Source of the DNA: Candidatus Latescibacterota bacterium
Lineage (GTDB): Bacteria > Latescibacterota > UBA2968 > GCA-2709665
Direction of reading: 5' to 3'
Assembly: GCA_965219455.1 (NCBI GenBank)
Contig: OZ244744.1
Location: forward strand, 3,264,001 to 3,328,000
DNA: 64,000 nt
Shown: one piece after another, positions 1 to 64,000 of the stretch
Position numbering within the stretch: the first letter of the stretch is position 1
Layout of the letters: every line of letters begins with the position of its first letter
Notes under the pieces: model-generated
What the model was told of the DNA's origin: nothing
What the model saw: the letters and a program-made list of their open reading frames with translations, nothing else
Databases searched by the model: none
Position numbers and translations under genes: made by a program

Positions 1-336
1 CACGCTTCTTCGTTGGGCCGTGAGCTTCAGGACGAGCGGCGCGACAGGTTTTTGGCTGAGAATAGGGTAGGCGACTATGTCGAAAGAGGGCGCGGGGCGA
101 TTTACTGGTCGGAGGAGGACGAGCGCGGCCCTAGCCCGCTTGAACTCGTGCGACGCGCGGCTCGCAGCTATCCGGATTTCATCCGCCCTGCAATAGAGAA
201 TCTCAAAAGCCTGGACCAAGGATCCTTAGTTGAACTTTTCGATCGTGTGCCCCGCAATTGGATGTCACCATCAGCCAGGAAGTTCGCCATTGCGCAAATG
301 CACTATAGTATTGAGCAATTAGGAGGGCTTAATTAA
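1..336 (+). CDS. HipA-like Ser/Thr kinase, C-terminal part (5'-truncated by window edge)
   Basis: Frame is open from base 1 and reads HASSLGREL..., the (D)HASSLGREL motif of HipA/CtkA-like kinases. Stop overlaps the start of a HIRAN gene (TAATG). Confidence 0.7.
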   Translation, partial: HASSLGRELQDERRDRFLAENRVGDYVERGRGAIYWSEEDERGPSPLELVRRAARSYPDFIRPAIENLKSLDQGSLVELFDRVPRNWMSPSARKFAIAQMHYSIEQLGGLN

Positions 337-1088
337 TGAGCGTTAGAACCCTTTTTCTTGCGTGGCAGCACAAAAAAGAACCGAGCAGACAGTGGTTCCC
401 GGTGGGCCGACTGGATGCCGATATCGAACGCCCGCTCTATCAATTCCGATACATTGAAGGGGCGAAACGCGCTAAGGTTGAGGCAGGATTTCCGCCACTT
501 ATCGAGTTCCCAGACCTGGAAGAAAGATACGATTCACCGAGACTCTTTCCGCTCTTTCAGAATCGGGTGATCAACCGGGCGCGGCCGGATTTCGCCGATT
601 ATCTCAGTTATCTCGACCTGCATGTGGGAGCCGATCCCATTGAGATTCTGTCGGCAAGCGGCGGTTCCCGGGTGACAGATGCGTACGAGGTTTTTCCAAA
701 ACTCGAAAAAGACGAAGACGGGAGTTTTGTCTGCCGGTTCTTTCTCCATGGCTGGCGGCACGTCAATGAATCCGCGCAGAAGCGGATCGAGCGCCTTGAA
801 GCCGGCGACCAGCTTTACGTTACGCTTGAGTTGACCAATCCGAAGACCGGTCTGGCTGTGCAAATCCAGACCGCTGATGACTACTATATGATCGGATGGA
901 CGCCACGTTACCTAGTGAACGATTTGGTCAAGGCGATGGCTGAGTCGCCCGGAGACTATCGTGCCAAGGTGGTTCGCGTGAATCCGTTACCTGCGCCATC
1001 GAAACAGCGCGTTCTGATCGAGATGAAGGCTCGTTGGAAAAAGCACAAACCGATGACGAGTAAGGACTTTGTTCCACTCGTCGAGTAG
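336..1088 (+). CDS. HIRAN-domain protein (putative partner/antitoxin of the HipA-like kinase)
   Basis: N-term LFLAWQ...WFPVGRLD...YQFRY...LFPLFQNRV (HipS-like). C-term RFFLHGWRH...LELTNP...AVQI...IGWTPRYL is HIRAN-like. Confidence 0.8.
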   Translation: MSVRTLFLAWQHKKEPSRQWFPVGRLDADIERPLYQFRYIEGAKRAKVEAGFPPLIEFPDLEERYDSPRLFPLFQNRVINRARPDFADYLSYLDLHVGADPIEILSASGGSRVTDAYEVFPKLEKDEDGSFVCRFFLHGWRHVNESAQKRIERLEAGDQLYVTLELTNPKTGLAVQIQTADDYYMIGWTPRYLVNDLVKAMAESPGDYRAKVVRVNPLPAPSKQRVLIEMKARWKKHKPMTSKDFVPLVE

Positions 1089-1216
1089 GAAGCGACTCTA
1101 AAGTCCGTACGGCCCGGCATTTGAGACGTGATTGTCGCTGTGGCTCAGATCTATAGATCATTGTAAGGAACTGGTACGTTCACGTATTGATCCATTCCAC
1201 AACAGGGAGAAGACGT

Positions 1217-1651
1217 ATGTACAGGGAACTGTTATTCGGCGGTGCGGATATCGATTCCGATAAGGCAAATCTGGGATTGGTGATCCTGAGGGTGATTTCG
1301 GGATTGAGTATTGCATTCGGACACGGCATCGGAAAGATTCCGCCTTCCGACGGGCTCGTGGCCGGTACTGCAAAACTGGGATTTCCCTTACCCGAGTTTT
1401 TTGCGTGGGCGGCCGCCTTCGGGGAGTTTGGCGGCGGGCTGTTGCTGGCGCTGGGACTGCTGACCCGGCCGGGCACGGCTTTAATGGGATTTACAATGAT
1501 GGTCGCCGCATTCGGTGTACACGCGGCTGATCCGTTCGGCATAAAGGAGATGGCGCTTCTGTACCTGGCCATCGCGGTGATGTTTCTGCTGGTCGGCTCG
1601 GGAAAATACGGCGTGGACGCCTGCATCCGGTCGCGGTTTTCGCGTTCGTGA
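1217..1651 (+). CDS. DoxX family membrane protein
   Basis: LRV..G...HG.GK, EFGGGLLLALGLLTR, G.GKYGVD motifs and four TM helices. ATG 1217 follows a GGAG SD. Confidence 0.9.
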   Translation: MYRELLFGGADIDSDKANLGLVILRVISGLSIAFGHGIGKIPPSDGLVAGTAKLGFPLPEFFAWAAAFGEFGGGLLLALGLLTRPGTALMGFTMMVAAFGVHAADPFGIKEMALLYLAIAVMFLLVGSGKYGVDACIRSRFSRS

Positions 1652-1779
1652 TTTTGCGGGGAAAGCGCGTACAGCTATCGACTTTGGGCGATTTGTACTG
1701 GCGGCACCACTTGCTCAATCGGTAGTGATCCAAATTGGAGACATAGCGCGAGAGTGGTGTTTTTGTATCAATTCTGACA

Positions 1780-1808
1780 TTGACAGATGCTCAAAGGTTC
1801 AGTAATTT
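1780..1808 (+). promoter_or_regulatory. sigma70-type promoter for the methyltransferase
   Basis: TTGACA (1780-1785), 17 nt, TAATTT, upstream of ATG 1853. Confidence 0.45.
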
Positions 1809-1852
1809 GGGATTAGATATCGAAGATTTGCACGCGGGGTAAGGAAACAAGG

Positions 1853-3541
1853 ATGAGATCTAAATTAGAAAAGAAGTCAACAGGATCGCATTACACGCCG
1901 CGTATTCTGGCAGAATTCGTCGCAGAAGAAATGTTGAAATTATGGAAGCCGCCAATTGACGCGCGCGCCATAAGTGTATTCGATCCCGCGCTCGGTGACG
2001 GTGAATTATTGCTTGCCGTTTTAAAAAATCTGCAAGAAATGGATGCAAATCCCTTCGTAAGCGGATACGAAACGAACCAAAGCGAGATGCTTTCTGCAGA
2101 GGCTAGAATAAGGGATCGGTTTCCCAAGGTTGCTATGGAGTTCAATAATCAGGATTTTCTCGCTCAATCAGTGGGCTGTTTCTCCCAGCCCAGCCTTTTC
2201 CAAGGCCGACAACACAAGCAATTTGATCTCGTGATCTCAAATCCGCCATACGTGAGGACTCAAGTGTTGGGTTCCAAGAGATCCCAAGACATAGCTCGCC
2301 GATTCGGATTAAAAGGAAGGGTCGACCTCTACTTTGCATTTATTGTCGCGATTGCACAATATATCCACCCGAATGGCATACTTGGAATAATAGTTTCCAA
2401 TCGCTTTATGACGACAAGATCCGGGGAGACCGTAAGGGCAAGGATTAAAGAGTTGTACGAGATTGCCCATATTTGGGATCTTGGCGACACGAAGCTTTTC
2501 GAGGCGGCAGTGCTACCGGCGGTTCTGATCCTGAAACCAAAGACTTATCGAAAGGCTCCGATCACTGCCAAATTCACTTCGATTTATACTACTTCTCCTG
2601 TGAAAAAAGCTCACAGTTGTGGGAGTCCAATCGATGCCGTTCGGCATGACGGTTATGTCAAGACAATATCTAACGGGTACTTCAGGGTTCAAAAGGGAGA
2701 GTTGGATTCAGGGCGAAAGCCACAGGACGTTTGGCGAATAGCGACAAAGGAAAGTAGAGAGTGGTTAAGTAAAGTCAGCAGGAACACCGCCGCCACCTTC
2801 AAGGATCTTGGCAATGTCAGAGTGGGGGTTAAGACGACTGCTGATCGCGTATTCATCAGATCAGATTGGGATAGCATGCCTTTGGAAGAGCGACCGGAGT
2901 TGCTGGAGAATTTGACAACCCATCACATTGGAAAGCCGTACAGGTCGAAGACACCAAGAAGCAAGATTCTTTATCCTCACACAACGTTTGAAGGTAAGCG
3001 TTATGCCGTTGATCTAGCGAGTTATCCAAGATCGAAAGCGTATCTTGAAAAACATAGAAGTCAACTTGAGGGGAGGAAGTATGTAATTGAAGCGGGAAGA
3101 GAATGGTACGAAATATGGGTACCCCAGGATCCGAAAGCCTGGAAAAAACCCAAAATCGTCTTTCGGGATATATCAGAACATCCGACATTTTGGCTGGATC
3201 TGGATGGCACAGTCGTAAACGGAGACTGCTATTGGATTTCATGCTCTGAAGAAAATGAGCTTACCTGGCTGGCCCTTGCCGTAGCCAACTCTTCTTTTGT
3301 AGAGGGCTTCTACGACCGAAGCTTTAACAATAAACTATATGCTGGAAGAAGACGATTCAACACTCAATATGTTGAGCAGTTCCCACTCCCAAATCCAGCT
3401 TCAGGTTCAGCAGTCCAACTTGTCAAAATGGCAAAACAGGTTTTTGAGTGCACCTCCGACGAAAAGATCGAACTCATGCACACGGTTGACAAATTGGTCT
3501 GGAAAGCATTTGGTTTTTCAGGTGAAAAAACCAGAAGGTAG
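1853..3541 (+). CDS. Type II N6-adenine DNA methyltransferase, gamma class (M.BseCI/M.BanIII/ClaI-like, probably ATCGAT)
   Basis: Motifs GSHYTP, FDPALGDGELL, NPPYVRTQ, LKGRVDLY, SNRF.TT, DLGDTKLFEAAVLP and a TaqI-C-like TRD. Closely resembles M.BseCI as I recall it. Lower GC than flanks. Confidence 0.9.
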   Translation: MRSKLEKKSTGSHYTPRILAEFVAEEMLKLWKPPIDARAISVFDPALGDGELLLAVLKNLQEMDANPFVSGYETNQSEMLSAEARIRDRFPKVAMEFNNQDFLAQSVGCFSQPSLFQGRQHKQFDLVISNPPYVRTQVLGSKRSQDIARRFGLKGRVDLYFAFIVAIAQYIHPNGILGIIVSNRFMTTRSGETVRARIKELYEIAHIWDLGDTKLFEAAVLPAVLILKPKTYRKAPITAKFTSIYTTSPVKKAHSCGSPIDAVRHDGYVKTISNGYFRVQKGELDSGRKPQDVWRIATKESREWLSKVSRNTAATFKDLGNVRVGVKTTADRVFIRSDWDSMPLEERPELLENLTTHHIGKPYRSKTPRSKILYPHTTFEGKRYAVDLASYPRSKAYLEKHRSQLEGRKYVIEAGREWYEIWVPQDPKAWKKPKIVFRDISEHPTFWLDLDGTVVNGDCYWISCSEENELTWLALAVANSSFVEGFYDRSFNNKLYAGRRRFNTQYVEQFPLPNPASGSAVQLVKMAKQVFECTSDEKIELMHTVDKLVWKAFGFSGEKTRR

Positions 3542-4546
3542 GGGTATTTGAAGTTTTTTGTTTAGAACTCTGCCCTCAAAGCGCCTGAATTTTGAAAAGA
3601 AATCTCTTCCAGTGGTTAGGTAAAAATTCGATATTTTTATTAAATTTCCGATCATTTCACCATAGAACAGTGCATATCTGACATCGCAATGCCGTAGAAC
3701 AATACTTCCATCCATGGCTGGATAGTCAAGGGCCTGTATGCTGTCGGGCGTCACAAGACCCAAGTCAATGGTCCGCGAGGTCTGGAGTTTAATTTCCAAA
3801 AGTTGGTGTGGAATGTCCGGGAATGTGCCCTTGTCCGCGAATACAGAGTAGCCCAATAGATTTGTGATCGTCTCGTGAAGTGCTGATCCGCGATTCCTCT
3901 CTTGATCCATTCCCAAATAGTCGATTTCCATCCCAATCGTGCATTTGAGGATTTCGAATAGGCTTTGAATAGGGATAAGCGAACTCAATGAAGGATCTTC
4001 AGTTGGATCGATTAAAGCCGCCGCCGACCCTTGCTCAATGAGTTCTGCCGGTATCGCATCGTCCTTCGAAACCAACTCACATGCCTCCGTTCCAACATCA
4101 AGAGCAGCTTGGTATTTTTGAGTCATTGCGCCTGTTCTGTCCAATTTAGCGAGTTCTGCACCGGAAATTACCCTGACGTTTCGTACCCGATCGTCCTCAT
4201 CTACCCGCACAATTACATACCTGCGAGATGCGTCCAGTTCTTCGTTCCAAACCTGCAGGTTATTCGACTTCTGAATGTATACATCGAAGTTTTGCCCAGG
4301 AAACCTCGGCTGCGTCTTTTTGAAGGATCCTGGTACTGGATAACCTATTGCTTTGCATACTTCAGTCTTAACGACTTTTGATCTGGTCCGTAACGCAAGA
4401 CCACTGAGAGAAATTCCGATGAGACCATCTTTGAGTATTTCTTCAAGCTCTTTTCTAGCTATATACAGATCGGGCCTTTCTGCGGGAATTCGATCGTAAA
4501 TGGTGAGGCCGCTCCTGCTAATTGCGTTCTTGTCACTATGGATCAT
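3518..4546 (-). CDS. Type II restriction endonuclease (PD-(D/E)xK), cognate of the adjacent MTase
   Basis: FPDIPHQLLEIKLQTS catalytic-type motif. Convergent with the MTase with a 24-bp 3' overlap and shares its low GC. Confidence 0.75.
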   Translation of the reverse strand: MIHSDKNAISRSGLTIYDRIPAERPDLYIARKELEEILKDGLIGISLSGLALRTRSKVVKTEVCKAIGYPVPGSFKKTQPRFPGQNFDVYIQKSNNLQVWNEELDASRRYVIVRVDEDDRVRNVRVISGAELAKLDRTGAMTQKYQAALDVGTEACELVSKDDAIPAELIEQGSAAALIDPTEDPSLSSLIPIQSLFEILKCTIGMEIDYLGMDQERNRGSALHETITNLLGYSVFADKGTFPDIPHQLLEIKLQTSRTIDLGLVTPDSIQALDYPAMDGSIVLRHCDVRYALFYGEMIGNLIKISNFYLTTGRDFFSKFRRFEGRVLNKKLQIPLPSGFFT

Positions 4547-4758
4547 GTTTCCTCTACTCCAGATTTTGCGACCAAATGCCGTCAGTCAGCATTTCCTGTG
4601 GATTCCAGATGACAGGTCGGTGAAATATGTGCACCGGCTCGGTCACATGCCACGCTGTACGCGACAATTACATCTTTATCTCTGTTCGATGATGCAATCG
4701 TTCTAAAACACGTCAAACGCTTCTCCATTCACACTACGTATGACTCTCTTCGCCGCTA

Positions 4759-6855
4759 CTAAATCAAAGCGAATGCATACACTTTCAGGAAATCCTCGGT
4801 GGTCAGATTGACATCGATCTCCACGGTACCCTCATTCTGTCTGGTCTCGGTAACGGGCTGATCCGACACCAGTTCCCGCACCTCGCCGCATCGCCTGCCC
4901 TCCGGCAGCCTGGCTTCGACCTGAAACGCGCCGGGCTCTCTGAAATACGACGGCACCGTGACCAGGATCAGGTCCTCGCCCACAGAGGGCATGATCTCCA
5001 CGGTCGGCTTCCAGCGGATATCCAGCGGCCTCACCTCCTGCAAAGGCACCCTCGGCGGAAATCCCTTTAACCTGACGGGCAGCCGATCGTCTACGAGCGA
5101 CAGGATTAACTGCGCCACCACCTGGCGCGAATAGCTCAGGACATTGGTACCCGCAGGCCTCAGGTCCATCCACCGGGACGGGATGCCCGCCACGAATACG
5201 CCCCAGCCGGCCCCAAGTCGCTTCAATGTGATCGCCGGACGCGGTCCCAGGGGCCCTGCTTCCTCGAAGACCGCCAGCACGTCGGCCGTGCCGTCCGCCT
5301 CCGCTTCGACCGCCAGGTCCAGCCCGAGGACAGGGTGGTTATTGCCCTTCCAGGGGTCCCACGCCGTTCTCTCGTCCGGCCATGGAAGGTTCTCGAACGC
5401 CTCGTGGTCGCTGGTAGCCTCGAAGATGCCGGAACCCCCCGCGGGTGTATACGACGTAATCCCGAATGCCTCCCTGAGAAACGATCCGTTCGACGGGCGT
5501 CCCATCTCGTCTCTCGTGGCCGTTTCCCCCGCCGCCACCAGCGTGCCGCCATCCCGCACGTACGCCAGGAGCTCATCCCGCTGGCTGGAGGACAGGCAGG
5601 AGACATTGGGCAGCACCACCGCCGGATACCGTTCGAGATGTTCCGGAGCCAGCTTCGACGAGGGCAGGTACCCGTGGGACAGACCGTTATGTGAGGCCAT
5701 CTGTCCGATGGAGAACATCCGGCTCATGCGCCAGTTCTCGCGGCCCCTGGCGGGTAACGACTCGTCGTAACACTGCGTTTCCAGGCTGTCTACCACCGCA
5801 ACGGAGACCACGGGTTCGGTGCGTTCGAAGTAGGGGTCCAGCCGAAACGCGTCCTGGAAGGTCCGGTGCATCGGCGACACACGCTGGAGCCGGTACGTAT
5901 ACGTCGTCACGCGATCCACGCCAAGGGCGGGCGGAACCACGGCCTGCCACCATCCGTCACGTTCGTCCAGCGGCCGGTGGAATTCGGGATGAGACATGCC
6001 CTGCGCCAGCATCACGCTCACCTTGTCCTCTCCCAGCGTCATCCCCTGGATGAAACGACAGCACTCGCTCAGAAATATCTCGGGCGGCGTAAACAACCCG
6101 CTGCCCACCGCGGGCAGCACGCAGGTGTAGTAGGCATCCACGGCCAGGCCGTCTATGGCCTCGACCATGCCGTCGATGTCCATGCCGCACACCCATGGAT
6201 TGATGTCCCAGAAGGGTTGCGGGCCGCTCTGAAATACCGCCCGGACCCGGTGATCATGGTTCAGCGCTGTTTTCATTCTTCCGTGCACGTCGTTCCACCG
6301 GCGGAATCGCCAGGTGACCAGCCGCGCTTTCTCGTCCAGATCCTTGAACGGCGGCATGGGGATCCGCCCGCCGAATTCCCTTTCCCAGTCTGCCTGGCAG
6401 GTCCGGCAGTAACACGCCAGCAGATCCACGTCCCTGCCGAAATACGCTTCGTCGTTCACCCAGACTTCAGTGAGATTCGGAATCCCACCCAGGTTTTCCA
6501 GAAAATCGAGGTACCGCTTCTGAAACACCTCGTTATACGGACATCCCCACACGGCCGGCAGGTTTCCCAACTCCTCGTGGTCCGCATCTTTGCTGAATAC
6601 GGTCTTCTGCTCGGGATGCTCGGCCAGGTGCTCATAAGCGTATTTCATGAATCCGGTAAACGTCGAGACCTCTAGGCCGTATTTCTCTGCCTTCCCGGCT
6701 ACCGCCTTTACGGCCTCTTCGTGCCCGATCCGGGCCGATACCGTCACCTCGTGGTAACCCAGGCCGGCTACCTCCGGAATCTCGTCCACAAGGGATTCCG
6801 GCCGGTTCCGGTAGTCCTGAAGGAATGCGATCCGCTGTATCTTCCGCTGTTTCAT
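4759..6855 (-). CDS. GH42-like TIM-barrel protein with beta-galactosidase trimerization (GATase-like) domain
   Basis: WGCPYN, VWVNDEA, CYCRTC Cys cluster. C-terminal VVLPNVSCLS...YVRDGGTLV...RDE trimerization-domain pattern. Confidence 0.65.
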   Translation of the reverse strand: MKQRKIQRIAFLQDYRNRPESLVDEIPEVAGLGYHEVTVSARIGHEEAVKAVAGKAEKYGLEVSTFTGFMKYAYEHLAEHPEQKTVFSKDADHEELGNLPAVWGCPYNEVFQKRYLDFLENLGGIPNLTEVWVNDEAYFGRDVDLLACYCRTCQADWEREFGGRIPMPPFKDLDEKARLVTWRFRRWNDVHGRMKTALNHDHRVRAVFQSGPQPFWDINPWVCGMDIDGMVEAIDGLAVDAYYTCVLPAVGSGLFTPPEIFLSECCRFIQGMTLGEDKVSVMLAQGMSHPEFHRPLDERDGWWQAVVPPALGVDRVTTYTYRLQRVSPMHRTFQDAFRLDPYFERTEPVVSVAVVDSLETQCYDESLPARGRENWRMSRMFSIGQMASHNGLSHGYLPSSKLAPEHLERYPAVVLPNVSCLSSSQRDELLAYVRDGGTLVAAGETATRDEMGRPSNGSFLREAFGITSYTPAGGSGIFEATSDHEAFENLPWPDERTAWDPWKGNNHPVLGLDLAVEAEADGTADVLAVFEEAGPLGPRPAITLKRLGAGWGVFVAGIPSRWMDLRPAGTNVLSYSRQVVAQLILSLVDDRLPVRLKGFPPRVPLQEVRPLDIRWKPTVEIMPSVGEDLILVTVPSYFREPGAFQVEARLPEGRRCGEVRELVSDQPVTETRQNEGTVEIDVNLTTEDFLKVYAFALI

Positions 6856-6981
6856 GAGATCCTCCCGTATGTGTCCTGACGATGCGACTCCCGCAAACCG
6901 GCTGGCTGGGCCTCACTTATCCTTGCGTTGCAGGTTGGTCGGCTTAGGGACCGGTCTGATTTCAGGTTGCCCGCCCGTCGT

Positions 6982-8220
6982 TTACCAGTAACCGCGCCAC
7001 CGTCCTTCCCAATAACCCCACAACCATCCTGTAAGACTGTCCATGTCCAGCAACCGGGTCTCGACCTTCCACTCCGACGGTACCGGCTGGTTTTCTTCCA
7101 TCGGCATGACAAACCGAAACGTATCCAGATCCAGGTTTTTCAGAATGTGCCGGGCCGTGGACGCCATATCCTCATCGCGAAACCACGGCTGTGCGGCGAC
7201 GCATGCCCTGGCGAAGATGCCCGACCTGCCGGTCGTGGCGGGGCCGGCCCCCCACAGTGTCGCCGGCAGGATTTCGCGTTCACCGCTTTCCATGTCACAG
7301 GTCCACTGGTAGGGCGATGTCCCGTTGTCCAGCACGCCGGTTCGAAGCATGTCGTATGTCTGCAGCATCAGGCTTCGCCACAATTCGTGGTTCGCCGGGT
7401 CGAAAGACATCAATAGCGCAGGCAGGTAAAGCGCGCGCCAGCCGATGCCGCCGGTCAGCTTTCCCGTGGGACGTTCGAACCTGACGCCCGTATCGCAGGC
7501 CTCGTACCATCGCTCGATTTCCCGGAGATATTTCGGATCGCCCGTGGCCTGCCAGGCCAGGTAAAGCAGGGGTGTGTGTATGATGGCGTAGGACCACGTG
7601 GCATGGGTCCAGTTCTCACCCAGAATGGATTTCACCAGCGATTCATAGGTATAGCCGAAATAGCCGTGGGGGGAGACGTACTCCCATTTGATGTCGAACT
7701 CGGCCATGTCCACGAGGATTTCGTCTATAACGGCGAGGTCTTCGGGTGGCGCGATGGGCCTGTATGCGGCCAGACCGACCAGAATGCACTGCACCTGGTC
7801 GCCGGATGACTGGTTGCTGTACACGCCGCCATACGGTTTGCACATGTACCCTCGTTCGCCGTTTTCGACCCCAAGCCGATGAATATACTTGAGCGCCCCG
7901 AATGTGCGCCGGCAGATGTCAAGGACGTCCGAACCCCCGGTGCACCGATACCGGTAGCTCATCGCTCCGAGATACCACGCGCTGTCGGTAGGCGTATTCT
8001 CCCATGCCCGCCAGACGTGCATTGGCGCCATCCCGATCTCCGCTTCCGTCTTGCCCATGAGATGCCGATGGCGGTATGCGCCGCGGTAGTCCTCCGCTGA
8101 CGGCAACTGGAAATCGTCGGCGCGCACCAGCATGGGAATCATCCCGTGCGCCTGCAGCACGTTGTCCTCCACCACGGCCTGAATTCGGTTGGCTTTTGCT
8201 TCCAGTTCCGCGTCAGTCAT
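6982..8220 (-). CDS. Hypothetical protein, probable (alpha/alpha) toroid glycosidase/lyase-like fold
   Basis: Long helical ORF with WENT, SYRYRCTG, SGDQ, AWQATGDPKYL motifs. ATG 8220 follows a GAGGAGG SD. Confidence 0.5.
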   Translation of the reverse strand: MTDAELEAKANRIQAVVEDNVLQAHGMIPMLVRADDFQLPSAEDYRGAYRHRHLMGKTEAEIGMAPMHVWRAWENTPTDSAWYLGAMSYRYRCTGGSDVLDICRRTFGALKYIHRLGVENGERGYMCKPYGGVYSNQSSGDQVQCILVGLAAYRPIAPPEDLAVIDEILVDMAEFDIKWEYVSPHGYFGYTYESLVKSILGENWTHATWSYAIIHTPLLYLAWQATGDPKYLREIERWYEACDTGVRFERPTGKLTGGIGWRALYLPALLMSFDPANHELWRSLMLQTYDMLRTGVLDNGTSPYQWTCDMESGEREILPATLWGAGPATTGRSGIFARACVAAQPWFRDEDMASTARHILKNLDLDTFRFVMPMEENQPVPSEWKVETRLLDMDSLTGWLWGYWEGRWRGYW

Positions 8221-8302
8221 GCAGTGCCTCCTCTGCTGCCCGGGTTCTCGCTCCGTTCGGGACAGCTCCGACCACACAATTCGATCGGAAACCCCTCAAC
8301 TT

Positions 8303-8720
8303 TCATTCGACATCCGATAATTTCGTCTCCTCCGGAACGTCCGTAGCGCTTTCGAAGGATAAATTGTACCCGTCGGGATCCGAAACGGACGTGACCCACA
8401 TCCTGTTGCCGACTTGCGGTTCAGAGGCGTCTACGCCACGAGACTTGATGTCCCGGTAGTATCCAACGGCGTCGTCGCAGAAAAAGAAGAGCGAAACACC
8501 TTCGCCCCTGTTCTCGCCGAATTGCCGTGAATCGTGGGCCTTCGGTCCTGAATTCCTGGAGCATCACCGCGGCCTTACCGATGCGCACCATGCACCACCT
8601 GATAACGCCTTCGTCTACCCACTTGCCCTCCATCCTGAAACCAAGCCCTTTGACGTAGAACGCCAATGACTTCTCCATATCTTTCACCGCGAAAAAGGGG
8701 ACGACCTCACTGACATCCAC
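8303..8720 (-). pseudogene. VOC/glyoxalase family protein with a single-base frameshift (or sequencing error)
   Basis: N-half VPFFAVKDMEKSLAFY..GLGF continues, after removing one C near 8536-8540, as HDSRQFGENRGEGVSLFFFCDD...SDPDGYNLSFES to TGA at 8303. Confidence 0.75.
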
Positions 8721-8761
8721 GGGATTCTCCTCTTTTTTCGAGATTGAAACGGTCCGCGACA

Positions 8762-9118
8762 TCACCGATTCGATATCTGCAGCGCGTTTCCGTCTGGATC
8801 CTTGAAGTCGCAGCATTCAAACTTCGAGAGGATGTGGTGCTTACCCATACGAACTCCAGCTTTCCGAAGTTCCTCGCGGGTTTCGCCGACGTCTTTGACA
8901 ATGAAGACGAGTTTGTTCCTGTTCCGCCCCGCGCAACCGGGTTTTCCGGCGCGGTGGATGGCAACCTCAACCCCGCCGCTGACCAATCGGACCCAGCCTT
9001 CGGGGTCGTGGTCCGTCGCTTCCGGAGGCATCAGGACCGTCATCTTCATCACGTCGCGGTAGAACGAAACCATGCGTTCGACGTTGTCCGTAAAGAAGAT
9101 ATATCGCGCCGCTCTCAT
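8762..9118 (-). CDS. VOC/glyoxalase/bleomycin-resistance family protein
   Basis: DNVERMVSFYRDVM...FKDPDGNALQI. Confidence 0.85.
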   Translation of the reverse strand: MRAARYIFFTDNVERMVSFYRDVMKMTVLMPPEATDHDPEGWVRLVSGGVEVAIHRAGKPGCAGRNRNKLVFIVKDVGETREELRKAGVRMGKHHILSKFECCDFKDPDGNALQISNR

Positions 9119-9266
9119 GGAATGCGCTTTCGGTTTTGAATCAACGGCGATTGCGGCGTAGAGGTGAATTCCGCCAGCTCATTCTCTCTCGATGCGTCGC
9201 TTGTGCTGAACGGATTAGCGTGGAAAAACCCCCCACGCCACCACCCGATGGGCGCGACATGTTATC

Positions 9267-9376
9267 TGTAGGGGCGACCGGCCGGTCGCCCCTACAACAA
9301 CCAGAAATGGTTATATCTGATTTCACCGCGATACGCGCCAATTATGTATTTGTAGGGGCAACCCTTGTGGTTGCCC
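9267..9376. repeat. Two GTAG-type REP palindromes
   Basis: Perfect 30-bp palindrome TGTAGGGGCGACCGGCCGGTCGCCCCTACA (9267-9296) and TGTAG-GGGCAACC-cttgt-GGTTGCCC (9351-9376). Confidence 0.75.
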
Positions 9377-9459
9377 AGATTATGGCACTGAAATCCTTGA
9401 ATTGATATCGCCGGGCCGTATCTCGAACGGGTTAAAGCTGACTGCTGAAAGCTGTTAAC

Positions 9460-10347
9460 TTATAGCTTCTTGTGAACCGCCCGGAGCACCGTGTTCAACT
9501 GGCTCGTAAGGAATGGCGATACCGTCCCAACGGCGCCGACCGACTCAAGAAGCGGGAACGTGCTCCCGTGCCACCCGCCATTTTTATCGTTCACATGTCT
9601 TCCGATGACCACCCCGGATGGGCCGATATGGCAACGGAGCCGGTCAAGGCCATCCTTGATTACGTCAACGGGGAGCGACCCCCCGGTCTTTCGGGACCAC
9701 GCCACCAGAAAGTATATCCCCCTCAGGATGTCATATTCGAAGAAGCGGGGAAAGAGCGGCTTCAACCACGCGGGGTTGATGACACGGCCGTCTATCTTTG
9801 AATAAACCAGGCGATGTTCGATGAGGTACCGCGCACCCTCATCCAGGAATTTCATTTCAGCATCAGTGTATCTTCGATTGGTGAAGAACAGAATGGCTTC
9901 CAGCGGAGGCAGCGTAGATACGATGGAGCTTTTTCCTGACTCGCGATAGGCCGCCGGCGAGCAATTCAAGCCGCCGTCCGGCAATTGGTGTCGCAAAAAC
10001 CAGTCTCGCATCCAGGGCAGTTCGGCATCCACGTCGCATCCACGCGATGCCAGTATCATGTAAAATACGCCTAACTCGCAGTGGCAACAGTCCATTTTAG
10101 CCCGGTCGGAATCGCGTCGCGGCGCATCCTCGCGTGCGATGACGAACCTGGGCCAGGCGCCATTCTTCAGCAGTTCCAGCGCCTTGACGACGGCCGATTC
10201 CGGAACACGCGCGGATTCCCCCATCTCGTACAGCGCCGCCATATGCCACCAGGGTCCGTTCCACTTCATCCGGCTCTTCCGGTCCGGTATGGGAAAGATA
10301 TCGTCGGCCTTCAGAACCTCCAATGTCAAATCGATTGCACGCGGCAT
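9460..10347 (-). CDS. Hypothetical protein with prenyltransferase/squalene-cyclase-like repeat
   Basis: WFLRHQLPDGGLNC (QxxDGGW-like repeat), FPRFFEYDILRG. Confidence 0.6.
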   Translation of the reverse strand: MPRAIDLTLEVLKADDIFPIPDRKSRMKWNGPWWHMAALYEMGESARVPESAVVKALELLKNGAWPRFVIAREDAPRRDSDRAKMDCCHCELGVFYMILASRGCDVDAELPWMRDWFLRHQLPDGGLNCSPAAYRESGKSSIVSTLPPLEAILFFTNRRYTDAEMKFLDEGARYLIEHRLVYSKIDGRVINPAWLKPLFPRFFEYDILRGIYFLVAWSRKTGGSLPVDVIKDGLDRLRCHIGPSGVVIGRHVNDKNGGWHGSTFPLLESVGAVGTVSPFLTSQLNTVLRAVHKKL

Positions 10348-10407
10348 ACCGGCTCCTGTTTCACCGCCTGGTATTCCACTCTGGTATATGACATACCCCC
10401 ATGGGCT

Positions 10408-11409
10408 CTACAATTGATCTTTGGCCATTGTCGCCACGGCGATATGCATCCCCTCGCCGTTGTCGCCACCCTCGAACAGATTGAAATTTGTCTTCAGATT
10501 GCACCCCGCGTAATACAGCCGCAACGTGTCGCCGATATCCACCACGCACGGCGTCGATACCGTCTTCCAGTCGAACCGGTTCAGATCCCGCGAGGCGGCA
10601 AACGCGGGGGTCTCGTGATTCAGCGTCCAGTTAATTCCATCTGTCGACGTATCGCAGAAGATCTCGTGGTAGACCATATTCATCGGACCGTCCTTCTTCT
10701 TCAGATGTCCGATATGCCACATGTAATACGTCCCATTGATCTTATGAACTTCCGGATAGACGCACGACTTCGTGTTGCCCGTTGCCTGAACGGAAGGGTG
10801 TTCACGCCGCGTCCATGCAATCCCATCCTCCGACGCGTATTCGTAGACGTACGCATAGGCCGTTTCCCACGAGTCATCGGGGTTGGGTCTGGCGTTGAGC
10901 CACATACGATAGCGGCCGTCTTCCTTGTGAACGCACGGCGCCCGGCATTCCCGGATCAGAGGCTCGGGCCAGAAATCCCAGCGGATTCCGTCCCTGCTGG
11001 TCGCGTAACCCAGGTCGCTCCGGATATCCTTCGCGAGGATGCCGTCGTCTCGATACTCCACGTGGGTCGTGCTCAGGAACCACATCTTGTAATGTTGCTC
11101 GTCCTCGTCGTACAGCACTCTGGGGGTATGCAGGCTCTGACCCCATGTAAGACTGTCGGCCGTCAGAATCGGATTGTCGGGGTGGAGCGTCCATGCGAGG
11201 CCGTCGTCCGATTCGGCGTATCCGATACACGTTCTGTACAGCGTCGGACGCACCTCCGAACCGGAAAACCACATCCGGTACTTACCCTCGGCGTAGATGA
11301 CACGCGGACAATAGATGTTACATTTCATCCACGGCTGCGGCGGGGGCGAATTGCTGAAAATGGGTGAATCCGGTCTCGCCCACGGTTGTGATTGTAATGG
11401 TGCCGTCAT
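10408..11409 (-). CDS. Five-bladed beta-propeller protein (GH32/43/130-like)
   Basis: Repeated blades Y.MWF...IGYAESDDG..W...NPIL. ATG 11409 follows a GGAGGT SD. Confidence 0.75.
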   Translation of the reverse strand: MTAPLQSQPWARPDSPIFSNSPPPQPWMKCNIYCPRVIYAEGKYRMWFSGSEVRPTLYRTCIGYAESDDGLAWTLHPDNPILTADSLTWGQSLHTPRVLYDEDEQHYKMWFLSTTHVEYRDDGILAKDIRSDLGYATSRDGIRWDFWPEPLIRECRAPCVHKEDGRYRMWLNARPNPDDSWETAYAYVYEYASEDGIAWTRREHPSVQATGNTKSCVYPEVHKINGTYYMWHIGHLKKKDGPMNMVYHEIFCDTSTDGINWTLNHETPAFAASRDLNRFDWKTVSTPCVVDIGDTLRLYYAGCNLKTNFNLFEGGDNGEGMHIAVATMAKDQL

Positions 11410-11635
11410 AGTACCTCCCAGGTTTCGCGTGGAAACTAGCGTTTCGATTCCCGAGCCGAAGCCTCGCCCCGAAACCCAACTAGAAATCCGAAACAAACAC
11501 TTCCGAAATTAGCTGCACCTGTTCCATGAATGGGTGGTCGTGCCGTGAACTTTTACCCGAATTCTGTAATCGTGTACCCTGGTGCGGATCCGGGAGTGTG
11601 TCTGCCGCTACATTGATGAGACGAATCCGGATCAG

Positions 11636-12061
11636 TCAGTCCTCGATCACACCCATACGCGCGGCGACGCCGGCCGGGCCACGCCTGCCGGCAATCACCT
11701 CTACAGGAGTGGGAATCAGCCACTCCCCTCCGGCCTTTGTCGCCCCCCTCACACGGCCATCGCGGGCAAGCTTCCGCACTCGGCGTTCCGAGACGCCCAA
11801 CCGAATGGCAGCCTGCCGGACCGTGACGTTGGCGACATCATCGGCGGGGGTCTCGGACGCCAACTCGAACTCAACGGGGCTCGGCTGCTTGAGCGTGCTG
11901 ATGTCGTGGATCAGGAACCCGATCACCTCTCCGTCGTCGCTCAGCCGCTTGAGGATGCGCTCGTCGTTGGTGGGGCTGAAGTACCCCTCCCTGAACGCCC
12001 ACAAGACCTCTAGCATGTCCCCGTCGTCGTCGTACCAGACAGACACCGTCTTACTGGCCAT
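11636..12061 (-). CDS. DUF2283 + HTH (excisionase-like) protein, putative antitoxin
   Basis: VWYDDDGDML...GEVIGFLI (DUF2283) followed by TVRQAAIRLGVSERRVRKLARDGR..A.K.G.EWLIP (HTH_17). Confidence 0.75.
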   Translation of the reverse strand: MASKTVSVWYDDDGDMLEVLWAFREGYFSPTNDERILKRLSDDGEVIGFLIHDISTLKQPSPVEFELASETPADDVANVTVRQAAIRLGVSERRVRKLARDGRVRGATKAGGEWLIPTPVEVIAGRRGPAGVAARMGVIED

Positions 12062-12063
12062 CT

Positions 12064-12357
12064 TCAATCTCCTTTGATTCTCCGGGCGAGATAGGCGGTG
12101 AGGATGAAGGAGTAGCTCGTCCCCCTCTTCACTACGAGGCAAATATAGCGGTTCCTGCCCCGCAGGTCCGGGTATAGCCGGTAGTAGAGCTGGACCGTCG
12201 GGCTGGACCTGGAGGACCTGACCGCATCGGGCCTGGCGAGTGTTTCTTCGATCCGGTGCATCTGAAAGGCCATTTCAGGGTGCCTTCGCAGCAGGTGCCG
12301 GAGCCGCTCGTCGGTAAGCCGAACCTCGTTTCCACGCTCATCGGTGAAACGCCGCAC
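12064..12357 (-). CDS. RelE/PBECR-fold putative toxin
   Basis: VRLTDERLRHL..RHPEM...IEETL..PD...LYYR...VVK...FILTAY. Lies 2 bp upstream of the DUF2283 gene. Confidence 0.65.
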   Translation of the reverse strand: MRRFTDERGNEVRLTDERLRHLLRRHPEMAFQMHRIEETLARPDAVRSSRSSPTVQLYYRLYPDLRGRNRYICLVVKRGTSYSFILTAYLARRIKGD

Positions 12358-12490
12358 GCCGGTCTCCCATCACCAGATACCGTACCGTAAAGTATACCGA
12401 AATACGGAATAGTGCAACAAGAAACTGTTCTGCAATTGTTGTCAGGCCAGTCCAAAATAGTTTGTAATTGAGGTGCGTGCCCCCTTTTGC

Positions 12491-14689
12491 TCAGTCCTCA
12501 GGTTCAGCGAAACAATATAGCCGCCCGTCATAGTCGCCCACGCAGAACCCGTCTTCGGTCAGACACGGCGCGGCCGTGATCGGGGAGCCGAAAGGCGTAC
12601 GGCTGATGCATGCGCCGGTCCGCGCATTCAGTACGTAAAGGCAACCGTCTCCACCACAGATGAGCAGACAGTCGTTATAAATGACCGGCGCCGCAAGGAT
12701 GGATCGAACCCCGCGGCGCGCAGGAACCATGTCCATTAGATCGTTGCCCGACTGGAAGCGCCACAGCAACGCACCCGATGGGACGTCGAAACACAATGCC
12801 TCGCCGTCCGGCGTTGTCGCGTACAACCGGTCGCCCCCTATTACGAGCCCGGTGGGATACCTCGACGGAAGAACCGGACGGTGCCAGACCACGTCTCCCG
12901 AATTGACTCCCAGGACGGCCAGGTGCGCCGGGTCCCCTTCAAACCAGTGCAGACTGGGGGCGTCGCTGCCGGTGACCAGCAGTCCTCCGTCCACCGCCGG
13001 CCGAGCATAGGGATTTTCGACGCCCAGGGTGCGCTCCCAGACCACCGTCCCGTTGCGCTTGTCCAACGCCAACAACCCCCGGCGCTGAACGAGCACAATG
13101 AGCAGGTCGCCGCAGACCTGTGGGCTCGCGTAGCAGGGCCAGCCGTCGCCGCCTTCGATTTCAGCGTACCACTTTTGGGCCCCGGTATTGAGGTCGTAAG
13201 CGCCGATACCGGCCTTGCCGCCGGCGTACACCGTCTCGCCGTCAATCACCGGAGAGGCATAGATCCACCGTTCCGGAAAACCGGGCAGGTCGGCCTGCCA
13301 GCGAAGGTGACCTGAGCCCGTTTCAATGACATATAGTCTCCCGGCAACGGACACGGCCGCGCATAGATCGGTCCCATCGTTAGGAGAGTCTGACGCGGTC
13401 GTAATTGCCGCGCTGTTCTTTACAGCTGTATCCGTAGATACGCGCCATACACGCGCGCCGCTTCGAGCGTCGATACACGCGACGCCGTTTTGGGCGGGAT
13501 ATCCTTCGTCCGCCAGGCTCACGAGGATCCGGTTGCCGGAACAGACGGGTGAGGCCCGGTGCAGCCCCACGGGAAGATGATGCGTCCAGAGCTGCCGCAG
13601 GCCTCTGCCGGTCTTATCGAGCGAAATCGACTCATTATCCTCGCGTGGCGATGGGCTCGCAGTCCGTGTGAGAGACCTGAGCCTGAACGCGAAGTCCTCC
13701 TCTCGAAATTCCACGATACGATAACCCCGCGGCCGTGTATCCAGACCACCGAAACAGAGCGGCGGCGCGGTAGCGACGATAACCCCGTCCCGGGTGAACA
13801 CCTTGCTGGAGTGCCAATGCCCATGCATAGCGAGCTTTACCCGGTACCGGCGCAACGAATTCAGGAAAGGAATGGACGGTGGCTTGTGAAGGAACACGAC
13901 GATTCCACGGTCACGGGGCTGCTGCGCCAGGTCCGCCCGCAGCCATTCCTCCTTCCGCTTCCGGTCCTGCGGTGAGAAGAAATTCTCCTCGTTCGGATAG
14001 AGGACAAAATGCCAGCGCCCACGATCGAAACTGTAATATGGCGGACCGAGTACCTGTTCGTAGTTGCGCGTGAAGGTTTCACCGTCGCGCTGCTTCAGGA
14101 TCTCCTCGATCTTCGCGTATTCCCTCCTGTGTTTCAATGCGACAAGCTCGTCGACAGTCAGATCGCCAAAGCGCTCGTGATTTCCGTCGTGACCGCCGAA
14201 CATGGGCAATACCGGCGTCGAAACGGAATTGATGGCGTGGCGAAACTGTTCGAGTTCCTCCAGCGTCCCCCAATCCGTCAGGTCCCCGCTCGCAACGAGC
14301 AGATCCGGCGCTGCTTCCCGTACGAGCTGTCGCAGATCCTGCGACAATAGCTTGCCGTGGGTCCGGTCTGCGTCCATCACGACATGGGTATCGCTAATGT
14401 GCGCCATCGAGAAGGTTCGCTGATCCCGATCCGGCAGCGGCTTGAGTTCGAAATCCACCCCGCGTTGGTCGCCGGACCATCCGAGCGTTGACCGGTAGAA
14501 CTCCTCCCCGAGCCGGTAACCGCCGGGAACCGTCACGAAAATGAACCGATGCCCGCCCGGCGAGATCTCCAGGGCATAGCGCCCGTCGGCATCCGTCCGC
14601 ACCACGTGCTCCCCGTTGGAAACGGAGACGTTCACCAGCCTGCGGTCCGATGCCATTTCCCGAACACTGCCTTCGACCTGTATTGTCAT
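12491..14689 (-). CDS. Calcineurin-like metallophosphoesterase fused to PQQ-like beta-propeller repeats
   Basis: DTH, GDLTD, GGHD, GHWH motifs. N-term VSVSNG..VVRTDADG. C-term repeated D..TG...W blades. Confidence 0.85.
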   Translation of the reverse strand: MTIQVEGSVREMASDRRLVNVSVSNGEHVVRTDADGRYALEISPGGHRFIFVTVPGGYRLGEEFYRSTLGWSGDQRGVDFELKPLPDRDQRTFSMAHISDTHVVMDADRTHGKLLSQDLRQLVREAAPDLLVASGDLTDWGTLEELEQFRHAINSVSTPVLPMFGGHDGNHERFGDLTVDELVALKHRREYAKIEEILKQRDGETFTRNYEQVLGPPYYSFDRGRWHFVLYPNEENFFSPQDRKRKEEWLRADLAQQPRDRGIVVFLHKPPSIPFLNSLRRYRVKLAMHGHWHSSKVFTRDGVIVATAPPLCFGGLDTRPRGYRIVEFREEDFAFRLRSLTRTASPSPREDNESISLDKTGRGLRQLWTHHLPVGLHRASPVCSGNRILVSLADEGYPAQNGVACIDARSGARVWRVSTDTAVKNSAAITTASDSPNDGTDLCAAVSVAGRLYVIETGSGHLRWQADLPGFPERWIYASPVIDGETVYAGGKAGIGAYDLNTGAQKWYAEIEGGDGWPCYASPQVCGDLLIVLVQRRGLLALDKRNGTVVWERTLGVENPYARPAVDGGLLVTGSDAPSLHWFEGDPAHLAVLGVNSGDVVWHRPVLPSRYPTGLVIGGDRLYATTPDGEALCFDVPSGALLWRFQSGNDLMDMVPARRGVRSILAAPVIYNDCLLICGGDGCLYVLNARTGACISRTPFGSPITAAPCLTEDGFCVGDYDGRLYCFAEPED

Positions 14690-14862
14690 TAATCAACCCG
14701 CCTGAAATCCTGCGTGAGGAACAAGAAACGAGCCCGTTCCCAGTTGCGAAAAGGGGCCGTCACAATAGAACCGATTCTGCGAATCGACCGATCATCATCG
14801 GTATGGCGTTCAGGGCTCATCAGCGCCTCGGAATAGTACACAGCCCAATGGCAGTGGGTCCT

Positions 14863-15863
14863 TCAAACGTTGGCTGTTTGACGGTAGGTAGTACGAAAGT
14901 TGGTCTCCGATAGCCATTTCCGGAACGACTCGTTGTCGCTGAACTGCTTGAATAGCTCGGCGTGGTCGGACAGCAGTTCCGTCACGGCCCTTTCGAGCGC
15001 CTTGTCGTGCTCGATCCGTGCGTTCTGCCTGTCCGAGTTTTCCATCGCGTTCCGGTACGCCTTATCAGCTGCGACCTTCGCGGGCAACTCTTCGGCGATG
15101 CCCCTACCGATCTTGTCACCGTCCTTCCAATCGATATTTCCGAACAGTTCGTTGAACATCCTCAGTATGTTGCTCAGACGGTCAATCTCGGGATCGGGCT
15201 TTCCAGTTCCCACGCCGGTCGGCACGGGACCGAACTCGAACAGCTTTTCGGCGGGGCCTCGGTCGCGTTTGTACTACTCAATCGCATCCTCTACTGTCTG
15301 TTTGGTGAGGCTGTTCTTTAGTTCGAACGTGGCAACCGACAGGCCGTTGATGAACAGGCACAAATCGAGAGCAAGCCGCGTATTGTCACGGCTGTATTGC
15401 AGTTGCCGGGTGACGCTGAAGCGGTTATGCTCGTACCGAGCCCTGGCTTTTTCGTTGCCCGGCGAAGGTGCGCCGTAGAACGAGTCGATCTGGTGGCGTC
15501 CATACTTGATCCCCCTGCGCAGGACATCAATGGTGCCGCGCTTGGCTATCTCGTCCTGCAGGCGAGCCAGAAACTTGCGCCTGCCTGCCGCGGCTGCGGC
15601 GCAGGCAGGCCGCGTCGGGCTGTCCTGCCCGAGGTCCAACGCCTGTGCAACGACGGGTTGGGTCAGACCCAGAAACGTCGAAAGGTGATTCAGGTCGACA
15701 CAATATTCGCGGTCATAGTCGTGAGGATCCCAGGAAGCCACCCCGCACTATAGGTGGCGGGCCTGTCACCCGAATCGCCTGGTCGTGACCCAATGTTCGG
15801 GTCGCCGGCCAACGACCTGCAAATGAGGCTTTCAAGACCGCGTTCGGAGGTGTCGGTGGTCAA
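14863..15863 (-). pseudogene. hsdR: Type I R-M HsdR remnant (frameshift, nonsense codon, large internal deletion)
   Basis: MTTDTSERGLE start at TTG 15863, frameshift near 15735, nuclease region LDL.LFING....FELKNSLTKQ, TAG at 15274, then YKRDR..EKLFEFG joined in frame to the C-terminal PEIDRLSNIL...ELFKQFSDNESF. The helicase region is absent. Confidence 0.85.
15580..15609. repeat. CCTGCCTGC...GCAGGCAGG palindromic insertion inside hsdR
   Basis: Adds PACAAAAAG within the DSPTR-RKFL segment. A related element lies at about 58245-58277. Confidence 0.6.
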
Positions 15864-15873
15864 GAAGGAGGTC

Positions 15874-15930
15874 TCCAGTCAATTACCCGTCAATTAAACA
15901 AATACAATAAAATCAATGGGTTATAGAATT
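15874..15930 (+). repeat. 57-bp direct repeat, copy 1 (contains IHF consensus)
   Basis: TCCAGTCAATTACCCGTCAATTAAACAAATACAATAAAATCAATGGGTTATAGAATT, one mismatch to 17783-17839. Confidence 0.9.
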
Positions 15931-16121
15931 TCAACGGCTGTCGGGTGTTCCCTGATCAATTGGCCGTCTATTGCGCTTCTGTGGCGTAACTTACTGAAAA
16001 AGAATAATATGTTGGCCCATTCAACCTTTTTTGGGATCGTTCGATCATTTATCCATCAATTGATACAATTCCGGGCGGTTTCCGAGACGTCGGGCCGTCG
16101 CTCAATCCCGGCCAATCGAGG

Positions 16122-17588
16122 TCAGGCCCAGTATGGGACGTATTTCATCATTCTTCGGGAGGCATTCTCGTCATACGGCTTGATCATGCCGGCGTCCATG
16201 GCCTCGCGAATGCGGCGAGACGCGACAGCCTTGTTGTTTGGCTTGATGCCGAACCTTTCTCGAAGTGATGCATTGGTCAGGAAATCTCGCATTACATACT
16301 TGAGGCATGCATGCAGGTAGCAGGCTCTCACACGCTCCTCTCCGTCCATGTCAGCCAGGGTCTTGTGGGCAAAGAGGACCGCACGAGTAGAACCGGGTGG
16401 AACCTCGAAAAGCGGCGCCGGCAAATGGTATGACTCAATTTCAAGGACAACCTTGTCGATCCCGCTGCCCCGTTCCTCGCAGATGCGAACCTGGCGCATC
16501 AGTGAGGCCAGGGTCTCGTTGCGGGACTTTGGAGGTGTGTCCAGGAAACGTTGCGTATCCACGAGGGGCTCGCCGGGATTCGTAATCTCTATGCGATCAT
16601 CGAAGATCTCTACCATCGGTCCCGCACCGGTGACGAGAAAGTCCTGATGGATGAGCGCGTTGGCAACGAGTTCTCGAATGGCCAGGTCGGGGAACATCGG
16701 CAACGTCCTTCGCAAGGCCTGTTGGATTACTTCGTTCGAGGGCACGAGCGCCATGATGTAGTCGATAATTCCTTTGAATCCAACCGCATAGCCGCGAACG
16801 CCTTCCTGCTCTCTCAATGTGTCTATCCGGCCCTTACCCCGGTACTGTATGACGCGCATGGCTTTGCGCTTCAGATTCGGGAAGTCGCCGAGGTCCCTGG
16901 CGAAAAGAATGGCGCCCACGTTCGTTATGTCGAAGCCGCCCGCTTCGCCGGGGGCGATGAGTCGGTCACGCTGCAATGCATAAAGGATCGCTTCACGACC
17001 ATCGGGAAGCGGCAATTCAAGCAAGTCGAAGTACGACGGGTAGTCGATCATTGACAGAACATCACTGTCACTTACTCGTTCGGTGGCGATGCCATCTTCG
17101 AAGCGCACCCGGTCGAAAACGCGCCAGAGTGCTCGTTCCTTTTCCTGATAGTCTTTGAGTTTTCTCTTTGTGCTGCCAATACGGATAAACTCGACGCCCG
17201 CGAAGGCGACTGGGTGCCGGGAGGTATGATCAATCTCCATGATTACGACCCGCTTCCCGTCGATCGTTACTTCGTGGAAACGGAAGTCTATGCGTGGCTT
17301 CAATAACCGGAGTAACCAAGTCTCCAGCGGTTCGTTGCCCTTCTTCGCAACAGCGGGAGAAAAGTCTGTGCCAACAATGTCGTGAGTTTCATTTTCCACG
17401 CCCCACATAATATATGCGTGTACCTTGTCGTGCAGGGCTGCCGCGTTGGATAACGCTGAGACGTACTGCCCGATGGTCTGCGGCTTGCGGTGATTGACCT
17501 TGAATTCGACCCATTCGGTCTCATGTGGCAGGTTGTGCAACTCCCGTACCAGGCCGACAAGGTAGTCATGGTTTCTATTGGTTGCCAT
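16122..17588 (-). CDS. AlbA_2 (Schlafen-like) + HATPase_c_4 (RecG C-terminal-like) + wHTH protein
   Basis: ETEWVEFK...SALSN...WGVE.ETHDIVG, then AIRELVANALIHQDF...IEITNPG...SRNE.LA...CEERGSGIDK. Confidence 0.9.
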   Translation of the reverse strand: MATNRNHDYLVGLVRELHNLPHETEWVEFKVNHRKPQTIGQYVSALSNAAALHDKVHAYIMWGVENETHDIVGTDFSPAVAKKGNEPLETWLLRLLKPRIDFRFHEVTIDGKRVVIMEIDHTSRHPVAFAGVEFIRIGSTKRKLKDYQEKERALWRVFDRVRFEDGIATERVSDSDVLSMIDYPSYFDLLELPLPDGREAILYALQRDRLIAPGEAGGFDITNVGAILFARDLGDFPNLKRKAMRVIQYRGKGRIDTLREQEGVRGYAVGFKGIIDYIMALVPSNEVIQQALRRTLPMFPDLAIRELVANALIHQDFLVTGAGPMVEIFDDRIEITNPGEPLVDTQRFLDTPPKSRNETLASLMRQVRICEERGSGIDKVVLEIESYHLPAPLFEVPPGSTRAVLFAHKTLADMDGEERVRACYLHACLKYVMRDFLTNASLRERFGIKPNNKAVASRRIREAMDAGMIKPYDENASRRMMKYVPYWA

Positions 17589-17589
17589 G

Positions 17590-17775
17590 TTATGACCTCT
17601 TACGTCGTGTCGAAGCCATTTACGATCTTCGCCTCACCGTCGGTCACGGCTTCCGCAGGACGCAGGACTCCAGCTGATCGGTCTCCTGTGGCAGATTAGC
17701 CACCGCCTCGCTCACGTGTGTATCTTTCTGGTAAACACATCCGAGGTGAATAGCGCGTGGACGCCAGTAGTCATG
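17590..17775 (-). pseudogene. Degenerate HsdS C-terminal remnant
   Basis: Broken frames give SDVFTRK...EAVANLPQETDQ, like the HsdS tail ADVVTGKLDVREAAARLP. Confidence 0.45.
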
Positions 17776-17782
17776 AGGCGTT

Positions 17783-17839
17783 TCCAGTCAATTACCCGTC
17801 AATTAAACAAATGCAATAAAATCAATGGGTTATAGAATT
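17783..17839 (+). repeat. 57-bp direct repeat, copy 2
   Basis: One mismatch to 15874-15930. Confidence 0.9.
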
Positions 17840-18225
17840 AGGGTGTCGTTCCGACGATTCTCGATCAATTAGCGGCCAATGGAAATTCAGGCTCCGGCGC
17901 CTGACAACCTCCGAGATCGGGCCGCATGTCAGGTGGCGCGGCAATCGCGGTTGGACTACAACGAGCGCGTTTCTCATCGTCCCCGGAGGATCTACCCACC
18001 GAACACATGAATTAAGACTTTTTTTACTTGCAGATTTATGCTTTGTCAAGAAAAAATGTAGTAATAAAGCACAAAAAAACAGATACTTATAAAATTATTT
18101 ATGCCGAACTTGTGCCAAGTTTATGCTTTTGGGTCTATTTCTCGTTTTCTGGCACAATTCCACAAGAAGCTCTGCCGACATACCGGCAAGCCGCCCTCGC
18201 AACTGCGACATTTCGACCGCGTCCA

Positions 18226-18602
18226 TCAAAATTGGGATACTCGCTGGAACCAACTCACAAGAGTGTCTTTGAATCTCAGAAGCGATTCATCCTCACATCG
18301 TCGCAGAGATACCTTTTCTGCAATTTGCTGGTACAGGGATGAACTGCGGGGTATCGGGCCTCTATCGCCAATTCAAACCTGTCGCCCTGTCGACGAAAAA
18401 GAAGCTCTTGCGGATTCGGAGTACCCTCTGGCAGCGCAAAGTCCAGCCCCTTCGATACCAGGTCTCTCAGAAAGCCGATAACGTCCAGAAAAGTCGTTTT
18501 GCCCGACGCATTCGGGCCGACCAGGACGTGAAACGGGTTCAGTGGTCTCTGCACGTACTTTAAACAGCGGTAATTCAGCGCTTCAATCAGCGTGATCATC
18601 AA
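18226..18602 (-). pseudogene. Deletion fusion of an AAA ATPase N-terminus (MAD3-like) and the C-terminus of its partner (MAD4-like)
   Basis: MITLIEALNYRCL...VLVGPNASGKTTFLD (Walker A). After about 18355 another frame reads IPRSSSLYQQIAEKVSLRRCEDESLLRFKDTLVSWF...* (stop 18226). Confidence 0.6.
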
Positions 18603-18771
18603 CTAACTCCGTATTGGAGAATTTATCAATCGAGTCGAGCGTTTCCGAACCATTTGGCAGACCGGATTGCTCAAGACTTCCTTCACTTAAATGAGTGATC
18701 ATTTACCCTATCCCGTTCATTACACACGAACTACCAATTCGCCGTAAGAGTATTGTGAATTCCCACATCCA

Positions 18772-18996
18772 TCACGATTGCCGCCGAATTCTTACGCTAA
18801 GTAGTCGATTTATGTCCGGAGTATCCATCCGGAATGCAATATCGCTGACATCTCCTATATTCAGAGTAATCGCGTCACTTCCGAGTGTGCCCGTATCTAT
18901 AGCGAAACGGAATTCTTTCTGATATTCGTATTGCCTGGGTTTGCTGAATATAGAGTCCAAATTCGATTCAGGGGGCGAGGTGCCGACTTCAGTCAA
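18772..18996 (-). pseudogene. C-terminal fragment of a hypothetical protein (KxxxYxYQKEFR motif)
   Basis: FSKPRQYEYQKEFRFAI...LNIGDVSDIA. No plausible N-terminal part. Confidence 0.4.
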
Positions 18997-19023
18997 GACA
19001 CGTTCGGAGGAAGGATTTTTTCA

Positions 19024-19320
19024 TTACCATTGGATCCAGATTCGTCGTTTGTAGTTGGCGCATATGAATCTGCGGTTTCGCGCCTGGCCGGTAAATTCGT
19101 GCAAGATGTCGAAGCCAGTCAATCGGTTGACGAGATTGTTGGCTGCCGTGTACGTCCTCCCGGTCAACTCCTGAATGTCGCCGAGCGAAAACATCGGGCG
19201 TTCGTGGAGACATTCCAAGACTCGACGTCCGTTGCTCGGCAGATCGAACCATCCGTCCGATGCGTAAAGCAGCCCCATCGTATAAGCGTTTATCCGACCT
19301 ATAGTAAAGGCTACGTTCAC
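19024..19320 (-). pseudogene. Fic-family protein C-terminal wHTH fragment
   Basis: VLECLHERP...IQELTGRTYTAANNLVNRL...ILHEFTGQARNRRF matches Fic C-termini. The Fic motif is absent. Confidence 0.6.
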
Positions 19321-19418
19321 TATAGCGCATGACCGCGGCCTTATTGTAGGCTGGGTTTAATATGGGAAACAACCGTTTTCATGTAAAGCCCTACGTTCAA
19401 TAAGGGTACCACTTAGCG

Positions 19419-20714
19419 TTACTCGCCTAGAATTTCCCCCAACAGTCCCTCAGTTTCCCGCTCCAGCGCCAGAATGTCGGCCCTTATTTCTTCCAATGTG
19501 CGCATCGGCTGGGGTTTGTAGAAGTAGCGCGTGAAGCTGATTTCGTAGCCTACCTTGACACTGGATTGGTCGTACCACGCATCAGATGCATAGAGCAGCA
19601 CCTCTCGGCGCAGGAAGCTTTCGATGCCGCCGTCTTCGAGCAGAGGCACCTGCTCGGTGTCGCGCAATTCGGAGTCGTGTTCGTACTCGACGATGCAATG
19701 CCTGCCGTCCATGGTGGTTTCAACCCGATCGCGGATCGGGTCGGGTTCGACGTTTCCCGAACGATGGATCCTCTTTATGACGGGCTCGGCGGCCGGGTCG
19801 CGGAATGCCAGGGCAGTCTGAATAAGCTTTTTGCGTCCGGCTGTCAGTTTAACGCTGTACTCAGATGCGTACTCTGCGATGACATCCAGAAACTGATTGA
19901 AATCGGGGTGAGGCCCAGCGCCCAGTACCGCCGCCACGCGTTCGGCGACGAGTCGGGTGAGCGTCTCCTCGGCGACGGTCAGCATCCCGCCCGTGCCGCA
20001 GGCGCCGTCGTACACCAGATAGGTGCCAGATTTGACCTCGTCGGCAACCGGTATGAAAATCAGCCGTGCCATGAGCTGTACGACGTCGCGAGGCGTGAAG
20101 TGCTCGCCGGCCTCCTCGTTGTTTTCCTCGTTGAATCGGCGGATCAGTTCTTCGAACACAGTGCCCATACCGTGGTTGTCGAGGGCCTCCAAACGCACGG
20201 ATCCGTCAGCGTTCAACACGGGTTTGGGGCTGAGGTTGATCGAAGGGTCAAGGAATTTCTCAAGAAGAAACCCGAGCAAATCGTTCTCCGCCAACTCAGG
20301 AATCTGATTGCGAAACTTGAACCTCTCAAGGACTTCCAGCACATTTGGCGAGAAGCCGTCGAGGTACGCCTCGAAGTCAGCCGTCAACTGCTGCTGTCTG
20401 GCTCGGGAGGTCAGATCGCGGAGTCTGAAGGGTGAGGCGTTGTAAAACGCCTCACCGGCCGAGTGGTGATTCAATAAACAGCGCCGTCCCTTTTCGAGTG
20501 GGGGAGACGGCGGCGAGTCGTGGCGTTCCCGGACACGGGATTCCGTGATTTCGGTTTGATTTATGTGAGCAGACAAGAATGCCTGCTCCACCTTTTCAAC
20601 CAATTGTTGTAGGTATCGCTGGAGCGCATCAACCATCGGGGATAAAACGCCTGTCTCTGCTTCCACTTCCCGATTCACGACAGATTTGCCGATATGTATG
20701 CTGCCCTGCTTCAC
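19419..20714 (-). pseudogene. hsdM: Type I R-M HsdM with internal in-frame deletion (no NPPY motif IV)
   Basis: Has FYNASPF, MGTVFEELIRRFNEENNEEAGEHFTPRDVV, YDGACGTGGML and the C-terminal LRDTEQVP...GYEISFTRYFY. The catalytic NPPY segment is missing and the N-terminus is aberrant. Confidence 0.8.
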
Positions 20715-21817
20715 TCATCCCCGCCCCCGCTGTACCATCGGGCAAGCACCTCCTGCGCCGGCTTTCCCTGTGGCGTGAATCCCCGTTCCCGCCGAAGTGC
20801 GCGCCGTCCACCAAATCGCATGCTTCCCTCGGGGAACCACTTCCAGATGTGGGTGCCTGCAAACCAGGGGCGGTGCCAGAAAGTCTGGAACATCGCCTCG
20901 TAAAGGGTCGCCTGCAGTTCATTGTTCACCGGCGCGTCCGACCTCCAGATCCATGGCTCCACGGCCGAATCCGCGGTGCTCCGGTAGCCCACCTCCGTAA
21001 AGAGCACCGGCTTTCCCACCCGCTGCTGCACCGCCTCAATCCGCTTGACGTGGGGCGCCCACGCTGCTTTTAGATCGTCGAGCGTCAACCTGCTGCCGGT
21101 GCTGTCCGCCAGCGGGAAATAGACCTGGATACCAATATAGTCGAGCGCGTCCCAGAAAGGCACCTCCTCGAACTCCCGGTACCAGTTCGCCGAATAGGTC
21201 AGTTCGCCCCCGTACACCGCCCGCACGTCCGCTATCAGCCTGCGCCATGCGTCGGGGCGGTTCAACACGGCGCTACGCAGTTCCGTCCCGATACACAGCG
21301 CCTCCATCCCGCATGTCTCCGCCAATTGGGCGTAATGGAGGATGAACCTCCGATAGCTCGCCCACCACGTATCCCATTCCGCCTGGGTCGCAAAATCAAT
21401 ATTACCGCGCCACCTTCCATCGCTCCGGTCCCGGATCCACACGTGAGGTTTCAGCACCGTCCGTATACCCCGCCGCCGCGCCCGCCGGGCCGTCTCCGCC
21501 AGACCCTCGTCCGATTCCCCCCACCAGACCCGTCCGGAAGTCGCCATGATCACCTCCGGGGCGTCGATGCTCCGCTGCCACCCGAACGGCGTCTGGGAAA
21601 TCCAGTTCACGTTCATCGCAGCCAGACGGTCGAAGGCCTCCTCCGCGGGGCGGCCCGGCCCGGCCACGAAACAGACCCCGCGATGTCTTTCCGTCAAAGG
21701 CGACACCTCTGAAGCCAGGGTCTGGGCCTCGGCCTGGACCGCTACGCTTGCAAGAACCAGCCCGCAAAGTCCAATCGCTCGCCGCATCTGCATCAACCCT
21801 GCGCCTTCTCCAGCCAA
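20711..21817 (-). CDS. GH113-family glycoside hydrolase (beta-mannanase-like), secreted
   Basis: LKPHVW...WRG, IGTEL, TYSANW, FWDALDYIG...YFPL, LFTEVGY, FTPQGKPA. Signal peptide present. Confidence 0.9.
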   Translation of the reverse strand: MAGEGAGLMQMRRAIGLCGLVLASVAVQAEAQTLASEVSPLTERHRGVCFVAGPGRPAEEAFDRLAAMNVNWISQTPFGWQRSIDAPEVIMATSGRVWWGESDEGLAETARRARRRGIRTVLKPHVWIRDRSDGRWRGNIDFATQAEWDTWWASYRRFILHYAQLAETCGMEALCIGTELRSAVLNRPDAWRRLIADVRAVYGGELTYSANWYREFEEVPFWDALDYIGIQVYFPLADSTGSRLTLDDLKAAWAPHVKRIEAVQQRVGKPVLFTEVGYRSTADSAVEPWIWRSDAPVNNELQATLYEAMFQTFWHRPWFAGTHIWKWFPEGSMRFGGRRALRRERGFTPQGKPAQEVLARWYSGGGDE

Positions 21818-22097
21818 TCCGTACCTTTCTCTATCCGGTGCACGGCTCTGCCATCCACTTTCCGCGAAGAGAAAATACCGTGGATACCGGATAATGTAAA
21901 GGGCGAACCCTTCCGTTGCCGGGCCATTCGGTTGAGGATCGGGGCGTTATATTTTCAATAAAGCACCTTCCCGGTCGAGCAAAGGGCCCGATAGGCAGAT
22001 CTATTCGTAGATTCACCGATTATACGTGTGGTTATCGGAATCACGGTTGTCCGATATGGCGCATCAGACTGCCAGGACAGACCACGCAAGTCGGGCA

Positions 22098-22131
22098 TTG
22101 ACAGTTTTGAAGTAAGACGATATCTTACTTC
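22098..22131 (+). promoter_or_regulatory. vapBC promoter (leaderless) with palindromic operator
   Basis: TTGACA, 17 nt, TATCTT, with ATG 7 nt later. Inverted repeat GAAGTAAGA-cgata-TCTTACTTC at 22109-22131. Confidence 0.7.
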
Positions 22132-22133
22132 CT

Positions 22134-22376
22134 ATGAAGACAGTCCTCTCATCCAAGGGTCAGATAGTCATTCCGGCCGAGTTTCGCCATCAGGACAAGC
22201 TCGAACCGGGCCAATCGTTTGCAATAGAACGGGTGGACAAAGGCGAATATCGTCTGGTCGTTGCCGACCCCCCAAAGAACCACGGGCTGTTGAACACACT
22301 CCTGGCGTGTCCTGAAAAAGGCTGGTTCGTTCCGATCGAATCGGAGTCTACCGACTCCCTTGGATGGCCGCCGTGA
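22134..22376 (+). CDS. vapB: AbrB/MazE/SpoVT-type antitoxin (VapB)
   Basis: MKTVLSSKGQIVIPAEFR...L.PGQ. Overlaps the PIN gene. Confidence 0.85.
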   Translation: MKTVLSSKGQIVIPAEFRHQDKLEPGQSFAIERVDKGEYRLVVADPPKNHGLLNTLLACPEKGWFVPIESESTDSLGWPP

Positions 22377-22780
22377 TGTATCTCGTGGATGCCAACGTAC
22401 TGTACGAAGCGACCCAGCCGAGGCCGGATCCGAAGGTGATCGAATGGTTGGCGCGGACCGAACGCGACCTGGCCGTCGATCCTGTGATCCTGGGAGAAAT
22501 CCGCTTCGGGATCCTTCTGCTGCCACCGGGGCGTCGGCGTCGCGCGCTCGATCGTTGGTTCGACGACGTCGCCCGTCGCATTCACTGTGTCCCGTGGGAT
22601 GCCGAGACGGGATTGCGCTGGGCCGACCTGCTGGCGCATCTCCGTTTTCTCGGAAAGCCGATGCCGATCAAAGACAGCCTCATTGCCGCCACCGCCCTGA
22701 CTCACGGATTACCCCTGGCGACCCGAAATCGTCGCGATTTCGAAGCCAGCGGTGTAGAACTCGTCGATCCCTTTGTCTGA
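22364..22780 (+). CDS. vapC: PIN-domain toxin VapC
   Basis: YLVDANVLYE...GEI..G...DSLIAATA..HGL.LATRNRRDF. Confidence 0.92.
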   Translation: MAAVMYLVDANVLYEATQPRPDPKVIEWLARTERDLAVDPVILGEIRFGILLLPPGRRRRALDRWFDDVARRIHCVPWDAETGLRWADLLAHLRFLGKPMPIKDSLIAATALTHGLPLATRNRRDFEASGVELVDPFV

Positions 22781-23008
22781 AAGCCCGGGGACGTTAAGGC
22801 CGCACGTTCTAGAATGCACAGGATGCAGACACTGGCGTTAAGGCTACAGAAGTCTCCGATCGGAGGCGGCGACGCCCCCGGTGGGTTAATGATGGCGAAG
22901 TGAAGACTTAAAGGTCGGCGGGCCGGCGTCTTTGACGAATCAAGGCTTAACAGTTCCGGATTCTCGTTTAATCCGGCTTCGTTTGTTGCGGCTTGAATTC
23001 GAGAATTG

Positions 23009-23056
23009 AAAACAGGGGAAGGGGCAATCGCCCCTTCCCCTCTGTTTCGTTTTCTT
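23009..23056. terminator. Bidirectional intrinsic terminator
   Basis: AAACAGGGGAAGGGGC-aatc-GCCCCTTCCCCTCTGTTT hairpin with A/T tracts, between convergent genes. Confidence 0.7.
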
Positions 23057-23099
23057 CTTGTCGCTACATAGACGACGGCGGGTTCCCACAATGGAGCGG

Positions 23100-24020
23100 C
23101 TAGCGCATCATCAGGTTTCCGGTATAGGAGATACCCAGCATCCACGTGGAGCCGGCGAAATAAGTATGTGGCGGAGGACCCACCGACGGGTCGGCGCGTC
23201 CGAGGACGGTCACACGCGCCGCGGCTTCGACGCTCAGGCCTTGAGGAAGACTCACCAGGACCGTGGGTATCGCATAGGTGACGCGCCTGCCGGCGCCGGA
23301 GATACCTTCCAGTTTGAGAGCGACGTTCAGCATCTCGGTGGGACTGCCGCCGACCTCGGCGTTGTAGATCAACTCGTCGTCAGGATTGTGGTGGATGGTA
23401 TCGTTGGTCGCCCGGAGGCGATAACCCAGATCGATATTGGCGTATATTGGGGTGGGCCAATAAGAACGGCCAATCTGGGCGATCACTTCGAAATCCCACT
23501 GACCGTCGCTGGCGGACATGGCCTCAGGTGCGGCGCGGAATTCGCCGGATGGGGTCTTGATTCCAAGCTTCAGGGTGCCCACGACAGGTTCGTGCACGAG
23601 GTTGATCTTGGCGAAGGCGCGAATATCGCCCAGACCTGACTCCTTGGCGCGATATCCGAACATGCTTCTGTGCCTGTCCGCGGTGAAATTCTCAAACTTC
23701 CTGTTTATGGCGGCGAACTGCACGCCGACGTCGAAGCGCTTCGTCACGCCGTAGAACACGTCGAAATACACCTCTTGAGCGGTGTAATCGGCGGGGAACT
23801 TGCTCGCGTCTCCATCCTGGCTGTAGTGTTTGCTGGTGGCCTGGTGCAGGCCGGTAATCTTGCTCCATACCTGGCCCTTTTCCAACGTCCACGCGCCCGC
23901 AAAGGCGGCCCTGGGCGCAAGGATACCGAGGGCGATGATGAAAACGGGGACCATTCGCGAGAAAAACTTCAGGTTCGCAATCTGCACGTACGTGTACGGA
24001 AATATTTTTTCGTGGCTCAA
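23100..24020 (-). CDS. Outer-membrane beta-barrel protein (transporter/MetA-pathway-like)
   Basis: Signal peptide ..AAFA-GAWTL.KG, SGLGDI, alternating beta-strands. TTG 24020 follows AAGGAG (start uncertain). Confidence 0.65.
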   Translation of the reverse strand: MSHEKIFPYTYVQIANLKFFSRMVPVFIIALGILAPRAAFAGAWTLEKGQVWSKITGLHQATSKHYSQDGDASKFPADYTAQEVYFDVFYGVTKRFDVGVQFAAINRKFENFTADRHRSMFGYRAKESGLGDIRAFAKINLVHEPVVGTLKLGIKTPSGEFRAAPEAMSASDGQWDFEVIAQIGRSYWPTPIYANIDLGYRLRATNDTIHHNPDDELIYNAEVGGSPTEMLNVALKLEGISGAGRRVTYAIPTVLVSLPQGLSVEAAARVTVLGRADPSVGPPPHTYFAGSTWMLGISYTGNLMMR

Positions 24021-24299
24021 ATCATGCTCCTTTTCGATACGTCCCCCGGTTTGCCGGACCGTGTCGGGCAAACCAAAAGGACAAGTTTGCGAAAAACCGC
24101 GCCTGAAGGCGGCTTGCGATTCCCTGCCATTGGCCTGACATCGGTGAATCGACGGATTGACCCTAAAGTCTACAATATTCGCGTTCGAATCGCAATAAGC
24201 ATCTTTATTCGGAGCAGCATTTTCTGTCGCATAATGCGACACCTCAGTCCACGGAAGCCCATGGATGCCGTTGTTCGCGACTTCGTTCCTACCGCGTGG

Positions 24300-25364
24300 T
24301 CAGTTCGGAAATTCGAACTCCTCGTAATCGTCTTTTTCGATCGGATGGAGGTAGAGCCGCATGCGTCGATCTCTCGTGGTCGCGAACATCACCTGGCAGG
24401 AGATCAGATCGCCCACATTCAGCCCGTGCAACTGCAGAATACGTCCCGGCGCGTGGACGTCAAACGAAAAGTCCACAAGTTCCTGCATTGTCTTCATCCG
24501 CGCGAACACGTTTCGATAGTGCTCGAAATACATGACGCGGGCCTGGGAGTTGTAATAGTATGGCCCGTCCCAGAAATCGGGGTCCGCCTCGCGCGAAGGA
24601 TTCCGGAGCCTGGGATGCCGCCAGTGGTTGACCTCCAGGAGCATACCGTCCTGCGCCTCTGAAATGGCGACATTTTCCGACTCCAGTTCCAGGCCCAGCA
24701 TATTCCCCTCGGCGTCGACCGTGACCAGGTTCATCCCCTTCTGCCCGGAAAGGCGGTACTGGTCCACGAAATGGCGGACGTCATCGCAGTCGCCGCAATG
24801 CTGCGCCAGCAGGTGAACCACGAAGTAGAGGTTCAGGTATTCTGGATTGGAGACGAAATTGAACTTCCGATGCCCGGAATTCGCTCCGACTGCCAGTCCG
24901 GAGTCGTTCACAGCCATCCCCAGCGTGACCTGCCGCCTGGTGCCGAACCCCATCATTCCATGAGGTTTCGTGTCCGGGAAAAACGACACAACGGAATTGG
25001 AGACCGTTCCTGGCACCGTATCCGTGCCTCCGTCGTTGGTAGACAACATGGCGGGGCCGTCGTCTTCCAGCACGATTCCCAGGGTGGAGCAGGCATCCCC
25101 GATGGGGCCCGTCCAGAGTATATGGCCAAAGTACGCGTGCTCGAAAGAGGCCATTCCAGCCGCCTCACCGAACGCCTCGATCTGCTCGATCATATCGGGG
25201 AATTCCCGCCGCATGAAAGCCAGATTCTGCCGGAAGTAGGAATTCTGGAAATCGTGCGGACGAGCCTGCCAGAACTTCAGATAGTCCTGGGCCGCCTCCG
25301 GGTCCATCGAGCCCTGGACCTTTCCGATCTCCGCGGGACTGCCGCGAAAAATACGCGTTTCCAT
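24300..25364 (-). CDS. C45-family Ntn-hydrolase (autoproteolytic acyltransferase/hydrolase)
   Basis: G.PAEIG..QG, DA-CST nucleophile Cys, TND, AVNDSGLAV, VNHW. Confidence 0.75.
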   Translation of the reverse strand: METRIFRGSPAEIGKVQGSMDPEAAQDYLKFWQARPHDFQNSYFRQNLAFMRREFPDMIEQIEAFGEAAGMASFEHAYFGHILWTGPIGDACSTLGIVLEDDGPAMLSTNDGGTDTVPGTVSNSVVSFFPDTKPHGMMGFGTRRQVTLGMAVNDSGLAVGANSGHRKFNFVSNPEYLNLYFVVHLLAQHCGDCDDVRHFVDQYRLSGQKGMNLVTVDAEGNMLGLELESENVAISEAQDGMLLEVNHWRHPRLRNPSREADPDFWDGPYYYNSQARVMYFEHYRNVFARMKTMQELVDFSFDVHAPGRILQLHGLNVGDLISCQVMFATTRDRRMRLYLHPIEKDDYEEFEFPN

Positions 25365-25457
25365 ATAAGCCTCCTTGCAACTTGATTCTTCTTGAAATCC
25401 TGCGAAACGATGGGATGGTTGCCGCGTACTTGGGCATTCACGGCATGTATGATCCTA

Positions 25458-27287
25458 TCACGCCGTCCAGATGGGCAGTTGAACGAACGAGGCCCGGCCG
25501 GCCTCGTGATAGACCGTGTTTTGCGCGATGCGCCAGTTCCTGTCGTCGGGATCGCCCGTATTCCGGTTGATGTCGTAGTTGGGAAAGTTGCTGCTGCAGA
25601 TATCCAGCCGGATGCGGTGGCCGGCCTTGAAGCGGTTCGCGGACGGCTGCATGTCGATTTCGATGCGATACACCGTTCCCGGTTCCATCGGAGTCGGATG
25701 CTCCCAGCTGTCGCGGTAGCGCACACGAAGGATGCCCTCCGATACCGGCAAGGCGTATCCGTTCGGGTAATCAAGGCTGGGCGGATGTACGTCGAGCAGC
25801 TTCAAAAAGAAGTCCGTATCCGGTGCGTCCGAGGATATCCAGAGGATCCCCCTGATATTACCAGCGATGGAAACATCCGCATTCGACGGGGCGGATTGAA
25901 AAACCAGCACGTCGGGCCGTGAGGCGATGGGCATGCCCGGAATACCATGGCCGGGAAGGGTCTCGATCTCGATCTGGTCGCGGGGTCCCATCCCCTTGAA
26001 CCACCCCTCCTTCATCGGACCGTAGGGGATGATACAGCGGCCGTTGCTGGACACGGTATCGCGCGGGTCGTAGGTATACGTCGTGGATGCATTTTCCGCG
26101 GAGGGCGCCTCGGCTGACAGGGTCCCGTCTTTGTGGATATAATAAGGCGTCTCACGGGAGCCCTCCGGCGGCCAGCCGTCCACGCTGAACCACTTCCCGC
26201 CGTGTTGCAGGAGACCATCCCTGTCGCGGCTGCCGTCACCGCCGCCCATCAGGAACATCCTTACCGCGCTGCCCACGTCCACCGTCGCATCCTCCTTGAG
26301 CCACCGGTTGAACCACTGAAGGTAGAGTTGGCGAAAATCCTGGTGGAAATGGAGGCCGCCCTCTGGACCGAAGTGCACGTCGCCGCAGGTGGGTTTACAG
26401 TTGCCGTGGGTCCAGGGTCCCACGAGCAGGTGCTGGTGCTTCCGCTTCATCCTTACCATCTTCTGGAATCCGTCAATAATCGTCCTCGGATACCAGTCGA
26501 ACCAGCCCACCATCCAGAGGATGGGCATGTCGGGAAACGAATCGAAATATTCGTCCATGGCGAGTCCGGGCTGCCGCCAGAATTCCGAATAATCGTTATT
26601 TTCAAAATAAAGCTGGAAAACGACGTCCTCGTACTGGGGCACCATCGCCAGCGGCGTCTGCCCGCGCCGCCAGGGGATGCGGGAAGCCCATTCCAGGAAT
26701 TGCCGCCCGTCGGCGGACATCGTCCGTATGGCCTCGGCGATGGCCGGGTTCGCCCGCGCCTCCTGGCCCGTGGTCGACATCCGGACCGCCCAGTTCAGAA
26801 GCCCCAGGTGCAGGGCGCCGCCCTCGCGCATGCTATAGTGCCAGGCGTTGATGGGTCCTTCAAACGGGATCATCGTCGCCAGGGACGGGGGGTTCTGCGT
26901 GGCCGCGTGGAACTGCACCCACGCATCGTAGGAACACCCGTACATTCCCACCTTCCCGTTGCACGAAGGGTGATCGGCGATCCACTGTATGGTGTCGTAC
27001 CCGTCCTCCGGATCGTCTATGAACGGAAAGAACACGCCCTCTGAACCATAGCGTCCCCGGCAGTCCTGCACCACGGACATATATCCGTGACGCGCAAGAA
27101 AACCCGCCGTGTCCGCACCGCCGGTCTTGTTGTACGGCGTCCTGTCCAGTACGGCCGGAAAGGTCCCGGTTCGTTCGCGCGCAACCTTGCCGGGGAAGTA
27201 GATATCCGTGGCCAGCCGCACGCCGTCCCGCATGGGGACCATCACGTCCCTGGCCACAATCACGTCGCACCTCGGTTGCTCATCCAT
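25458..27287 (-). CDS. CocE/NonD family hydrolase
   Basis: VPMRDGVRLATDIYFP, RTPYNK, QDCRGRYGSEG, GCSY nucleophile, GPWTH, SSNFP.YD.N.NTG. Confidence 0.92.
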   Translation of the reverse strand: MDEQPRCDVIVARDVMVPMRDGVRLATDIYFPGKVARERTGTFPAVLDRTPYNKTGGADTAGFLARHGYMSVVQDCRGRYGSEGVFFPFIDDPEDGYDTIQWIADHPSCNGKVGMYGCSYDAWVQFHAATQNPPSLATMIPFEGPINAWHYSMREGGALHLGLLNWAVRMSTTGQEARANPAIAEAIRTMSADGRQFLEWASRIPWRRGQTPLAMVPQYEDVVFQLYFENNDYSEFWRQPGLAMDEYFDSFPDMPILWMVGWFDWYPRTIIDGFQKMVRMKRKHQHLLVGPWTHGNCKPTCGDVHFGPEGGLHFHQDFRQLYLQWFNRWLKEDATVDVGSAVRMFLMGGGDGSRDRDGLLQHGGKWFSVDGWPPEGSRETPYYIHKDGTLSAEAPSAENASTTYTYDPRDTVSSNGRCIIPYGPMKEGWFKGMGPRDQIEIETLPGHGIPGMPIASRPDVLVFQSAPSNADVSIAGNIRGILWISSDAPDTDFFLKLLDVHPPSLDYPNGYALPVSEGILRVRYRDSWEHPTPMEPGTVYRIEIDMQPSANRFKAGHRIRLDICSSNFPNYDINRNTGDPDDRNWRIAQNTVYHEAGRASFVQLPIWTA

Positions 27288-27316
27288 GAGAATCCTTACA
27301 CCGTCGGCGGTAACCC

Positions 27317-28828
27317 TCAGACGAATTTGTATCCATAGAGCCGTGCCGCGCCATAGAGCCAAAAGCGCAACTTGAACCGGTCCCGACCGACGTCGGCAAG
27401 GCATTTGCCGCCCCATTTCACGGGGCGCCGCAGTCCGTCGACGTAAATATCGTCGCAGTCCTCGCATCCATATCCCGGAATCGGCTCGCCGGAATCCGCA
27501 TCGAGGACCTCGACCTCTATCCAGTTGCGGTTCTGTCGAACGTCTCCCACGTTGACCGTCAGCGCGGTCGATCGATCAGTCAGCGCCAGCGGCGTGGTCG
27601 TCGCGTGTCCGGGCGTCTCGCGGTCCGGGGTCTCCAGGCAGGTGAACCCGTCTTCGCGAAGCGTGGCCAGGCCCATCCGCGCCATGCGCGCGCTTCCGCT
27701 CCCCATTTCATGAATGAACTCGGGGACCTCGTTCTCCGGCGGCCAACTCGTGAATTCTTCGCCCGATCCGCCATAGAACATGTAGATGGTCCCGTCCTTG
27801 ACAGCCGGCTTATCCGTAATAATGAGCAGCCCCCCGTCCCACTCGCCGTGGGCCCCGCGGCTGATGACCTTCTGGTGAGGATTCACGCGGTGGAAATTGA
27901 GCCCGTCTCCGCTGGCCGCCAGGCGTATGTCCGCGGCGTACATCCCGTAGAAGCCGTAGCGGCTCGGCACGTACCATCCGTACTCGTAGCAGATGATCCA
28001 CGCGCCCCCGTACGGCGACATCATGATGTGATGGTCCTCGTACTCAAGGCCGTCGGCGGGGGAGAGCAGAGGGTTCTCTTCCGCTCGTCGAAAGTGCTCG
28101 ATGTCCGGGCCGTACGCCAGAATTTTGGCCCGTCCGAGGCCGCGGTACCGTTCGGCGTGGCGTTTGATATCCGGCTTGTCGAAAGGCACCATCTCCTGGA
28201 AAACGGTCTTGTACCGCCGCGAGGGGTCGGGGTCCTGGTCGTCGCGGACGAGCACGCCGATATCGGGCGGGCCACGAAACCATTCGGGCAGGTCGATATT
28301 CGGACCCTCGGACCAGTGAATCCCGTCTGGCGAGTAGTTGGCCCGGGCGCCCTTGCCGGCGTAGACCGCCTGTCCGCCGAAGCTGCGCTTGATCCCCTTG
28401 AATCGCTTGTTCGGGTCCGGCTCGGTGTCGTCTTTGATGATCGGCCCTCGCCCGTCGAGGACGATGTTGTTTTTCTTGCTCCCGTTGTATTCGTAAAGGC
28501 CCAGCTCGGGTTTGTGCCAGTTGACCCCGTCCTCGCTCACCGCGTACCCCATTGCCCACCACCTGGAAGTCGCGATGTCCGAACCCGCGTACCAGGCCTT
28601 GAAGAGTTTGTCCTCGTCGTCGTAGATCACCGTGGGCGACGACCACGGCGCGCAGTGCGTGGAATCCCACTCGTGCGAGTCGCCCACCGGGAGCACGGGA
28701 TTGAGGGGATGCTTTTCGGCCTCGCACACGGCCTGCGCCACGTGATAAACGTCCTCGATTCCGTCCATGAGCAGGAAACCGTCCGCGCTGTCCGGGTCCG
28801 TGTTCATCCTGTCCGGATTATCCGCCAT
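27317..28828 (-). CDS. Five-bladed propeller glycosidase-like protein with C-terminal beta-sandwich (GH32-like)
   Basis: YAVSEDGVNWHKPELGL...NNIV, DPDPSRRYK, GLATLREDGF, PIPGY..EDC, ARLYGYKF. Confidence 0.7.
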   Translation of the reverse strand: MADNPDRMNTDPDSADGFLLMDGIEDVYHVAQAVCEAEKHPLNPVLPVGDSHEWDSTHCAPWSSPTVIYDDEDKLFKAWYAGSDIATSRWWAMGYAVSEDGVNWHKPELGLYEYNGSKKNNIVLDGRGPIIKDDTEPDPNKRFKGIKRSFGGQAVYAGKGARANYSPDGIHWSEGPNIDLPEWFRGPPDIGVLVRDDQDPDPSRRYKTVFQEMVPFDKPDIKRHAERYRGLGRAKILAYGPDIEHFRRAEENPLLSPADGLEYEDHHIMMSPYGGAWIICYEYGWYVPSRYGFYGMYAADIRLAASGDGLNFHRVNPHQKVISRGAHGEWDGGLLIITDKPAVKDGTIYMFYGGSGEEFTSWPPENEVPEFIHEMGSGSARMARMGLATLREDGFTCLETPDRETPGHATTTPLALTDRSTALTVNVGDVRQNRNWIEVEVLDADSGEPIPGYGCEDCDDIYVDGLRRPVKWGGKCLADVGRDRFKLRFWLYGAARLYGYKFV

Positions 28829-28945
28829 TTGCGTATTCTCCCCATATTCGTTTTTCCTCCCGGTTAGCCACGTCTGTTTGCCAATCGAACCAGCAGGCCG
28901 CAACCAAACGTGACGAGTGCTTTTATTGAGTGCCTTACACCCGTT

Positions 28946-30013
28946 TCACTGGGCGTACGTCACTTCAGTGAATTGTTCCTTGTCCAGCGGATACCGGTGG
29001 ACGCGCAGCTTCCGGTCTCTCGACGTCATAAAGATCCCGTGGGTGGTAAACCAGTTTCCGATATTGGTTTCCGGCGCCTGCAGGAGCCTTCCCGGCGCGT
29101 GCACGTCGAACGAGAAATCCACCAGTTCGTCCACGGTGCGCATCGATTGGAACGGGTCGAGGTGACAGGCCACGTACTGGATCCGGTTCTGGGAGTTGTA
29201 ATACGAGGTGCTCGCCCACCAGTCCGGATCGGCCTCTCGGGACGGGCGCTGAAGGTCCGGGTCCTGCCAGTGGTTGGTCTCGACAACCATCCCGTTTTCA
29301 GGTTCCCTAAGGGCAATATTCTCCGATTCCAGTTCGAACCCGACCATATCGCCCGACGCGTCAACGGCCGCTCCCGTGAGTCCCTTGATGCCCGAGATCC
29401 GGTACTGACGGAGGAAGTGCCGCACGTCGTCGCAGTCGGAGCAATACTGGACGAGCAGGTGAGTGGTGAAATAGAGATTGACGTGTTCCGGGTTGGCGCC
29501 CGGGTTGAATTTCCGGTGGCCCGACGCGCAGCCCACCAGTAACCCGGCGTCGTTGATCGCCGTGCCCACGGTGGTGCCGAACCGTTCTCCGATGCCGACC
29601 AGCCCGCGCGGCCTGCTGTCTGGAAGGCTCATCAGGATTTTATCCTTCACGAAATCCTCAACCCTGCTGACCGAACTCGTATCGTAGGTCCTCACCATTG
29701 CCGGACCGTCGTCCTTAAGCATGATGCCCAGCGCCGAGCATCCGTCCAGGTCGGCGGCGGTAAAGTAGACATGCAGCAGATACGTATGATCGAAGCTTTC
29801 AATCCCCGCCGCCTCGCCGTACGCCTCCATCTGCGCCACCAGTTCCGGGAATTCCCGCCGCATGAAGGACATGTTCTCACGGAAGTAGCTCTCCTCGAAG
29901 TTCTGGGGCTGTTTCAACCTTCGCGCCAACTCCCGCTGGGCATATTCGGGATTGAGCGCACCCTGTGCCCGTCCCGCTTCGGCCGGACCTCCCCTGAAGG
30001 TGTATTTTTCCAA
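28946..30013 (-). CDS. C45-family Ntn-hydrolase (paralogue of 24300..25364)
   Basis: DG-CSA, AINDAGL, TNHW. Near-identical blocks with the paralogue (FMRREFP, CDDVRHF, VDFSFDVHAPGR). Confidence 0.75.
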   Translation of the reverse strand: MEKYTFRGGPAEAGRAQGALNPEYAQRELARRLKQPQNFEESYFRENMSFMRREFPELVAQMEAYGEAAGIESFDHTYLLHVYFTAADLDGCSALGIMLKDDGPAMVRTYDTSSVSRVEDFVKDKILMSLPDSRPRGLVGIGERFGTTVGTAINDAGLLVGCASGHRKFNPGANPEHVNLYFTTHLLVQYCSDCDDVRHFLRQYRISGIKGLTGAAVDASGDMVGFELESENIALREPENGMVVETNHWQDPDLQRPSREADPDWWASTSYYNSQNRIQYVACHLDPFQSMRTVDELVDFSFDVHAPGRLLQAPETNIGNWFTTHGIFMTSRDRKLRVHRYPLDKEQFTEVTYAQ

Positions 30014-30066
30014 AACCGCGCCCCTTTTCTAAAATCGCTCCGAGACAAAGCAGATCGGATTCCTAC

Positions 30067-30105
30067 TTGACAATTTTTGGTATTGTGGCTACATTGTAAC
30101 TACAA
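30067..30105 (+). promoter_or_regulatory. relB promoter/operator
   Basis: TTGACA (30067), 17 nt, TACATT. Imperfect inverted repeat TTGTGGCTACA-t-TGTAACTACAA overlaps the -10. Confidence 0.55.
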
Positions 30106-30124
30106 ATTTCCGGAGGTTGAAAAT

Positions 30125-30382
30125 ATGGGCAACGATACCATCGTACGTGCCCGGATCGACAGCGATACAAAGGCGCGGGCCACCGAAGCGCTTCATGCTA
30201 TGGGCCTCTCAGTGTCCGATGCAATCCGCCTGCTGCTCTTGCGGGTAGCCGAAGAGAAGCGGCTGCCGTTCGCTCTGCAGGTCCCGAATCCTACCACCGT
30301 CAAGGCGATGAAGGAACTGGAAAAGGGTAAGGGCAAGCGATTCAGCAGCGCCGACGAATTGTTCCGGGATCTTGGCATTTGA
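30125..30382 (+). CDS. dinJ: RelB/DinJ antitoxin
   Basis: VRARIDSDTK..A...L..MGLSVSDAIRLLL.RVA.EKRLPF...PN.TT..AM.E. GGAGG SD. Confidence 0.9.
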   Translation: MGNDTIVRARIDSDTKARATEALHAMGLSVSDAIRLLLLRVAEEKRLPFALQVPNPTTVKAMKELEKGKGKRFSSADELFRDLGI

Positions 30383-30383
30383 C

Positions 30384-30425
30384 ATGCTGGCTCCCGTTCG
30401 GTCGGCGTTCTACAAATACGCGTAA
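30384..30425 (+). pseudogene. YafQ toxin 5' stub
   Basis: ATG 1 nt after the antitoxin stop, reading MLAPVRSAF (YafQ-like start), then runs into the convergent GNAT gene. Confidence 0.55.
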
Positions 30426-30919
30426 TAGATGATCTCTTTGCGCTCGATGTTGAACCCTGCCTTCTCGTAGGCCCTCCGGGCGCCGGCCTGGGCGTCGTTC
30501 AGACCGGTTCGCACCTGGGCGTATTTCAGCCCCGCCTCCCGGAACCGATTCATGACGAAGTCGTACATCTTCGTCCCGATTCCCTGCCCCTGCAATCCGG
30601 CTGCCACGGCGTTAAGGCCGACGATTCCAATCCCCTTCTTCGTATCCAGCAGATAGGTGATGAACGCAACCACCTCGCCGGTCTCGCGCGACGCCACGAC
30701 GAACGCCCAGTCCGGGTGTTCCGTCAGGTGGCGTCCCACGCTGGCCTTGATGTTCTCGGGCCAGTTCGCATAGAGCACTTCGAACAGTTCCTCGCCCCAT
30801 TTCTCTTCGTGCAGTCCGAAAATCGGCTCCCACGCCTGGCGGATGATTTCCCCAATCCGGTCCAGATCATCTCCGGTTGCGGCGCGAATCCGGTATCTGT
30901 CGTCCATATCCCCTCGCAT
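30410..30919 (-). CDS. GNAT family N-acetyltransferase
   Basis: IRAATGDD, NAV....QGQGIGT, ARRAYEKAGF. Confidence 0.9.
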   Translation of the reverse strand: MRGDMDDRYRIRAATGDDLDRIGEIIRQAWEPIFGLHEEKWGEELFEVLYANWPENIKASVGRHLTEHPDWAFVVASRETGEVVAFITYLLDTKKGIGIVGLNAVAAGLQGQGIGTKMYDFVMNRFREAGLKYAQVRTGLNDAQAGARRAYEKAGFNIERKEIIYYAYL

Positions 30920-30934
30920 CGTCTCGGCTGCGTG

Positions 30935-32014
30935 CTATAATGTATCCGGAAAACGCACGCCCAGTCGTTCTGCCCACGCCTCCAGTTCGTCATGCACATC
31001 CGGTTCCAGGGGGACTCCGTGAATCTCGCATTCCCGCCGGGTTCGCTCCATTCGTTCGCCGGGCAACCTGATCTCATCGGACTCACCGTCCAGGGGATTG
31101 TCCTTGAGATCGGCAATGAAGTCCGCCATACGCGCTTCGAACTCCGCCACGGGCATGAACGCCTCAATGTCGATGGCGATGCAACAGTGGCTGACCGCGT
31201 GGGTCTTGTCCGTTCTGTCCGCCTGATCGCGGGGCGTGATATCACTCAGAAAAGCGGCGCCGCCCAGCACGCCCGTCAGCACCTCCACGAGAATGGCCAG
31301 ACCCGCGCCCTTGTGGACACCAATGGGCAGTGTTGTACCACCGCCGATTACGGCCTGTGGATCGTCGGTGGGCCTGCCGTCCCGGTCGAACCCCCGTATA
31401 TCCCGCGGAATCCGTCTGCCCTCTCGAATCCACTGCCTCATCCTGCCCCCGGAGGCGGTCATGCATGCGTCGAACAGGATCGGAAAACCGCCGGCAGTGG
31501 GTATGCCGAACCCCATTGGCGTGTTGCCGATGACCGAGCCGCGGGCGCCCGGATATCCCATGGAACCCTTGGTGTTCGAGAACGCAATGCCGATCATGCC
31601 GGCGTTGGCCGCTTCCAGGCAATACGGTACCGCAGCGAGAAAATGGTTGTTACGTACGATCAGAGCGATCCCGATGCCACCCTCCCGGGCCTTCCGGATC
31701 GCCAGCCGCATCGCCTTCATACAACCGACAATGCCAACGCCGTGGTCTCCCTCGATGACCGCGGTCATGCCCCGATCGCTCAGGACCGGCTGATCCGGAT
31801 TGGCGCGGATCGTACCATCGTCCAGCCCCCGAAGATTGAAAGGGACAAGCCGGAGCCCGTGGGTTGTATTGCCGCGGATTTCCTGGCTGAGAATCGCTCG
31901 GGCAATCGTTTCCGCATCCCCGCCGGGCACGCCGGCAGCCAGGAACAGGTTGCGCACGAATGTTTCCAGCACGCCGGCATCCATACGGGTTTCAGCCTCT
32001 TTGACGCCATCCAT
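30935..32014 (-). CDS. Ldh2-family (malate/L-lactate/ureidoglycolate/sulfolactate) dehydrogenase
   Basis: RG.TTHG, RNNHF, IGNTP, HKGAGL...VEVL.GVL, RLPGE. Confidence 0.9.
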   Translation of the reverse strand: MDGVKEAETRMDAGVLETFVRNLFLAAGVPGGDAETIARAILSQEIRGNTTHGLRLVPFNLRGLDDGTIRANPDQPVLSDRGMTAVIEGDHGVGIVGCMKAMRLAIRKAREGGIGIALIVRNNHFLAAVPYCLEAANAGMIGIAFSNTKGSMGYPGARGSVIGNTPMGFGIPTAGGFPILFDACMTASGGRMRQWIREGRRIPRDIRGFDRDGRPTDDPQAVIGGGTTLPIGVHKGAGLAILVEVLTGVLGGAAFLSDITPRDQADRTDKTHAVSHCCIAIDIEAFMPVAEFEARMADFIADLKDNPLDGESDEIRLPGERMERTRRECEIHGVPLEPDVHDELEAWAERLGVRFPDTL

Positions 32015-32077
32015 ATTCTCAATCTCCCGTATTCAGTTGTCTCAAGCGCGGATTTCGCGTGGAATTATTGCCAGGAT

Positions 32078-32166
32078 CCCGAGCCGCTTCCCAAGCCGCT
32101 CCCTGAGCTTGTCGAAGGGTCGGCGAAGGGTAGCGAAACGCGGGCATTTCGACAAGCTCAATGACC
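32078..32166. repeat. CCTGAGCTTGTCGAAGG...TTCGACAAGCTCA intergenic inverted-repeat element
   Basis: TGAGCTTGTCGAA / TTCGACAAGCTCA arms. Related copies at about 40848-40910 and 58297-58316. Confidence 0.65.
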
Positions 32167-32275
32167 ACGTTTCGGCAAGAACGGGACTACAGAGGATAAT
32201 GATGTAAACTTTAAAGTGCTCCCCGCGACATACAAGCCATGGGGGAAGTGTGCCAAATACGTGATATGTCTGTCT

Positions 32276-33379
32276 CTAGTTCACCCGGAGCCGTGCCCAG
32301 CGCGTGTGCGTGACGCCTCCGACCGTACACCAGAAATACGTCATCAGATCCCCGTCGGCGAGGCGGATTCCGCCGGGTTTGCCGAAAGCGATCTGCATAT
32401 GTTCGGCCAGGAAATTATCCGTCTCCGGCTCTCCGAGGGTTGCCTCGGCCCCCGCGTCGAAAACCACGACCTGATCCTCCACGTCAAATGTTTCCAGGTC
32501 GTCGCTCAGGGCCACGCGGATACCCTGCGGATCGCGGCGGAAATTATAGATGGCCGCCACCCGTCCGTCAGCCAGCGCGATGGGCGCGCAGACCTGCCCG
32601 TGCAGATTCGTGGGCCGGGGGTTCGACCACGTGCGCCCGCCGTCATCGGAGACGGTCCAGTGGTTGGGAAGGTCCTCCGACGTCCCGTAACGGTGCGTCC
32701 AGAGCATCGCATAGATTCGACCGTCCGGCAGCAACGTACACATCTGGTCCCACCAGAGCAACGCCCCCGAAGGGTCGTCGGCAACCACGGTAAACGCCCC
32801 CCACGTTCGTCCCTGGTCCGACGAAAATACCGCCGCCGCCTTCTGATCGGGCGGACCCGCATACCCCTCCGGCTTCCAGGTCTCCAGGGGATACATCCAC
32901 CGGTCGGGAGCGAGCTGAAGAAGCACGCCGGCGCCGTTACACGTGTATTTCTCGGGAGGCAGGTCCACGTGGACGGCCTGGGGCGCCGACCAGGTGCGCC
33001 CCGCGTCATCCGACCGGAACAGCAGCATCTCCGGTCGCTGCAGCACCTCCGAGTTCGGATCGAACAGCTTGCCGGACCGCATTTCGAAACGCGTCGCGGT
33101 CATCACCAGCCGGTTGCCGGGCGCCTCGCTGACGTGGGGACTCCTGTAGGTCCATCCATCTTCCGGGGGTCCGCCGCCGTGGATGCTGCCCTCGTTCACC
33201 CATGTCGCGGCCCCATCGGTGGAGCGAAGGACTTCGATATGGTTGTCAGGGGAACCCAGACTCTCGCCCACGTGCTGGCAGGCGATCATGCTCCCGTCAG
33301 ACAACGGGGTGATGGCCGGCATGTACGCCCCCATCCCGCGCCGCCATGAAAGGATGCCGCTGTCAACGACCTCGATCAT
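32276..33379 (-). CDS. Sialidase/BNR (Asp-box) family protein
   Basis: Multiple S.D.G.TW Asp boxes (STDGAATW, SDDAGRTW, SSDQGRTW, SDDGGRTW). Confidence 0.85.
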   Translation of the reverse strand: MIEVVDSGILSWRRGMGAYMPAITPLSDGSMIACQHVGESLGSPDNHIEVLRSTDGAATWVNEGSIHGGGPPEDGWTYRSPHVSEAPGNRLVMTATRFEMRSGKLFDPNSEVLQRPEMLLFRSDDAGRTWSAPQAVHVDLPPEKYTCNGAGVLLQLAPDRWMYPLETWKPEGYAGPPDQKAAAVFSSDQGRTWGAFTVVADDPSGALLWWDQMCTLLPDGRIYAMLWTHRYGTSEDLPNHWTVSDDGGRTWSNPRPTNLHGQVCAPIALADGRVAAIYNFRRDPQGIRVALSDDLETFDVEDQVVVFDAGAEATLGEPETDNFLAEHMQIAFGKPGGIRLADGDLMTYFWCTVGGVTHTRWARLRVN

Positions 33380-33465
33380 TAAACCGCGACTCCGTTAAAA
33401 AATACGCTGCAAATTACCTCGTGGCGCCGCGGGCAATCCTCGCTGCGCTTCGCGGACCAGGGAGG

Positions 33466-35481
33466 CTATCGCCACGTCATCTCTACCGCCAGGAACTCCG
33501 TTTCATTCGACATTCTGATTGGCAGCGTGACCTCCCGGCCGCGGACCAGAGAAGAGGGTAGCTCGTCGGTACCCGCGTAAACATCGACCAGGGACGCGAC
33601 CTCCGCCCCCTCCGGCGCATGCATCACCAGATTCGTCCGGTACTCCAGGCCCACGTAGTTGAAGATCAGACAGACCAGGCAGCCGTCGCCGATCATCGGA
33701 AACAACTCCATGGTCGGCACGTCGCGGCGGTCCCACGGCCGCAGGTCCCGGTACGCGTTCTCCGGCGGATAGGGCCAGAGGCGGGCAACCGGCTCATCTT
33801 GCGCCAGCCATTTCAGGATATTCCGCAGCAGCGGTATACCGTCCGTAGGCGTCCGGACGCCGCCGTGGTCTCCGGGTGTCACGTAGCTGAACTCCGGGAC
33901 CCCCGCCAGCCAGACCTGTCTGCCGCCGTTTTCCTCGTTCACGACCAGCGCCGGCTTCCCGTCGATTTCGCCGACCGTCTCCCCGTCGATGCCCGGCTCG
34001 GAAAACACCGATTGCAGCATTACAGGCAGTGAAATGTCCTCCAGAAAAGGGTGGTCCGTTCGCACGAGGCGCATCTCGGCGCTGTCGGTGGTTTCGCCTT
34101 CAGGCGGCAGACACGACCCCTCTCCCGGCCAATCCCGGCTCGGGGTCCGCCCCACCCAGAGCAGACCCTTGCCCGAATCGGCATGCGCCTGCAGTACGGC
34201 CCTCTGTTCGCCGGTCAGGCAGTGGGTATCCGGCAGGATCGCCGGCCCTTCCAGCGCCGCCCCGGCGTCAGCGAGTCGCCCGTCGAAGTGCCAGCGCCAC
34301 GGCAGTCCGACGTGGTTCATGACGTCGGGCCAGATCGCCAGCGCTTTCCGGCCCCATCCGGTTTCCGGATTCCCGTATATTTCCGTCTGAGTGGGGTTGA
34401 TTACGGTGGCGTACGCATAGGGTTTTGTCTTCTCGAGATAGGGAATGAGTTTCCCCGCCTCGTGGAATCCGTCCAGAAAACCGGGTATGATACGGGCCAG
34501 ATCATTGGAATACGGCGTGATATTGTCCGCGCCGAGCGCGTAGGGAACGGCGCCGGCCATGAATCCGTCGCGGCGGGTCAGTTCCGGACCGCCCAGGGGC
34601 GGTCTGAATGCCTGCGGATAGATGTTCATCGAACGCCCGACCGTGGCGCCGGCGAGTGTCCGGGTCGCCTCGGTCAGGATCCGGCGCGCGGGCCGGTAGG
34701 TGAAATGCGAAGTATGGTTATGGTGATAGGGATCCGTACACAGCACGTCCTGAGCCAGGGCGTCCTGCGAGAGATCGATCCCCGCCCGCCAGATATTATC
34801 GTTAAAGGACACGACCACCGGCGAATATTGAATGCCGACCATGACGTCGGGGCGCTCGTTCTTGATTTGCGCGCGGAACCAGGCATGGACCTCGGTCCAC
34901 CGCGCCATTCTGCGCTGTATCCAGGCCCACCACGCCTTCGATTCCCAGTCGAAGTCAGCAGGGGGCGGTGTCCCGTATTCCCGTACGTATTCGGAAACGC
35001 AATAGTCGCAGTAGCAACCGATGTCGCCGTTAGCGAATCCGATGGCGGCCTCGTCGTTCAGATGGATCTCCCGCAGTGCCGGCAGCCCGATTACTTTCCT
35101 CAAGAGATCGAGGTATTCCGCCTTGTTCTCCGGCTGAAACGGGCACAGCCACTTCGTTCGCACGAGGTTGTCGCTGTCCAGGGAGGTCCCCGAGCCGCCG
35201 ACGCACACCATAGCCCGTTCCGGATGGTCCCGAAGAAAAGTCTCCCGGTACTTCATATATCCGGTGAATACGGTCATCCCCAGCCCGAATTCCTCGGCCC
35301 ACGCGCCAAATTGACACACCTGTTCCGAGTCGAATCCCTGGCCGGTGAATTTCCTTTTCCCCGTTTTCAGGGAGACGCCGATATCCGTAAACCCCTCTCG
35401 GCTGACCCGCGCCACGTGATCGCGCGAATAACTCACTTTCTGAATGTTCAGAAGGGCCGTGCGGCGTATTTTCCGTTTCAT
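33466..35481 (-). CDS. GH42-like TIM-barrel + trimerization-domain protein
   Basis: WLCPFQ, HLNDEA, CYCDYC, TDPYHH. Paralogue of 4759..6855 and 62565..>64000. Confidence 0.6.
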   Translation of the reverse strand: MKRKIRRTALLNIQKVSYSRDHVARVSREGFTDIGVSLKTGKRKFTGQGFDSEQVCQFGAWAEEFGLGMTVFTGYMKYRETFLRDHPERAMVCVGGSGTSLDSDNLVRTKWLCPFQPENKAEYLDLLRKVIGLPALREIHLNDEAAIGFANGDIGCYCDYCVSEYVREYGTPPPADFDWESKAWWAWIQRRMARWTEVHAWFRAQIKNERPDVMVGIQYSPVVVSFNDNIWRAGIDLSQDALAQDVLCTDPYHHNHTSHFTYRPARRILTEATRTLAGATVGRSMNIYPQAFRPPLGGPELTRRDGFMAGAVPYALGADNITPYSNDLARIIPGFLDGFHEAGKLIPYLEKTKPYAYATVINPTQTEIYGNPETGWGRKALAIWPDVMNHVGLPWRWHFDGRLADAGAALEGPAILPDTHCLTGEQRAVLQAHADSGKGLLWVGRTPSRDWPGEGSCLPPEGETTDSAEMRLVRTDHPFLEDISLPVMLQSVFSEPGIDGETVGEIDGKPALVVNEENGGRQVWLAGVPEFSYVTPGDHGGVRTPTDGIPLLRNILKWLAQDEPVARLWPYPPENAYRDLRPWDRRDVPTMELFPMIGDGCLVCLIFNYVGLEYRTNLVMHAPEGAEVASLVDVYAGTDELPSSLVRGREVTLPIRMSNETEFLAVEMTWR

Positions 35482-35611
35482 TCGATTTCCTCGAAACCCC
35501 GGTCGATTACGATCATTTGGCACACCTCCGGCGACCGCGCCTGATCACGTTAATCTCGAGACGAATCCTACGACTCCGGATTCGGTCGCATCCGAAAATT
35601 TACAACGCCAA

Positions 35612-36583
35612 TTAGGATAATCCCTTGTGGCGCCGCACGTTAAGAGCCTTCCATTCAAGAAGCGGCTGGGATTGGATGCGTTTCTGCAGGGATGTATCGT
35701 TGGTTAATATCGACGCATCGATCTCGCCATTTTCCAGCAGAAGGTCGAGGAATGCGCGTTCGGCGCAAGTAAAGGGCAGCACCGCTGAAATCCCTTGCCG
35801 GCATTCTTTGACCAGCATCTCTCCATAGGTTGTCGCCTCCCGGGCCCCTTGTATCGCACCTACGTGGAGCGACGGCACAAGCTGGCTGGCCAACTCTGCA
35901 ACGTCCAGATCCACGTCCGTGACCGAAATTCTGCGCCAGTCTCTGCGATCCATGGCGCCATAGACGACGAAAGCGATTCTGAGTCTATCGCGGTCGAGAT
36001 CCTCCATGGAGAAGATCAGACGGCTGTCGAAAAGATCCCTCGCCCTGCGGCGCGCCACCAGCGCAGAGAGCTTCCCTGCCGCAAGTTCATGAATGTCCAT
36101 CACGGGGATATCCGTGGCCTGCCAGCTGCCAAGCAAGCCGGAGTCCAGGCTGGTGACTGGCCACAAGGGAACGCGGTACATGAAATTGATATCCACGTCG
36201 AGATTGCCGCTCGGCCCGGATGCGCTCTGATAGCGGAGCAACCATTTCCCGCCAGCGTGTTCTTCAGGCATCCGCCTGACTGCGAAATCCTCTCGACGGA
36301 ATACGTCCTGTACCGCTTTTTCGATCCTGGGACGCTCTTCCAGCATGGCGTCCCGTTGCTGAGTCCCCATATAGTTCAAATCTATGTCGATTGATAGTCT
36401 GGGGACGTCGAAGACGAAGAGGTTCAAAGCCGTCCCGCCCTTAAGGACCAGCTTACCCTTGAGGAAGGGGTGACTGTGTAAGACCTCAAGCAGTTCGAGC
36501 AGTCGGACCGCCTTTTCCAGCATGTCGGCTCTGAATCCCGTCGCTTCGGCTTCGGCGGCCAGCTTCTCGGGGGAGATTCTCAA
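35612..36583 (-). CDS. abiEii: AbiEii/AbiGii nucleotidyltransferase toxin (type IV TA)
   Basis: LVLKGGTALNLF....PRLSIDIDL, AGKLSAL..R..ARDLFD. TTG start overlaps the antitoxin stop. Confidence 0.92.
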   Translation of the reverse strand: MRISPEKLAAEAEATGFRADMLEKAVRLLELLEVLHSHPFLKGKLVLKGGTALNLFVFDVPRLSIDIDLNYMGTQQRDAMLEERPRIEKAVQDVFRREDFAVRRMPEEHAGGKWLLRYQSASGPSGNLDVDINFMYRVPLWPVTSLDSGLLGSWQATDIPVMDIHELAAGKLSALVARRRARDLFDSRLIFSMEDLDRDRLRIAFVVYGAMDRRDWRRISVTDVDLDVAELASQLVPSLHVGAIQGAREATTYGEMLVKECRQGISAVLPFTCAERAFLDLLLENGEIDASILTNDTSLQKRIQSQPLLEWKALNVRRHKGLS

Positions 36584-37395
36584 AGGACCTCCGTCCACGA
36601 CCGTTCCAATACGTCATCCGGTACCACCAGGTTCCAGTTCGCCACGAGGCATCCGGGTTTACGTCTGGCGCGGTCCAGGTAATGGGGCTGAAGGGGGCGC
36701 CGGTCACGAAGTGGCCTTAGATGACGATCGTCGATCATTAAGGCGTCACGATGCTGTTCCAGGAAGAAGCCCACCTTCGCGATTGTCGTCGCATTCCCAA
36801 TCAGGAGCGCATACTCCACGACCTGGTCGACGTCGAAGAATTCCACCGATTCCAACGACCGCCAGATTTCCTCCCAGCCCCCCGACAGGTCCGGACGATG
36901 CAGCACGTCCACGAGTGTCCGCTCCAGGCTCGTGGCACGCATCGGAACACCCGAACGTTCCGGGTTCAGCACGCCAAAGTGCTCCGCGCCAAGGCGGAGA
37001 AGCGCCCCTGGAAACTTGACGCCCCGGTAGACTTGAGACCGAAACACAAGCGTTTCCACCGGACGGGACGCGGAATAAATCATGTGGCGCCAAACCGAAT
37101 ACGCCCGCCCGTGAAACTCAAGCGCAGTGTGATGTGACAGGACCGCATCCCGCGTCAGTTTACCGGCAATCAGGTACGGATCGACCGGGTAGGAATCGGG
37201 GTTAGCGCCCGGCGGTATAACCGCATACAGACCGCGCCGCACTCGAACGACTCGACCGGTCTTCCGGTAATAGGCCAGAAACGCTTCCTTTCCTCTTGCC
37301 CCGCCCCCCCCTCGGCATGTGAGATGCCTGGCCAGCGTCTCTCCGGTGAAGACCGGATGCAGGCGAAGAAACACTTCGTGTTTTACGACGGCCAT
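36580..37395 (-). CDS. abiEi: AbiEi antitoxin / transcriptional regulator
   Basis: RVRRGLYAV, SHHTALEFHG, TSLERTLVD. Confidence 0.88.
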   Translation of the reverse strand: MAVVKHEVFLRLHPVFTGETLARHLTCRGGGGARGKEAFLAYYRKTGRVVRVRRGLYAVIPPGANPDSYPVDPYLIAGKLTRDAVLSHHTALEFHGRAYSVWRHMIYSASRPVETLVFRSQVYRGVKFPGALLRLGAEHFGVLNPERSGVPMRATSLERTLVDVLHRPDLSGGWEEIWRSLESVEFFDVDQVVEYALLIGNATTIAKVGFFLEQHRDALMIDDRHLRPLRDRRPLQPHYLDRARRKPGCLVANWNLVVPDDVLERSWTEVL

Positions 37396-37637
37396 ACTTG
37401 ACTTTCTATCGAATTTCCCGGGGTTTTTTTGGACTTATCGATTGATCTCCCGAATCGCCTATCCGGACAAGTTGATAATATATTATAAATCCCATAAATA
37501 TATTATGGTTTTTATGTATAAATGTCAACTTCAATTCCCAAGTCAGCTCGGATATCGTGATGCAGGTCTCTGCAGCAGGGACTATTTTTCTGACTCCTCC
37601 GGGAATCTGACCTGATCACGCCGTTTCGCCTCTCTCC

Positions 37638-38255
37638 CTATCGCCCGGCGGGTCTATACCTCGGCATGAAGGCGCGTCCGTAGAACATCGAGATGAGTTC
37701 CGGCGGCACGTGCTCAACGCCGCCGTGCCAGCCGAGATCGGGGTGGTCTGAACGCCTGTTGAAGCGCACCGAGAGCGAGTGGGCGCGGAACGTCCCTCCG
37801 AGCAACTCCGTAGCTATTCCAAGTAAGCGGGGCTTCGACAGGACGGTCAGAAAAACCGGGTCCAGTCCAAGCACGTTCTCGATGAGCAGGCGATGGAGAT
37901 AAAGTTCGCCCGACTCCGATACCGTCCGATGCCCCCACCAGATTGCACCCTCTTTGAAGTCGTTGTATTTCTTCGGGGGAGGCGGGCGCTGGAAAGGGCG
38001 GTCGCCAAGGGACGCGAGGATTTCTTCTCTGGCTGTTTTCGCCACGGCCTCGATCGATCCAAGCTCACCTTCTGTAAACAGATCGTCCACGATCATATAG
38101 CCGAATAACTCGAACCGGAGTCTTTCCTCCAGCGTCAGGGCTGGAAATGGAAAGTCCTGGTCTCCTTTTTGGTATGGATGATCCGAGAAGACGATGGCGC
38201 CGAGCTTTCTACGGGCCTCTTCATGCGCGGGGTCCGACATTTGTAATTTCACCAT
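37638..38255 (-). pseudogene. Phytanoyl-CoA dioxygenase (PhyH) paralogue with in-frame internal deletion
   Basis: Colinear with 44113..45066 up to LGWHGGV, then jumps to HVP.EL...FYGRAF.PRYRP. About 115 aa including the distal His and the 2OG-binding Arg are missing. Confidence 0.8.
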
Positions 38256-38285
38256 TTCGCCATCTCCCGGTTTGAGACCGTCACA

Positions 38286-40097
38286 TCAGGTCGCGGTCTC
38301 CATTCGAAGGGTACGCGGCGTTTCAGCGAACAGATCCAGGGACACGGCCCGCTGGCGCCGCCCCTCCAGTACAACCTCGCTGATGTCCATGGTCTCGCCC
38401 GTCCCGGCAACGCGGACCCCGGTAACGCGATCGGGCAGCAACAGCGTGAGTTCATGGAGGTCTCCAGGGGAGACCAACGTCAGAAAAACGGCCTGGCCAT
38501 CTTCCCACAGTTCCGTGAGCCGCACGTCCGCCCGGGCCCTGGAGAACCGCGACCACCGCTCCTGGTTCTCGAACCGGCATCCCGCCGACCGGGCGCCCTC
38601 GAGACCTATTTCCAGCGCCAAGCGGGACGCCCGTGGATGGTCCTGGGGCATGGCGACGTAGCTCGGGTGGAAATTGGCGATCTGGCAGCCGTGCCAGCGC
38701 CGCGCCGCGTCTTCGGCGAACCGGGTGAGTTCCTCGCCGTACGCCTCCGCCGAGAGGCCCACCCTGCCCGTCGATTTGGGATCCGCGGGATCCCGTTCCC
38801 CAAGCGTCTGACTCTCGTCCCACTGCGCCGGCATATGCCACAGGTCGAGAACGCCCACGCCGTGCTGGAAGTAGCGGAGGGGCAGGGCGGTGGAGATCAT
38901 ATAAGGCCCGTAGCGCTCATCGTGGCGCATGCGTGGATCGTGCGAGATGAAATGGGTGGGTGTATACCAGCCCAGGTCGACCACCATCTCCGCCATCGGA
39001 TGTCCTGACCACTGGCATCCGTGGATGCAAATCGTGTCCATATCCAGGCCGGTGTCGCGTACAAAGCTGTCACGATGCGCCTCGAGGTTGGCGCGAATAT
39101 CGGGCAGTGCGTTTTCGTTCAGGTCCTCCGCGGTGCGTGACCGCCTGAGCATCTTGCCCGAGTGCTCGACGGTGGGCCGGGTGACGTCGTCCAGGCTCGC
39201 TTCTATGGTGATGCCGTGTCCGCGTTCGTGCCAATCTCTCATGAGGCCCCCGCTGTACTGGCTCACGGGCGGCCTGTTGAAGGTCAGATAGGCGCCGTAT
39301 TCCTCCACGACTTCCACCTCAACGTCGGCACCGGACTCTCCGCATCCGTCCCCTTTCACGAACCAGAGCGCCGGGGCGCCGTCCGGAAAGTGCCACAGTC
39401 GTGGAAGAACGGTATCGGAGAGCGCGGACAGGACAAGCGTCCGGAGACTATCCTGGTGAAGGTCGCATACCGGCACGTCCCGGGGCAGCTTGTCGGAAAG
39501 GTCGAAGAAACCGTAAATATGCCGGGGCCCCGTGAGCGGGCCCATATCCTTCGCCGGCCTTTCGCGCACGTCTCCCGTGCCGTGACGCAGCGTGGCGACG
39601 GTTCGGCAGAGGTCATATCCGTAGATCCAGGCCGTACCTTCACCCAGACGGGTGGATACGATTCCCGATCCGCATCGCTCGCCGTCAACCGTCCGCAGCG
39701 CCGCCACTTCCTGTCCCCCATGAAGGGGACGCGCGGTATCGTCGGGACAAAGTAGCGGCACCTCCCCGTGCTCCCAGCCATAAAGGGATTCTACAGAAAG
39801 GTGAGCGTCGGGAACAGCGATGGAGACAGCGACGTCGAACGCGGCCGCGAGGGCCGGGTCAGGCGCCGTCGCGATCAGCGACACACCCTCGGAAACAGCC
39901 CCTGCCAGCCGCTCGGCGGTGTTTCGGCTGACGCCCGAGCCAGCCAGAATCACCACGCTCACGCCTGGCGATATACCGCTGAACGCGTTGGCCGGCCGCT
40001 CTTCAAGCCAGGGAAATCCCTCGCACCGGAGCACCTCGGCGCAGAGGCCTTCCGACGGATCGCCGCCCGTGCGCAGAATCAGTATCGGCTGTTCCAT
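38286..40097 (-). CDS. Hypothetical protein with polysaccharide-deacetylase-like barrel
   Basis: LPRLWHFP...KGDG, WHERGHGITI, IANFHP pattern typical of NodB-like barrels. Confidence 0.45.
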   Translation of the reverse strand: MEQPILILRTGGDPSEGLCAEVLRCEGFPWLEERPANAFSGISPGVSVVILAGSGVSRNTAERLAGAVSEGVSLIATAPDPALAAAFDVAVSIAVPDAHLSVESLYGWEHGEVPLLCPDDTARPLHGGQEVAALRTVDGERCGSGIVSTRLGEGTAWIYGYDLCRTVATLRHGTGDVRERPAKDMGPLTGPRHIYGFFDLSDKLPRDVPVCDLHQDSLRTLVLSALSDTVLPRLWHFPDGAPALWFVKGDGCGESGADVEVEVVEEYGAYLTFNRPPVSQYSGGLMRDWHERGHGITIEASLDDVTRPTVEHSGKMLRRSRTAEDLNENALPDIRANLEAHRDSFVRDTGLDMDTICIHGCQWSGHPMAEMVVDLGWYTPTHFISHDPRMRHDERYGPYMISTALPLRYFQHGVGVLDLWHMPAQWDESQTLGERDPADPKSTGRVGLSAEAYGEELTRFAEDAARRWHGCQIANFHPSYVAMPQDHPRASRLALEIGLEGARSAGCRFENQERWSRFSRARADVRLTELWEDGQAVFLTLVSPGDLHELTLLLPDRVTGVRVAGTGETMDISEVVLEGRRQRAVSLDLFAETPRTLRMETAT

Positions 40098-40240
40098 GCA
40101 GGTACCTTTTTTGCAGGAGGAAATGAACGCAGGCGACCTTTGCCCACTCGCAGCCCAATCACGTGATTGCGCGTGTCACTTTGTGCAGATCGGGAGTGGG
40201 TTGCGCATCGAACGTAATTCAAAGCACGAGAAACTTCCAC

Positions 40241-40272
40241 TTGACGTATAGTATCATTATTGATATTATAAT
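40241..40272 (+). promoter_or_regulatory. hicAB promoter (leaderless) with operator
   Basis: TTGACG, 17 nt, TATTAT, with ATG 5 nt later. Imperfect inverted repeat TATAGTATCA-ttat-TGATATTATA. Confidence 0.6.
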
Positions 40273-40274
40273 TC

Positions 40275-40523
40275 ATGACAAGCACAGCGGAAATTCTTAA
40301 AGCGCTCCGCAACAACCCCGCGGGAGCCCGGTTCGCCGACCTCGTGAAAATCTGCGACGCCTATTTCGGGGAACCGCGCCAGAAGGGCACCAGTCATCGG
40401 GTTTACCGAACGCCGTGGCCAGGCGATCCACGCGTGAACATACAGAATGACAAGGGCATGGCGAAGCCATATCAGGTCCGCCAGGTGATCAAGGCAATCG
40501 AAAAATTGGAGGCGACAGAATGA
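40275..40523 (+). CDS. hicA: HicA toxin
   Basis: RFADL.K.C..YFGEPRQKGTSH..YRTPW.GDPRVNIQ...G.AKPYQVRQV. Confidence 0.9.
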   Translation: MTSTAEILKALRNNPAGARFADLVKICDAYFGEPRQKGTSHRVYRTPWPGDPRVNIQNDKGMAKPYQVRQVIKAIEKLEATE

Positions 40524-40876
40524 ATGACCATTACACCTACCGCATCACGTGGTCCGCCGAAGACAACGAACATGTGGGTCTTTGCGCAGAATTCCCATCG
40601 CTGAGCTGGCTGGCGCCGTCACCCGACGAGGCACTGTCCGGCATTCAGCGGCTGGTACGCGAGTGTGTATGGGACATGCGCGCCGCCGGCGAACCCGTAC
40701 CTGCGCCATTGGCTGACCGTACGTATAGCGGGAAATTCTTAGTGCGTCTACCGCCTGAATCGCATCGTGCCCTGGTTATCGAAGCGGCGGAACAGGGCGT
40801 GAGCCTGAACCGGCTCGTAAGTGCGCGGCTATCAGTGCGCCTGCGACCTGAGCCGCTCCCTGAGCGCTCGCCCTGA
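40520..40876 (+). CDS. hicB: HicB antitoxin
   Basis: YTYR.TWS.ED..HVGLCAEFPSLSW, YSGKFLVR.PPE.HR.L..EAAEQGVSLN. ATGA overlap with hicA. Confidence 0.92.
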   Translation: MNDHYTYRITWSAEDNEHVGLCAEFPSLSWLAPSPDEALSGIQRLVRECVWDMRAAGEPVPAPLADRTYSGKFLVRLPPESHRALVIEAAEQGVSLNRLVSARLSVRLRPEPLPERSP

Positions 40877-40949
40877 GCCTGTCGAAGGGTGTCGAAGGGT
40901 CGGCGAAAGGCGTTTAAGCGCGCTAAACAGGACAATCCAGTCCCGTGCC

Positions 40950-42824
40950 TCAAATCCTGTCGATTCCCCAGAGGTGCCCCAGCAGGTAGTTATTGATATT
41001 CCCTCGTTGCCCTCCGATGCCGCCCAGGTGATAGGCGCCGTCCACGGGATTCGCTTCGATGTAGCTTGCAATCGCGTCCCGTTCCCGGACCAGCCGCTTC
41101 AAGTGGTCCTGATCCCGCGTCCGGTGGTACGATTCCGCGGTCCGTCTGGCGCCCATCAGCCGGCCCCCATATTCAACCTGGGCGGCCAGGACATTCAGTC
41201 GGCCCTGGACGTCATCGGACGTCTCCGCGTCGTATGCCTCACGGATCAGGTCTTTGCCTCTGGCGATCAACTCGGGCGAAAGGAATGCGCCCAGGCCCTT
41301 CGACATGGGTTCGTGTTCCACGACCGCCCGCTCGAACGCCTCGTGCAGCGTTTGTACGGGTTCGGCCGCGGGGCCGAACATTTTCCGGAAATAGTCCTTC
41401 TGAAGTCCGTCGAAATCCACGTCGACGTCCCACATCGTCCGGGCTTGCACGACGTGGTTCAGACCATAGAATCCCCACAGCGTCCCCTCGCCCTGGAATT
41501 CGGCGCCCACAAACCCGTGCCGGTGCAGCCACCTGATATCGCTGTGAAACCTCTGCCCCGCCGAAAAGGGGGCATGGGCAAACGAACTGTGGGGGTTATA
41601 ACCGTAATAGGCCAGCGGCGTACCCGTGGCGGCCCATCCCTCCACGGCCCTCTGGAAGATAAAGTGGTTCCCCGCGGGATCTTCGAGGGGCCGGTTAAAC
41701 GACACGAACCCGTGCGGCGAACAGGCCAGCTTGACCATCACGTTCGGATGCACGGCAATCGTCGGCGGCGGAATCGTCTGATGGTGTCCCAGGATCATCA
41801 AGTTCCGGTCCGGCCAGCGCTCGCAGAACCGTTCCGCCACCCGGTTGGCGAAGTCCACCATACAATCGGTCCGGATGATCTGATCCTCGCCAAGAAATAC
41901 CAGAGATCCCTGGTTACACTTCGACAGGCAAGCCGGGCACCGGCAGTGGAACTGGCCATCCGCCTGGGAAATGCTCACGAAGCCCGCATCCGGGTTGCGT
42001 TCCATCGTCTCAAGGGCCTTCCGGACCACCAGGTCCAGGACATCGGGATTTGACCTGCAGATGTGTATCCCGTATTCGTTCGCCCTCCTCTCGAACAACT
42101 CGCCCTGTTCGTCGACGGCGAAGTATTCCGGGTGCGAATCCCAGTATTGGTCAGGCGGCACCATATAAGGCAGGGCGTGAGCGTGGTCCACGCACGCCAC
42201 GCCGCCGCGCCTGCCGAAGAAGGACGTGACGTCCGGATCGTCGAAGGGCCAGAAGCCGGCGTTCAGCCGGTTCTTCACGCCCCAGTCCAGCAACTGTTCC
42301 TGCCGGGGCGACGAAAAGGGCTGCCACAGTCCGGACTCGCCCAGTCCGACCATCGCCGAGAAGAGGCACCGGAGGAACCGGAACCGGAACGACGGGTTGA
42401 TCACCGCCGTCCCAACGGGAAGCGCCAGGTCCCCCGCGGCGGGCACGTGCTCATCCTCAGGGTTCGGGCCGTACCACCGGACACCCAACCGCTCGATCAG
42501 CTCATACGCCGCAAACAGCGTGCCCCGGTCGTTCGCGCCTGACAGCGCGACCCTTTCCGGCGATACGCACAGCACAAACCCGTCGTCCCGCACCTCATCC
42601 ACCGGCAGGTCGCAAGCCTCCTCCCTGGCTTTGGCCCCCACCAGGATCCTTACGGGCGCGTGGCTTTTCTTCCCCTGAAGCAGCTCGATGGGCGACCCGG
42701 CCAGCTTGCCCAGGTAGCGCGCCAATTCTTCCCCGGCCATCAATTCGGCGGGTTCGGGTTGCGCCGGCACCTCCACCGCGCATCGCGCGCGGCGGTTCGC
42801 AGCCAGAATGACCGATTTATCCAT
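40950..42824 (-). CDS. DUF4838 domain protein (GH67/GH20-like N-terminal domain)
   Basis: A.EELARYL, DDGF, RGTLFAAYELIERLGVRWY.P, PSFRFR, HPEYFA, CRC..C. Confidence 0.85.
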   Translation of the reverse strand: MDKSVILAANRRARCAVEVPAQPEPAELMAGEELARYLGKLAGSPIELLQGKKSHAPVRILVGAKAREEACDLPVDEVRDDGFVLCVSPERVALSGANDRGTLFAAYELIERLGVRWYGPNPEDEHVPAAGDLALPVGTAVINPSFRFRFLRCLFSAMVGLGESGLWQPFSSPRQEQLLDWGVKNRLNAGFWPFDDPDVTSFFGRRGGVACVDHAHALPYMVPPDQYWDSHPEYFAVDEQGELFERRANEYGIHICRSNPDVLDLVVRKALETMERNPDAGFVSISQADGQFHCRCPACLSKCNQGSLVFLGEDQIIRTDCMVDFANRVAERFCERWPDRNLMILGHHQTIPPPTIAVHPNVMVKLACSPHGFVSFNRPLEDPAGNHFIFQRAVEGWAATGTPLAYYGYNPHSSFAHAPFSAGQRFHSDIRWLHRHGFVGAEFQGEGTLWGFYGLNHVVQARTMWDVDVDFDGLQKDYFRKMFGPAAEPVQTLHEAFERAVVEHEPMSKGLGAFLSPELIARGKDLIREAYDAETSDDVQGRLNVLAAQVEYGGRLMGARRTAESYHRTRDQDHLKRLVRERDAIASYIEANPVDGAYHLGGIGGQRGNINNYLLGHLWGIDRI

Positions 42825-44094
42825 CTTCTACCTCGACTTCCCACGTGTAAGCCGCGGCGCCGTTGTCGTTCTCCACGCGGCAGGTGACCGAATGTCTGCC
42901 CGCCCTGTCTGCCTCAAACCGCAGCGACCTGCCGTTTCCGGGCATCGTCCTGCCGTCCGATGTCCACGAAAACCGGAGTCCGGGATCTTCAGCTTCGTCG
43001 ACAGGTAATTCGGCGCACCCGACGTGGCGATACACCCCGTCGCCGTCCCGCTGGCGCGAGCCGTCCGGGGCGATCCAACCGTCGTCCAGGTCCCGCGCGG
43101 AATAGTACATCAGGTATCTGCCCGGCAATTTCAATACGTGCGGGGTGGACGTGTACCTGCCGTCGAACGCATCCCTGCGCGAGTTCGGGGGAAACGTCGG
43201 CACGTCGTTCTGGTAGTACCAGGTGCTGCCGTCGCGGGTGCGCCCGAACGAAATGTCGAAGGCGCCGCCCGCCCGGTGACCGCCGAACCACATCGCCAGT
43301 TCGTCCCGATCGCGCACTACGAAAGGATACACGCACGAGCGATAGATCCCGCCGTACCGAACCGCGTCTCCCACCGTGTCCCAATGCAGACCGTCCTCGG
43401 ACCGGGCCGAAATGATGTTTTCGGTCATCTTCAGATCCGGGGTGTCCACAGACGGGGCGTTGACCCACATTCTGTACGTCCCATCATCCTGTTTCATCAC
43501 GCATGGACGCCGCCCAGTACGCAGCACCGGCTCCGGGTGGAACGTCCATGAAATCCCGTCGGGACTCTCGCCGTATCCCACCCGCTGGTTCAACCACGGA
43601 CTGCCCTCCCGGTCGCTCTCATCCACCGCCGTAAACCACATCTTGTATATCTTATCCTGTAGATCGTAAAGCACACAGGGCGACTGGAAACGCCAGCCCC
43701 AGGGAATCGCATGGTCGGTCACGATCGGATTGTCGGGATATGCCTCCCAGTTCAATCCATCACTCGACACGGCGTACCCGAGGTGGATGTACGAAGGACC
43801 GCGAGCGTGGTCGGAACTGCCCACGTACCACATCTTGTAGATGCCGTCCAGTCTCAGCACGCAGGGCATGTAGAGGAGCACGCGGCACCAGTCCTGACGG
43901 GTCGTCGCTGCCGACAGGATGGGCTCGGACTGACGCCGCCACACCTGCCCTGTCGGGAGGCATTGACAGGGCTCGACATCGAGACGCAGGTCCACAGCGC
44001 CTCCGGCCTTGACTGAAATCCGCGGACCGGTCGGATTGATCCCACAGATTCGGGGCAAATACCACTTCGGCCCTTCGAGAACACTCGCTGCCAC
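42817..44094 (-). CDS. Five-bladed beta-propeller (GH-like) with Ig/PKD-like flanks
   Basis: YKMWY..LGYAVSSDGLNW...NPIV blades. C-term FSW...HSVTCRV.N..G....TWEVEV. Confidence 0.7.
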   Translation of the reverse strand: MAASVLEGPKWYLPRICGINPTGPRISVKAGGAVDLRLDVEPCQCLPTGQVWRRQSEPILSAATTRQDWCRVLLYMPCVLRLDGIYKMWYVGSSDHARGPSYIHLGYAVSSDGLNWEAYPDNPIVTDHAIPWGWRFQSPCVLYDLQDKIYKMWFTAVDESDREGSPWLNQRVGYGESPDGISWTFHPEPVLRTGRRPCVMKQDDGTYRMWVNAPSVDTPDLKMTENIISARSEDGLHWDTVGDAVRYGGIYRSCVYPFVVRDRDELAMWFGGHRAGGAFDISFGRTRDGSTWYYQNDVPTFPPNSRRDAFDGRYTSTPHVLKLPGRYLMYYSARDLDDGWIAPDGSRQRDGDGVYRHVGCAELPVDEAEDPGLRFSWTSDGRTMPGNGRSLRFEADRAGRHSVTCRVENDNGAAAYTWEVEVEDG

Positions 44095-44112
44095 CCGTAT
44101 TACCTCCGTGTG

Positions 44113-45066
44113 CTATTCCCCGCGGGGTCGATATCTGGGCGTGAACGCCCGTCCATAGAACAGCGGCATAAGCTCATACGGTACGTGGTCGGTCCGCCCG
44201 AGTGACTCCATGCCGCCGAACTCGTAGTCTGAATGGACCAGCCGCGAGAGCATGATGAGCCGTTCCTTGTCCGTTTCGATGTTGATGGTTCGGTGCATGA
44301 GGGGCCCGTCGGCGAACAGCAGCGCAGACCCCCGCTTTGCCGTGGTCTGATGGAAGAACTCGGAATCCGGATGGTCCGTGATGTACTGCTTCAAATCGTC
44401 GTATGAGAGGTCGAGTCTGTGGCTCCCCGCAAAGATCCCGGTACCGCCGTCACCGGGCCCCACGTCCGTAAGGTAGAGAATCATGCCGAGGATCTGCGTA
44501 TGGAACCAGCCATTTTTTCGAACTGCCCGGTCCTTGTGCCGCGTCACCCCGCCGTGCCAGCCCAGAACGGGGGTTTCGGAACGCCGGTTGAAGCGGACGG
44601 CGACCTGGTGGAAGCGGAAGGTCCCGCCCAGCAGTTCGGTTGCGATCCCCAGGACGCGCGGCCTGGTCAGTACGGACAGGTAGATGGGGTCCAGCCCCAG
44701 CACGTTCTCGATCTCCAGACGTTCGACGTGAAGGCCGCCCGAAGCCGTCCTTCTCCGGTTCGCCCGCCAGATCGCCCCGTCCCTGAAGTCCTCGTATTTT
44801 TTGGGCGGCGGCGGCGGCGTGATCTCCTTGTCGCCTACTGCGTCCAGGATTTCCGCCTTCATCTTGTTGGCTGAAGCCTCTATGGACTGCAACTCCCGTT
44901 CGGTAAACAGATCCTCGACGATAGTGTACCCGAACAACTCGAACCGCATCCGCTGTTCCAGCGTCAGGGCCGGGTATGGATAGTCGGGTTCGGTCTGCGG
45001 GACGTCCGAGAACCCGAATCCGGGATTCGGCGCTGTATACTCGGTTTTTGTTGCTGTCTCCGCCAT
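44113..45066 (-). CDS. Phytanoyl-CoA dioxygenase (PhyH) family Fe/2OG enzyme with HxG motif
   Basis: LTLEQR.RFE.FGY, WHGG, YLTDVGPGDGGT...GSHR, MHRT, ER. Confidence 0.88.
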   Translation of the reverse strand: MAETATKTEYTAPNPGFGFSDVPQTEPDYPYPALTLEQRMRFELFGYTIVEDLFTERELQSIEASANKMKAEILDAVGDKEITPPPPPKKYEDFRDGAIWRANRRRTASGGLHVERLEIENVLGLDPIYLSVLTRPRVLGIATELLGGTFRFHQVAVRFNRRSETPVLGWHGGVTRHKDRAVRKNGWFHTQILGMILYLTDVGPGDGGTGIFAGSHRLDLSYDDLKQYITDHPDSEFFHQTTAKRGSALLFADGPLMHRTINIETDKERLIMLSRLVHSDYEFGGMESLGRTDHVPYELMPLFYGRAFTPRYRPRGE

Positions 45067-45126
45067 TTTTATGCACCTCCAGTGACATGACTCGTCAGGA
45101 AGTTAGGGGTATGAGCGTGCCCGTCC

Positions 45127-45954
45127 CTACGATCGGACCCAATGCCGGAACAGGGGTTTCACCTTTTCATGCATGGTATCATAGACTTCCAGCGGTACGG
45201 GCGGGACCTCGGGCGCATTCAACCCGGTTGCTTCCAACATCCGGGCCCGCTCTTCGGACCCGGGCATCAGGACATCGGTGGCGAGCCACCAGGGCGCGTA
45301 CCGGATCACAACCGACACACGCGGCGTGTCGGAGCGGTTGGGCGCCGTGGCGTGCCAGAGCCGGCTGTCCAGCATCAGCACGCTTCCCGCGTCGCCTTGC
45401 GCGTTGCACTCCCCGGGAATCGTGCCGAGCGGGTCGAATCCGTTCTCCCCGCTTGGATTGTTGTTCGAACGGTGGCTGCCGGGGAGAATGAGCGTTCCGC
45501 CGTTTTCCGCACTGAAGGGGGAGAGCATCCATAGCGTGGTGAGGTGCATCACCACATCGGGATAAGGCGCGGGTAGGTGCCCGGCGTTGTTCTGGTTGAA
45601 GGGCCAGTCGGCGTGCCACACGCCGCGCGGATTTTCCGGGAAATTCACCGTTGCGGTCGTGAAAGAGATCCGGGCGTGGTCGCCTAACATGCCCTTGACG
45701 ACACCCATGACCCGGGAATCCGCCACATAGGGCGCGAACGACTGCTCGCGGGCCACGAATCCGGAGACGTGCCCGATGCCTTTGTCATCGAGAGTTTCGG
45801 CATTCGCGTGCCGATGCACGGCATCCATAACGCGCGCGCTCACCGCCGCGACCCGGTCCTGGGGGACGACGTTCCTGACGACACACCAGCCGTTGACGCG
45901 CATCTGATTCAGTTCGCTCTTCATTTGATCGACCGCACATGCTCCTGAATCCAT
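45127..45954 (-). CDS. Phytanoyl-CoA dioxygenase (PhyH) family Fe/2OG enzyme (canonical HxD)
   Basis: WHADWP, ENGGT..LPGSH, DSRLWHA...N.SD.PR. Confidence 0.92.
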   Translation of the reverse strand: MDSGACAVDQMKSELNQMRVNGWCVVRNVVPQDRVAAVSARVMDAVHRHANAETLDDKGIGHVSGFVAREQSFAPYVADSRVMGVVKGMLGDHARISFTTATVNFPENPRGVWHADWPFNQNNAGHLPAPYPDVVMHLTTLWMLSPFSAENGGTLILPGSHRSNNNPSGENGFDPLGTIPGECNAQGDAGSVLMLDSRLWHATAPNRSDTPRVSVVIRYAPWWLATDVLMPGSEERARMLEATGLNAPEVPPVPLEVYDTMHEKVKPLFRHWVRS

Positions 45955-46006
45955 ATAGGTACCCTCTTCGATAAGTGTGACGGCACTCAAGCCGCCGCGC
46001 ACCCGC

Positions 46007-48019
46007 TCAGGGTTGCAGGATCCAGATCCCGCCCACTTTTCCGGTGATGCTGTCGATGACGATCCACATCCCCAGGCACACCGCCTCACCCAGGATAATT
46101 CCCATGAAAAACGGTCTGGTCATTCTGTAGAGATTGGCTCCTCCGAACCGCAGCACGAGCGCCTTGATTCCCCAGGCGAGAAACACGCTGAAAAAGTAAT
46201 TATGCGTAAAGGCGATCGTACTCACCGGCAGCGCCACCGGGTGCAGCGGCCACCACGGGAGGCGCGACCGGAGCGACATCAGAACGACGACAACGGCGGC
46301 CCCCAGCGCCGTGTAAAGAAATCCGGGGTAGAAGATCGGAGTCGGTGAGAGCAACCGGCGCCCGATGTATTCGTCGAACGGCAGCGCGCAATCGTTTACG
46401 TCCCTGAACCAGTAATCCAGGTTGCGGCCGCCGTGCTCGTATCCCAATTGAAGCGTCGTATAGCTTGCGGTGGCGAGGCCCGCCGCAAGCGCGGCGCCCA
46501 TCGCCAGGACCAGCCCCCGCTTGCGTCCGATCTCCCGTGCGAGTCTGAGTGCGCCCGAGGCCCGTGGCATCAGCGTATTCAGCCGGGTCATCGTCCAGGC
46601 GAAGCTGACGCCAAGAGATGTCAGCCCCGTTGGGCTGAACGCCGCGGAACCCACCGCGCACACCACGAACTCTGACGGGTTCAGCGGGGCGTAGGTCACC
46701 GAATAACCGGTCTCGCTCACGATTCGGGCGAGAACCAGAAAGACGACAAAACAGAAAAAGCCCAGCAGCAGGACGAGATGGGGAGAGATGCCCGCCTGGT
46801 AGAGCCAGCATCCGAGATACAGGGTCCCCGCAACGATCCCGGCCACCGCGGAGCGGTAGGGGATCACCTCGTCCGAATCGTCCAGGCGTGACGGGCGGCC
46901 CATCGCCCTGGCCCACACCTCGCGAAGGTGCGCCCTGGCGATCCACAGACTGTACCCCGCCAGGGCGAGCATATAGCCCATGCCCATCATCGCCAGGAAT
47001 TCGGATCCCTGGGAACTGTGCCGGCCCACCACCCCGGAAACGCCGTATGTTTCCGCCCCCACTATGGCCAGAATTCCGCTGACGCACTTGGCGATCACGT
47101 TGAACAGCCAGATGCTCAGACTCACGTCCGTATTCACGAAATACGAGTACCCAAGGATCGCGAAATGAAGGCCGATATGCAAGGGAATCGCGCGGCGGAA
47201 GATCCAGATCACCGTTCTCAGCGGAATCCGGGGCAGGGAGTAGTAGTACCTCTGAAGCCCGTTCAACAATCCGATCAGAAACGGAACCGCGAATCCCCCC
47301 CACATCATCCTGTTGCGGAACAGGGGCCCCACCTTTCGCGGGCCCGCCTCGCTCATCTCCAGCGGCACCTGCATGATGGGAAACGCAAACCGTTCGTGCT
47401 CTTCCCACTGCTTCCTCATCAGGACCGCCAGGCAGACGAGCACGATGTAGAGTACGACCAGGAACGACCCCCAACTCCACAGGGGAACCACCCACGTCCA
47501 CCAGGGCACCGGGTCGCCGGCGGGAAGACCGTCGTACAGCCCCGTTACCGCTTGCGTATCCAGGTTCGACAGCCAGGGAAGGGCATTGGGCAACACGGCT
47601 TCCAGGTGCCGCATTTCCGGCGAGGCATAGTAGGTGACGCCCGTCATAAAGCCCAGCAGGGCCTTGGTGATTTTCCACGACGGCATCAGAAACAGCAACA
47701 TGACGTAGATGGCCAACAACTCGCCCCGCCCCAGCGCATATCGGCGCTTCAGGGCCGCCGCCAGTGGGTTTACGGCCAGAACAAGGACGAAGAAAACGAA
47801 CAGCACGCCCCGGTCCATAAAGTAGCTGCCCATGAAGGGCCCCTGGACGACCATACGGTTGTGCGTCAGCGCGACACCAAGGAACACGCAGAGGAGGAGC
47901 CCGATCAGGAAAGCCCGCAACGTCAGACCGTCCCGTGAAGACGCGAGATGATTCTCCGAAGACGCGTGTTGTTGTGGGTCGGCCCGATTCCACAGGCTTC
48001 GGGCTTGAGAGCCTTCCAC
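46007..48019 (-). CDS. DUF6785/DUF6784 polytopic membrane protein (putative transporter)
   Basis: LT.RAFLIG, VPW..WV.PL..W, RKQW...ERFAFP, R...ETG, WWPLHP...W..K..VLRFGG...PFF.GIILG. Many TM helices. Confidence 0.85.
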   Translation of the reverse strand: MEGSQARSLWNRADPQQHASSENHLASSRDGLTLRAFLIGLLLCVFLGVALTHNRMVVQGPFMGSYFMDRGVLFVFFVLVLAVNPLAAALKRRYALGRGELLAIYVMLLFLMPSWKITKALLGFMTGVTYYASPEMRHLEAVLPNALPWLSNLDTQAVTGLYDGLPAGDPVPWWTWVVPLWSWGSFLVVLYIVLVCLAVLMRKQWEEHERFAFPIMQVPLEMSEAGPRKVGPLFRNRMMWGGFAVPFLIGLLNGLQRYYYSLPRIPLRTVIWIFRRAIPLHIGLHFAILGYSYFVNTDVSLSIWLFNVIAKCVSGILAIVGAETYGVSGVVGRHSSQGSEFLAMMGMGYMLALAGYSLWIARAHLREVWARAMGRPSRLDDSDEVIPYRSAVAGIVAGTLYLGCWLYQAGISPHLVLLLGFFCFVVFLVLARIVSETGYSVTYAPLNPSEFVVCAVGSAAFSPTGLTSLGVSFAWTMTRLNTLMPRASGALRLAREIGRKRGLVLAMGAALAAGLATASYTTLQLGYEHGGRNLDYWFRDVNDCALPFDEYIGRRLLSPTPIFYPGFLYTALGAAVVVVLMSLRSRLPWWPLHPVALPVSTIAFTHNYFFSVFLAWGIKALVLRFGGANLYRMTRPFFMGIILGEAVCLGMWIVIDSITGKVGGIWILQP

Positions 48020-48059
48020 TCGTTCTCCCCTTTTTCAACGGACTGTTATGGACGACATA

Positions 48060-49082
48060 TCAAGTCCTGGGGCACACGGCCACGCCGATGTGGCGGTAGA
48101 TTCCAGCTTTATCGATGCCCAGCGTGTCCGCTCCGGTTCTATAGAGGGTACCCCAGTCCCTGGCGGAATAGTACATCAGGTAGCGGTCCCCGCCGTCGAC
48201 GACACACGGCGTGGAGGTATACCGCCCGTCGTAGTCGACGGGATTACGCGTCGCCGGCAGGGCGGGCGTGTCCTGGTGGTGGGTCCAGTTCAGGCCATCG
48301 GCGGACGTCGAACAATATATCTCGAATACGGGGCGAACCAGGGGGGTGTCGGCACCCGCGTCAATCAGCACTTCGCCTTCGGCAGGCCAGGCCCCGTACC
48401 ACATGATATATCCGTCACCGTCCCGCATAACGAAAGGATAGATTGTGCCCCTGAGCTTCTCGTTGAAGCTTACGGCGGGTTCGGGGTCCCGCGTCCACTC
48501 GATGCCGTCGGAGGACTCGAATCGATAGATGTGCCGGACCAGATCGTCGAAGCTTCCATCCGGCGTCGGCGATGAGTTCATCCACATCCGGTAGGCGCCG
48601 GGACCGTCCTTGATCACGCACGGACGTCGTCCGCTGTGATAGATCGGCTCGGGATGAACGTCCCATTTCAGCCCGTCGCGGCTGGTGGCATAACCCAGTT
48701 GCTGCTCGAAGCTCACGAGCCAGGTTGGACCGCCCCGGACAACGGTCGACATAATGAACCACATTTTGTACAGGCCCTCGTCCGCGTCGAAGATCACATG
48801 GGGCGTCTGCCAGGCGTCGCAGGCGGGCAGATCGTCGCGGGTGAGGATGGGGTTGTCCGGGTGCTCGTTCCAGTGGATTCCGTCGTCCGACTCGGCGAAG
48901 CCCACGACCGAATCGTCTGTACGGGTGGCGGTACTTTGAGCGATGTACCACATCATGTACCTGTCCGCCACGCGGACCACCGTCGGATTGTAGAGTTCAA
49001 CCCGGCACCAGTCCTGCCGGGTGGTCAGGGCAGACAGAACCGGCTCTTCCCGTCGCTGCCATTTCGCAAGATGCATGGACAT
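48060..49082 (-). CDS. Five-bladed beta-propeller protein (GH-like)
   Basis: Blade repeats MWY..GFAESDDGIHW..HPDNPIL. Paralogue of 42817..44094 and 10408..11409. Confidence 0.75.
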   Translation of the reverse strand: MSMHLAKWQRREEPVLSALTTRQDWCRVELYNPTVVRVADRYMMWYIAQSTATRTDDSVVGFAESDDGIHWNEHPDNPILTRDDLPACDAWQTPHVIFDADEGLYKMWFIMSTVVRGGPTWLVSFEQQLGYATSRDGLKWDVHPEPIYHSGRRPCVIKDGPGAYRMWMNSSPTPDGSFDDLVRHIYRFESSDGIEWTRDPEPAVSFNEKLRGTIYPFVMRDGDGYIMWYGAWPAEGEVLIDAGADTPLVRPVFEIYCSTSADGLNWTHHQDTPALPATRNPVDYDGRYTSTPCVVDGGDRYLMYYSARDWGTLYRTGADTLGIDKAGIYRHIGVAVCPRT

Positions 49083-49211
49083 GTATTCAGTCCCTTCGCC
49101 AGCGTCGAGCCGCGCCACTTCCCGGCACGACGGATTTACTGCCTTATTCGCGAATCAATCATCTCAGCTCCGCACAATGGCTTGTGGAGCCGTTGAGGAA
49201 GCGTGTGTGAA

Positions 49212-49237
49212 TGTGGGGCAGACACTTCTGTCTGCCC
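49212..49237. repeat. REP-like palindrome
   Basis: TGTG-GGGCAGACA-cttc-TGTCTGCCC. Confidence 0.55.
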
Positions 49238-49369
49238 TTCTCATTGACTTGAGTAAGGAAACTACTTTTTTTGTGAATTGTCCAGATTAAACACGTTCGC
49301 CGCCGCTCATGCCTGTCCGGTGTTCCATTCTGGCGACTCGGTCAATTGATGATGGGAAGCCCGGGCCGT

Positions 49370-50596
49370 TCACCCGGGTCCGGCAAAGCCCGCAAGGGTG
49401 CCGGACAGTTCCTCGATCGATATTGCCTGCTTCTTCAGGGGGCGCGAGGCCATGGTGCAGGCAGTCTCGCGATACCCGGAACCGCTCACGACGGCAACCA
49501 CGAGATCCCCCGGATCCACACGTCCCGAATCCAACAGCCGGGCTGTGCCGGCCAGGCAGGCACCCGTGGACGGCTCCACGAACAGCCCTTCCTGCCGCCC
49601 GCAAAATTCCTGGGCCGTCAGGGCCTCCTCGTCCGTGACGGAAATGAAATTTCCCCTCGACGCACGTAGGGTCCGGAGGGCTTCCATTCCGTCGGGGGGA
49701 TAGCTGTGGGCAAGCTTCACAAGAATTGAGGGCGGCGGGTTGTCATAGGGCAGCGCCAGTACCTCTTTCCATTGTTCCAGCCCGCGTTCGAAGGCTAACT
49801 CGAGTGCGTTGTAGTCACGAGGAACCACGCCAATCATTCTGGGAAGGGAGTCAATAAGCCCGAGCGCGTGGCAATCCCGGAACCCCCGCCAGACACCCGA
49901 AACCGTACCGCCGCCACCCACGGGAACCACCACCCAGTCCGGCGCCCTGCCAAGTTCCTCCACGATCTCGTAGGCGATGGTCTTGTTCCCTTCGGACTGG
50001 TACGGATTGGAGTTCCGGCTGGTGGTGCTCAGATAGAGTCCCTGGCTGCGGCAGACGGCAATAACCCCTTCCACGATCGGGTCGATCTGTGCACTCACCT
50101 CGAGAAGCGTTGCGCCCAGGCCGAACATCGGGTAGAGCCGTTCGGGCGGCGTTCCCTCGGTCATGACGACCACGCTGCGCATTCCGGCGCGTGCTGCGAG
50201 GGCGGCGTTGGAGATGCCGGCGCTTCCCGTTGACACAATAACGGAAACATCCGCGCCAATGGACTTTCCGTGTGTGATCGCGACCGAGAGAGAACGGTCC
50301 TTATGGGACCCGGTGGGATTGCGGGTTTCGTCCTTCAGATAGACCTGGCGTCCGTTGAAGCTTTGTGCGGGCAGAAGGGGCGTGCCGCCTTCACCCAGGG
50401 TAACGGCCCCATCGGGAGCGTCGACCGGAAGCAGGGGCCAGTAACGCCACATGGTCCCCTCGAAGCGGTCGTCCCATGTAACCTCGTCATAGCTGTATCG
50501 GAACCCCAGCGGCCCGCCGCAGAGACCACAGTTCAAGGCCGCGGCGTCCTGTTGTTGTGCATCGCACTGAAGGCAAATCTTATGAAATCGACCCAC
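49370..50596 (-). CDS. Threonine synthase-like PLP-dependent enzyme (fold II)
   Basis: N-terminal CxxC...CxxC, TLGEGGTPL, NPTGSHKDR (PLP Lys), KTIAYEI, PVGGGG, EPST. Confidence 0.85.
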   Translation of the reverse strand: MGRFHKICLQCDAQQQDAAALNCGLCGGPLGFRYSYDEVTWDDRFEGTMWRYWPLLPVDAPDGAVTLGEGGTPLLPAQSFNGRQVYLKDETRNPTGSHKDRSLSVAITHGKSIGADVSVIVSTGSAGISNAALAARAGMRSVVVMTEGTPPERLYPMFGLGATLLEVSAQIDPIVEGVIAVCRSQGLYLSTTSRNSNPYQSEGNKTIAYEIVEELGRAPDWVVVPVGGGGTVSGVWRGFRDCHALGLIDSLPRMIGVVPRDYNALELAFERGLEQWKEVLALPYDNPPPSILVKLAHSYPPDGMEALRTLRASRGNFISVTDEEALTAQEFCGRQEGLFVEPSTGACLAGTARLLDSGRVDPGDLVVAVVSGSGYRETACTMASRPLKKQAISIEELSGTLAGFAGPG

Positions 50597-50662
50597 GACA
50601 GCCCCCGATAGGCGCGTTGGTCACGAGATCCGGATAGTGGTAGAATATATGGAATCCACCAC

Positions 50663-50815
50663 CTAATGTCCTGTCCCAAAAATATCTAACCATTCTCCCG
50701 CCGATTCATCCCGTCTCGCGGCGTTGGGCCGAACTTACGCAGGTCGGTGGCGCCTTGCGAGCCGGGCGACTCGACGGCCGAATTTAGGCAACCTATTTCT
50801 GGGAAAGAACGCTAA
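50663..50815. mobile_element. Putative MITE with imperfect terminal inverted repeats
   Basis: CTAATGTCCTGTCCCAAAAATA vs reverse complement of TATTTCTGGGAAAGAACGCTAA (16/22 identical). No coding capacity. Confidence 0.45.
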
Positions 50816-50852
50816 AAAGAAATGGCAATCCCTGAGGACCGCCATTTCCTTT
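50814..50852 (-). terminator. Intrinsic terminator of the TBDR-PorV operon
   Basis: GAAATGGC...GCCATTTC stem followed by a T-run on the minus strand, about 25 nt after the porV-like stop. Confidence 0.6.
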
Positions 50853-50874
50853 AACCACGATTGTTCCGGAAAAC

Positions 50875-51828
50875 TCAGAACGCCCCGCTCAGCGTGAACC
50901 TCAATGGGGCATTCAGGTACGCGCCGAAATCGCCATAGGCGATATCCGCCTGCACCACACGGCCGTCCGCCATCGTGAATTTCAAACCGGCCCCGAGCGT
51001 CCAGGACTCTTCGTCGAAGTTGATCTTATATCCTCCACGCAGCGCGACCGAGTTCTGGATCCAGAACTCCGTGCCCACCCGGTACTGAACCTCCGCGAAA
51101 TCCGTCGCGTAGTAGTTCTCGCCCGTCAACGTCAGATACCCCGGGTCGCCTCTGGAACCGAAAATCTCCATTGCCGCCGCGGTGCTGAAGGACACCGGCA
51201 TATGCGCGACCGACTCGAGCACCTTGACGTCTCTGCCCAGGTTCTCGAACGTCATCCCCAGGCGAAGGCTCTTGAAACCGGTGTAAAACAGCGTGGAAAT
51301 CGACACGTCGAACGCAGTCAACCGGTCCGTGTCCAGCGTTTCCTGCGTCCAGCGGAACAAGGAGCCCACCGAAAGTTTGTCCGTCAGCTTTTTCGCGTAG
51401 GCCACGCCCAGGGACAGATCGCCCATATCCGGTTCCCGGCCCGTGCCCGTGGGCTGAAAAATGGTTGTCTCCTCGAACCCCTTGGGTCTGAATGTGACCA
51501 CGCTCAAACCCACAACCCCGTACCCGGTCTTGAAGGCCAGGCCGCCGTTCAGAATGTGGTCGTTCATCAGCCATCGGGTGTATCCGAGCGTGAACGCGGA
51601 CCCCTCGATATGCGTCAACCCGGCCACATTTGAAAAGATGGCATCGATATTGTCCGATACGGCCACAAACGAACCTCCCATACCGGCCATACGCGCTCCA
51701 TGATCGATCTTCAGTACGGGAAGGACCATCCGCGAGAGCCGCCTCTGATCCTGGGCATCTGCTCCCCGTGGATAGAGCAGGGCGCAGATCACCACCGCTG
51801 TCAGTCCGATCCACAACGTCCGTTTCAT
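50875..51828 (-). CDS. PorV/PorQ family outer-membrane beta-barrel (T9SS-associated)
   Basis: Signal peptide, LKIDHGARMAGMGGSFVAVSD...AIFSN.AGL PorV signature, terminal Phe. Confidence 0.88.
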   Translation of the reverse strand: MKRTLWIGLTAVVICALLYPRGADAQDQRRLSRMVLPVLKIDHGARMAGMGGSFVAVSDNIDAIFSNVAGLTHIEGSAFTLGYTRWLMNDHILNGGLAFKTGYGVVGLSVVTFRPKGFEETTIFQPTGTGREPDMGDLSLGVAYAKKLTDKLSVGSLFRWTQETLDTDRLTAFDVSISTLFYTGFKSLRLGMTFENLGRDVKVLESVAHMPVSFSTAAAMEIFGSRGDPGYLTLTGENYYATDFAEVQYRVGTEFWIQNSVALRGGYKINFDEESWTLGAGLKFTMADGRVVQADIAYGDFGAYLNAPLRFTLSGAF

Positions 51829-51887
51829 CGTGTACTCTCCTTAAGTTTCAGTATGGACCTGAGCCGTGCAGAAATAGAGATCTGCCC

Positions 51888-54170
51888 CTATTTGATGATC
51901 ATCAACGTGCCCGACTGTGTCTGGCCCTGGCTTCCCGACATCTGCGATTCCAGCACCCAGTAATAAACCCCCGCGGGCACACCCCCTCCGCGCGAGTCGG
52001 GGATCTGGTTCCAGGAGGCCTCGCCTCTGCTGGGATCGTTGTGTCTGATCACGGCGGCAAGCTCTCCGGCCACCGTATAGATCCGGATAATGCACTTTTG
52101 GGGGACGTTGGTAAACCGCATCAACCCCGCCGTGGGGTAGTTGTGAGCGCCGTCCGCCTTGTGCGGGTTGGGTACAACGATCACGTCCCGCTGCATCTGG
52201 TCCGCCGCCGCGTTGGCCGGCACAAACGGAATATTGGTCAGCACGCCGTTTGCCCACTGCTCGGGCGAGCTGTTCCCACCCTCTAAGGAGGGAATGGCCA
52301 TCCCGGTCCCGTTCCAGTCGTCGTGGCCCGAGTCATAGGCCGCAACGCGGTAGTAATATTCGAATCCCGCCACCGACTTTCTGTCCTCATATTCATAGCC
52401 GCCCCCCTTATAGTATTGGGAATCCTTCAGGGGGACTTCGGCCACGAGTTTCCAGTCGTCAACCTTGAAGTCCGACCGGTAGACCCGGTAGCCCACGATG
52501 TCCTGGGCCTCGGCGCCCGAGTAGTCCGGATCGGTCGCATCGTCGCCCGCGTCGGTCCATTTCGCCAGGTTGAACCCGTCGACCGAGGCGGTCGCCTCCA
52601 CCTTTACGTCCGGCGGAGGATCGGGCAGGTCATAGCCCCACCGGAAGGCGTCGCTGGCCGCGTTGTGGTGTTTGAGCAGGTTGTCCATCGCCTTATCCGT
52701 GTACATGTCCTCCTGTCTGCCCTGCTTGGCCCAACCCCACATGTTCTCCTCCACCGGGGCGGCCGCCACCAGGGCGTAGACGATTCTCACCTTGTCGCCG
52801 GGGGCCAGGTCGTACGGGCCATAGGCGAACGAAGCGGTGAGCCCGTCTATCGTGGTGGGATTGTCCTTTATGAATGGCGCAGGACTCGTCAGTTCGGTAT
52901 AGATCTGCTCGGAACTCCTGCTCTCCGAACCGGGTTCAGAGAAATCGGTTCGGTCCCGATAGTCCCACCACTTTACGGTGTGGGGCTGGTCCGCGACCCG
53001 TGGCGCCACGAAGCTCGCCTCGCCTCCGGTGTCGTAGGTGAAGGTTGACGGATCGTTCACCGACCCGGGCGTGTACGCGAGCGGTGCAGCGCCCACGTAC
53101 TGGTAGGACCCCATTTCCCCCTCCACCTTCGTGTGCCTGAGGCAGCAGCTGTGCCAGGACTCGTAGGCCCGGTTCGCGCTGTAGGGCTTGCCGATGTCCT
53201 CCCCGGGTAGATCCGGATTTTCCCCATCAAAGGAGTACCACATCTTCAACCCCATGGCCGCGCCCGGACCGTCGAAGTTGGCCGCCTCCGTGTACTTGTA
53301 CCAGTCGTCCAGAGCTATCGGTTCCGTGGCCCTGAAGTAGGAGTTCCCCGTATAATTTCCCTGGCCGCACCCGGAGACGTAGAAGCGGGTCGAGAAGATG
53401 AAGAACGTGTCGTTGAGCTGCAGCCCTCCACCGCCCAGATCGGCCGCACCGTCCCCATCGGAGTCACCGGTATTTTCGAACGTGTATTCCAGGATCTCAA
53501 AATCGTCGTAGTCCGGATAGCTCCACACATACGCCTTCTTGGTAACGGTAATGCCGTTCCTGGTGGTCCATTTGCTGACGATGATGCTCTCCGGGAAATG
53601 GTCCTTGTCCGCTTCCATATACTCGCCGTACCGGTAGTTGTGGATCTCCACCGGCTCGTTGGGGCCCGGAGGGGCCTGCCCCGGCCACCAGTTGGCCATG
53701 ACCGGACCCAGGGGCGATACCTTCCGGTAGCCGATATTCATCTCAGGCCCCTGGGAAGGATCGTAGCCCATTGCAACCACGTCCTCCGACTCCAGGGTCG
53801 CTTTCGACTCGGAGACGTGGAACTCGCCTCCCACCTGCGTGGCGATGAACTGGTTCCAACCCGGCATCGTGCCACACATTTCGCCGTTCCAGCGCCTCCA
53901 CTGAGATCCCGGCCCCCAATTCCGTTGACTCCAGTAGTCGATAAACTCCTTCGGGTACTGCGTCCACAGATAGCCGGGATACTGCATGCCAACGGGACGG
54001 TACCAACTCATCGGTGTGGCCGCCCGCACCCCCTGGGTGCCCACGTTCCAGTAAATATCCCACACCTTCGCGCGGGACTGGATCCGGAGCTCCTGCGCCG
54101 GGACATCGCTCCAGAGCAGCAGGCCCAGAACCAGGAACACCATCCCGCATACCATAATCTTTTTCATCAC
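51888..54170 (-). CDS. Secreted surface protein with FN3-like domain and T9SS type-A-like C-terminal domain
   Basis: Signal peptide, PDPPP...GYRVYRS...YYYRVAAYD (FN3). CTD VIVVPNP...IRIYT..GE...W......GVYYW...GTLMIIK. Confidence 0.8.
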   Translation of the reverse strand: MMKKIMVCGMVFLVLGLLLWSDVPAQELRIQSRAKVWDIYWNVGTQGVRAATPMSWYRPVGMQYPGYLWTQYPKEFIDYWSQRNWGPGSQWRRWNGEMCGTMPGWNQFIATQVGGEFHVSESKATLESEDVVAMGYDPSQGPEMNIGYRKVSPLGPVMANWWPGQAPPGPNEPVEIHNYRYGEYMEADKDHFPESIIVSKWTTRNGITVTKKAYVWSYPDYDDFEILEYTFENTGDSDGDGAADLGGGGLQLNDTFFIFSTRFYVSGCGQGNYTGNSYFRATEPIALDDWYKYTEAANFDGPGAAMGLKMWYSFDGENPDLPGEDIGKPYSANRAYESWHSCCLRHTKVEGEMGSYQYVGAAPLAYTPGSVNDPSTFTYDTGGEASFVAPRVADQPHTVKWWDYRDRTDFSEPGSESRSSEQIYTELTSPAPFIKDNPTTIDGLTASFAYGPYDLAPGDKVRIVYALVAAAPVEENMWGWAKQGRQEDMYTDKAMDNLLKHHNAASDAFRWGYDLPDPPPDVKVEATASVDGFNLAKWTDAGDDATDPDYSGAEAQDIVGYRVYRSDFKVDDWKLVAEVPLKDSQYYKGGGYEYEDRKSVAGFEYYYRVAAYDSGHDDWNGTGMAIPSLEGGNSSPEQWANGVLTNIPFVPANAAADQMQRDVIVVPNPHKADGAHNYPTAGLMRFTNVPQKCIIRIYTVAGELAAVIRHNDPSRGEASWNQIPDSRGGGVPAGVYYWVLESQMSGSQGQTQSGTLMIIK

Positions 54171-54197
54171 CTAGACCTCCTCAAAGATGTCCAACAG

Positions 54198-54230
54198 GGT
54201 TGGGCCCTCCGTTACCGGAGGGGTTCAACC
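54198..54230. other. Intercistronic stem-loop between TBDR and CTD-protein genes
   Basis: GGTTGGGCCCTCCG-ttac-CGGAGGGGTTCAACC, no U-tract. Confidence 0.5.
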
Positions 54231-54233
54231 GCG

Positions 54234-57200
54234 TCAGAAATTCAACCTGATCCCCACGTGGGTAATCCGGGGATTGCCGATGTAGCGCGAGCGGTCAGAT
54301 AAGTCCCCGTAATTCAGGTAGTTCGCATCGTCGGGCCTGGGCTGCTGCAGGCCCCACCACATGTAGTCCGTCCGGGTGACGCTACCCGCGTCCCTCTGGT
54401 TGAACACGTTGAACATTTCCACAAATACGTCGGTATTCACGCCCCCCAGGCGGAAATGCTTCTGCACGTTCAAATCGGCTTCCGTGTGCAGGGGCCCCCT
54501 CGCCGGTGTGTTCTTCCCTTCCAGGTTGAGGTAATTGAACTTGCCGCCCGTGTAGATCCGGTAGATCAGGTTGATGTTGATGCCGCCCAGGAGCGTGGCT
54601 CCGCCCATTTTTCTACCCGGCCCGAAGTCCAGCGGGGAGGAGAAGAACATCTGCAGGCTGCCCTGGCTCCGGCGCCCCCGCGTGAAGATGTTTCCACCAC
54701 TGAACCAGAACTTCTGATACCAGATGCCCTGCAGGTAATCCTTCGCCTCGTCCGGCACCCCCGAAGCTTCCCACGCTGGCAGAATGTCGGGCACGGCACC
54801 CCTATTATTGAAGGCAAGCCGGTCGTTCCTGACCTTTCTCAGGTTCTCGTTGGCCTTATGGCCAAGCTCCCGGATCTCATCGGTCGTGAGCGGCACCGGC
54901 TCCCTCCGGCTGCCTGATACCCGCCATTCCTTATGGTACTTCCCGCTGGCGATGAAGCTGGAATCGGGATAGACCAGGATGCTCGCGACGGATTCGGGAG
55001 AGCCCAGCCAGTGGATGGCCTCCAGCCACTCCAGGTTCAATGCGGCCCGGAACGAGAAAAGGTTGCTGAATCCCTTCCTCATGCTGAACTCGAAGCCCTT
55101 GACGTCCTCCGTGCGCTCGGAGCCATACGTGCCGCCTATGGCGCCTGTCCTGCCGGTCACCGGGTCGACGGCGTCGTGCCAAATCCCCGTGCTCTGGGAC
55201 TGGCCACTCTTGTAAAAGGCGGCCAGCGAGAGCACGTAGTCGCTCACGAAGTTCCAGTCGGTGCCCACCTCAAAGCTGTTGGTCGGATGCCCCCGGTCCC
55301 AGACCGGGCTGACAGCGTTCGCGCCGTAGCTTTCGTCCTTGGCATTGAACTGACTGTATGGTACACCCGGAATCCCCACGGGACCCGAGGCCGTCTCCCA
55401 GTGGCTGCCGAACTGGTGCCGGAAGGAGGGGAGCATCATATACCGGCCGTAGAAGAAGTGCATACTGGACCTGGCCGTGATGGGGTGCGAGATTCCCAGC
55501 CTGGGGCTCCATCCGGATATGGGCCGCATGGGACCCGTGGGCGCCTGGATGAAGGTATCCAACGCGTTGTACCATCCCGACGTGAACGTCGGCAGCAACT
55601 GAACGTCCTGACCCCACATGCGGTCGTAGCGCAGTCCGACGTTGACGATCAACCCCTCAAACTCCATCTTGTCCTGGACGTAGACACTGAACTGCCTGGG
55701 CGTCACGGCCTCGCCGGGTTCGGGCTGTCCGATGTAACGGATATCCCGCTTCGCATCGCCGGGCGTCATGCCGGTCCACGTCCACCAGTTCTCGAACGTC
55801 ATGAACTCAAAGCCGGTCTTGGCAAAGTGTCCGCGAGTCGCCTGGCTGGACAGATCGGCCTTCACGCTGTATCGGTTCTGTTCACCGACCTTGAAGGCCC
55901 AAACGTCGTCTCGGCCGATGTAGAAAAACCCGTCGCTGTCCGTCCTGACGGCCGTAGTTGCATTCCCCACGCCGCTCGTGTCGGTCCTGCTGCGGTAGCG
56001 CGACACACTCACCTCGTAGAACGTCCTGGGGTTGACGGTATGGGTGAGAACGCCGTAGACCATGTTGTCCAACTGGGATTCCGTCCCGGCGACCGACCCC
56101 TCGGGAATGAAGAGATCCCGCCCGGTTCCTCGGAGGATGTTCGGGAAGCTGTACCTGGACAGCCGTCCGTTGTTGATTCCCTCCGACCAGTCGTACATCC
56201 ATCCGATCCGCAGTTTCATGTTCAGCCCGGCGGGGACCGTCAGCTTCGCCGTGGTCCGGATGTTCGGCGGGCGGGTGCGCCACGGACCGGGGAGAACGGC
56301 GGCGTCGCGAAGGTGACGGGCGCTGGCGAAGAACGAAGCCTGCCCGAATAGCGGGCCGCTCAGAAACCCGTCGAGGTAGTGGCCTCTCCAGTCTGTATAA
56401 TTGGTTCGCTGGTGCACCAGATTTCCGGTCTCGGGGTCCACCTCGGAAGTCCAAGCTGGATCGTTCCACTTCGCGTTCCCCCGCAACTCCGGCGCCTCGT
56501 AGACGTCCGCCCCCCAGTGCTTCTTGCCGCCAGGAGTGAGACGGTACTCCCCCTCGCCGTGGTAGTCGGCGCCGCCGTCGCGCGTTACAATCTGGATGAC
56601 GCCCGCCTGCGCGTTGCCGTACTCGGCGTTCATTCCGCCGGTGATGACCGAGACCTCCTGCACCGCCTTGAGGTTGACGCCGTACCATTGCCTTTCGCCG
56701 CCGTCGCCCCATCCACCGCCGATGCCGCGTCCGTCTCTACCGGATACGGGGACGCCGTCGACGTAGACCACGTTGTGGCTGGCAACCCAACCCCGGATGG
56801 CGCCGCTGCCGTCAACGGCATAACCCGGCTCCAATTCCAGAACCTCGGTGACGTTCCTTAGAATGGGCGTTCGCTGGATCTCCTCGGCGGTTACGACGTA
56901 ACGGCTGTCCGTCTTGTCGGGGTCGACCGCCGGCCTTTCCGCCACGACCACCATCTCCTCGAGTTCCAGTTCGGATTCACGAAGCTGGAAGTCTACGGTC
57001 GTGGTGAAGTCCACCCGGATAGCCACCTTTTCTTTGACCACGGAGTGATACCCCACCATTGAAGCCGTCAATTTGTACTGCCCCGGCGTTACGGAAACGA
57101 TGACGTAGAATCCATCCACGTCGGTCGTTCCCCCCAGCCGGGTCTCTTCGATCGCCACGCTGGCCCCCGGCAGGGGCTCTCCTTGCTCGTCGGTCACCCG

Positions 57201-57302
57201 GCCCACAATTTTACCGGTTGTCGCGGCCGTTACCACGCTGGCGACAAAAAACACGGACCACAACACGGCCACAGCGCCCGTCATAAACCTTTGCCTTCTC
57301 AT
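54234..57302 (-). CDS. TonB-dependent receptor with N-terminal carboxypeptidase-regulatory-like domain
   Basis: TTGKIVGRVTD..GEPLPGASV, EMVVVAE TonB box, TGGMNAEYGNAQAGVI.IVT plug, Y.QDKMEF, SPRLGISHPIT, NPR...G..LNF end. Confidence 0.92.
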   Translation of the reverse strand: MRRQRFMTGAVAVLWSVFFVASVVTAATTGKIVGRVTDEQGEPLPGASVAIEETRLGGTTDVDGFYVIVSVTPGQYKLTASMVGYHSVVKEKVAIRVDFTTTVDFQLRESELELEEMVVVAERPAVDPDKTDSRYVVTAEEIQRTPILRNVTEVLELEPGYAVDGSGAIRGWVASHNVVYVDGVPVSGRDGRGIGGGWGDGGERQWYGVNLKAVQEVSVITGGMNAEYGNAQAGVIQIVTRDGGADYHGEGEYRLTPGGKKHWGADVYEAPELRGNAKWNDPAWTSEVDPETGNLVHQRTNYTDWRGHYLDGFLSGPLFGQASFFASARHLRDAAVLPGPWRTRPPNIRTTAKLTVPAGLNMKLRIGWMYDWSEGINNGRLSRYSFPNILRGTGRDLFIPEGSVAGTESQLDNMVYGVLTHTVNPRTFYEVSVSRYRSRTDTSGVGNATTAVRTDSDGFFYIGRDDVWAFKVGEQNRYSVKADLSSQATRGHFAKTGFEFMTFENWWTWTGMTPGDAKRDIRYIGQPEPGEAVTPRQFSVYVQDKMEFEGLIVNVGLRYDRMWGQDVQLLPTFTSGWYNALDTFIQAPTGPMRPISGWSPRLGISHPITARSSMHFFYGRYMMLPSFRHQFGSHWETASGPVGIPGVPYSQFNAKDESYGANAVSPVWDRGHPTNSFEVGTDWNFVSDYVLSLAAFYKSGQSQSTGIWHDAVDPVTGRTGAIGGTYGSERTEDVKGFEFSMRKGFSNLFSFRAALNLEWLEAIHWLGSPESVASILVYPDSSFIASGKYHKEWRVSGSRREPVPLTTDEIRELGHKANENLRKVRNDRLAFNNRGAVPDILPAWEASGVPDEAKDYLQGIWYQKFWFSGGNIFTRGRRSQGSLQMFFSSPLDFGPGRKMGGATLLGGININLIYRIYTGGKFNYLNLEGKNTPARGPLHTEADLNVQKHFRLGGVNTDVFVEMFNVFNQRDAGSVTRTDYMWWGLQQPRPDDANYLNYGDLSDRSRYIGNPRITHVGIRLNF

Positions 57303-57391
57303 GGTTCCTCCTTTACACAGCACTCATTTCGCTTGCGAGATTCTCCAACTGAGATCCAACGGCCTGCCAATTACCGGTTACGCCTGCATTG

Positions 57392-58108
57392 CTATTTCCT
57401 GAAATAAAACCGGATGCCTCCGCGCGCATTCAGGAACTGCATGGGAAAGGTCTGGCCGTCGAGGTCCCACGCCTCCATAGGCCTTAACTCGCCCAGCAGG
57501 AGATTGTATCGGGCGCGTACATCCAGCGAAATGTTGTCGAACACAAACGCCTCGACACCCACGCCCACGTTCGCCCCCAGCGCCGTGCGCGAATCGCTGA
57601 AAGGGTCTATCACCAGCTCCTTGTTTATTGGCGCCTCGCGCTGGCCGGGAAAGATCAGGCCGCGCACATCCGTCTTGTAGTCGTAAAACCCGGCGCCGAC
57701 GGTTACGTACGTGGAATAGTTCTCTTTGGCCAGGATTCCCTTGCCTCCCCGCCGGACCACGGCATTCACGAGGAAGCTGCTGATCCGCATCTCGCTCACC
57801 GCATTGGGGGACATATAGTCCTTCTGGTCCACGGGCCAGGTAAACGGGCGGTTCTCGAGTGCTCCATTGTCGAATTTGGACCGGTGAAACTCCATCTCCA
57901 CGCTGGTCCTCTGGCTCATAACGTAGGTGAACACGACCCCGACCTCGCCACGGCCGGTTTCGTACCAGTCTTTCAGCTTGAAGATCGACCGGTTATAATC
58001 CAGGAACGTCCCGAGGCCCCAACTGCCGGCCACACCGCCGCCGTAGACCGTTCCCGCCGAGAGCAGCAGCAAAGCCGCTGCCATACATACCAGCACACCG
58101 TTACGCAT
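57392..58108 (-). CDS. Outer-membrane beta-barrel protein (OmpA/OmpW-like, about 8 strands)
   Basis: Signal peptide, Y.TVGAGFY, GANVGVGVE, GIRFYF end. AGGAGG SD. Confidence 0.8.
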   Translation of the reverse strand: MRNGVLVCMAAALLLLSAGTVYGGGVAGSWGLGTFLDYNRSIFKLKDWYETGRGEVGVVFTYVMSQRTSVEMEFHRSKFDNGALENRPFTWPVDQKDYMSPNAVSEMRISSFLVNAVVRRGGKGILAKENYSTYVTVGAGFYDYKTDVRGLIFPGQREAPINKELVIDPFSDSRTALGANVGVGVEAFVFDNISLDVRARYNLLLGELRPMEAWDLDGQTFPMQFLNARGGIRFYFRK

Positions 58109-58363
58109 ATACAACCTCCTTATTATTCGGATGCCTCAAGTGACATCCGGCCCCGCGGTTCCTCCTCGTTAATCATTCGTCCAATCTCGTCGGACCATCA
58201 CCTCCTCGCAGTGTCCCGCCCCAGAAATATGTTACCATTCATCCGCCTGTCTGCGCCAAACAACGCGCGGCAGGCAGGTCTCGATGCGTTGTTTACACTG
58301 AGCCTGTCGAAGTGCCCTCGTTCGCCGACCTTGCGCAGCTCGCCTCGCTCAGGCGCCTGGCTT

Positions 58364-59128
58364 TCATGGATGGCCTGCGTGACCGTTTTTTCCCTCCAGA
58401 GCGAGGATCAGCGCGCGGACGCTGGCCATCTGGCTGTACATGATTGCCGTTGCCTTCGCGCCGTCGCGGTCGGTAATCGCGTTGACAATGGCGCGATGTT
58501 CCGAGATGGCAATCCTTCCGGAATCTCGAGCAGACAGTCGCTCGCCGAATACCGGAATGTCTATGTCGTAGGCTTTCAGTCGCAACGCCTCCGTAATGAG
58601 GTCTGCACATCGTTGCAGCACCGGGTTGTGCGTTGCCCGCAACACGGCGCGATGAAAGCGAATTTCGTACGCCATCATACCCTGATCGAAGTCCAGCGCC
58701 TTGAAGTCGGCAATCTCACTCAGATCCGCCAGGTCTTCTTCCGTCGCATTTTCGGCCGCCATGCCGGCCGCCGCCATCTCGACGGAAATGCGCAGCGCAT
58801 AAATGTCCGTGCGGTTGGAGATGGACGGGAAAACATCGAGATGGCCGTTTTCGAGAGGGCTGATGTCCACGGTTCTGACAAATGTGCCGCGCCCCTGCTG
58901 CCTTGTAACGACGCCTTCACCGACAAGAACCGCCAGAGCCTCGCGAACGACCCGATAGCTGACGCCCAGATTGGCTGCCAGGATCCGTTCGGGCGGCAGC
59001 CGATCGCCTTTTTCGAGCTTTTCAACAAAAATGAATCGTCTGAGAATTGTGACAACCTGATCTGCCAGGGTTTCCCTGGAGACCGGTTTCAATTCGTCCA
59101 TATTGACAGACGGTTTCACTTCTGGCAT
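58364..59128 (-). CDS. GntR/FadR family transcriptional regulator
   Basis: GDRLPPER.LA..LGVS..VVREAL..L...G......GRGTFV, and FCD domain FHRAV..AT.N...EHRAI. Confidence 0.93.
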   Translation of the reverse strand: MPEVKPSVNMDELKPVSRETLADQVVTILRRFIFVEKLEKGDRLPPERILAANLGVSYRVVREALAVLVGEGVVTRQQGRGTFVRTVDISPLENGHLDVFPSISNRTDIYALRISVEMAAAGMAAENATEEDLADLSEIADFKALDFDQGMMAYEIRFHRAVLRATHNPVLQRCADLITEALRLKAYDIDIPVFGERLSARDSGRIAISEHRAIVNAITDRDGAKATAIMYSQMASVRALILALEGKNGHAGHP

Positions 59129-59137
59129 AATGAGAGC

Positions 59138-59165
59138 AATTTATCAATGACATTGGCTTTGTCAA
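59138..59165 (-). promoter_or_regulatory. gntR promoter with palindromic operator candidate
   Basis: Minus strand TTGACA, 16 nt, TAAATT, with ATG 9 nt downstream. CAATGACATTG palindrome (59145-59155) lies in the spacer. Confidence 0.55.
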
Positions 59166-59241
59166 GTGATTTTCAGCCGGGCCATAAAGAAAAATTCCAC
59201 GTTACGACCCCGGAACGATAACGAAAATGAGTCTGATGTCG

Positions 59242-60039
59242 CTAACCGTCGATATATCCCTTCAGCAAGCGCGCCGTTTCCGACGCCACGTGAGAGAGGT
59301 CATCGTCCCTGGAATACGGCTCGAGGACGTTGACGTAACCCATATATCCAATGATCTTCAGATCCGAAATGAATTGCGGGATGTCCAGATGATCCTCGTC
59401 GCACAGGTACACCCTGCGGAACGTCGGCGTGGACTTTCTGTAGTACCTGCGGATGGTCTGATCGCCCTGGTGCAGCACGCCGCCCTGTACGTTGACAATG
59501 CAAAGCAGGTCTTTTACCTGTTCAAGGGTGGCCAGGCCGTAGTCCTGTTCCGCCATATGGATATTCAGGGGATCGATATTCAGTCCGAGATTCGGGCGGT
59601 CAACCTTCCTTATGAAGTCGCGGGCGCGAAGAATATTCTCAAACTGGCTATTAACGTGGCACGCGATAACAAGCGTGATTTCCTGCCGCGCGGCCAGGTC
59701 GCACCATTCGCGGATCAGTTCGATATCCGTCGGATATCCGATCATCAGCTGGTCCAGTTCGACCCGCCGCAGGAATGCCAGTTTCTTTCCGGTCAGATCC
59801 GCGTCGAACGACGCGGAGTCCAGCCGTCCCCAGAGCATACTGCAGCCCAGCCCGTTTTCGACAAAGAGGGCTTCCAGTTCATCGAAGCGTTCCTCCCTGA
59901 AGAGGTGATCGATCTGCCCGTCCCGCAAATGCACCCCCTGATAGCCCGCTTCCACGGTAAGCTGCAGGAATTCGTCCACCGTCATCGCATAGGATTGTTT
60001 CGTCATTTCAATCAGTCGACCGGACAGCGAAAGCTTCAT
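59242..60039 (-). CDS. Sugar phosphate isomerase/epimerase (xylose-isomerase-like TIM barrel)
   Basis: EAGYQGVHL, PNLGLNIDP.N, GY.GYV.VLE. Confidence 0.8.
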   Translation of the reverse strand: MKLSLSGRLIEMTKQSYAMTVDEFLQLTVEAGYQGVHLRDGQIDHLFREERFDELEALFVENGLGCSMLWGRLDSASFDADLTGKKLAFLRRVELDQLMIGYPTDIELIREWCDLAARQEITLVIACHVNSQFENILRARDFIRKVDRPNLGLNIDPLNIHMAEQDYGLATLEQVKDLLCIVNVQGGVLHQGDQTIRRYYRKSTPTFRRVYLCDEDHLDIPQFISDLKIIGYMGYVNVLEPYSRDDDLSHVASETARLLKGYIDG

Positions 60040-60064
60040 CGGATCCTCCTGAAATGAACGGAAA

Positions 60065-61057
60065 TCAAAACGTGTTTCTCACGCGGACGGGTTTGCCGGT
60101 CTCGATGGATTCCCCTCCGGCGATGCACGTCGCCGCGGATTTCGCGCCGTCCCGCACGTCGATCATCGGCCTTTTGTCGTTCAGAATACAATCCACGAAA
60201 TGCGCCATCTCTTCCCCGAACGTGGGGTGCTCGGCAAGAATCGTTATCGGCAACCGGATAAAATCCTCGAGTTCCTCGACTTTGCTGAGATACAACCTGT
60301 CGTTGATCGCGGTGCCTCTGGTTCCGTAAATCGCAAGATTCAACTCGTAGGGCCGCTGACATCCCAGAAACGCGGCCATCTTTCCCAGGCATCCGTTCTC
60401 AAACCTGAAATTCATCAGGAAAGCGTCGTCGTGGGGGAAGTCGGCGAGCACCTTATGGTTGGAAATCGCGAATACTTCATCGATATCTCCCACGATCCAT
60501 CGAAGGAGATCGATGGGGTGCACGCCGCCGCCCATCAGTCCGAAGTGCGGATTCTTGTCGTCGGCCCACCAGTCCTTGATACGTTTCCCGACGTTGTGCA
60601 GGTAGTCCGCCTCGGCGTAGAAGGCCTCTCCCAGTTCTCCCTCGTCGTACAGGCGTTTAATGGTCTTGCAAATCGGATTGAACCGCGCGCTCTGACCCAC
60701 CATGAATTTGAGCGAGGGTTTTGTATCGGCCGTCTGCACGATCCGCTCGCAGTCTTCCAGCGTGGTCGCCAGGGGTTTCTCGCAGATCACGTGTTTATCG
60801 GCTTCGAGCGCCGCCACCGCCTGTTCGGCGTGCGCGTCGTTGGGACTGCACAGGGAAACGATATCGATGTCGTCGCGTTCCAGCATCGATTCGTAGCTCG
60901 AGGCAAACAGAGCTTCCGGACCCGGAAAGAGGTCGAGTCTGCTTCGGCTGGGCGCCCAGACCGCCCGAACTGCAGCGTGGGGATTCTCCTCGAATGCCGT
61001 GAAATGTTCCCGTCCCGCGTGTCCGATGCCCACAATCCCTACGCCCAGTTTTTCCAT
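60065..61057 (-). CDS. Gfo/Idh/MocA family oxidoreductase
   Basis: GIVGIG, HVICEKPLA, GVHPIDL. Confidence 0.93.
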   Translation of the reverse strand: MEKLGVGIVGIGHAGREHFTAFEENPHAAVRAVWAPSRSRLDLFPGPEALFASSYESMLERDDIDIVSLCSPNDAHAEQAVAALEADKHVICEKPLATTLEDCERIVQTADTKPSLKFMVGQSARFNPICKTIKRLYDEGELGEAFYAEADYLHNVGKRIKDWWADDKNPHFGLMGGGVHPIDLLRWIVGDIDEVFAISNHKVLADFPHDDAFLMNFRFENGCLGKMAAFLGCQRPYELNLAIYGTRGTAINDRLYLSKVEELEDFIRLPITILAEHPTFGEEMAHFVDCILNDKRPMIDVRDGAKSAATCIAGGESIETGKPVRVRNTF

Positions 61058-61135
61058 TGCAAGCCCTCCTCGGCAGCTTACGTAATCCGATCGCGATTCT
61101 GCCGCGTCTGTTCCCCGCACCATTCGACACCCGGC

Positions 61136-61981
61136 TTACCCTTCGACTTCGCTCAGCAATGCCAGGAGATTGGCCCCTTCGATCCGCTCCCGATCCCCGT
61201 CCGTCAGGAAGGGCATCTTCGAAAACAGGTCGTACGTCTGTGGAAACGTCAGCGAATCCAGGCAAGGCGAATAATCCGACGCCCAGAGCAAGCGACCAAC
61301 GCCGAAGGCGTCCAGCAGCGCCTCCACGTACGGCCAGGCCGCGCGGTGCGGGTAGTCGTGGCCCGGATCGGTCAACGCGTAAAATCCGCTCAGCTTCACC
61401 CGCGTCTGGGGAAACCCGGCAAGCGCCAGCACGCTGGCCATCGCGGATTGCGCCTCCTCGGGGTCGGGCGCGCGGGCCTGTTTTGGCGGCAGGCCCAGGT
61501 GGGACACGACGAGGCGCAACCCCGGATGCCGCCGGAGGACCTCCTGCCAGGCGTTCCAGTCGTCGCCCTTTGAATTCACACTCACGAGCCAACGCCTGGA
61601 CGCCAGCCAGGCCCAGACGTCATCCGATATGCGCAGGAGCGCGTCCACTCGTTCCTGCCCGAAAATATAGAAACTCAACCCCACGAATCCGTGTGCCTGC
61701 AATCGCGTCAACTCGTCTGTTGTGGGCGGTTCGGCGGCATCGAAATAGGCCGCGGGATGCACCCAGTCGTACTCGGCCACCATTTCCGTAAGAAAACGCG
61801 TATTCTCCGCCGCCCACGGAACGTCCGCGTACCCTACAATCAGCGCGGCCTTCACCCCGTGGTCGTTCGCCAGCGATGCGTAAACAACGGCTTCATCGAT
61901 GGGCCGGCCCAGCCGCTTCATAAAGGAATCCTGGAAGCCTCCCTCAAACAGATGAATATGCGCGTCGGCTCGTTCGGACAT
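61136..61981 (-). CDS. Amidohydrolase_2 family protein (lactonase-like)
   Basis: DAHIH, SHLGLP, VKLSG, FG..RLLWASDYSP. Confidence 0.9.
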   Translation of the reverse strand: MSERADAHIHLFEGGFQDSFMKRLGRPIDEAVVYASLANDHGVKAALIVGYADVPWAAENTRFLTEMVAEYDWVHPAAYFDAAEPPTTDELTRLQAHGFVGLSFYIFGQERVDALLRISDDVWAWLASRRWLVSVNSKGDDWNAWQEVLRRHPGLRLVVSHLGLPPKQARAPDPEEAQSAMASVLALAGFPQTRVKLSGFYALTDPGHDYPHRAAWPYVEALLDAFGVGRLLWASDYSPCLDSLTFPQTYDLFSKMPFLTDGDRERIEGANLLALLSEVEG

Positions 61982-62564
61982 TGTTCGATCCCTCCGTTTT
62001 TGGAACACCTTAAGTCATAAGCCGAAACTGACATGGATGAACAGGATGGACTGGATAAATACAGCTATCAGCAATCAGTGGTCAGCCGTCAGCTTGAATC
62101 AAGATCCAAATCCGTTAACGTCAGCGCGGTGGAGCGGTAAGCCCGGAAACGGCTCTGACCTCTCCCCGCGGCAATCGAAAAGCAGCGATCAGCACACAGC
62201 CGTCAGTTAGAATCAAAACCAAGAATCAAACTCAACGTCCACATCTCCCCAAATTCCCTGCCTACGGCGTGTTCCTTTTGAAGCGACCAAAAGGAACCAA
62301 AAGTCGCCGCTGGGCGCGGGGCCTGCCATATGCATGGCGCGAATACCCTTGCGGGACTCACCTGATCCGCTGTCCTGCCAACCCCGGAGGATACCGTAAA
62401 TTCGTGCGGGACGGAACAACGCGCCCTGCTCTGTCAGTGCTCTGGAATGGCATCTCGTTAGACAACTGAATGGCTATCTGAGAGCGAGCGATGTGGCCTG
62501 GCGAAGTTAATCCGCGATTCGCCCGCTACAACGTGGGCGCCCGACCGCGGCGTTTCTCGTACCA

Positions 62565-64000
62565 TTACTCCCAGAGCAGTTCAACGGCCAGGAAGTCCCG
62601 GTCGCCGGGCATCGTGACCGGCAGCCTCACGATCTGCCCGTCGACTTCCGCGGAGGTCATCAGATCCGTTCCTGAATATATATCCACAAGTGTCGTGGCT
62701 GCCGCCCCTTCCGGAACCCGCATTACCAGGTTGGTCTCGTAAGCCAACCCCAGATAGTTGAATAGAAGACAGACGAGACAACCGTCTCCCACCATAGGGA
62801 ACAGTTCCATCGTCGGCACGTCGCGGCGGTCCCAGGGGCGCAGGTCTCCATAATCGTTTTTTGGAGGATACGGCCACAGCCTGGCCGCGGGCGCTTCTTC
62901 GGACAACCAGGCCAGCGCGTTCCGCAGAAGCGTCATCCCACCGGTTGGGGTGCGGACCGCGCCGTGATCGCCGGGTTCCACGTAGTTGAATAGCGGCGTA
63001 CCCGCCATCCAGATCTCGCGTCGACCGGCGGACTCGCTCGCTACAAGCGCCGGGCGTCCGTCCACTTGGGCGATTGTCTCTCCTTCGAGACCGGGTTCCA
63101 TAAACGCCGAACCCAGCATGATGGGCGCGTCGATGCCCTCCAGAACCGGGTGACCGGAAACGACCGGCTTCAACTCTGAAAGCCCGGCCGCATCGCCGGG
63201 CGGGGGTGGATACGCGCCTTCGCCGGACCAGTCGCCGGCCGGCATACGTCCCACCCAGAGCAGCCCGTCGCCCCGCCTCGCGCGCACGTCCAGAACGGCG
63301 CGCTGTTCCCGCGTGAGACAGTGGGTCTCCGGCAGAATCACCGGGCCGCTCAACGCCCCGTCCGCATCCGGAAGCCGCCGGTCGAAAACCCATCGCCAGG
63401 GCAGCCCGACCTGGTTCATCACGTCCGGCCAAATCGCCAGGACCTCCCGCCCCCAGTGTTTTTCGGGATACCCGTAGATTTCCGTCTGGGAAGGCTTGAT
63501 CAACGTGGCGGCGCTATAGGGGCGGGTCTTTTCAAAATACGGGATCAGCCGCGAGGCCTCCTTCAGCCCGTCGTAGTACCCCGGAATGATCTGGCAAAGA
63601 TCGAACGTATAGGGCGAGATATTCTCCGCGCCCAGCGCGAATGGAACCGCCCCGGCCATGAACCCGTCCCGGCGCGTCAGCTCCAGGCTTCCGGACGGCG
63701 GCATGAAACCCTGGGGATAGATGAACAGGGAACGCCCGACGGTCGCTCCGGCCAGCGCGCGCGTCGCCTCCGCCTGAATGCGGCGCATGGGACGATAGGT
63801 AAAATGGGAATAGTGAATGTGGTGGTACGGGTCGGTGCACAGTACGTCCATGGCCTCCGCGTCGCGAGACAGGTCGATGCCGGACAGCCACGGGTTGTCG
63901 TTGAAGGTCACCACTTTCGGCGAATGCTGGATGCCCACGACCACGTCGGGGCGCACCTTCTTGATTTCCTCGCGAAAATAGGCGTGAACCGCGGTCCAGG
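62565..64000 (-). CDS. GH42-like protein, 5'-truncated by window edge (close paralogue of 33466..35481)
   Basis: Shared blocks VLCTDPYHH..SHFTYRP, LTRRDGFMAGAVP, DLRPWDRRDVPTMELFPM.GDGCLVCL.FNY. Confidence 0.65.
   Translation of the reverse strand, partial: WTAVHAYFREEIKKVRPDVVVGIQHSPKVVTFNDNPWLSGIDLSRDAEAMDVLCTDPYHHIHYSHFTYRPMRRIQAEATRALAGATVGRSLFIYPQGFMPPSGSLELTRRDGFMAGAVPFALGAENISPYTFDLCQIIPGYYDGLKEASRLIPYFEKTRPYSAATLIKPSQTEIYGYPEKHWGREVLAIWPDVMNQVGLPWRWVFDRRLPDADGALSGPVILPETHCLTREQRAVLDVRARRGDGLLWVGRMPAGDWSGEGAYPPPPGDAAGLSELKPVVSGHPVLEGIDAPIMLGSAFMEPGLEGETIAQVDGRPALVASESAGRREIWMAGTPLFNYVEPGDHGAVRTPTGGMTLLRNALAWLSEEAPAARLWPYPPKNDYGDLRPWDRRDVPTMELFPMVGDGCLVCLLFNYLGLAYETNLVMRVPEGAAATTLVDIYSGTDLMTSAEVDGQIVRLPVTMPGDRDFLAVELLWE

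Follow-up and report, generated by a model that had tools for sequence, protein, structure and literature searches.

We describe a four-gene outer-membrane module of a Candidatus Latescibacterota bacterium in which the genes for a TonB-dependent transporter (TBDT), a signal-peptide protein (P3) and a PorV/PorQ-family barrel (PorVL) follow one another in an order that is kept across at least three phyla, with the three genes co-diverging as a unit. We lean towards reading it as an uptake module that works without SusD and in which a cognate PorV paralogue tethers the surface partner in the way that PorQ tethers PorZ. Such a module would probably be a functional counterpart of the SusC/SusD sugar-capture pair, built with type IX secretion (T9SS) parts. 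A preliminary description had called the arrangement functionally undescribed, and our literature search likewise found no description of the TBDT-P3-PorVL module.

The locus and its neighbours

The window (the whole stretch of DNA that was analysed, 64,000 nucleotides) carries four co-oriented, tightly spaced ORFs on the minus strand at 50875-58114, separated by 59-68 bp and encoding a small OMP barrel (P1), the TBDT, P3 and PorVL. The four genes were found where the preliminary description had placed them, and its upper limit of 58108 corresponds to an ATG at codon 3 of the OMP ORF, which extends to 58114. The features, all on the minus strand, are:

57392-58114, minus strand: P1, small OMP barrel of 240 aa (PF13505, OMP_b-brl) with its likely ATG start at 58108, first gene of the module
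54234-57323, minus strand: TBDT, 1029-aa ORF with its likely start, Met8, at 57302; CarboxypepD_reg-like and Plug domains and a large barrel
51888-54170, minus strand: P3, ORF of 760 aa with a signal peptide and no Pfam family
52635-54170, minus strand: P3 signal peptide (about residues 1-25) and predicted galactose-mutarotase-like beta-supersandwich (about residues 26-512), from the AF2 model and structure matches
52326-52628, minus strand: P3 FN3-like domain (about residues 515-615), from Foldseek and the modelled strands
51888-52190, minus strand: P3 divergent T9SS-type C-terminal domain (CTD; about residues 661-760) and stop codon, from AF2 and hhalign
50875-51828, minus strand: PorVL, PorV/PorQ-family barrel of 317 aa (NF033709)
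58364-59128, minus strand: GntR/FCD regulator gene, directly upstream (PF00392, 62.4 bits; PF07729, 75.2 bits)
46007-48019, minus strand: DUF6785/DUF6784 multi-pass membrane protein (PF20581, 360.3 bits; PF20580, 93.9 bits)
40950-50596, minus strand: downstream co-oriented catabolic genes from Pfam matches, a span that includes the DUF6785 gene

The small barrel and the TonB receptor of about 1020 residues that had been proposed for the first two genes were both borne out. P1 matches PF13505 above the cut-off (E 1.5e-7, 32.2 bits against 28.7); five of the genome's six modules begin with a P1 paralogue, and its look-alikes in the ESM Atlas are generic OMP_b-brl clusters. The TBDT carries an N-terminal signal peptide followed by CarbopepD_reg_2 (71.2 bits) and Plug (45.3 bits) domains, and its AF2 model (pLDDT 79.1, pTM 0.78) matched solved TonB-dependent transporters in Foldseek at E 2e-24 to 1e-20. 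SusC chains occur in that list only at ranks 17, 28, 31 and 35, and the SusC/RagA HMM gave 62.8 bits against a cut-off of 368, covering the N-terminus only. A genome-wide search with SusD_RagB (PF07980) was empty while the B. thetaiotaomicron positive control matched, in keeping with the earlier claim that the cassette has no SusD-type lipoprotein. The host, a member of the Latescibacterota, lies outside the Bacteroidota, as had also been said.

The module had also been said to adjoin GntR and sugar-catabolic genes, and glycan- or sugar-catabolic genes do lie on both sides. Beyond the GntR/FCD gene, which is a candidate regulator of the locus, are xylose-isomerase-like TIM, GFO/IDH/MocA and amidohydrolase genes, and downstream of PorVL are PALP, two GH130-like, DUF6785/6784, two PhyH-type dioxygenase and DUF4838/GH67N genes, the two GH130 matches being weak (30.8 and 19.7 bits; Pfam cut-off 26). 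The DUF6785/DUF6784 protein, with about eight hydrophobic segments in a crude scan, is a candidate for the inner-membrane step of the pathway; its family has 23 paralogues in the genome, five of them being no more than 10 kb away from one of the modules. The single terminator attributed to the cassette was not supported: a scan returned 8 terminator-like sites where shuffled sequence gave 6.3 ± 3.1, and the site at the PorVL stop codon was merely a weak one. RNA-library contigs from three studies cover the cassette near-identically, which is evidence of its presence only.

The TBDT-P3-PorVL order is kept across phyla

The complete 5.84 Mb genome contains six paralogous modules of the same order. 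Among 80 related loci the TBDT gene is upstream of P3 in 79 and PorVL is downstream of it in 79, the single miss falling at a contig end in each case, and an OMP gene precedes the TBDT gene in 64. Because six copies occur in one genome and 79 of the 80 related loci agree, the arrangement is far beyond chance. The trio was also present at 10 of 10 distant loci from ten Marinimicrobia-phylum genomes, whose P3 relatives match in the C-terminal half only. Two of four KSB1 loci hold the trio; in this phylum the order is PorVL-TBDT-P3 at one locus, and another locus has six tandem P3-like genes and, within 16 kb, neither a TBDT nor a PorVL. Across 25 non-redundant modules the three genes co-diverge with r of 0.87-0.92 (Mantel p 0.001), a correlation to be read with the caveat that linked genes co-diverge in any case. 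The preliminary description had pointed to a recurrent triplet, synteny in relatives and a shared phylogeny of the three genes; recurrence and synteny were recovered, and the divergence of the three genes is correlated.

The gene content around the copies is more varied. The Marinimicrobia-phylum trio is flanked by GHL10 and CBM9 proteins that bear type-A CTDs. The other five modules in the genome (B-F) have mostly TPR, FG-GAP/ASPIC, FGE-sulfatase, peptidase or regulator genes as neighbours and few recognisable carbohydrate enzymes, and a TonB gene lies near one of the six copies. The term "PUL-like" suits the copy in the window and the Marinimicrobia-phylum loci.

P3, its predicted docking on PorVL and its possible export

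P3 is a Sec-exported protein that combines a supersandwich with an FN3 domain and, at its C-terminus, a T9SS-type CTD. Its signal peptide lacks a lipobox, so P3 is not a lipoprotein. Its AF2 model has a pLDDT of 87.7 and a pTM of 0.88. In VIA-align the N-domain of this model aligned with 1lf6_A (Z 18.1, rmsd 3.3, 239 aligned), 1ulv_A (Z 17.4) and 2cqs_A (Z 17.2), and its matches are N-terminal sandwich domains of GH15/GH94/GH65-type enzymes together with aldose epimerases. Thus the modelled fold resembles carbohydrate-handling sandwich domains. The N-domain matched no family in Pfam or NCBIfam searches and is the part most divergent among the six paralogues (25-56% identity), and from the model it is a candidate substrate-binding, or possibly catalytic, surface domain. 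Foldseek matches of the FN3-like domain are fibronectin type III tandems, with which the modelled strand pattern agrees, and this domain spaces the CTD from the surface domain.

If P3 is anchored as we propose, it could still be a surface enzyme that cuts a glycan or polymer for the neighbouring TBDT. In aldose 1-epimerases (Z 11-13 over about 200-215 residues) the catalytic body consists entirely of the supersandwich, which also occurs in a GH174 fucanase (Z 13.2), and E175, N178, E194, D223, E232, N233, D288, D289 and D315 are invariant or nearly so in the P3 family. Where paralogues presumably differ in substrate, the residues that they share may have a catalytic, a structural or a metal-binding role. 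Yet the best structure matches are non-catalytic N-domains of the GH15, GH94 and GH65 enzymes, whose catalytic (alpha/alpha)6 domain P3 lacks, and P3 matches no enzyme family HMM in Pfam or NCBIfam, so that we regard an enzymatic P3 as rather unlikely, though the most credible of the alternatives.

Of the earlier description of P3 as a 760-residue signal-peptide protein ending in a T9SS-type CTD, the length and the signal peptide stood, but the CTD falls short of the family thresholds: CHU_C in Pfam, which has a cut-off of 27 bits, gave 15.8 bits for the whole protein and 20.4 bits when only the CTD was scored, and TIGR04183 in NCBIfam did not match. Its kinship with T9SS CTDs follows instead from a profile-profile match to the genome's own type-A CTDs (hhalign probability 94.8%, E 5e-8, 68 columns) and from the seven-strand beta-sandwich of the AF2 model. 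Across 21 CTDs of the family, CHU_C matched 11 at E <= 0.01 (best 5.2e-7), Por_Secre_tail 3 and FlgD_ig 1.

The barrel beside P3 is PorV-like, as had been described. PorVL scored 140.3 bits against the NCBIfam PorV/PorQ family NF033709 (cut-off 90) and stayed below both equivalog cut-offs (PorV 54.6 against 250, PorQ 41.5 against 220), and its family profile matched the solved PorV 6h3i_F at E 1.8e-21. Complex prediction of PorVL 26-317 with P3 510-760 gave an ipSAE of 0.89 (runs 0.89, 0.89 and 0.88), with at least 76% of contacts agreeing between runs and a partner pLDDT of at least 72; the prediction covered this cognate pair and three controls, the best of which reached 0.01, and the mark applied is one that 58 of 80 solved complexes attain, as do 2 of 110 mismatched pairs. 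On the P3 side the predicted interface consists of the CTD only (residues 664-759), and on the PorVL side it includes W86, E120, T121, T122, P126 and G128, which are invariant or nearly so in the alignment (A3). The CTD is therefore predicted to dock on conserved PorVL segments. PorV-cargo complexes have already been solved (6h3i, 8gl6-8gln), and the docking result may therefore reflect likeness to those rather than binding between P3 and PorVL. In a census of 30 CTD-bearing ORFs, a PorV-family gene adjoins all six of the P3 type (at 11-82 bp) and one of the 24 of type A. The earlier proposal that P3 is held by its own PorV paralogue thus stands as regards adjacency, and the docking prediction is consistent with it.

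On this tethered-partner reading, P3 would cross the outer membrane via its CTD, through an SprA-type translocon. The CTD would not be removed, and the cognate PorVL would hold it permanently, like PorQ-PorZ and PorV-PorU in Porphyromonas, thereby tethering the supersandwich domain at the cell surface beside the TBDT. That domain would capture, and perhaps trim, a glycan or glycoconjugate and hand it to the TBDT for TonB-powered import, and the DUF6785/6784 protein and the flanking enzymes would process the substrate further under the GntR/FCD regulator. That P3 might form a lid on the TBDT, as the preliminary description had proposed, or even lie adjacent to it in the membrane, is purely conjectural. 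Sections of PMC10202324 provide a precedent for PorV-like cognate barrels that hold uncleaved CTDs.

PorVL might instead be a transient shuttle or a FadL-type channel, with the CTD cleaved and P3 released or attached to LPS, and PorVL might then admit a hydrophobic or amphipathic substrate. Bacteroidota PorV is a FadL homologue that shuttles cleaved cargo, according to sections of PMC10202324 and PMC12578637, and the genome has a gene for a PorU-like C25 peptidase (213 bits, below its cut-off). A general shuttle, however, needs no paralogue per cargo, whereas each of the six P3-type ORFs has its own PorVL and 23 of the 24 type-A ORFs have no adjoining PorV-family gene; PorVL also co-diverges with P3. 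We consider a shuttle or channel improbable.

The secretion machinery bears on how P3 would leave the cell. The check for core T9SS genes gave a split result, with SprA present (631 bits), along with 22 type-A CTD matches, and no GldK (the best score being 87 bits, where the cut-off is 350), GldL, GldM (searched with three models), GldN or PorP/SprF family member detected in the complete genome in searches run without a positive control. Export of P3 by a T9SS is therefore putative. Were the module an export or assembly device, in which the TBDT carries P3 across the outer membrane and PorVL receives it, the missing PorKLMN would be explained. The module TBDT presumably has the same domain order as Oar, a TBDT of Myxococcus. 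PMC6434023 reports that Oar is required for PopC secretion there. Against such a device, the genome encodes SprA, and its 24 type-A CTD ORFs do not adjoin a TBDT gene, so that CTD proteins have a different way of being exported, and the flanking catabolic enzymes and membrane protein, and TonB in one copy, are typical of import loci; we judge it very improbable. Least probable, by our estimate, is that the four genes encode co-regulated outer-membrane proteins of one pathway with no physical complex, for although linkage could account for the co-divergence, strict order and adjacency persist from 98% P3 identity to matches in the C-terminal half only, across phyla, and the CTD-PorVL prediction passes its controls.

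Comparison with known systems

The module shares with SusC/SusD (RagA/RagB) a TBDT with an N-terminal CarboxypepD_reg-type extension encoded beside a surface protein, numerous paralogues within one genome, set among catabolic genes and a regulator, and, probably, surface capture followed by TonB-powered import. In contrast to SusD, P3 has no PF07980 match, is not a lipoprotein, has an all-beta supersandwich with a T9SS-type CTD and is accompanied by its own PorV-family barrel, and the module TBDT fails the SusC/RagA HMM, its fold being at least as near to siderophore receptors as to SusC. An extracellular protein also captures the ligand for a TBDT in BtuB-BtuG of Bacteroides, HasR-HasA and TbpA-TbpB, where the partners are lipoproteins or secreted hemophores of folds other than that of P3. 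To our knowledge, tethering by a T9SS CTD together with a PorV-like barrel does not occur in any of these systems.

We know of no adjacent CTD protein or PorV-like barrel for Oar of Myxococcus xanthus. Oar appears to resemble the module TBDT in its large size, its N-terminal CarboxypepD_reg domain and its occurrence outside the Bacteroidota. PMC6434023 links Oar to a secreted protein. Type-B CTD systems with PorP/SprF (SprB/SprF; PG1035/PorP) likewise cluster the genes for cargo and cognate barrel, with the CTD probably a retained anchor according to sections of PMC10202324. The type-B model CHU_C gives the best Pfam similarity to the P3 family CTDs (11 of 21, E <= 0.01), but the P3 CTD itself is below the CHU_C cut-off and aligns to type-A CTDs as well, and the adjacent barrel belongs to the PorV/PorQ rather than the PorP/SprF family.

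Close parallels are PorZ-PorQ and PorU-PorV of Porphyromonas gingivalis, in which a PorV/PorQ-family barrel holds a retained CTD (described in sections of PMC10202324), as is predicted for P3 and PorVL. PorVL differs in falling below the PorV and PorQ equivalog cut-offs, and P3 differs in having a carbohydrate-type sandwich fold as opposed to a sortase or LPS-presenting role. Moreover, P3 and PorVL are encoded side by side, in six copies and always after a TBDT gene.

Organization and setting of the cassette

The preliminary description placed a four-gene cassette, read as an uptake system, in a host outside Bacteroidota. Both the gene set and the host are confirmed: the complete, single-contig genome of 5.84 Mb belongs to Candidatus Latescibacterota, and the window (genome positions 3264001-3328000) carries four co-oriented minus-strand ORFs separated by gaps of 59-68 bp.

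Genes of the cassette (window coordinates)
57392-58114 (ATG 58108), minus strand: P1, small outer-membrane barrel; PF13505, 32.2 bits (cut-off 28.7)
54234-57323, minus strand: TonB-dependent transporter (TBDT); CarboxypepD_reg and Plug domains
51888-54170, minus strand: P3, 760-aa protein with a signal peptide and without a recognisable lipobox
50875-51828, minus strand: PorVL, barrel above the cut-off of the PorV/PorQ family model NF033709, 140.3 bits against 90

Upstream of the cassette lie a GntR/FCD regulator and then sugar-type oxidoreductase, isomerase and amidohydrolase genes, and downstream are a PALP enzyme, two GH130-like proteins, a DUF6785/6784 membrane protein, two PhyH dioxygenases and a DUF4838/GH67N protein. 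The single terminator ascribed to the cassette was not borne out, as 8 terminator-like sites were found against 6.3 +/- 3.1 in shuffled sequence, and a promoter consensus scan gave matches that were not above shuffles. The two flanks align over ~47 nt, and each carries a copy of an intergenic repeat that is dispersed in the genome; its 29-nt core (minus-strand copies at window 58212-58240 and 50667-50695) brackets the cassette. We considered this similarity as a shared GntR operator and rejected it because the core occurs ~120 times genome-wide at <=5 substitutions, on both strands, many copies lying <200 nt before the start of a gene on their own strand. The repeat may represent a promoter-associated element or belong to the REP/MITE-like repeats.

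Elsewhere in the window, an AbiEii-type nucleotidyltransferase toxin gene (35612-36598, minus strand; PF08843, 111.9 bits) is overlapped at its start by ORF 36580-37395, which has no Pfam match, the two together being a possible type IV toxin-antitoxin pair. The GC content falls to 0.453 within 2001-4000, compared with 0.55-0.64 in the rest of the window; foreign DNA or a region of RNA genes are possible explanations.

RNA libraries of three studies, with some runs labelled sponge metagenome, yielded contigs that cover the cassette, and each of the pieces from two of the runs, X7 and X10, differs from it by only 0-3 letters. In all four RNA runs, summed contig depth per bin over the cassette exceeded that over the flanks. 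In X7 the depth was 7.5-28.5 over the cassette compared with 0-3.7 downstream (44000-50339) and 0-6.3 upstream (58582-63000), and in X10 it was 5.4-17.8 compared with 0-3.5 in the flanks. Because the runs were selected for containing the cassette stretch, each contig has one depth value only and DNA may have been carried over, we do not count this excess toward expression level or an operon transcript; the contigs show presence in RNA libraries, not level of transcription. Joints in the RNA-run contigs that skip or loop between ~50700 and ~58250 are accounted for by the dispersed repeat and do not count as evidence of excision.

The TBDT matched the Plug model PF07715 (45.3 bits, cut-off 23.9), and with its AF2 model (pLDDT 79.1) we found solved TonB-dependent transporters as fold matches (E 2e-24 to 1e-20, TMt 0.6-0.7). 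The Plug match and the fold match together assign it to the class defined by a Plug followed by a 22-strand barrel; none of the Pfam barrel models matched the protein. It falls outside the SusC/RagA family, with 62.8 bits to TIGR04056 against 368.25 over residues 38-251 only, and among its fold matches SusC chains were not at the top, nor was there a preference for SusC. The lack of SusD noted in the preliminary description extends to the whole genome, where SusD/RagB PF07980 had no match in a search whose positive control, B. thetaiotaomicron, was matched.

Copies and distribution of the module

A phmmer search with the four cassette proteins, run on every ORF in the genome, answered the preliminary description's call for a count of TBDT-P3-PorVL triplets, finding six module sets with the same gene order. 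The small barrel is present in five of the six.

Module copies found by phmmer (genome coordinates)
3314875-3322114: the window cassette
1379976-1386623: module copy
2007259-2014918: module copy
4146988-4154471: module copy
4323106-4330671: module copy
3663652-3671885: module copy

One set, module F, has an extra 223-aa gene separating the small barrel from the TBDT (genome 3664390-3665061; L125:791-1462 in the extracted locus), with matches to Temptin_C, to EF-hand/dockerin-like and, weakly, to cytochrome-c-like domains.

The synteny expected in relatives was found. A P3 profile recovered 306 stretches in species-representative genomes, and we examined the 80 best loci. The TBDT lies directly upstream of P3 in 79 of these 80 loci, the remaining one (L092) being at a contig end, and PorVL lies downstream in 79, the remaining one (L019) stopping 155 nt past P3. 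The small barrel is upstream of the TBDT in 64/80, and 3 of the 16 misses are without upstream DNA. These best 80 loci are mostly from Latescibacterota, with one from KSB1, one from Neomarinimicrobiota and a few labelled Gemmatimonadota. In one locus (L075) the TBDT is in two pieces ~1.1 kb apart, and in another (L063) PorVL is present as two overlapping ORFs; these splits may be an insertion and a frameshift, respectively.

Within the host phylum, 91 of 151 sampled genomes have a P3 match at E <= 1e-20, and members of three families carry at least 5-7 copies per genome (seven candidates were scored per genome). In the Marinimicrobia phylum, P3 matches at E <= 1e-40 occur in 25 of 61 genomes, mostly over the C-terminal half and in proteins of 670-720 aa. 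The order TBDT, P3-like gene, PorV-like gene on one strand was found in 10/10 loci from ten genomes of that phylum, and these trios often adjoin proteins with type-A CTDs, one of the two classes of C-terminal domain of type IX secretion system (T9SS) cargo, that also carry GHL10/Golvesin_C or CBM9 domains. The trio is present at two of four KSB1 loci; of the other two, one has the order PorVL-TBDT-P3 and one (L119, G151:C427:1-16000) has a tandem of six P3-like genes. The proteins of this tandem (~715-750 aa) have the FN3 and CTD in common with P3 and not its N-domain, and no TBDT or PorV-like gene was found inside the 16 kb; the same KSB1 genome has 23 P3 matches altogether.

The co-divergence of the three genes, likewise anticipated, was evident in pairwise identities across 25 non-redundant modules, which correlated strongly (TBDT-PorVL, r 0.92; TBDT-P3, r 0.89; P3-PorVL, r 0.87; Mantel p 0.001). 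We conclude that modules duplicate and diverge as units, a degree of co-divergence being expected from linkage anyway.

P3 and its predicted pairing with a PorV-family barrel

Apart from a sub-threshold match to CHU_C, P3 matches no Pfam or NCBIfam family. Its own family is large: a search of 1.84 billion representatives returned 7051 at E <= 1e-3, 2886 clusters at E <= 1e-10 and 444 at E <= 1e-30, and every source name seen was 'hypothetical protein'. The cluster members of ten distant relatives carry that name and one KSB1 label, which give no taxonomic range. The AF2 model of P3 (pLDDT 87.7, pTM 0.88) consists of a beta-supersandwich at ~25-512, an FN3-like domain at ~515-615 and a seven-strand C-terminal sandwich at ~661-760. 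Foldseek with the whole model against the PDB gave low-TM multi-domain matches only (TMq <= 0.23), and the informative search was a wide one with VIA-align. In that search the supersandwich matched the N-domains of glucoamylase (1lf6_A, Z 18.1, rmsd 3.3, 239 residues), glucodextranase (Z 17.4) and GH94 phosphorylases (Z 17.2), these three aligning 239-274 residues at rmsd 3.3-4.1. It also matched the N-domains of GH65/GH116 enzymes and, at Z 11-13, aldose epimerases. The predicted N-domain thus has a galactose-mutarotase-like supersandwich fold, as do the N-domains of GH15/GH65/GH94; the assignment concerns fold only and implies no function, and the (alpha/alpha)6 catalytic domain of the matched enzymes is missing in P3. 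Structural look-alikes of the N-domain in the ESM Atlas are unnamed clusters, most commonly from Fidelibacterota, Zixiibacteriota and Gemmatimonadota. Among the six paralogues the N-domain is the most divergent part of P3 (25-56% identity), which would fit a role in specificity.

The preliminary description read the tail of P3 as a T9SS-type CTD and the adjacent barrel as a PorV relative; the latter was recovered by the HMMs, and the former fell below the cut-offs of the CTD models. TIGR04183 found 22 CTDs in the genome and none at the six P3 loci, no NCBIfam model matched the P3 tail, and CHU_C (PF13585) scored 20.4 bits on the isolated CTD of the window copy against a cut-off of 27. Across 21 non-redundant CTDs of the family at E <= 0.01, CHU_C matched 11 (best 5.2e-7), Por_Secre_tail (PF18962) three and FlgD_ig one. 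A CTD profile search of PDB sequences returned nothing at E <= 1. When the P3-CTD alignment was compared by hhalign with the type-A CTDs of the same genome, the two matched with 94.8% probability (E 5e-8, 68 columns). Given the failed curated thresholds together with this profile-profile match, we call the P3 tail a divergent T9SS-type CTD, neither type A nor type B. Type-B cargo has an adjacent barrel of the PorP/SprF family, whereas P3 adjoins one of the PorV/PorQ family.

The PorVL family profile matches the solved PorV 6h3i_F (E 1.8e-21), and PorVL itself is below the equivalog cut-offs for PorV (NF033710, 54.6 against 250 bits) and PorQ (NF033711, 41.5 against 220). Ten PorV-family genes in the genome are above the family cut-off, and the best candidate for a canonical PorV lies away from the cassette at 3842903-3843949. 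A census with local HMMs found 30 CTD-bearing ORFs, 6 P3-type and 24 type-A. All six P3-type genes are within 11-82 bp of a PorV-family gene, compared with 1 of the 24 type-A genes, in agreement with the dedicated PorV paralogue first proposed. The barrel beside that one type-A gene, which encodes an FG-GAP protein, is the canonical PorV candidate, and these two are another barrel-cargo gene pair. Their locus (genome 3839709-3843949) runs from the PorV candidate to the 1042-aa FG-GAP protein with its type-A CTD and then to a PD40/Peptidase_MA protein.

A complex of PorVL (26-317) and P3 (510-760), both entered as alignments, was predicted with an ipSAE of 0.89 (runs 0.89, 0.89 and 0.88), and the best of three controls reached 0.01. 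Of 80 solved complexes, 58 attained the mark used for this score, as did 2 of the 110 mismatched pairs. Contact agreement between runs was at least 76% and partner pLDDT at least 72. The confident interface on P3 is confined to the CTD (residues 664-759), and on PorVL it involves segments with the invariant or nearly invariant W86, E120, T121, T122, P126 and G128. Because PorV with bound cargo has already been solved, the high score may stem from resemblance to known complexes, and the model supports, and does not show, binding of the P3 CTD to its cognate PorVL. In the review PMC10202324, the PorZ CTD is described as staying bound to PorQ and the PorU CTD to PorV, type-B cargo depends on the adjacent PorP/SprF barrel, and its authors speculate that cognate PorV-like barrels shield CTDs from cleavage.

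Of the core T9SS genes on which P3 export would depend, the translocon was found and the motor was not detected. SprA/Sov is encoded, with TIGR04189 scoring 494.8 + 133.6 bits (631 in one 2121-aa frame) against 200. The SprA neighbourhood has no further T9SS parts, containing housekeeping genes for HHH/ComEA-like, CTP_transf_like cytidylyltransferase, Obg and DprA proteins; we read the CTP_transf_like gene as CoaD-like. The best PorU-type peptidase match is a C25 protein (213.4 bits against 420); the 1953-aa frame that encodes it also carries a type-A CTD. GldK reached at best 87 bits against 350, these matches being FGE-sulfatase paralogues. GldL, GldM (TIGR03517, PF12081, PF12080), GldN and PorP/SprF (TIGR03519) had no match in the complete genome, and we do not claim absence of GldKLMN or PorP because these searches had no positive control, the control genomes being without T9SS. 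Either the CTD export motor is too divergent for models trained on Bacteroidota, or export is powered differently. FGE-sulfatase matches, corresponding to the GldK-like C-terminal half, number 22 in the genome; two such genes (2005307-2007252) lie directly downstream of the PorVL of module C, and a cluster encoding 755-997-aa proteins lies at 5.54-5.59 Mb.

Probable role and relation to known systems

Neighbours of the other modules encode a hybrid kinase, an AraC regulator, a ceramidase-like protein, an M24 peptidase, the two FGE-sulfatase proteins, FG-GAP/ASPIC and heparinase II/III-like proteins, a DegT aminotransferase, a gamma-glutamyltranspeptidase, TonB, an amidohydrolase, a GFO/IDH protein and many large TPR(+GWxTD) proteins. 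Given this variety, the module family is best seen as general nutrient-uptake units, and gene content around the window copy and the Marinimicrobia-phylum copies points to probable glycan substrates for these. The genome has 23 DUF6785/6784 membrane proteins, five of them within 10 kb of modules where ~0.65 would be expected (2.8% of the genome), an excess that makes them candidates for the inner-membrane step. This may be an uncharacterised inner-membrane transporter family; several of its paralogues stand in tandem arrays (genome 5784886-5788992 and 3250514-3260668 are examples), and the window copy is at 46007-48019.

The first interpretation as a whole is partly supported: export of P3 by the T9SS, substrate capture and the function of a 'lid' are properties that we infer. 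We found no description of the module in the literature searched, including the portions consulted of PMC4454575, PMC5317091 and PMC11495043, with supplementary gene tables outside that scope.

SusC/SusD accounts for the success of Bacteroidota in glycan foraging. Bacteroidota have many uncultured relatives, among them Latescibacterota, KSB1 and the Marinimicrobia phylum (SAR406), frequent inhabitants of sponges, sediments and the ocean; we know of no explanation of how their abundant TonB-dependent transporters are fed with substrate. We tentatively advance a wider reading, which we hold to be possible rather than probable, in which a CTD surface protein completes TonB importers in FCB phyla without SusD (these three and probably others). 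The uncleaved tail of P3 would sit permanently in a dedicated PorV paralogue, in a stable TBDT-P3-PorVL complex that possibly includes the small barrel, and P3 would be a true analogue of the SusD lid. If so, type IX parts would gain a further, structural function in the assembly of uptake machines, one that would operate in genomes without a detectable PorKLMN motor, which implies an SprA-only route or a different energising system. As a conserved, multi-copy unit, the module would offer these phyla a concrete, testable architecture for substrate capture. It would give a name and a partner to the large unannotated P3 family, would add permanent docking to the secretion-shuttle role of PorV-like barrels, and raises the question of how CTDs cross the outer membrane where PorKLMN is undetectable.

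The module resembles the core of a PUL in its working at most and is not itself a PUL: compared with the Bacteroidota type it is without susD, and the window copy has GH-like genes and a GntR regulator beside it. P3 is all-beta, whereas SusD has a TPR-like helical fold. For the module's probable work, SusC/SusD is the closest known system, of which the module is not a member. For the probable holding of P3, the closest are the PorZ-PorQ, PorU-PorV and type-B-CTD/PorP pairs, and the module belongs to none of them.
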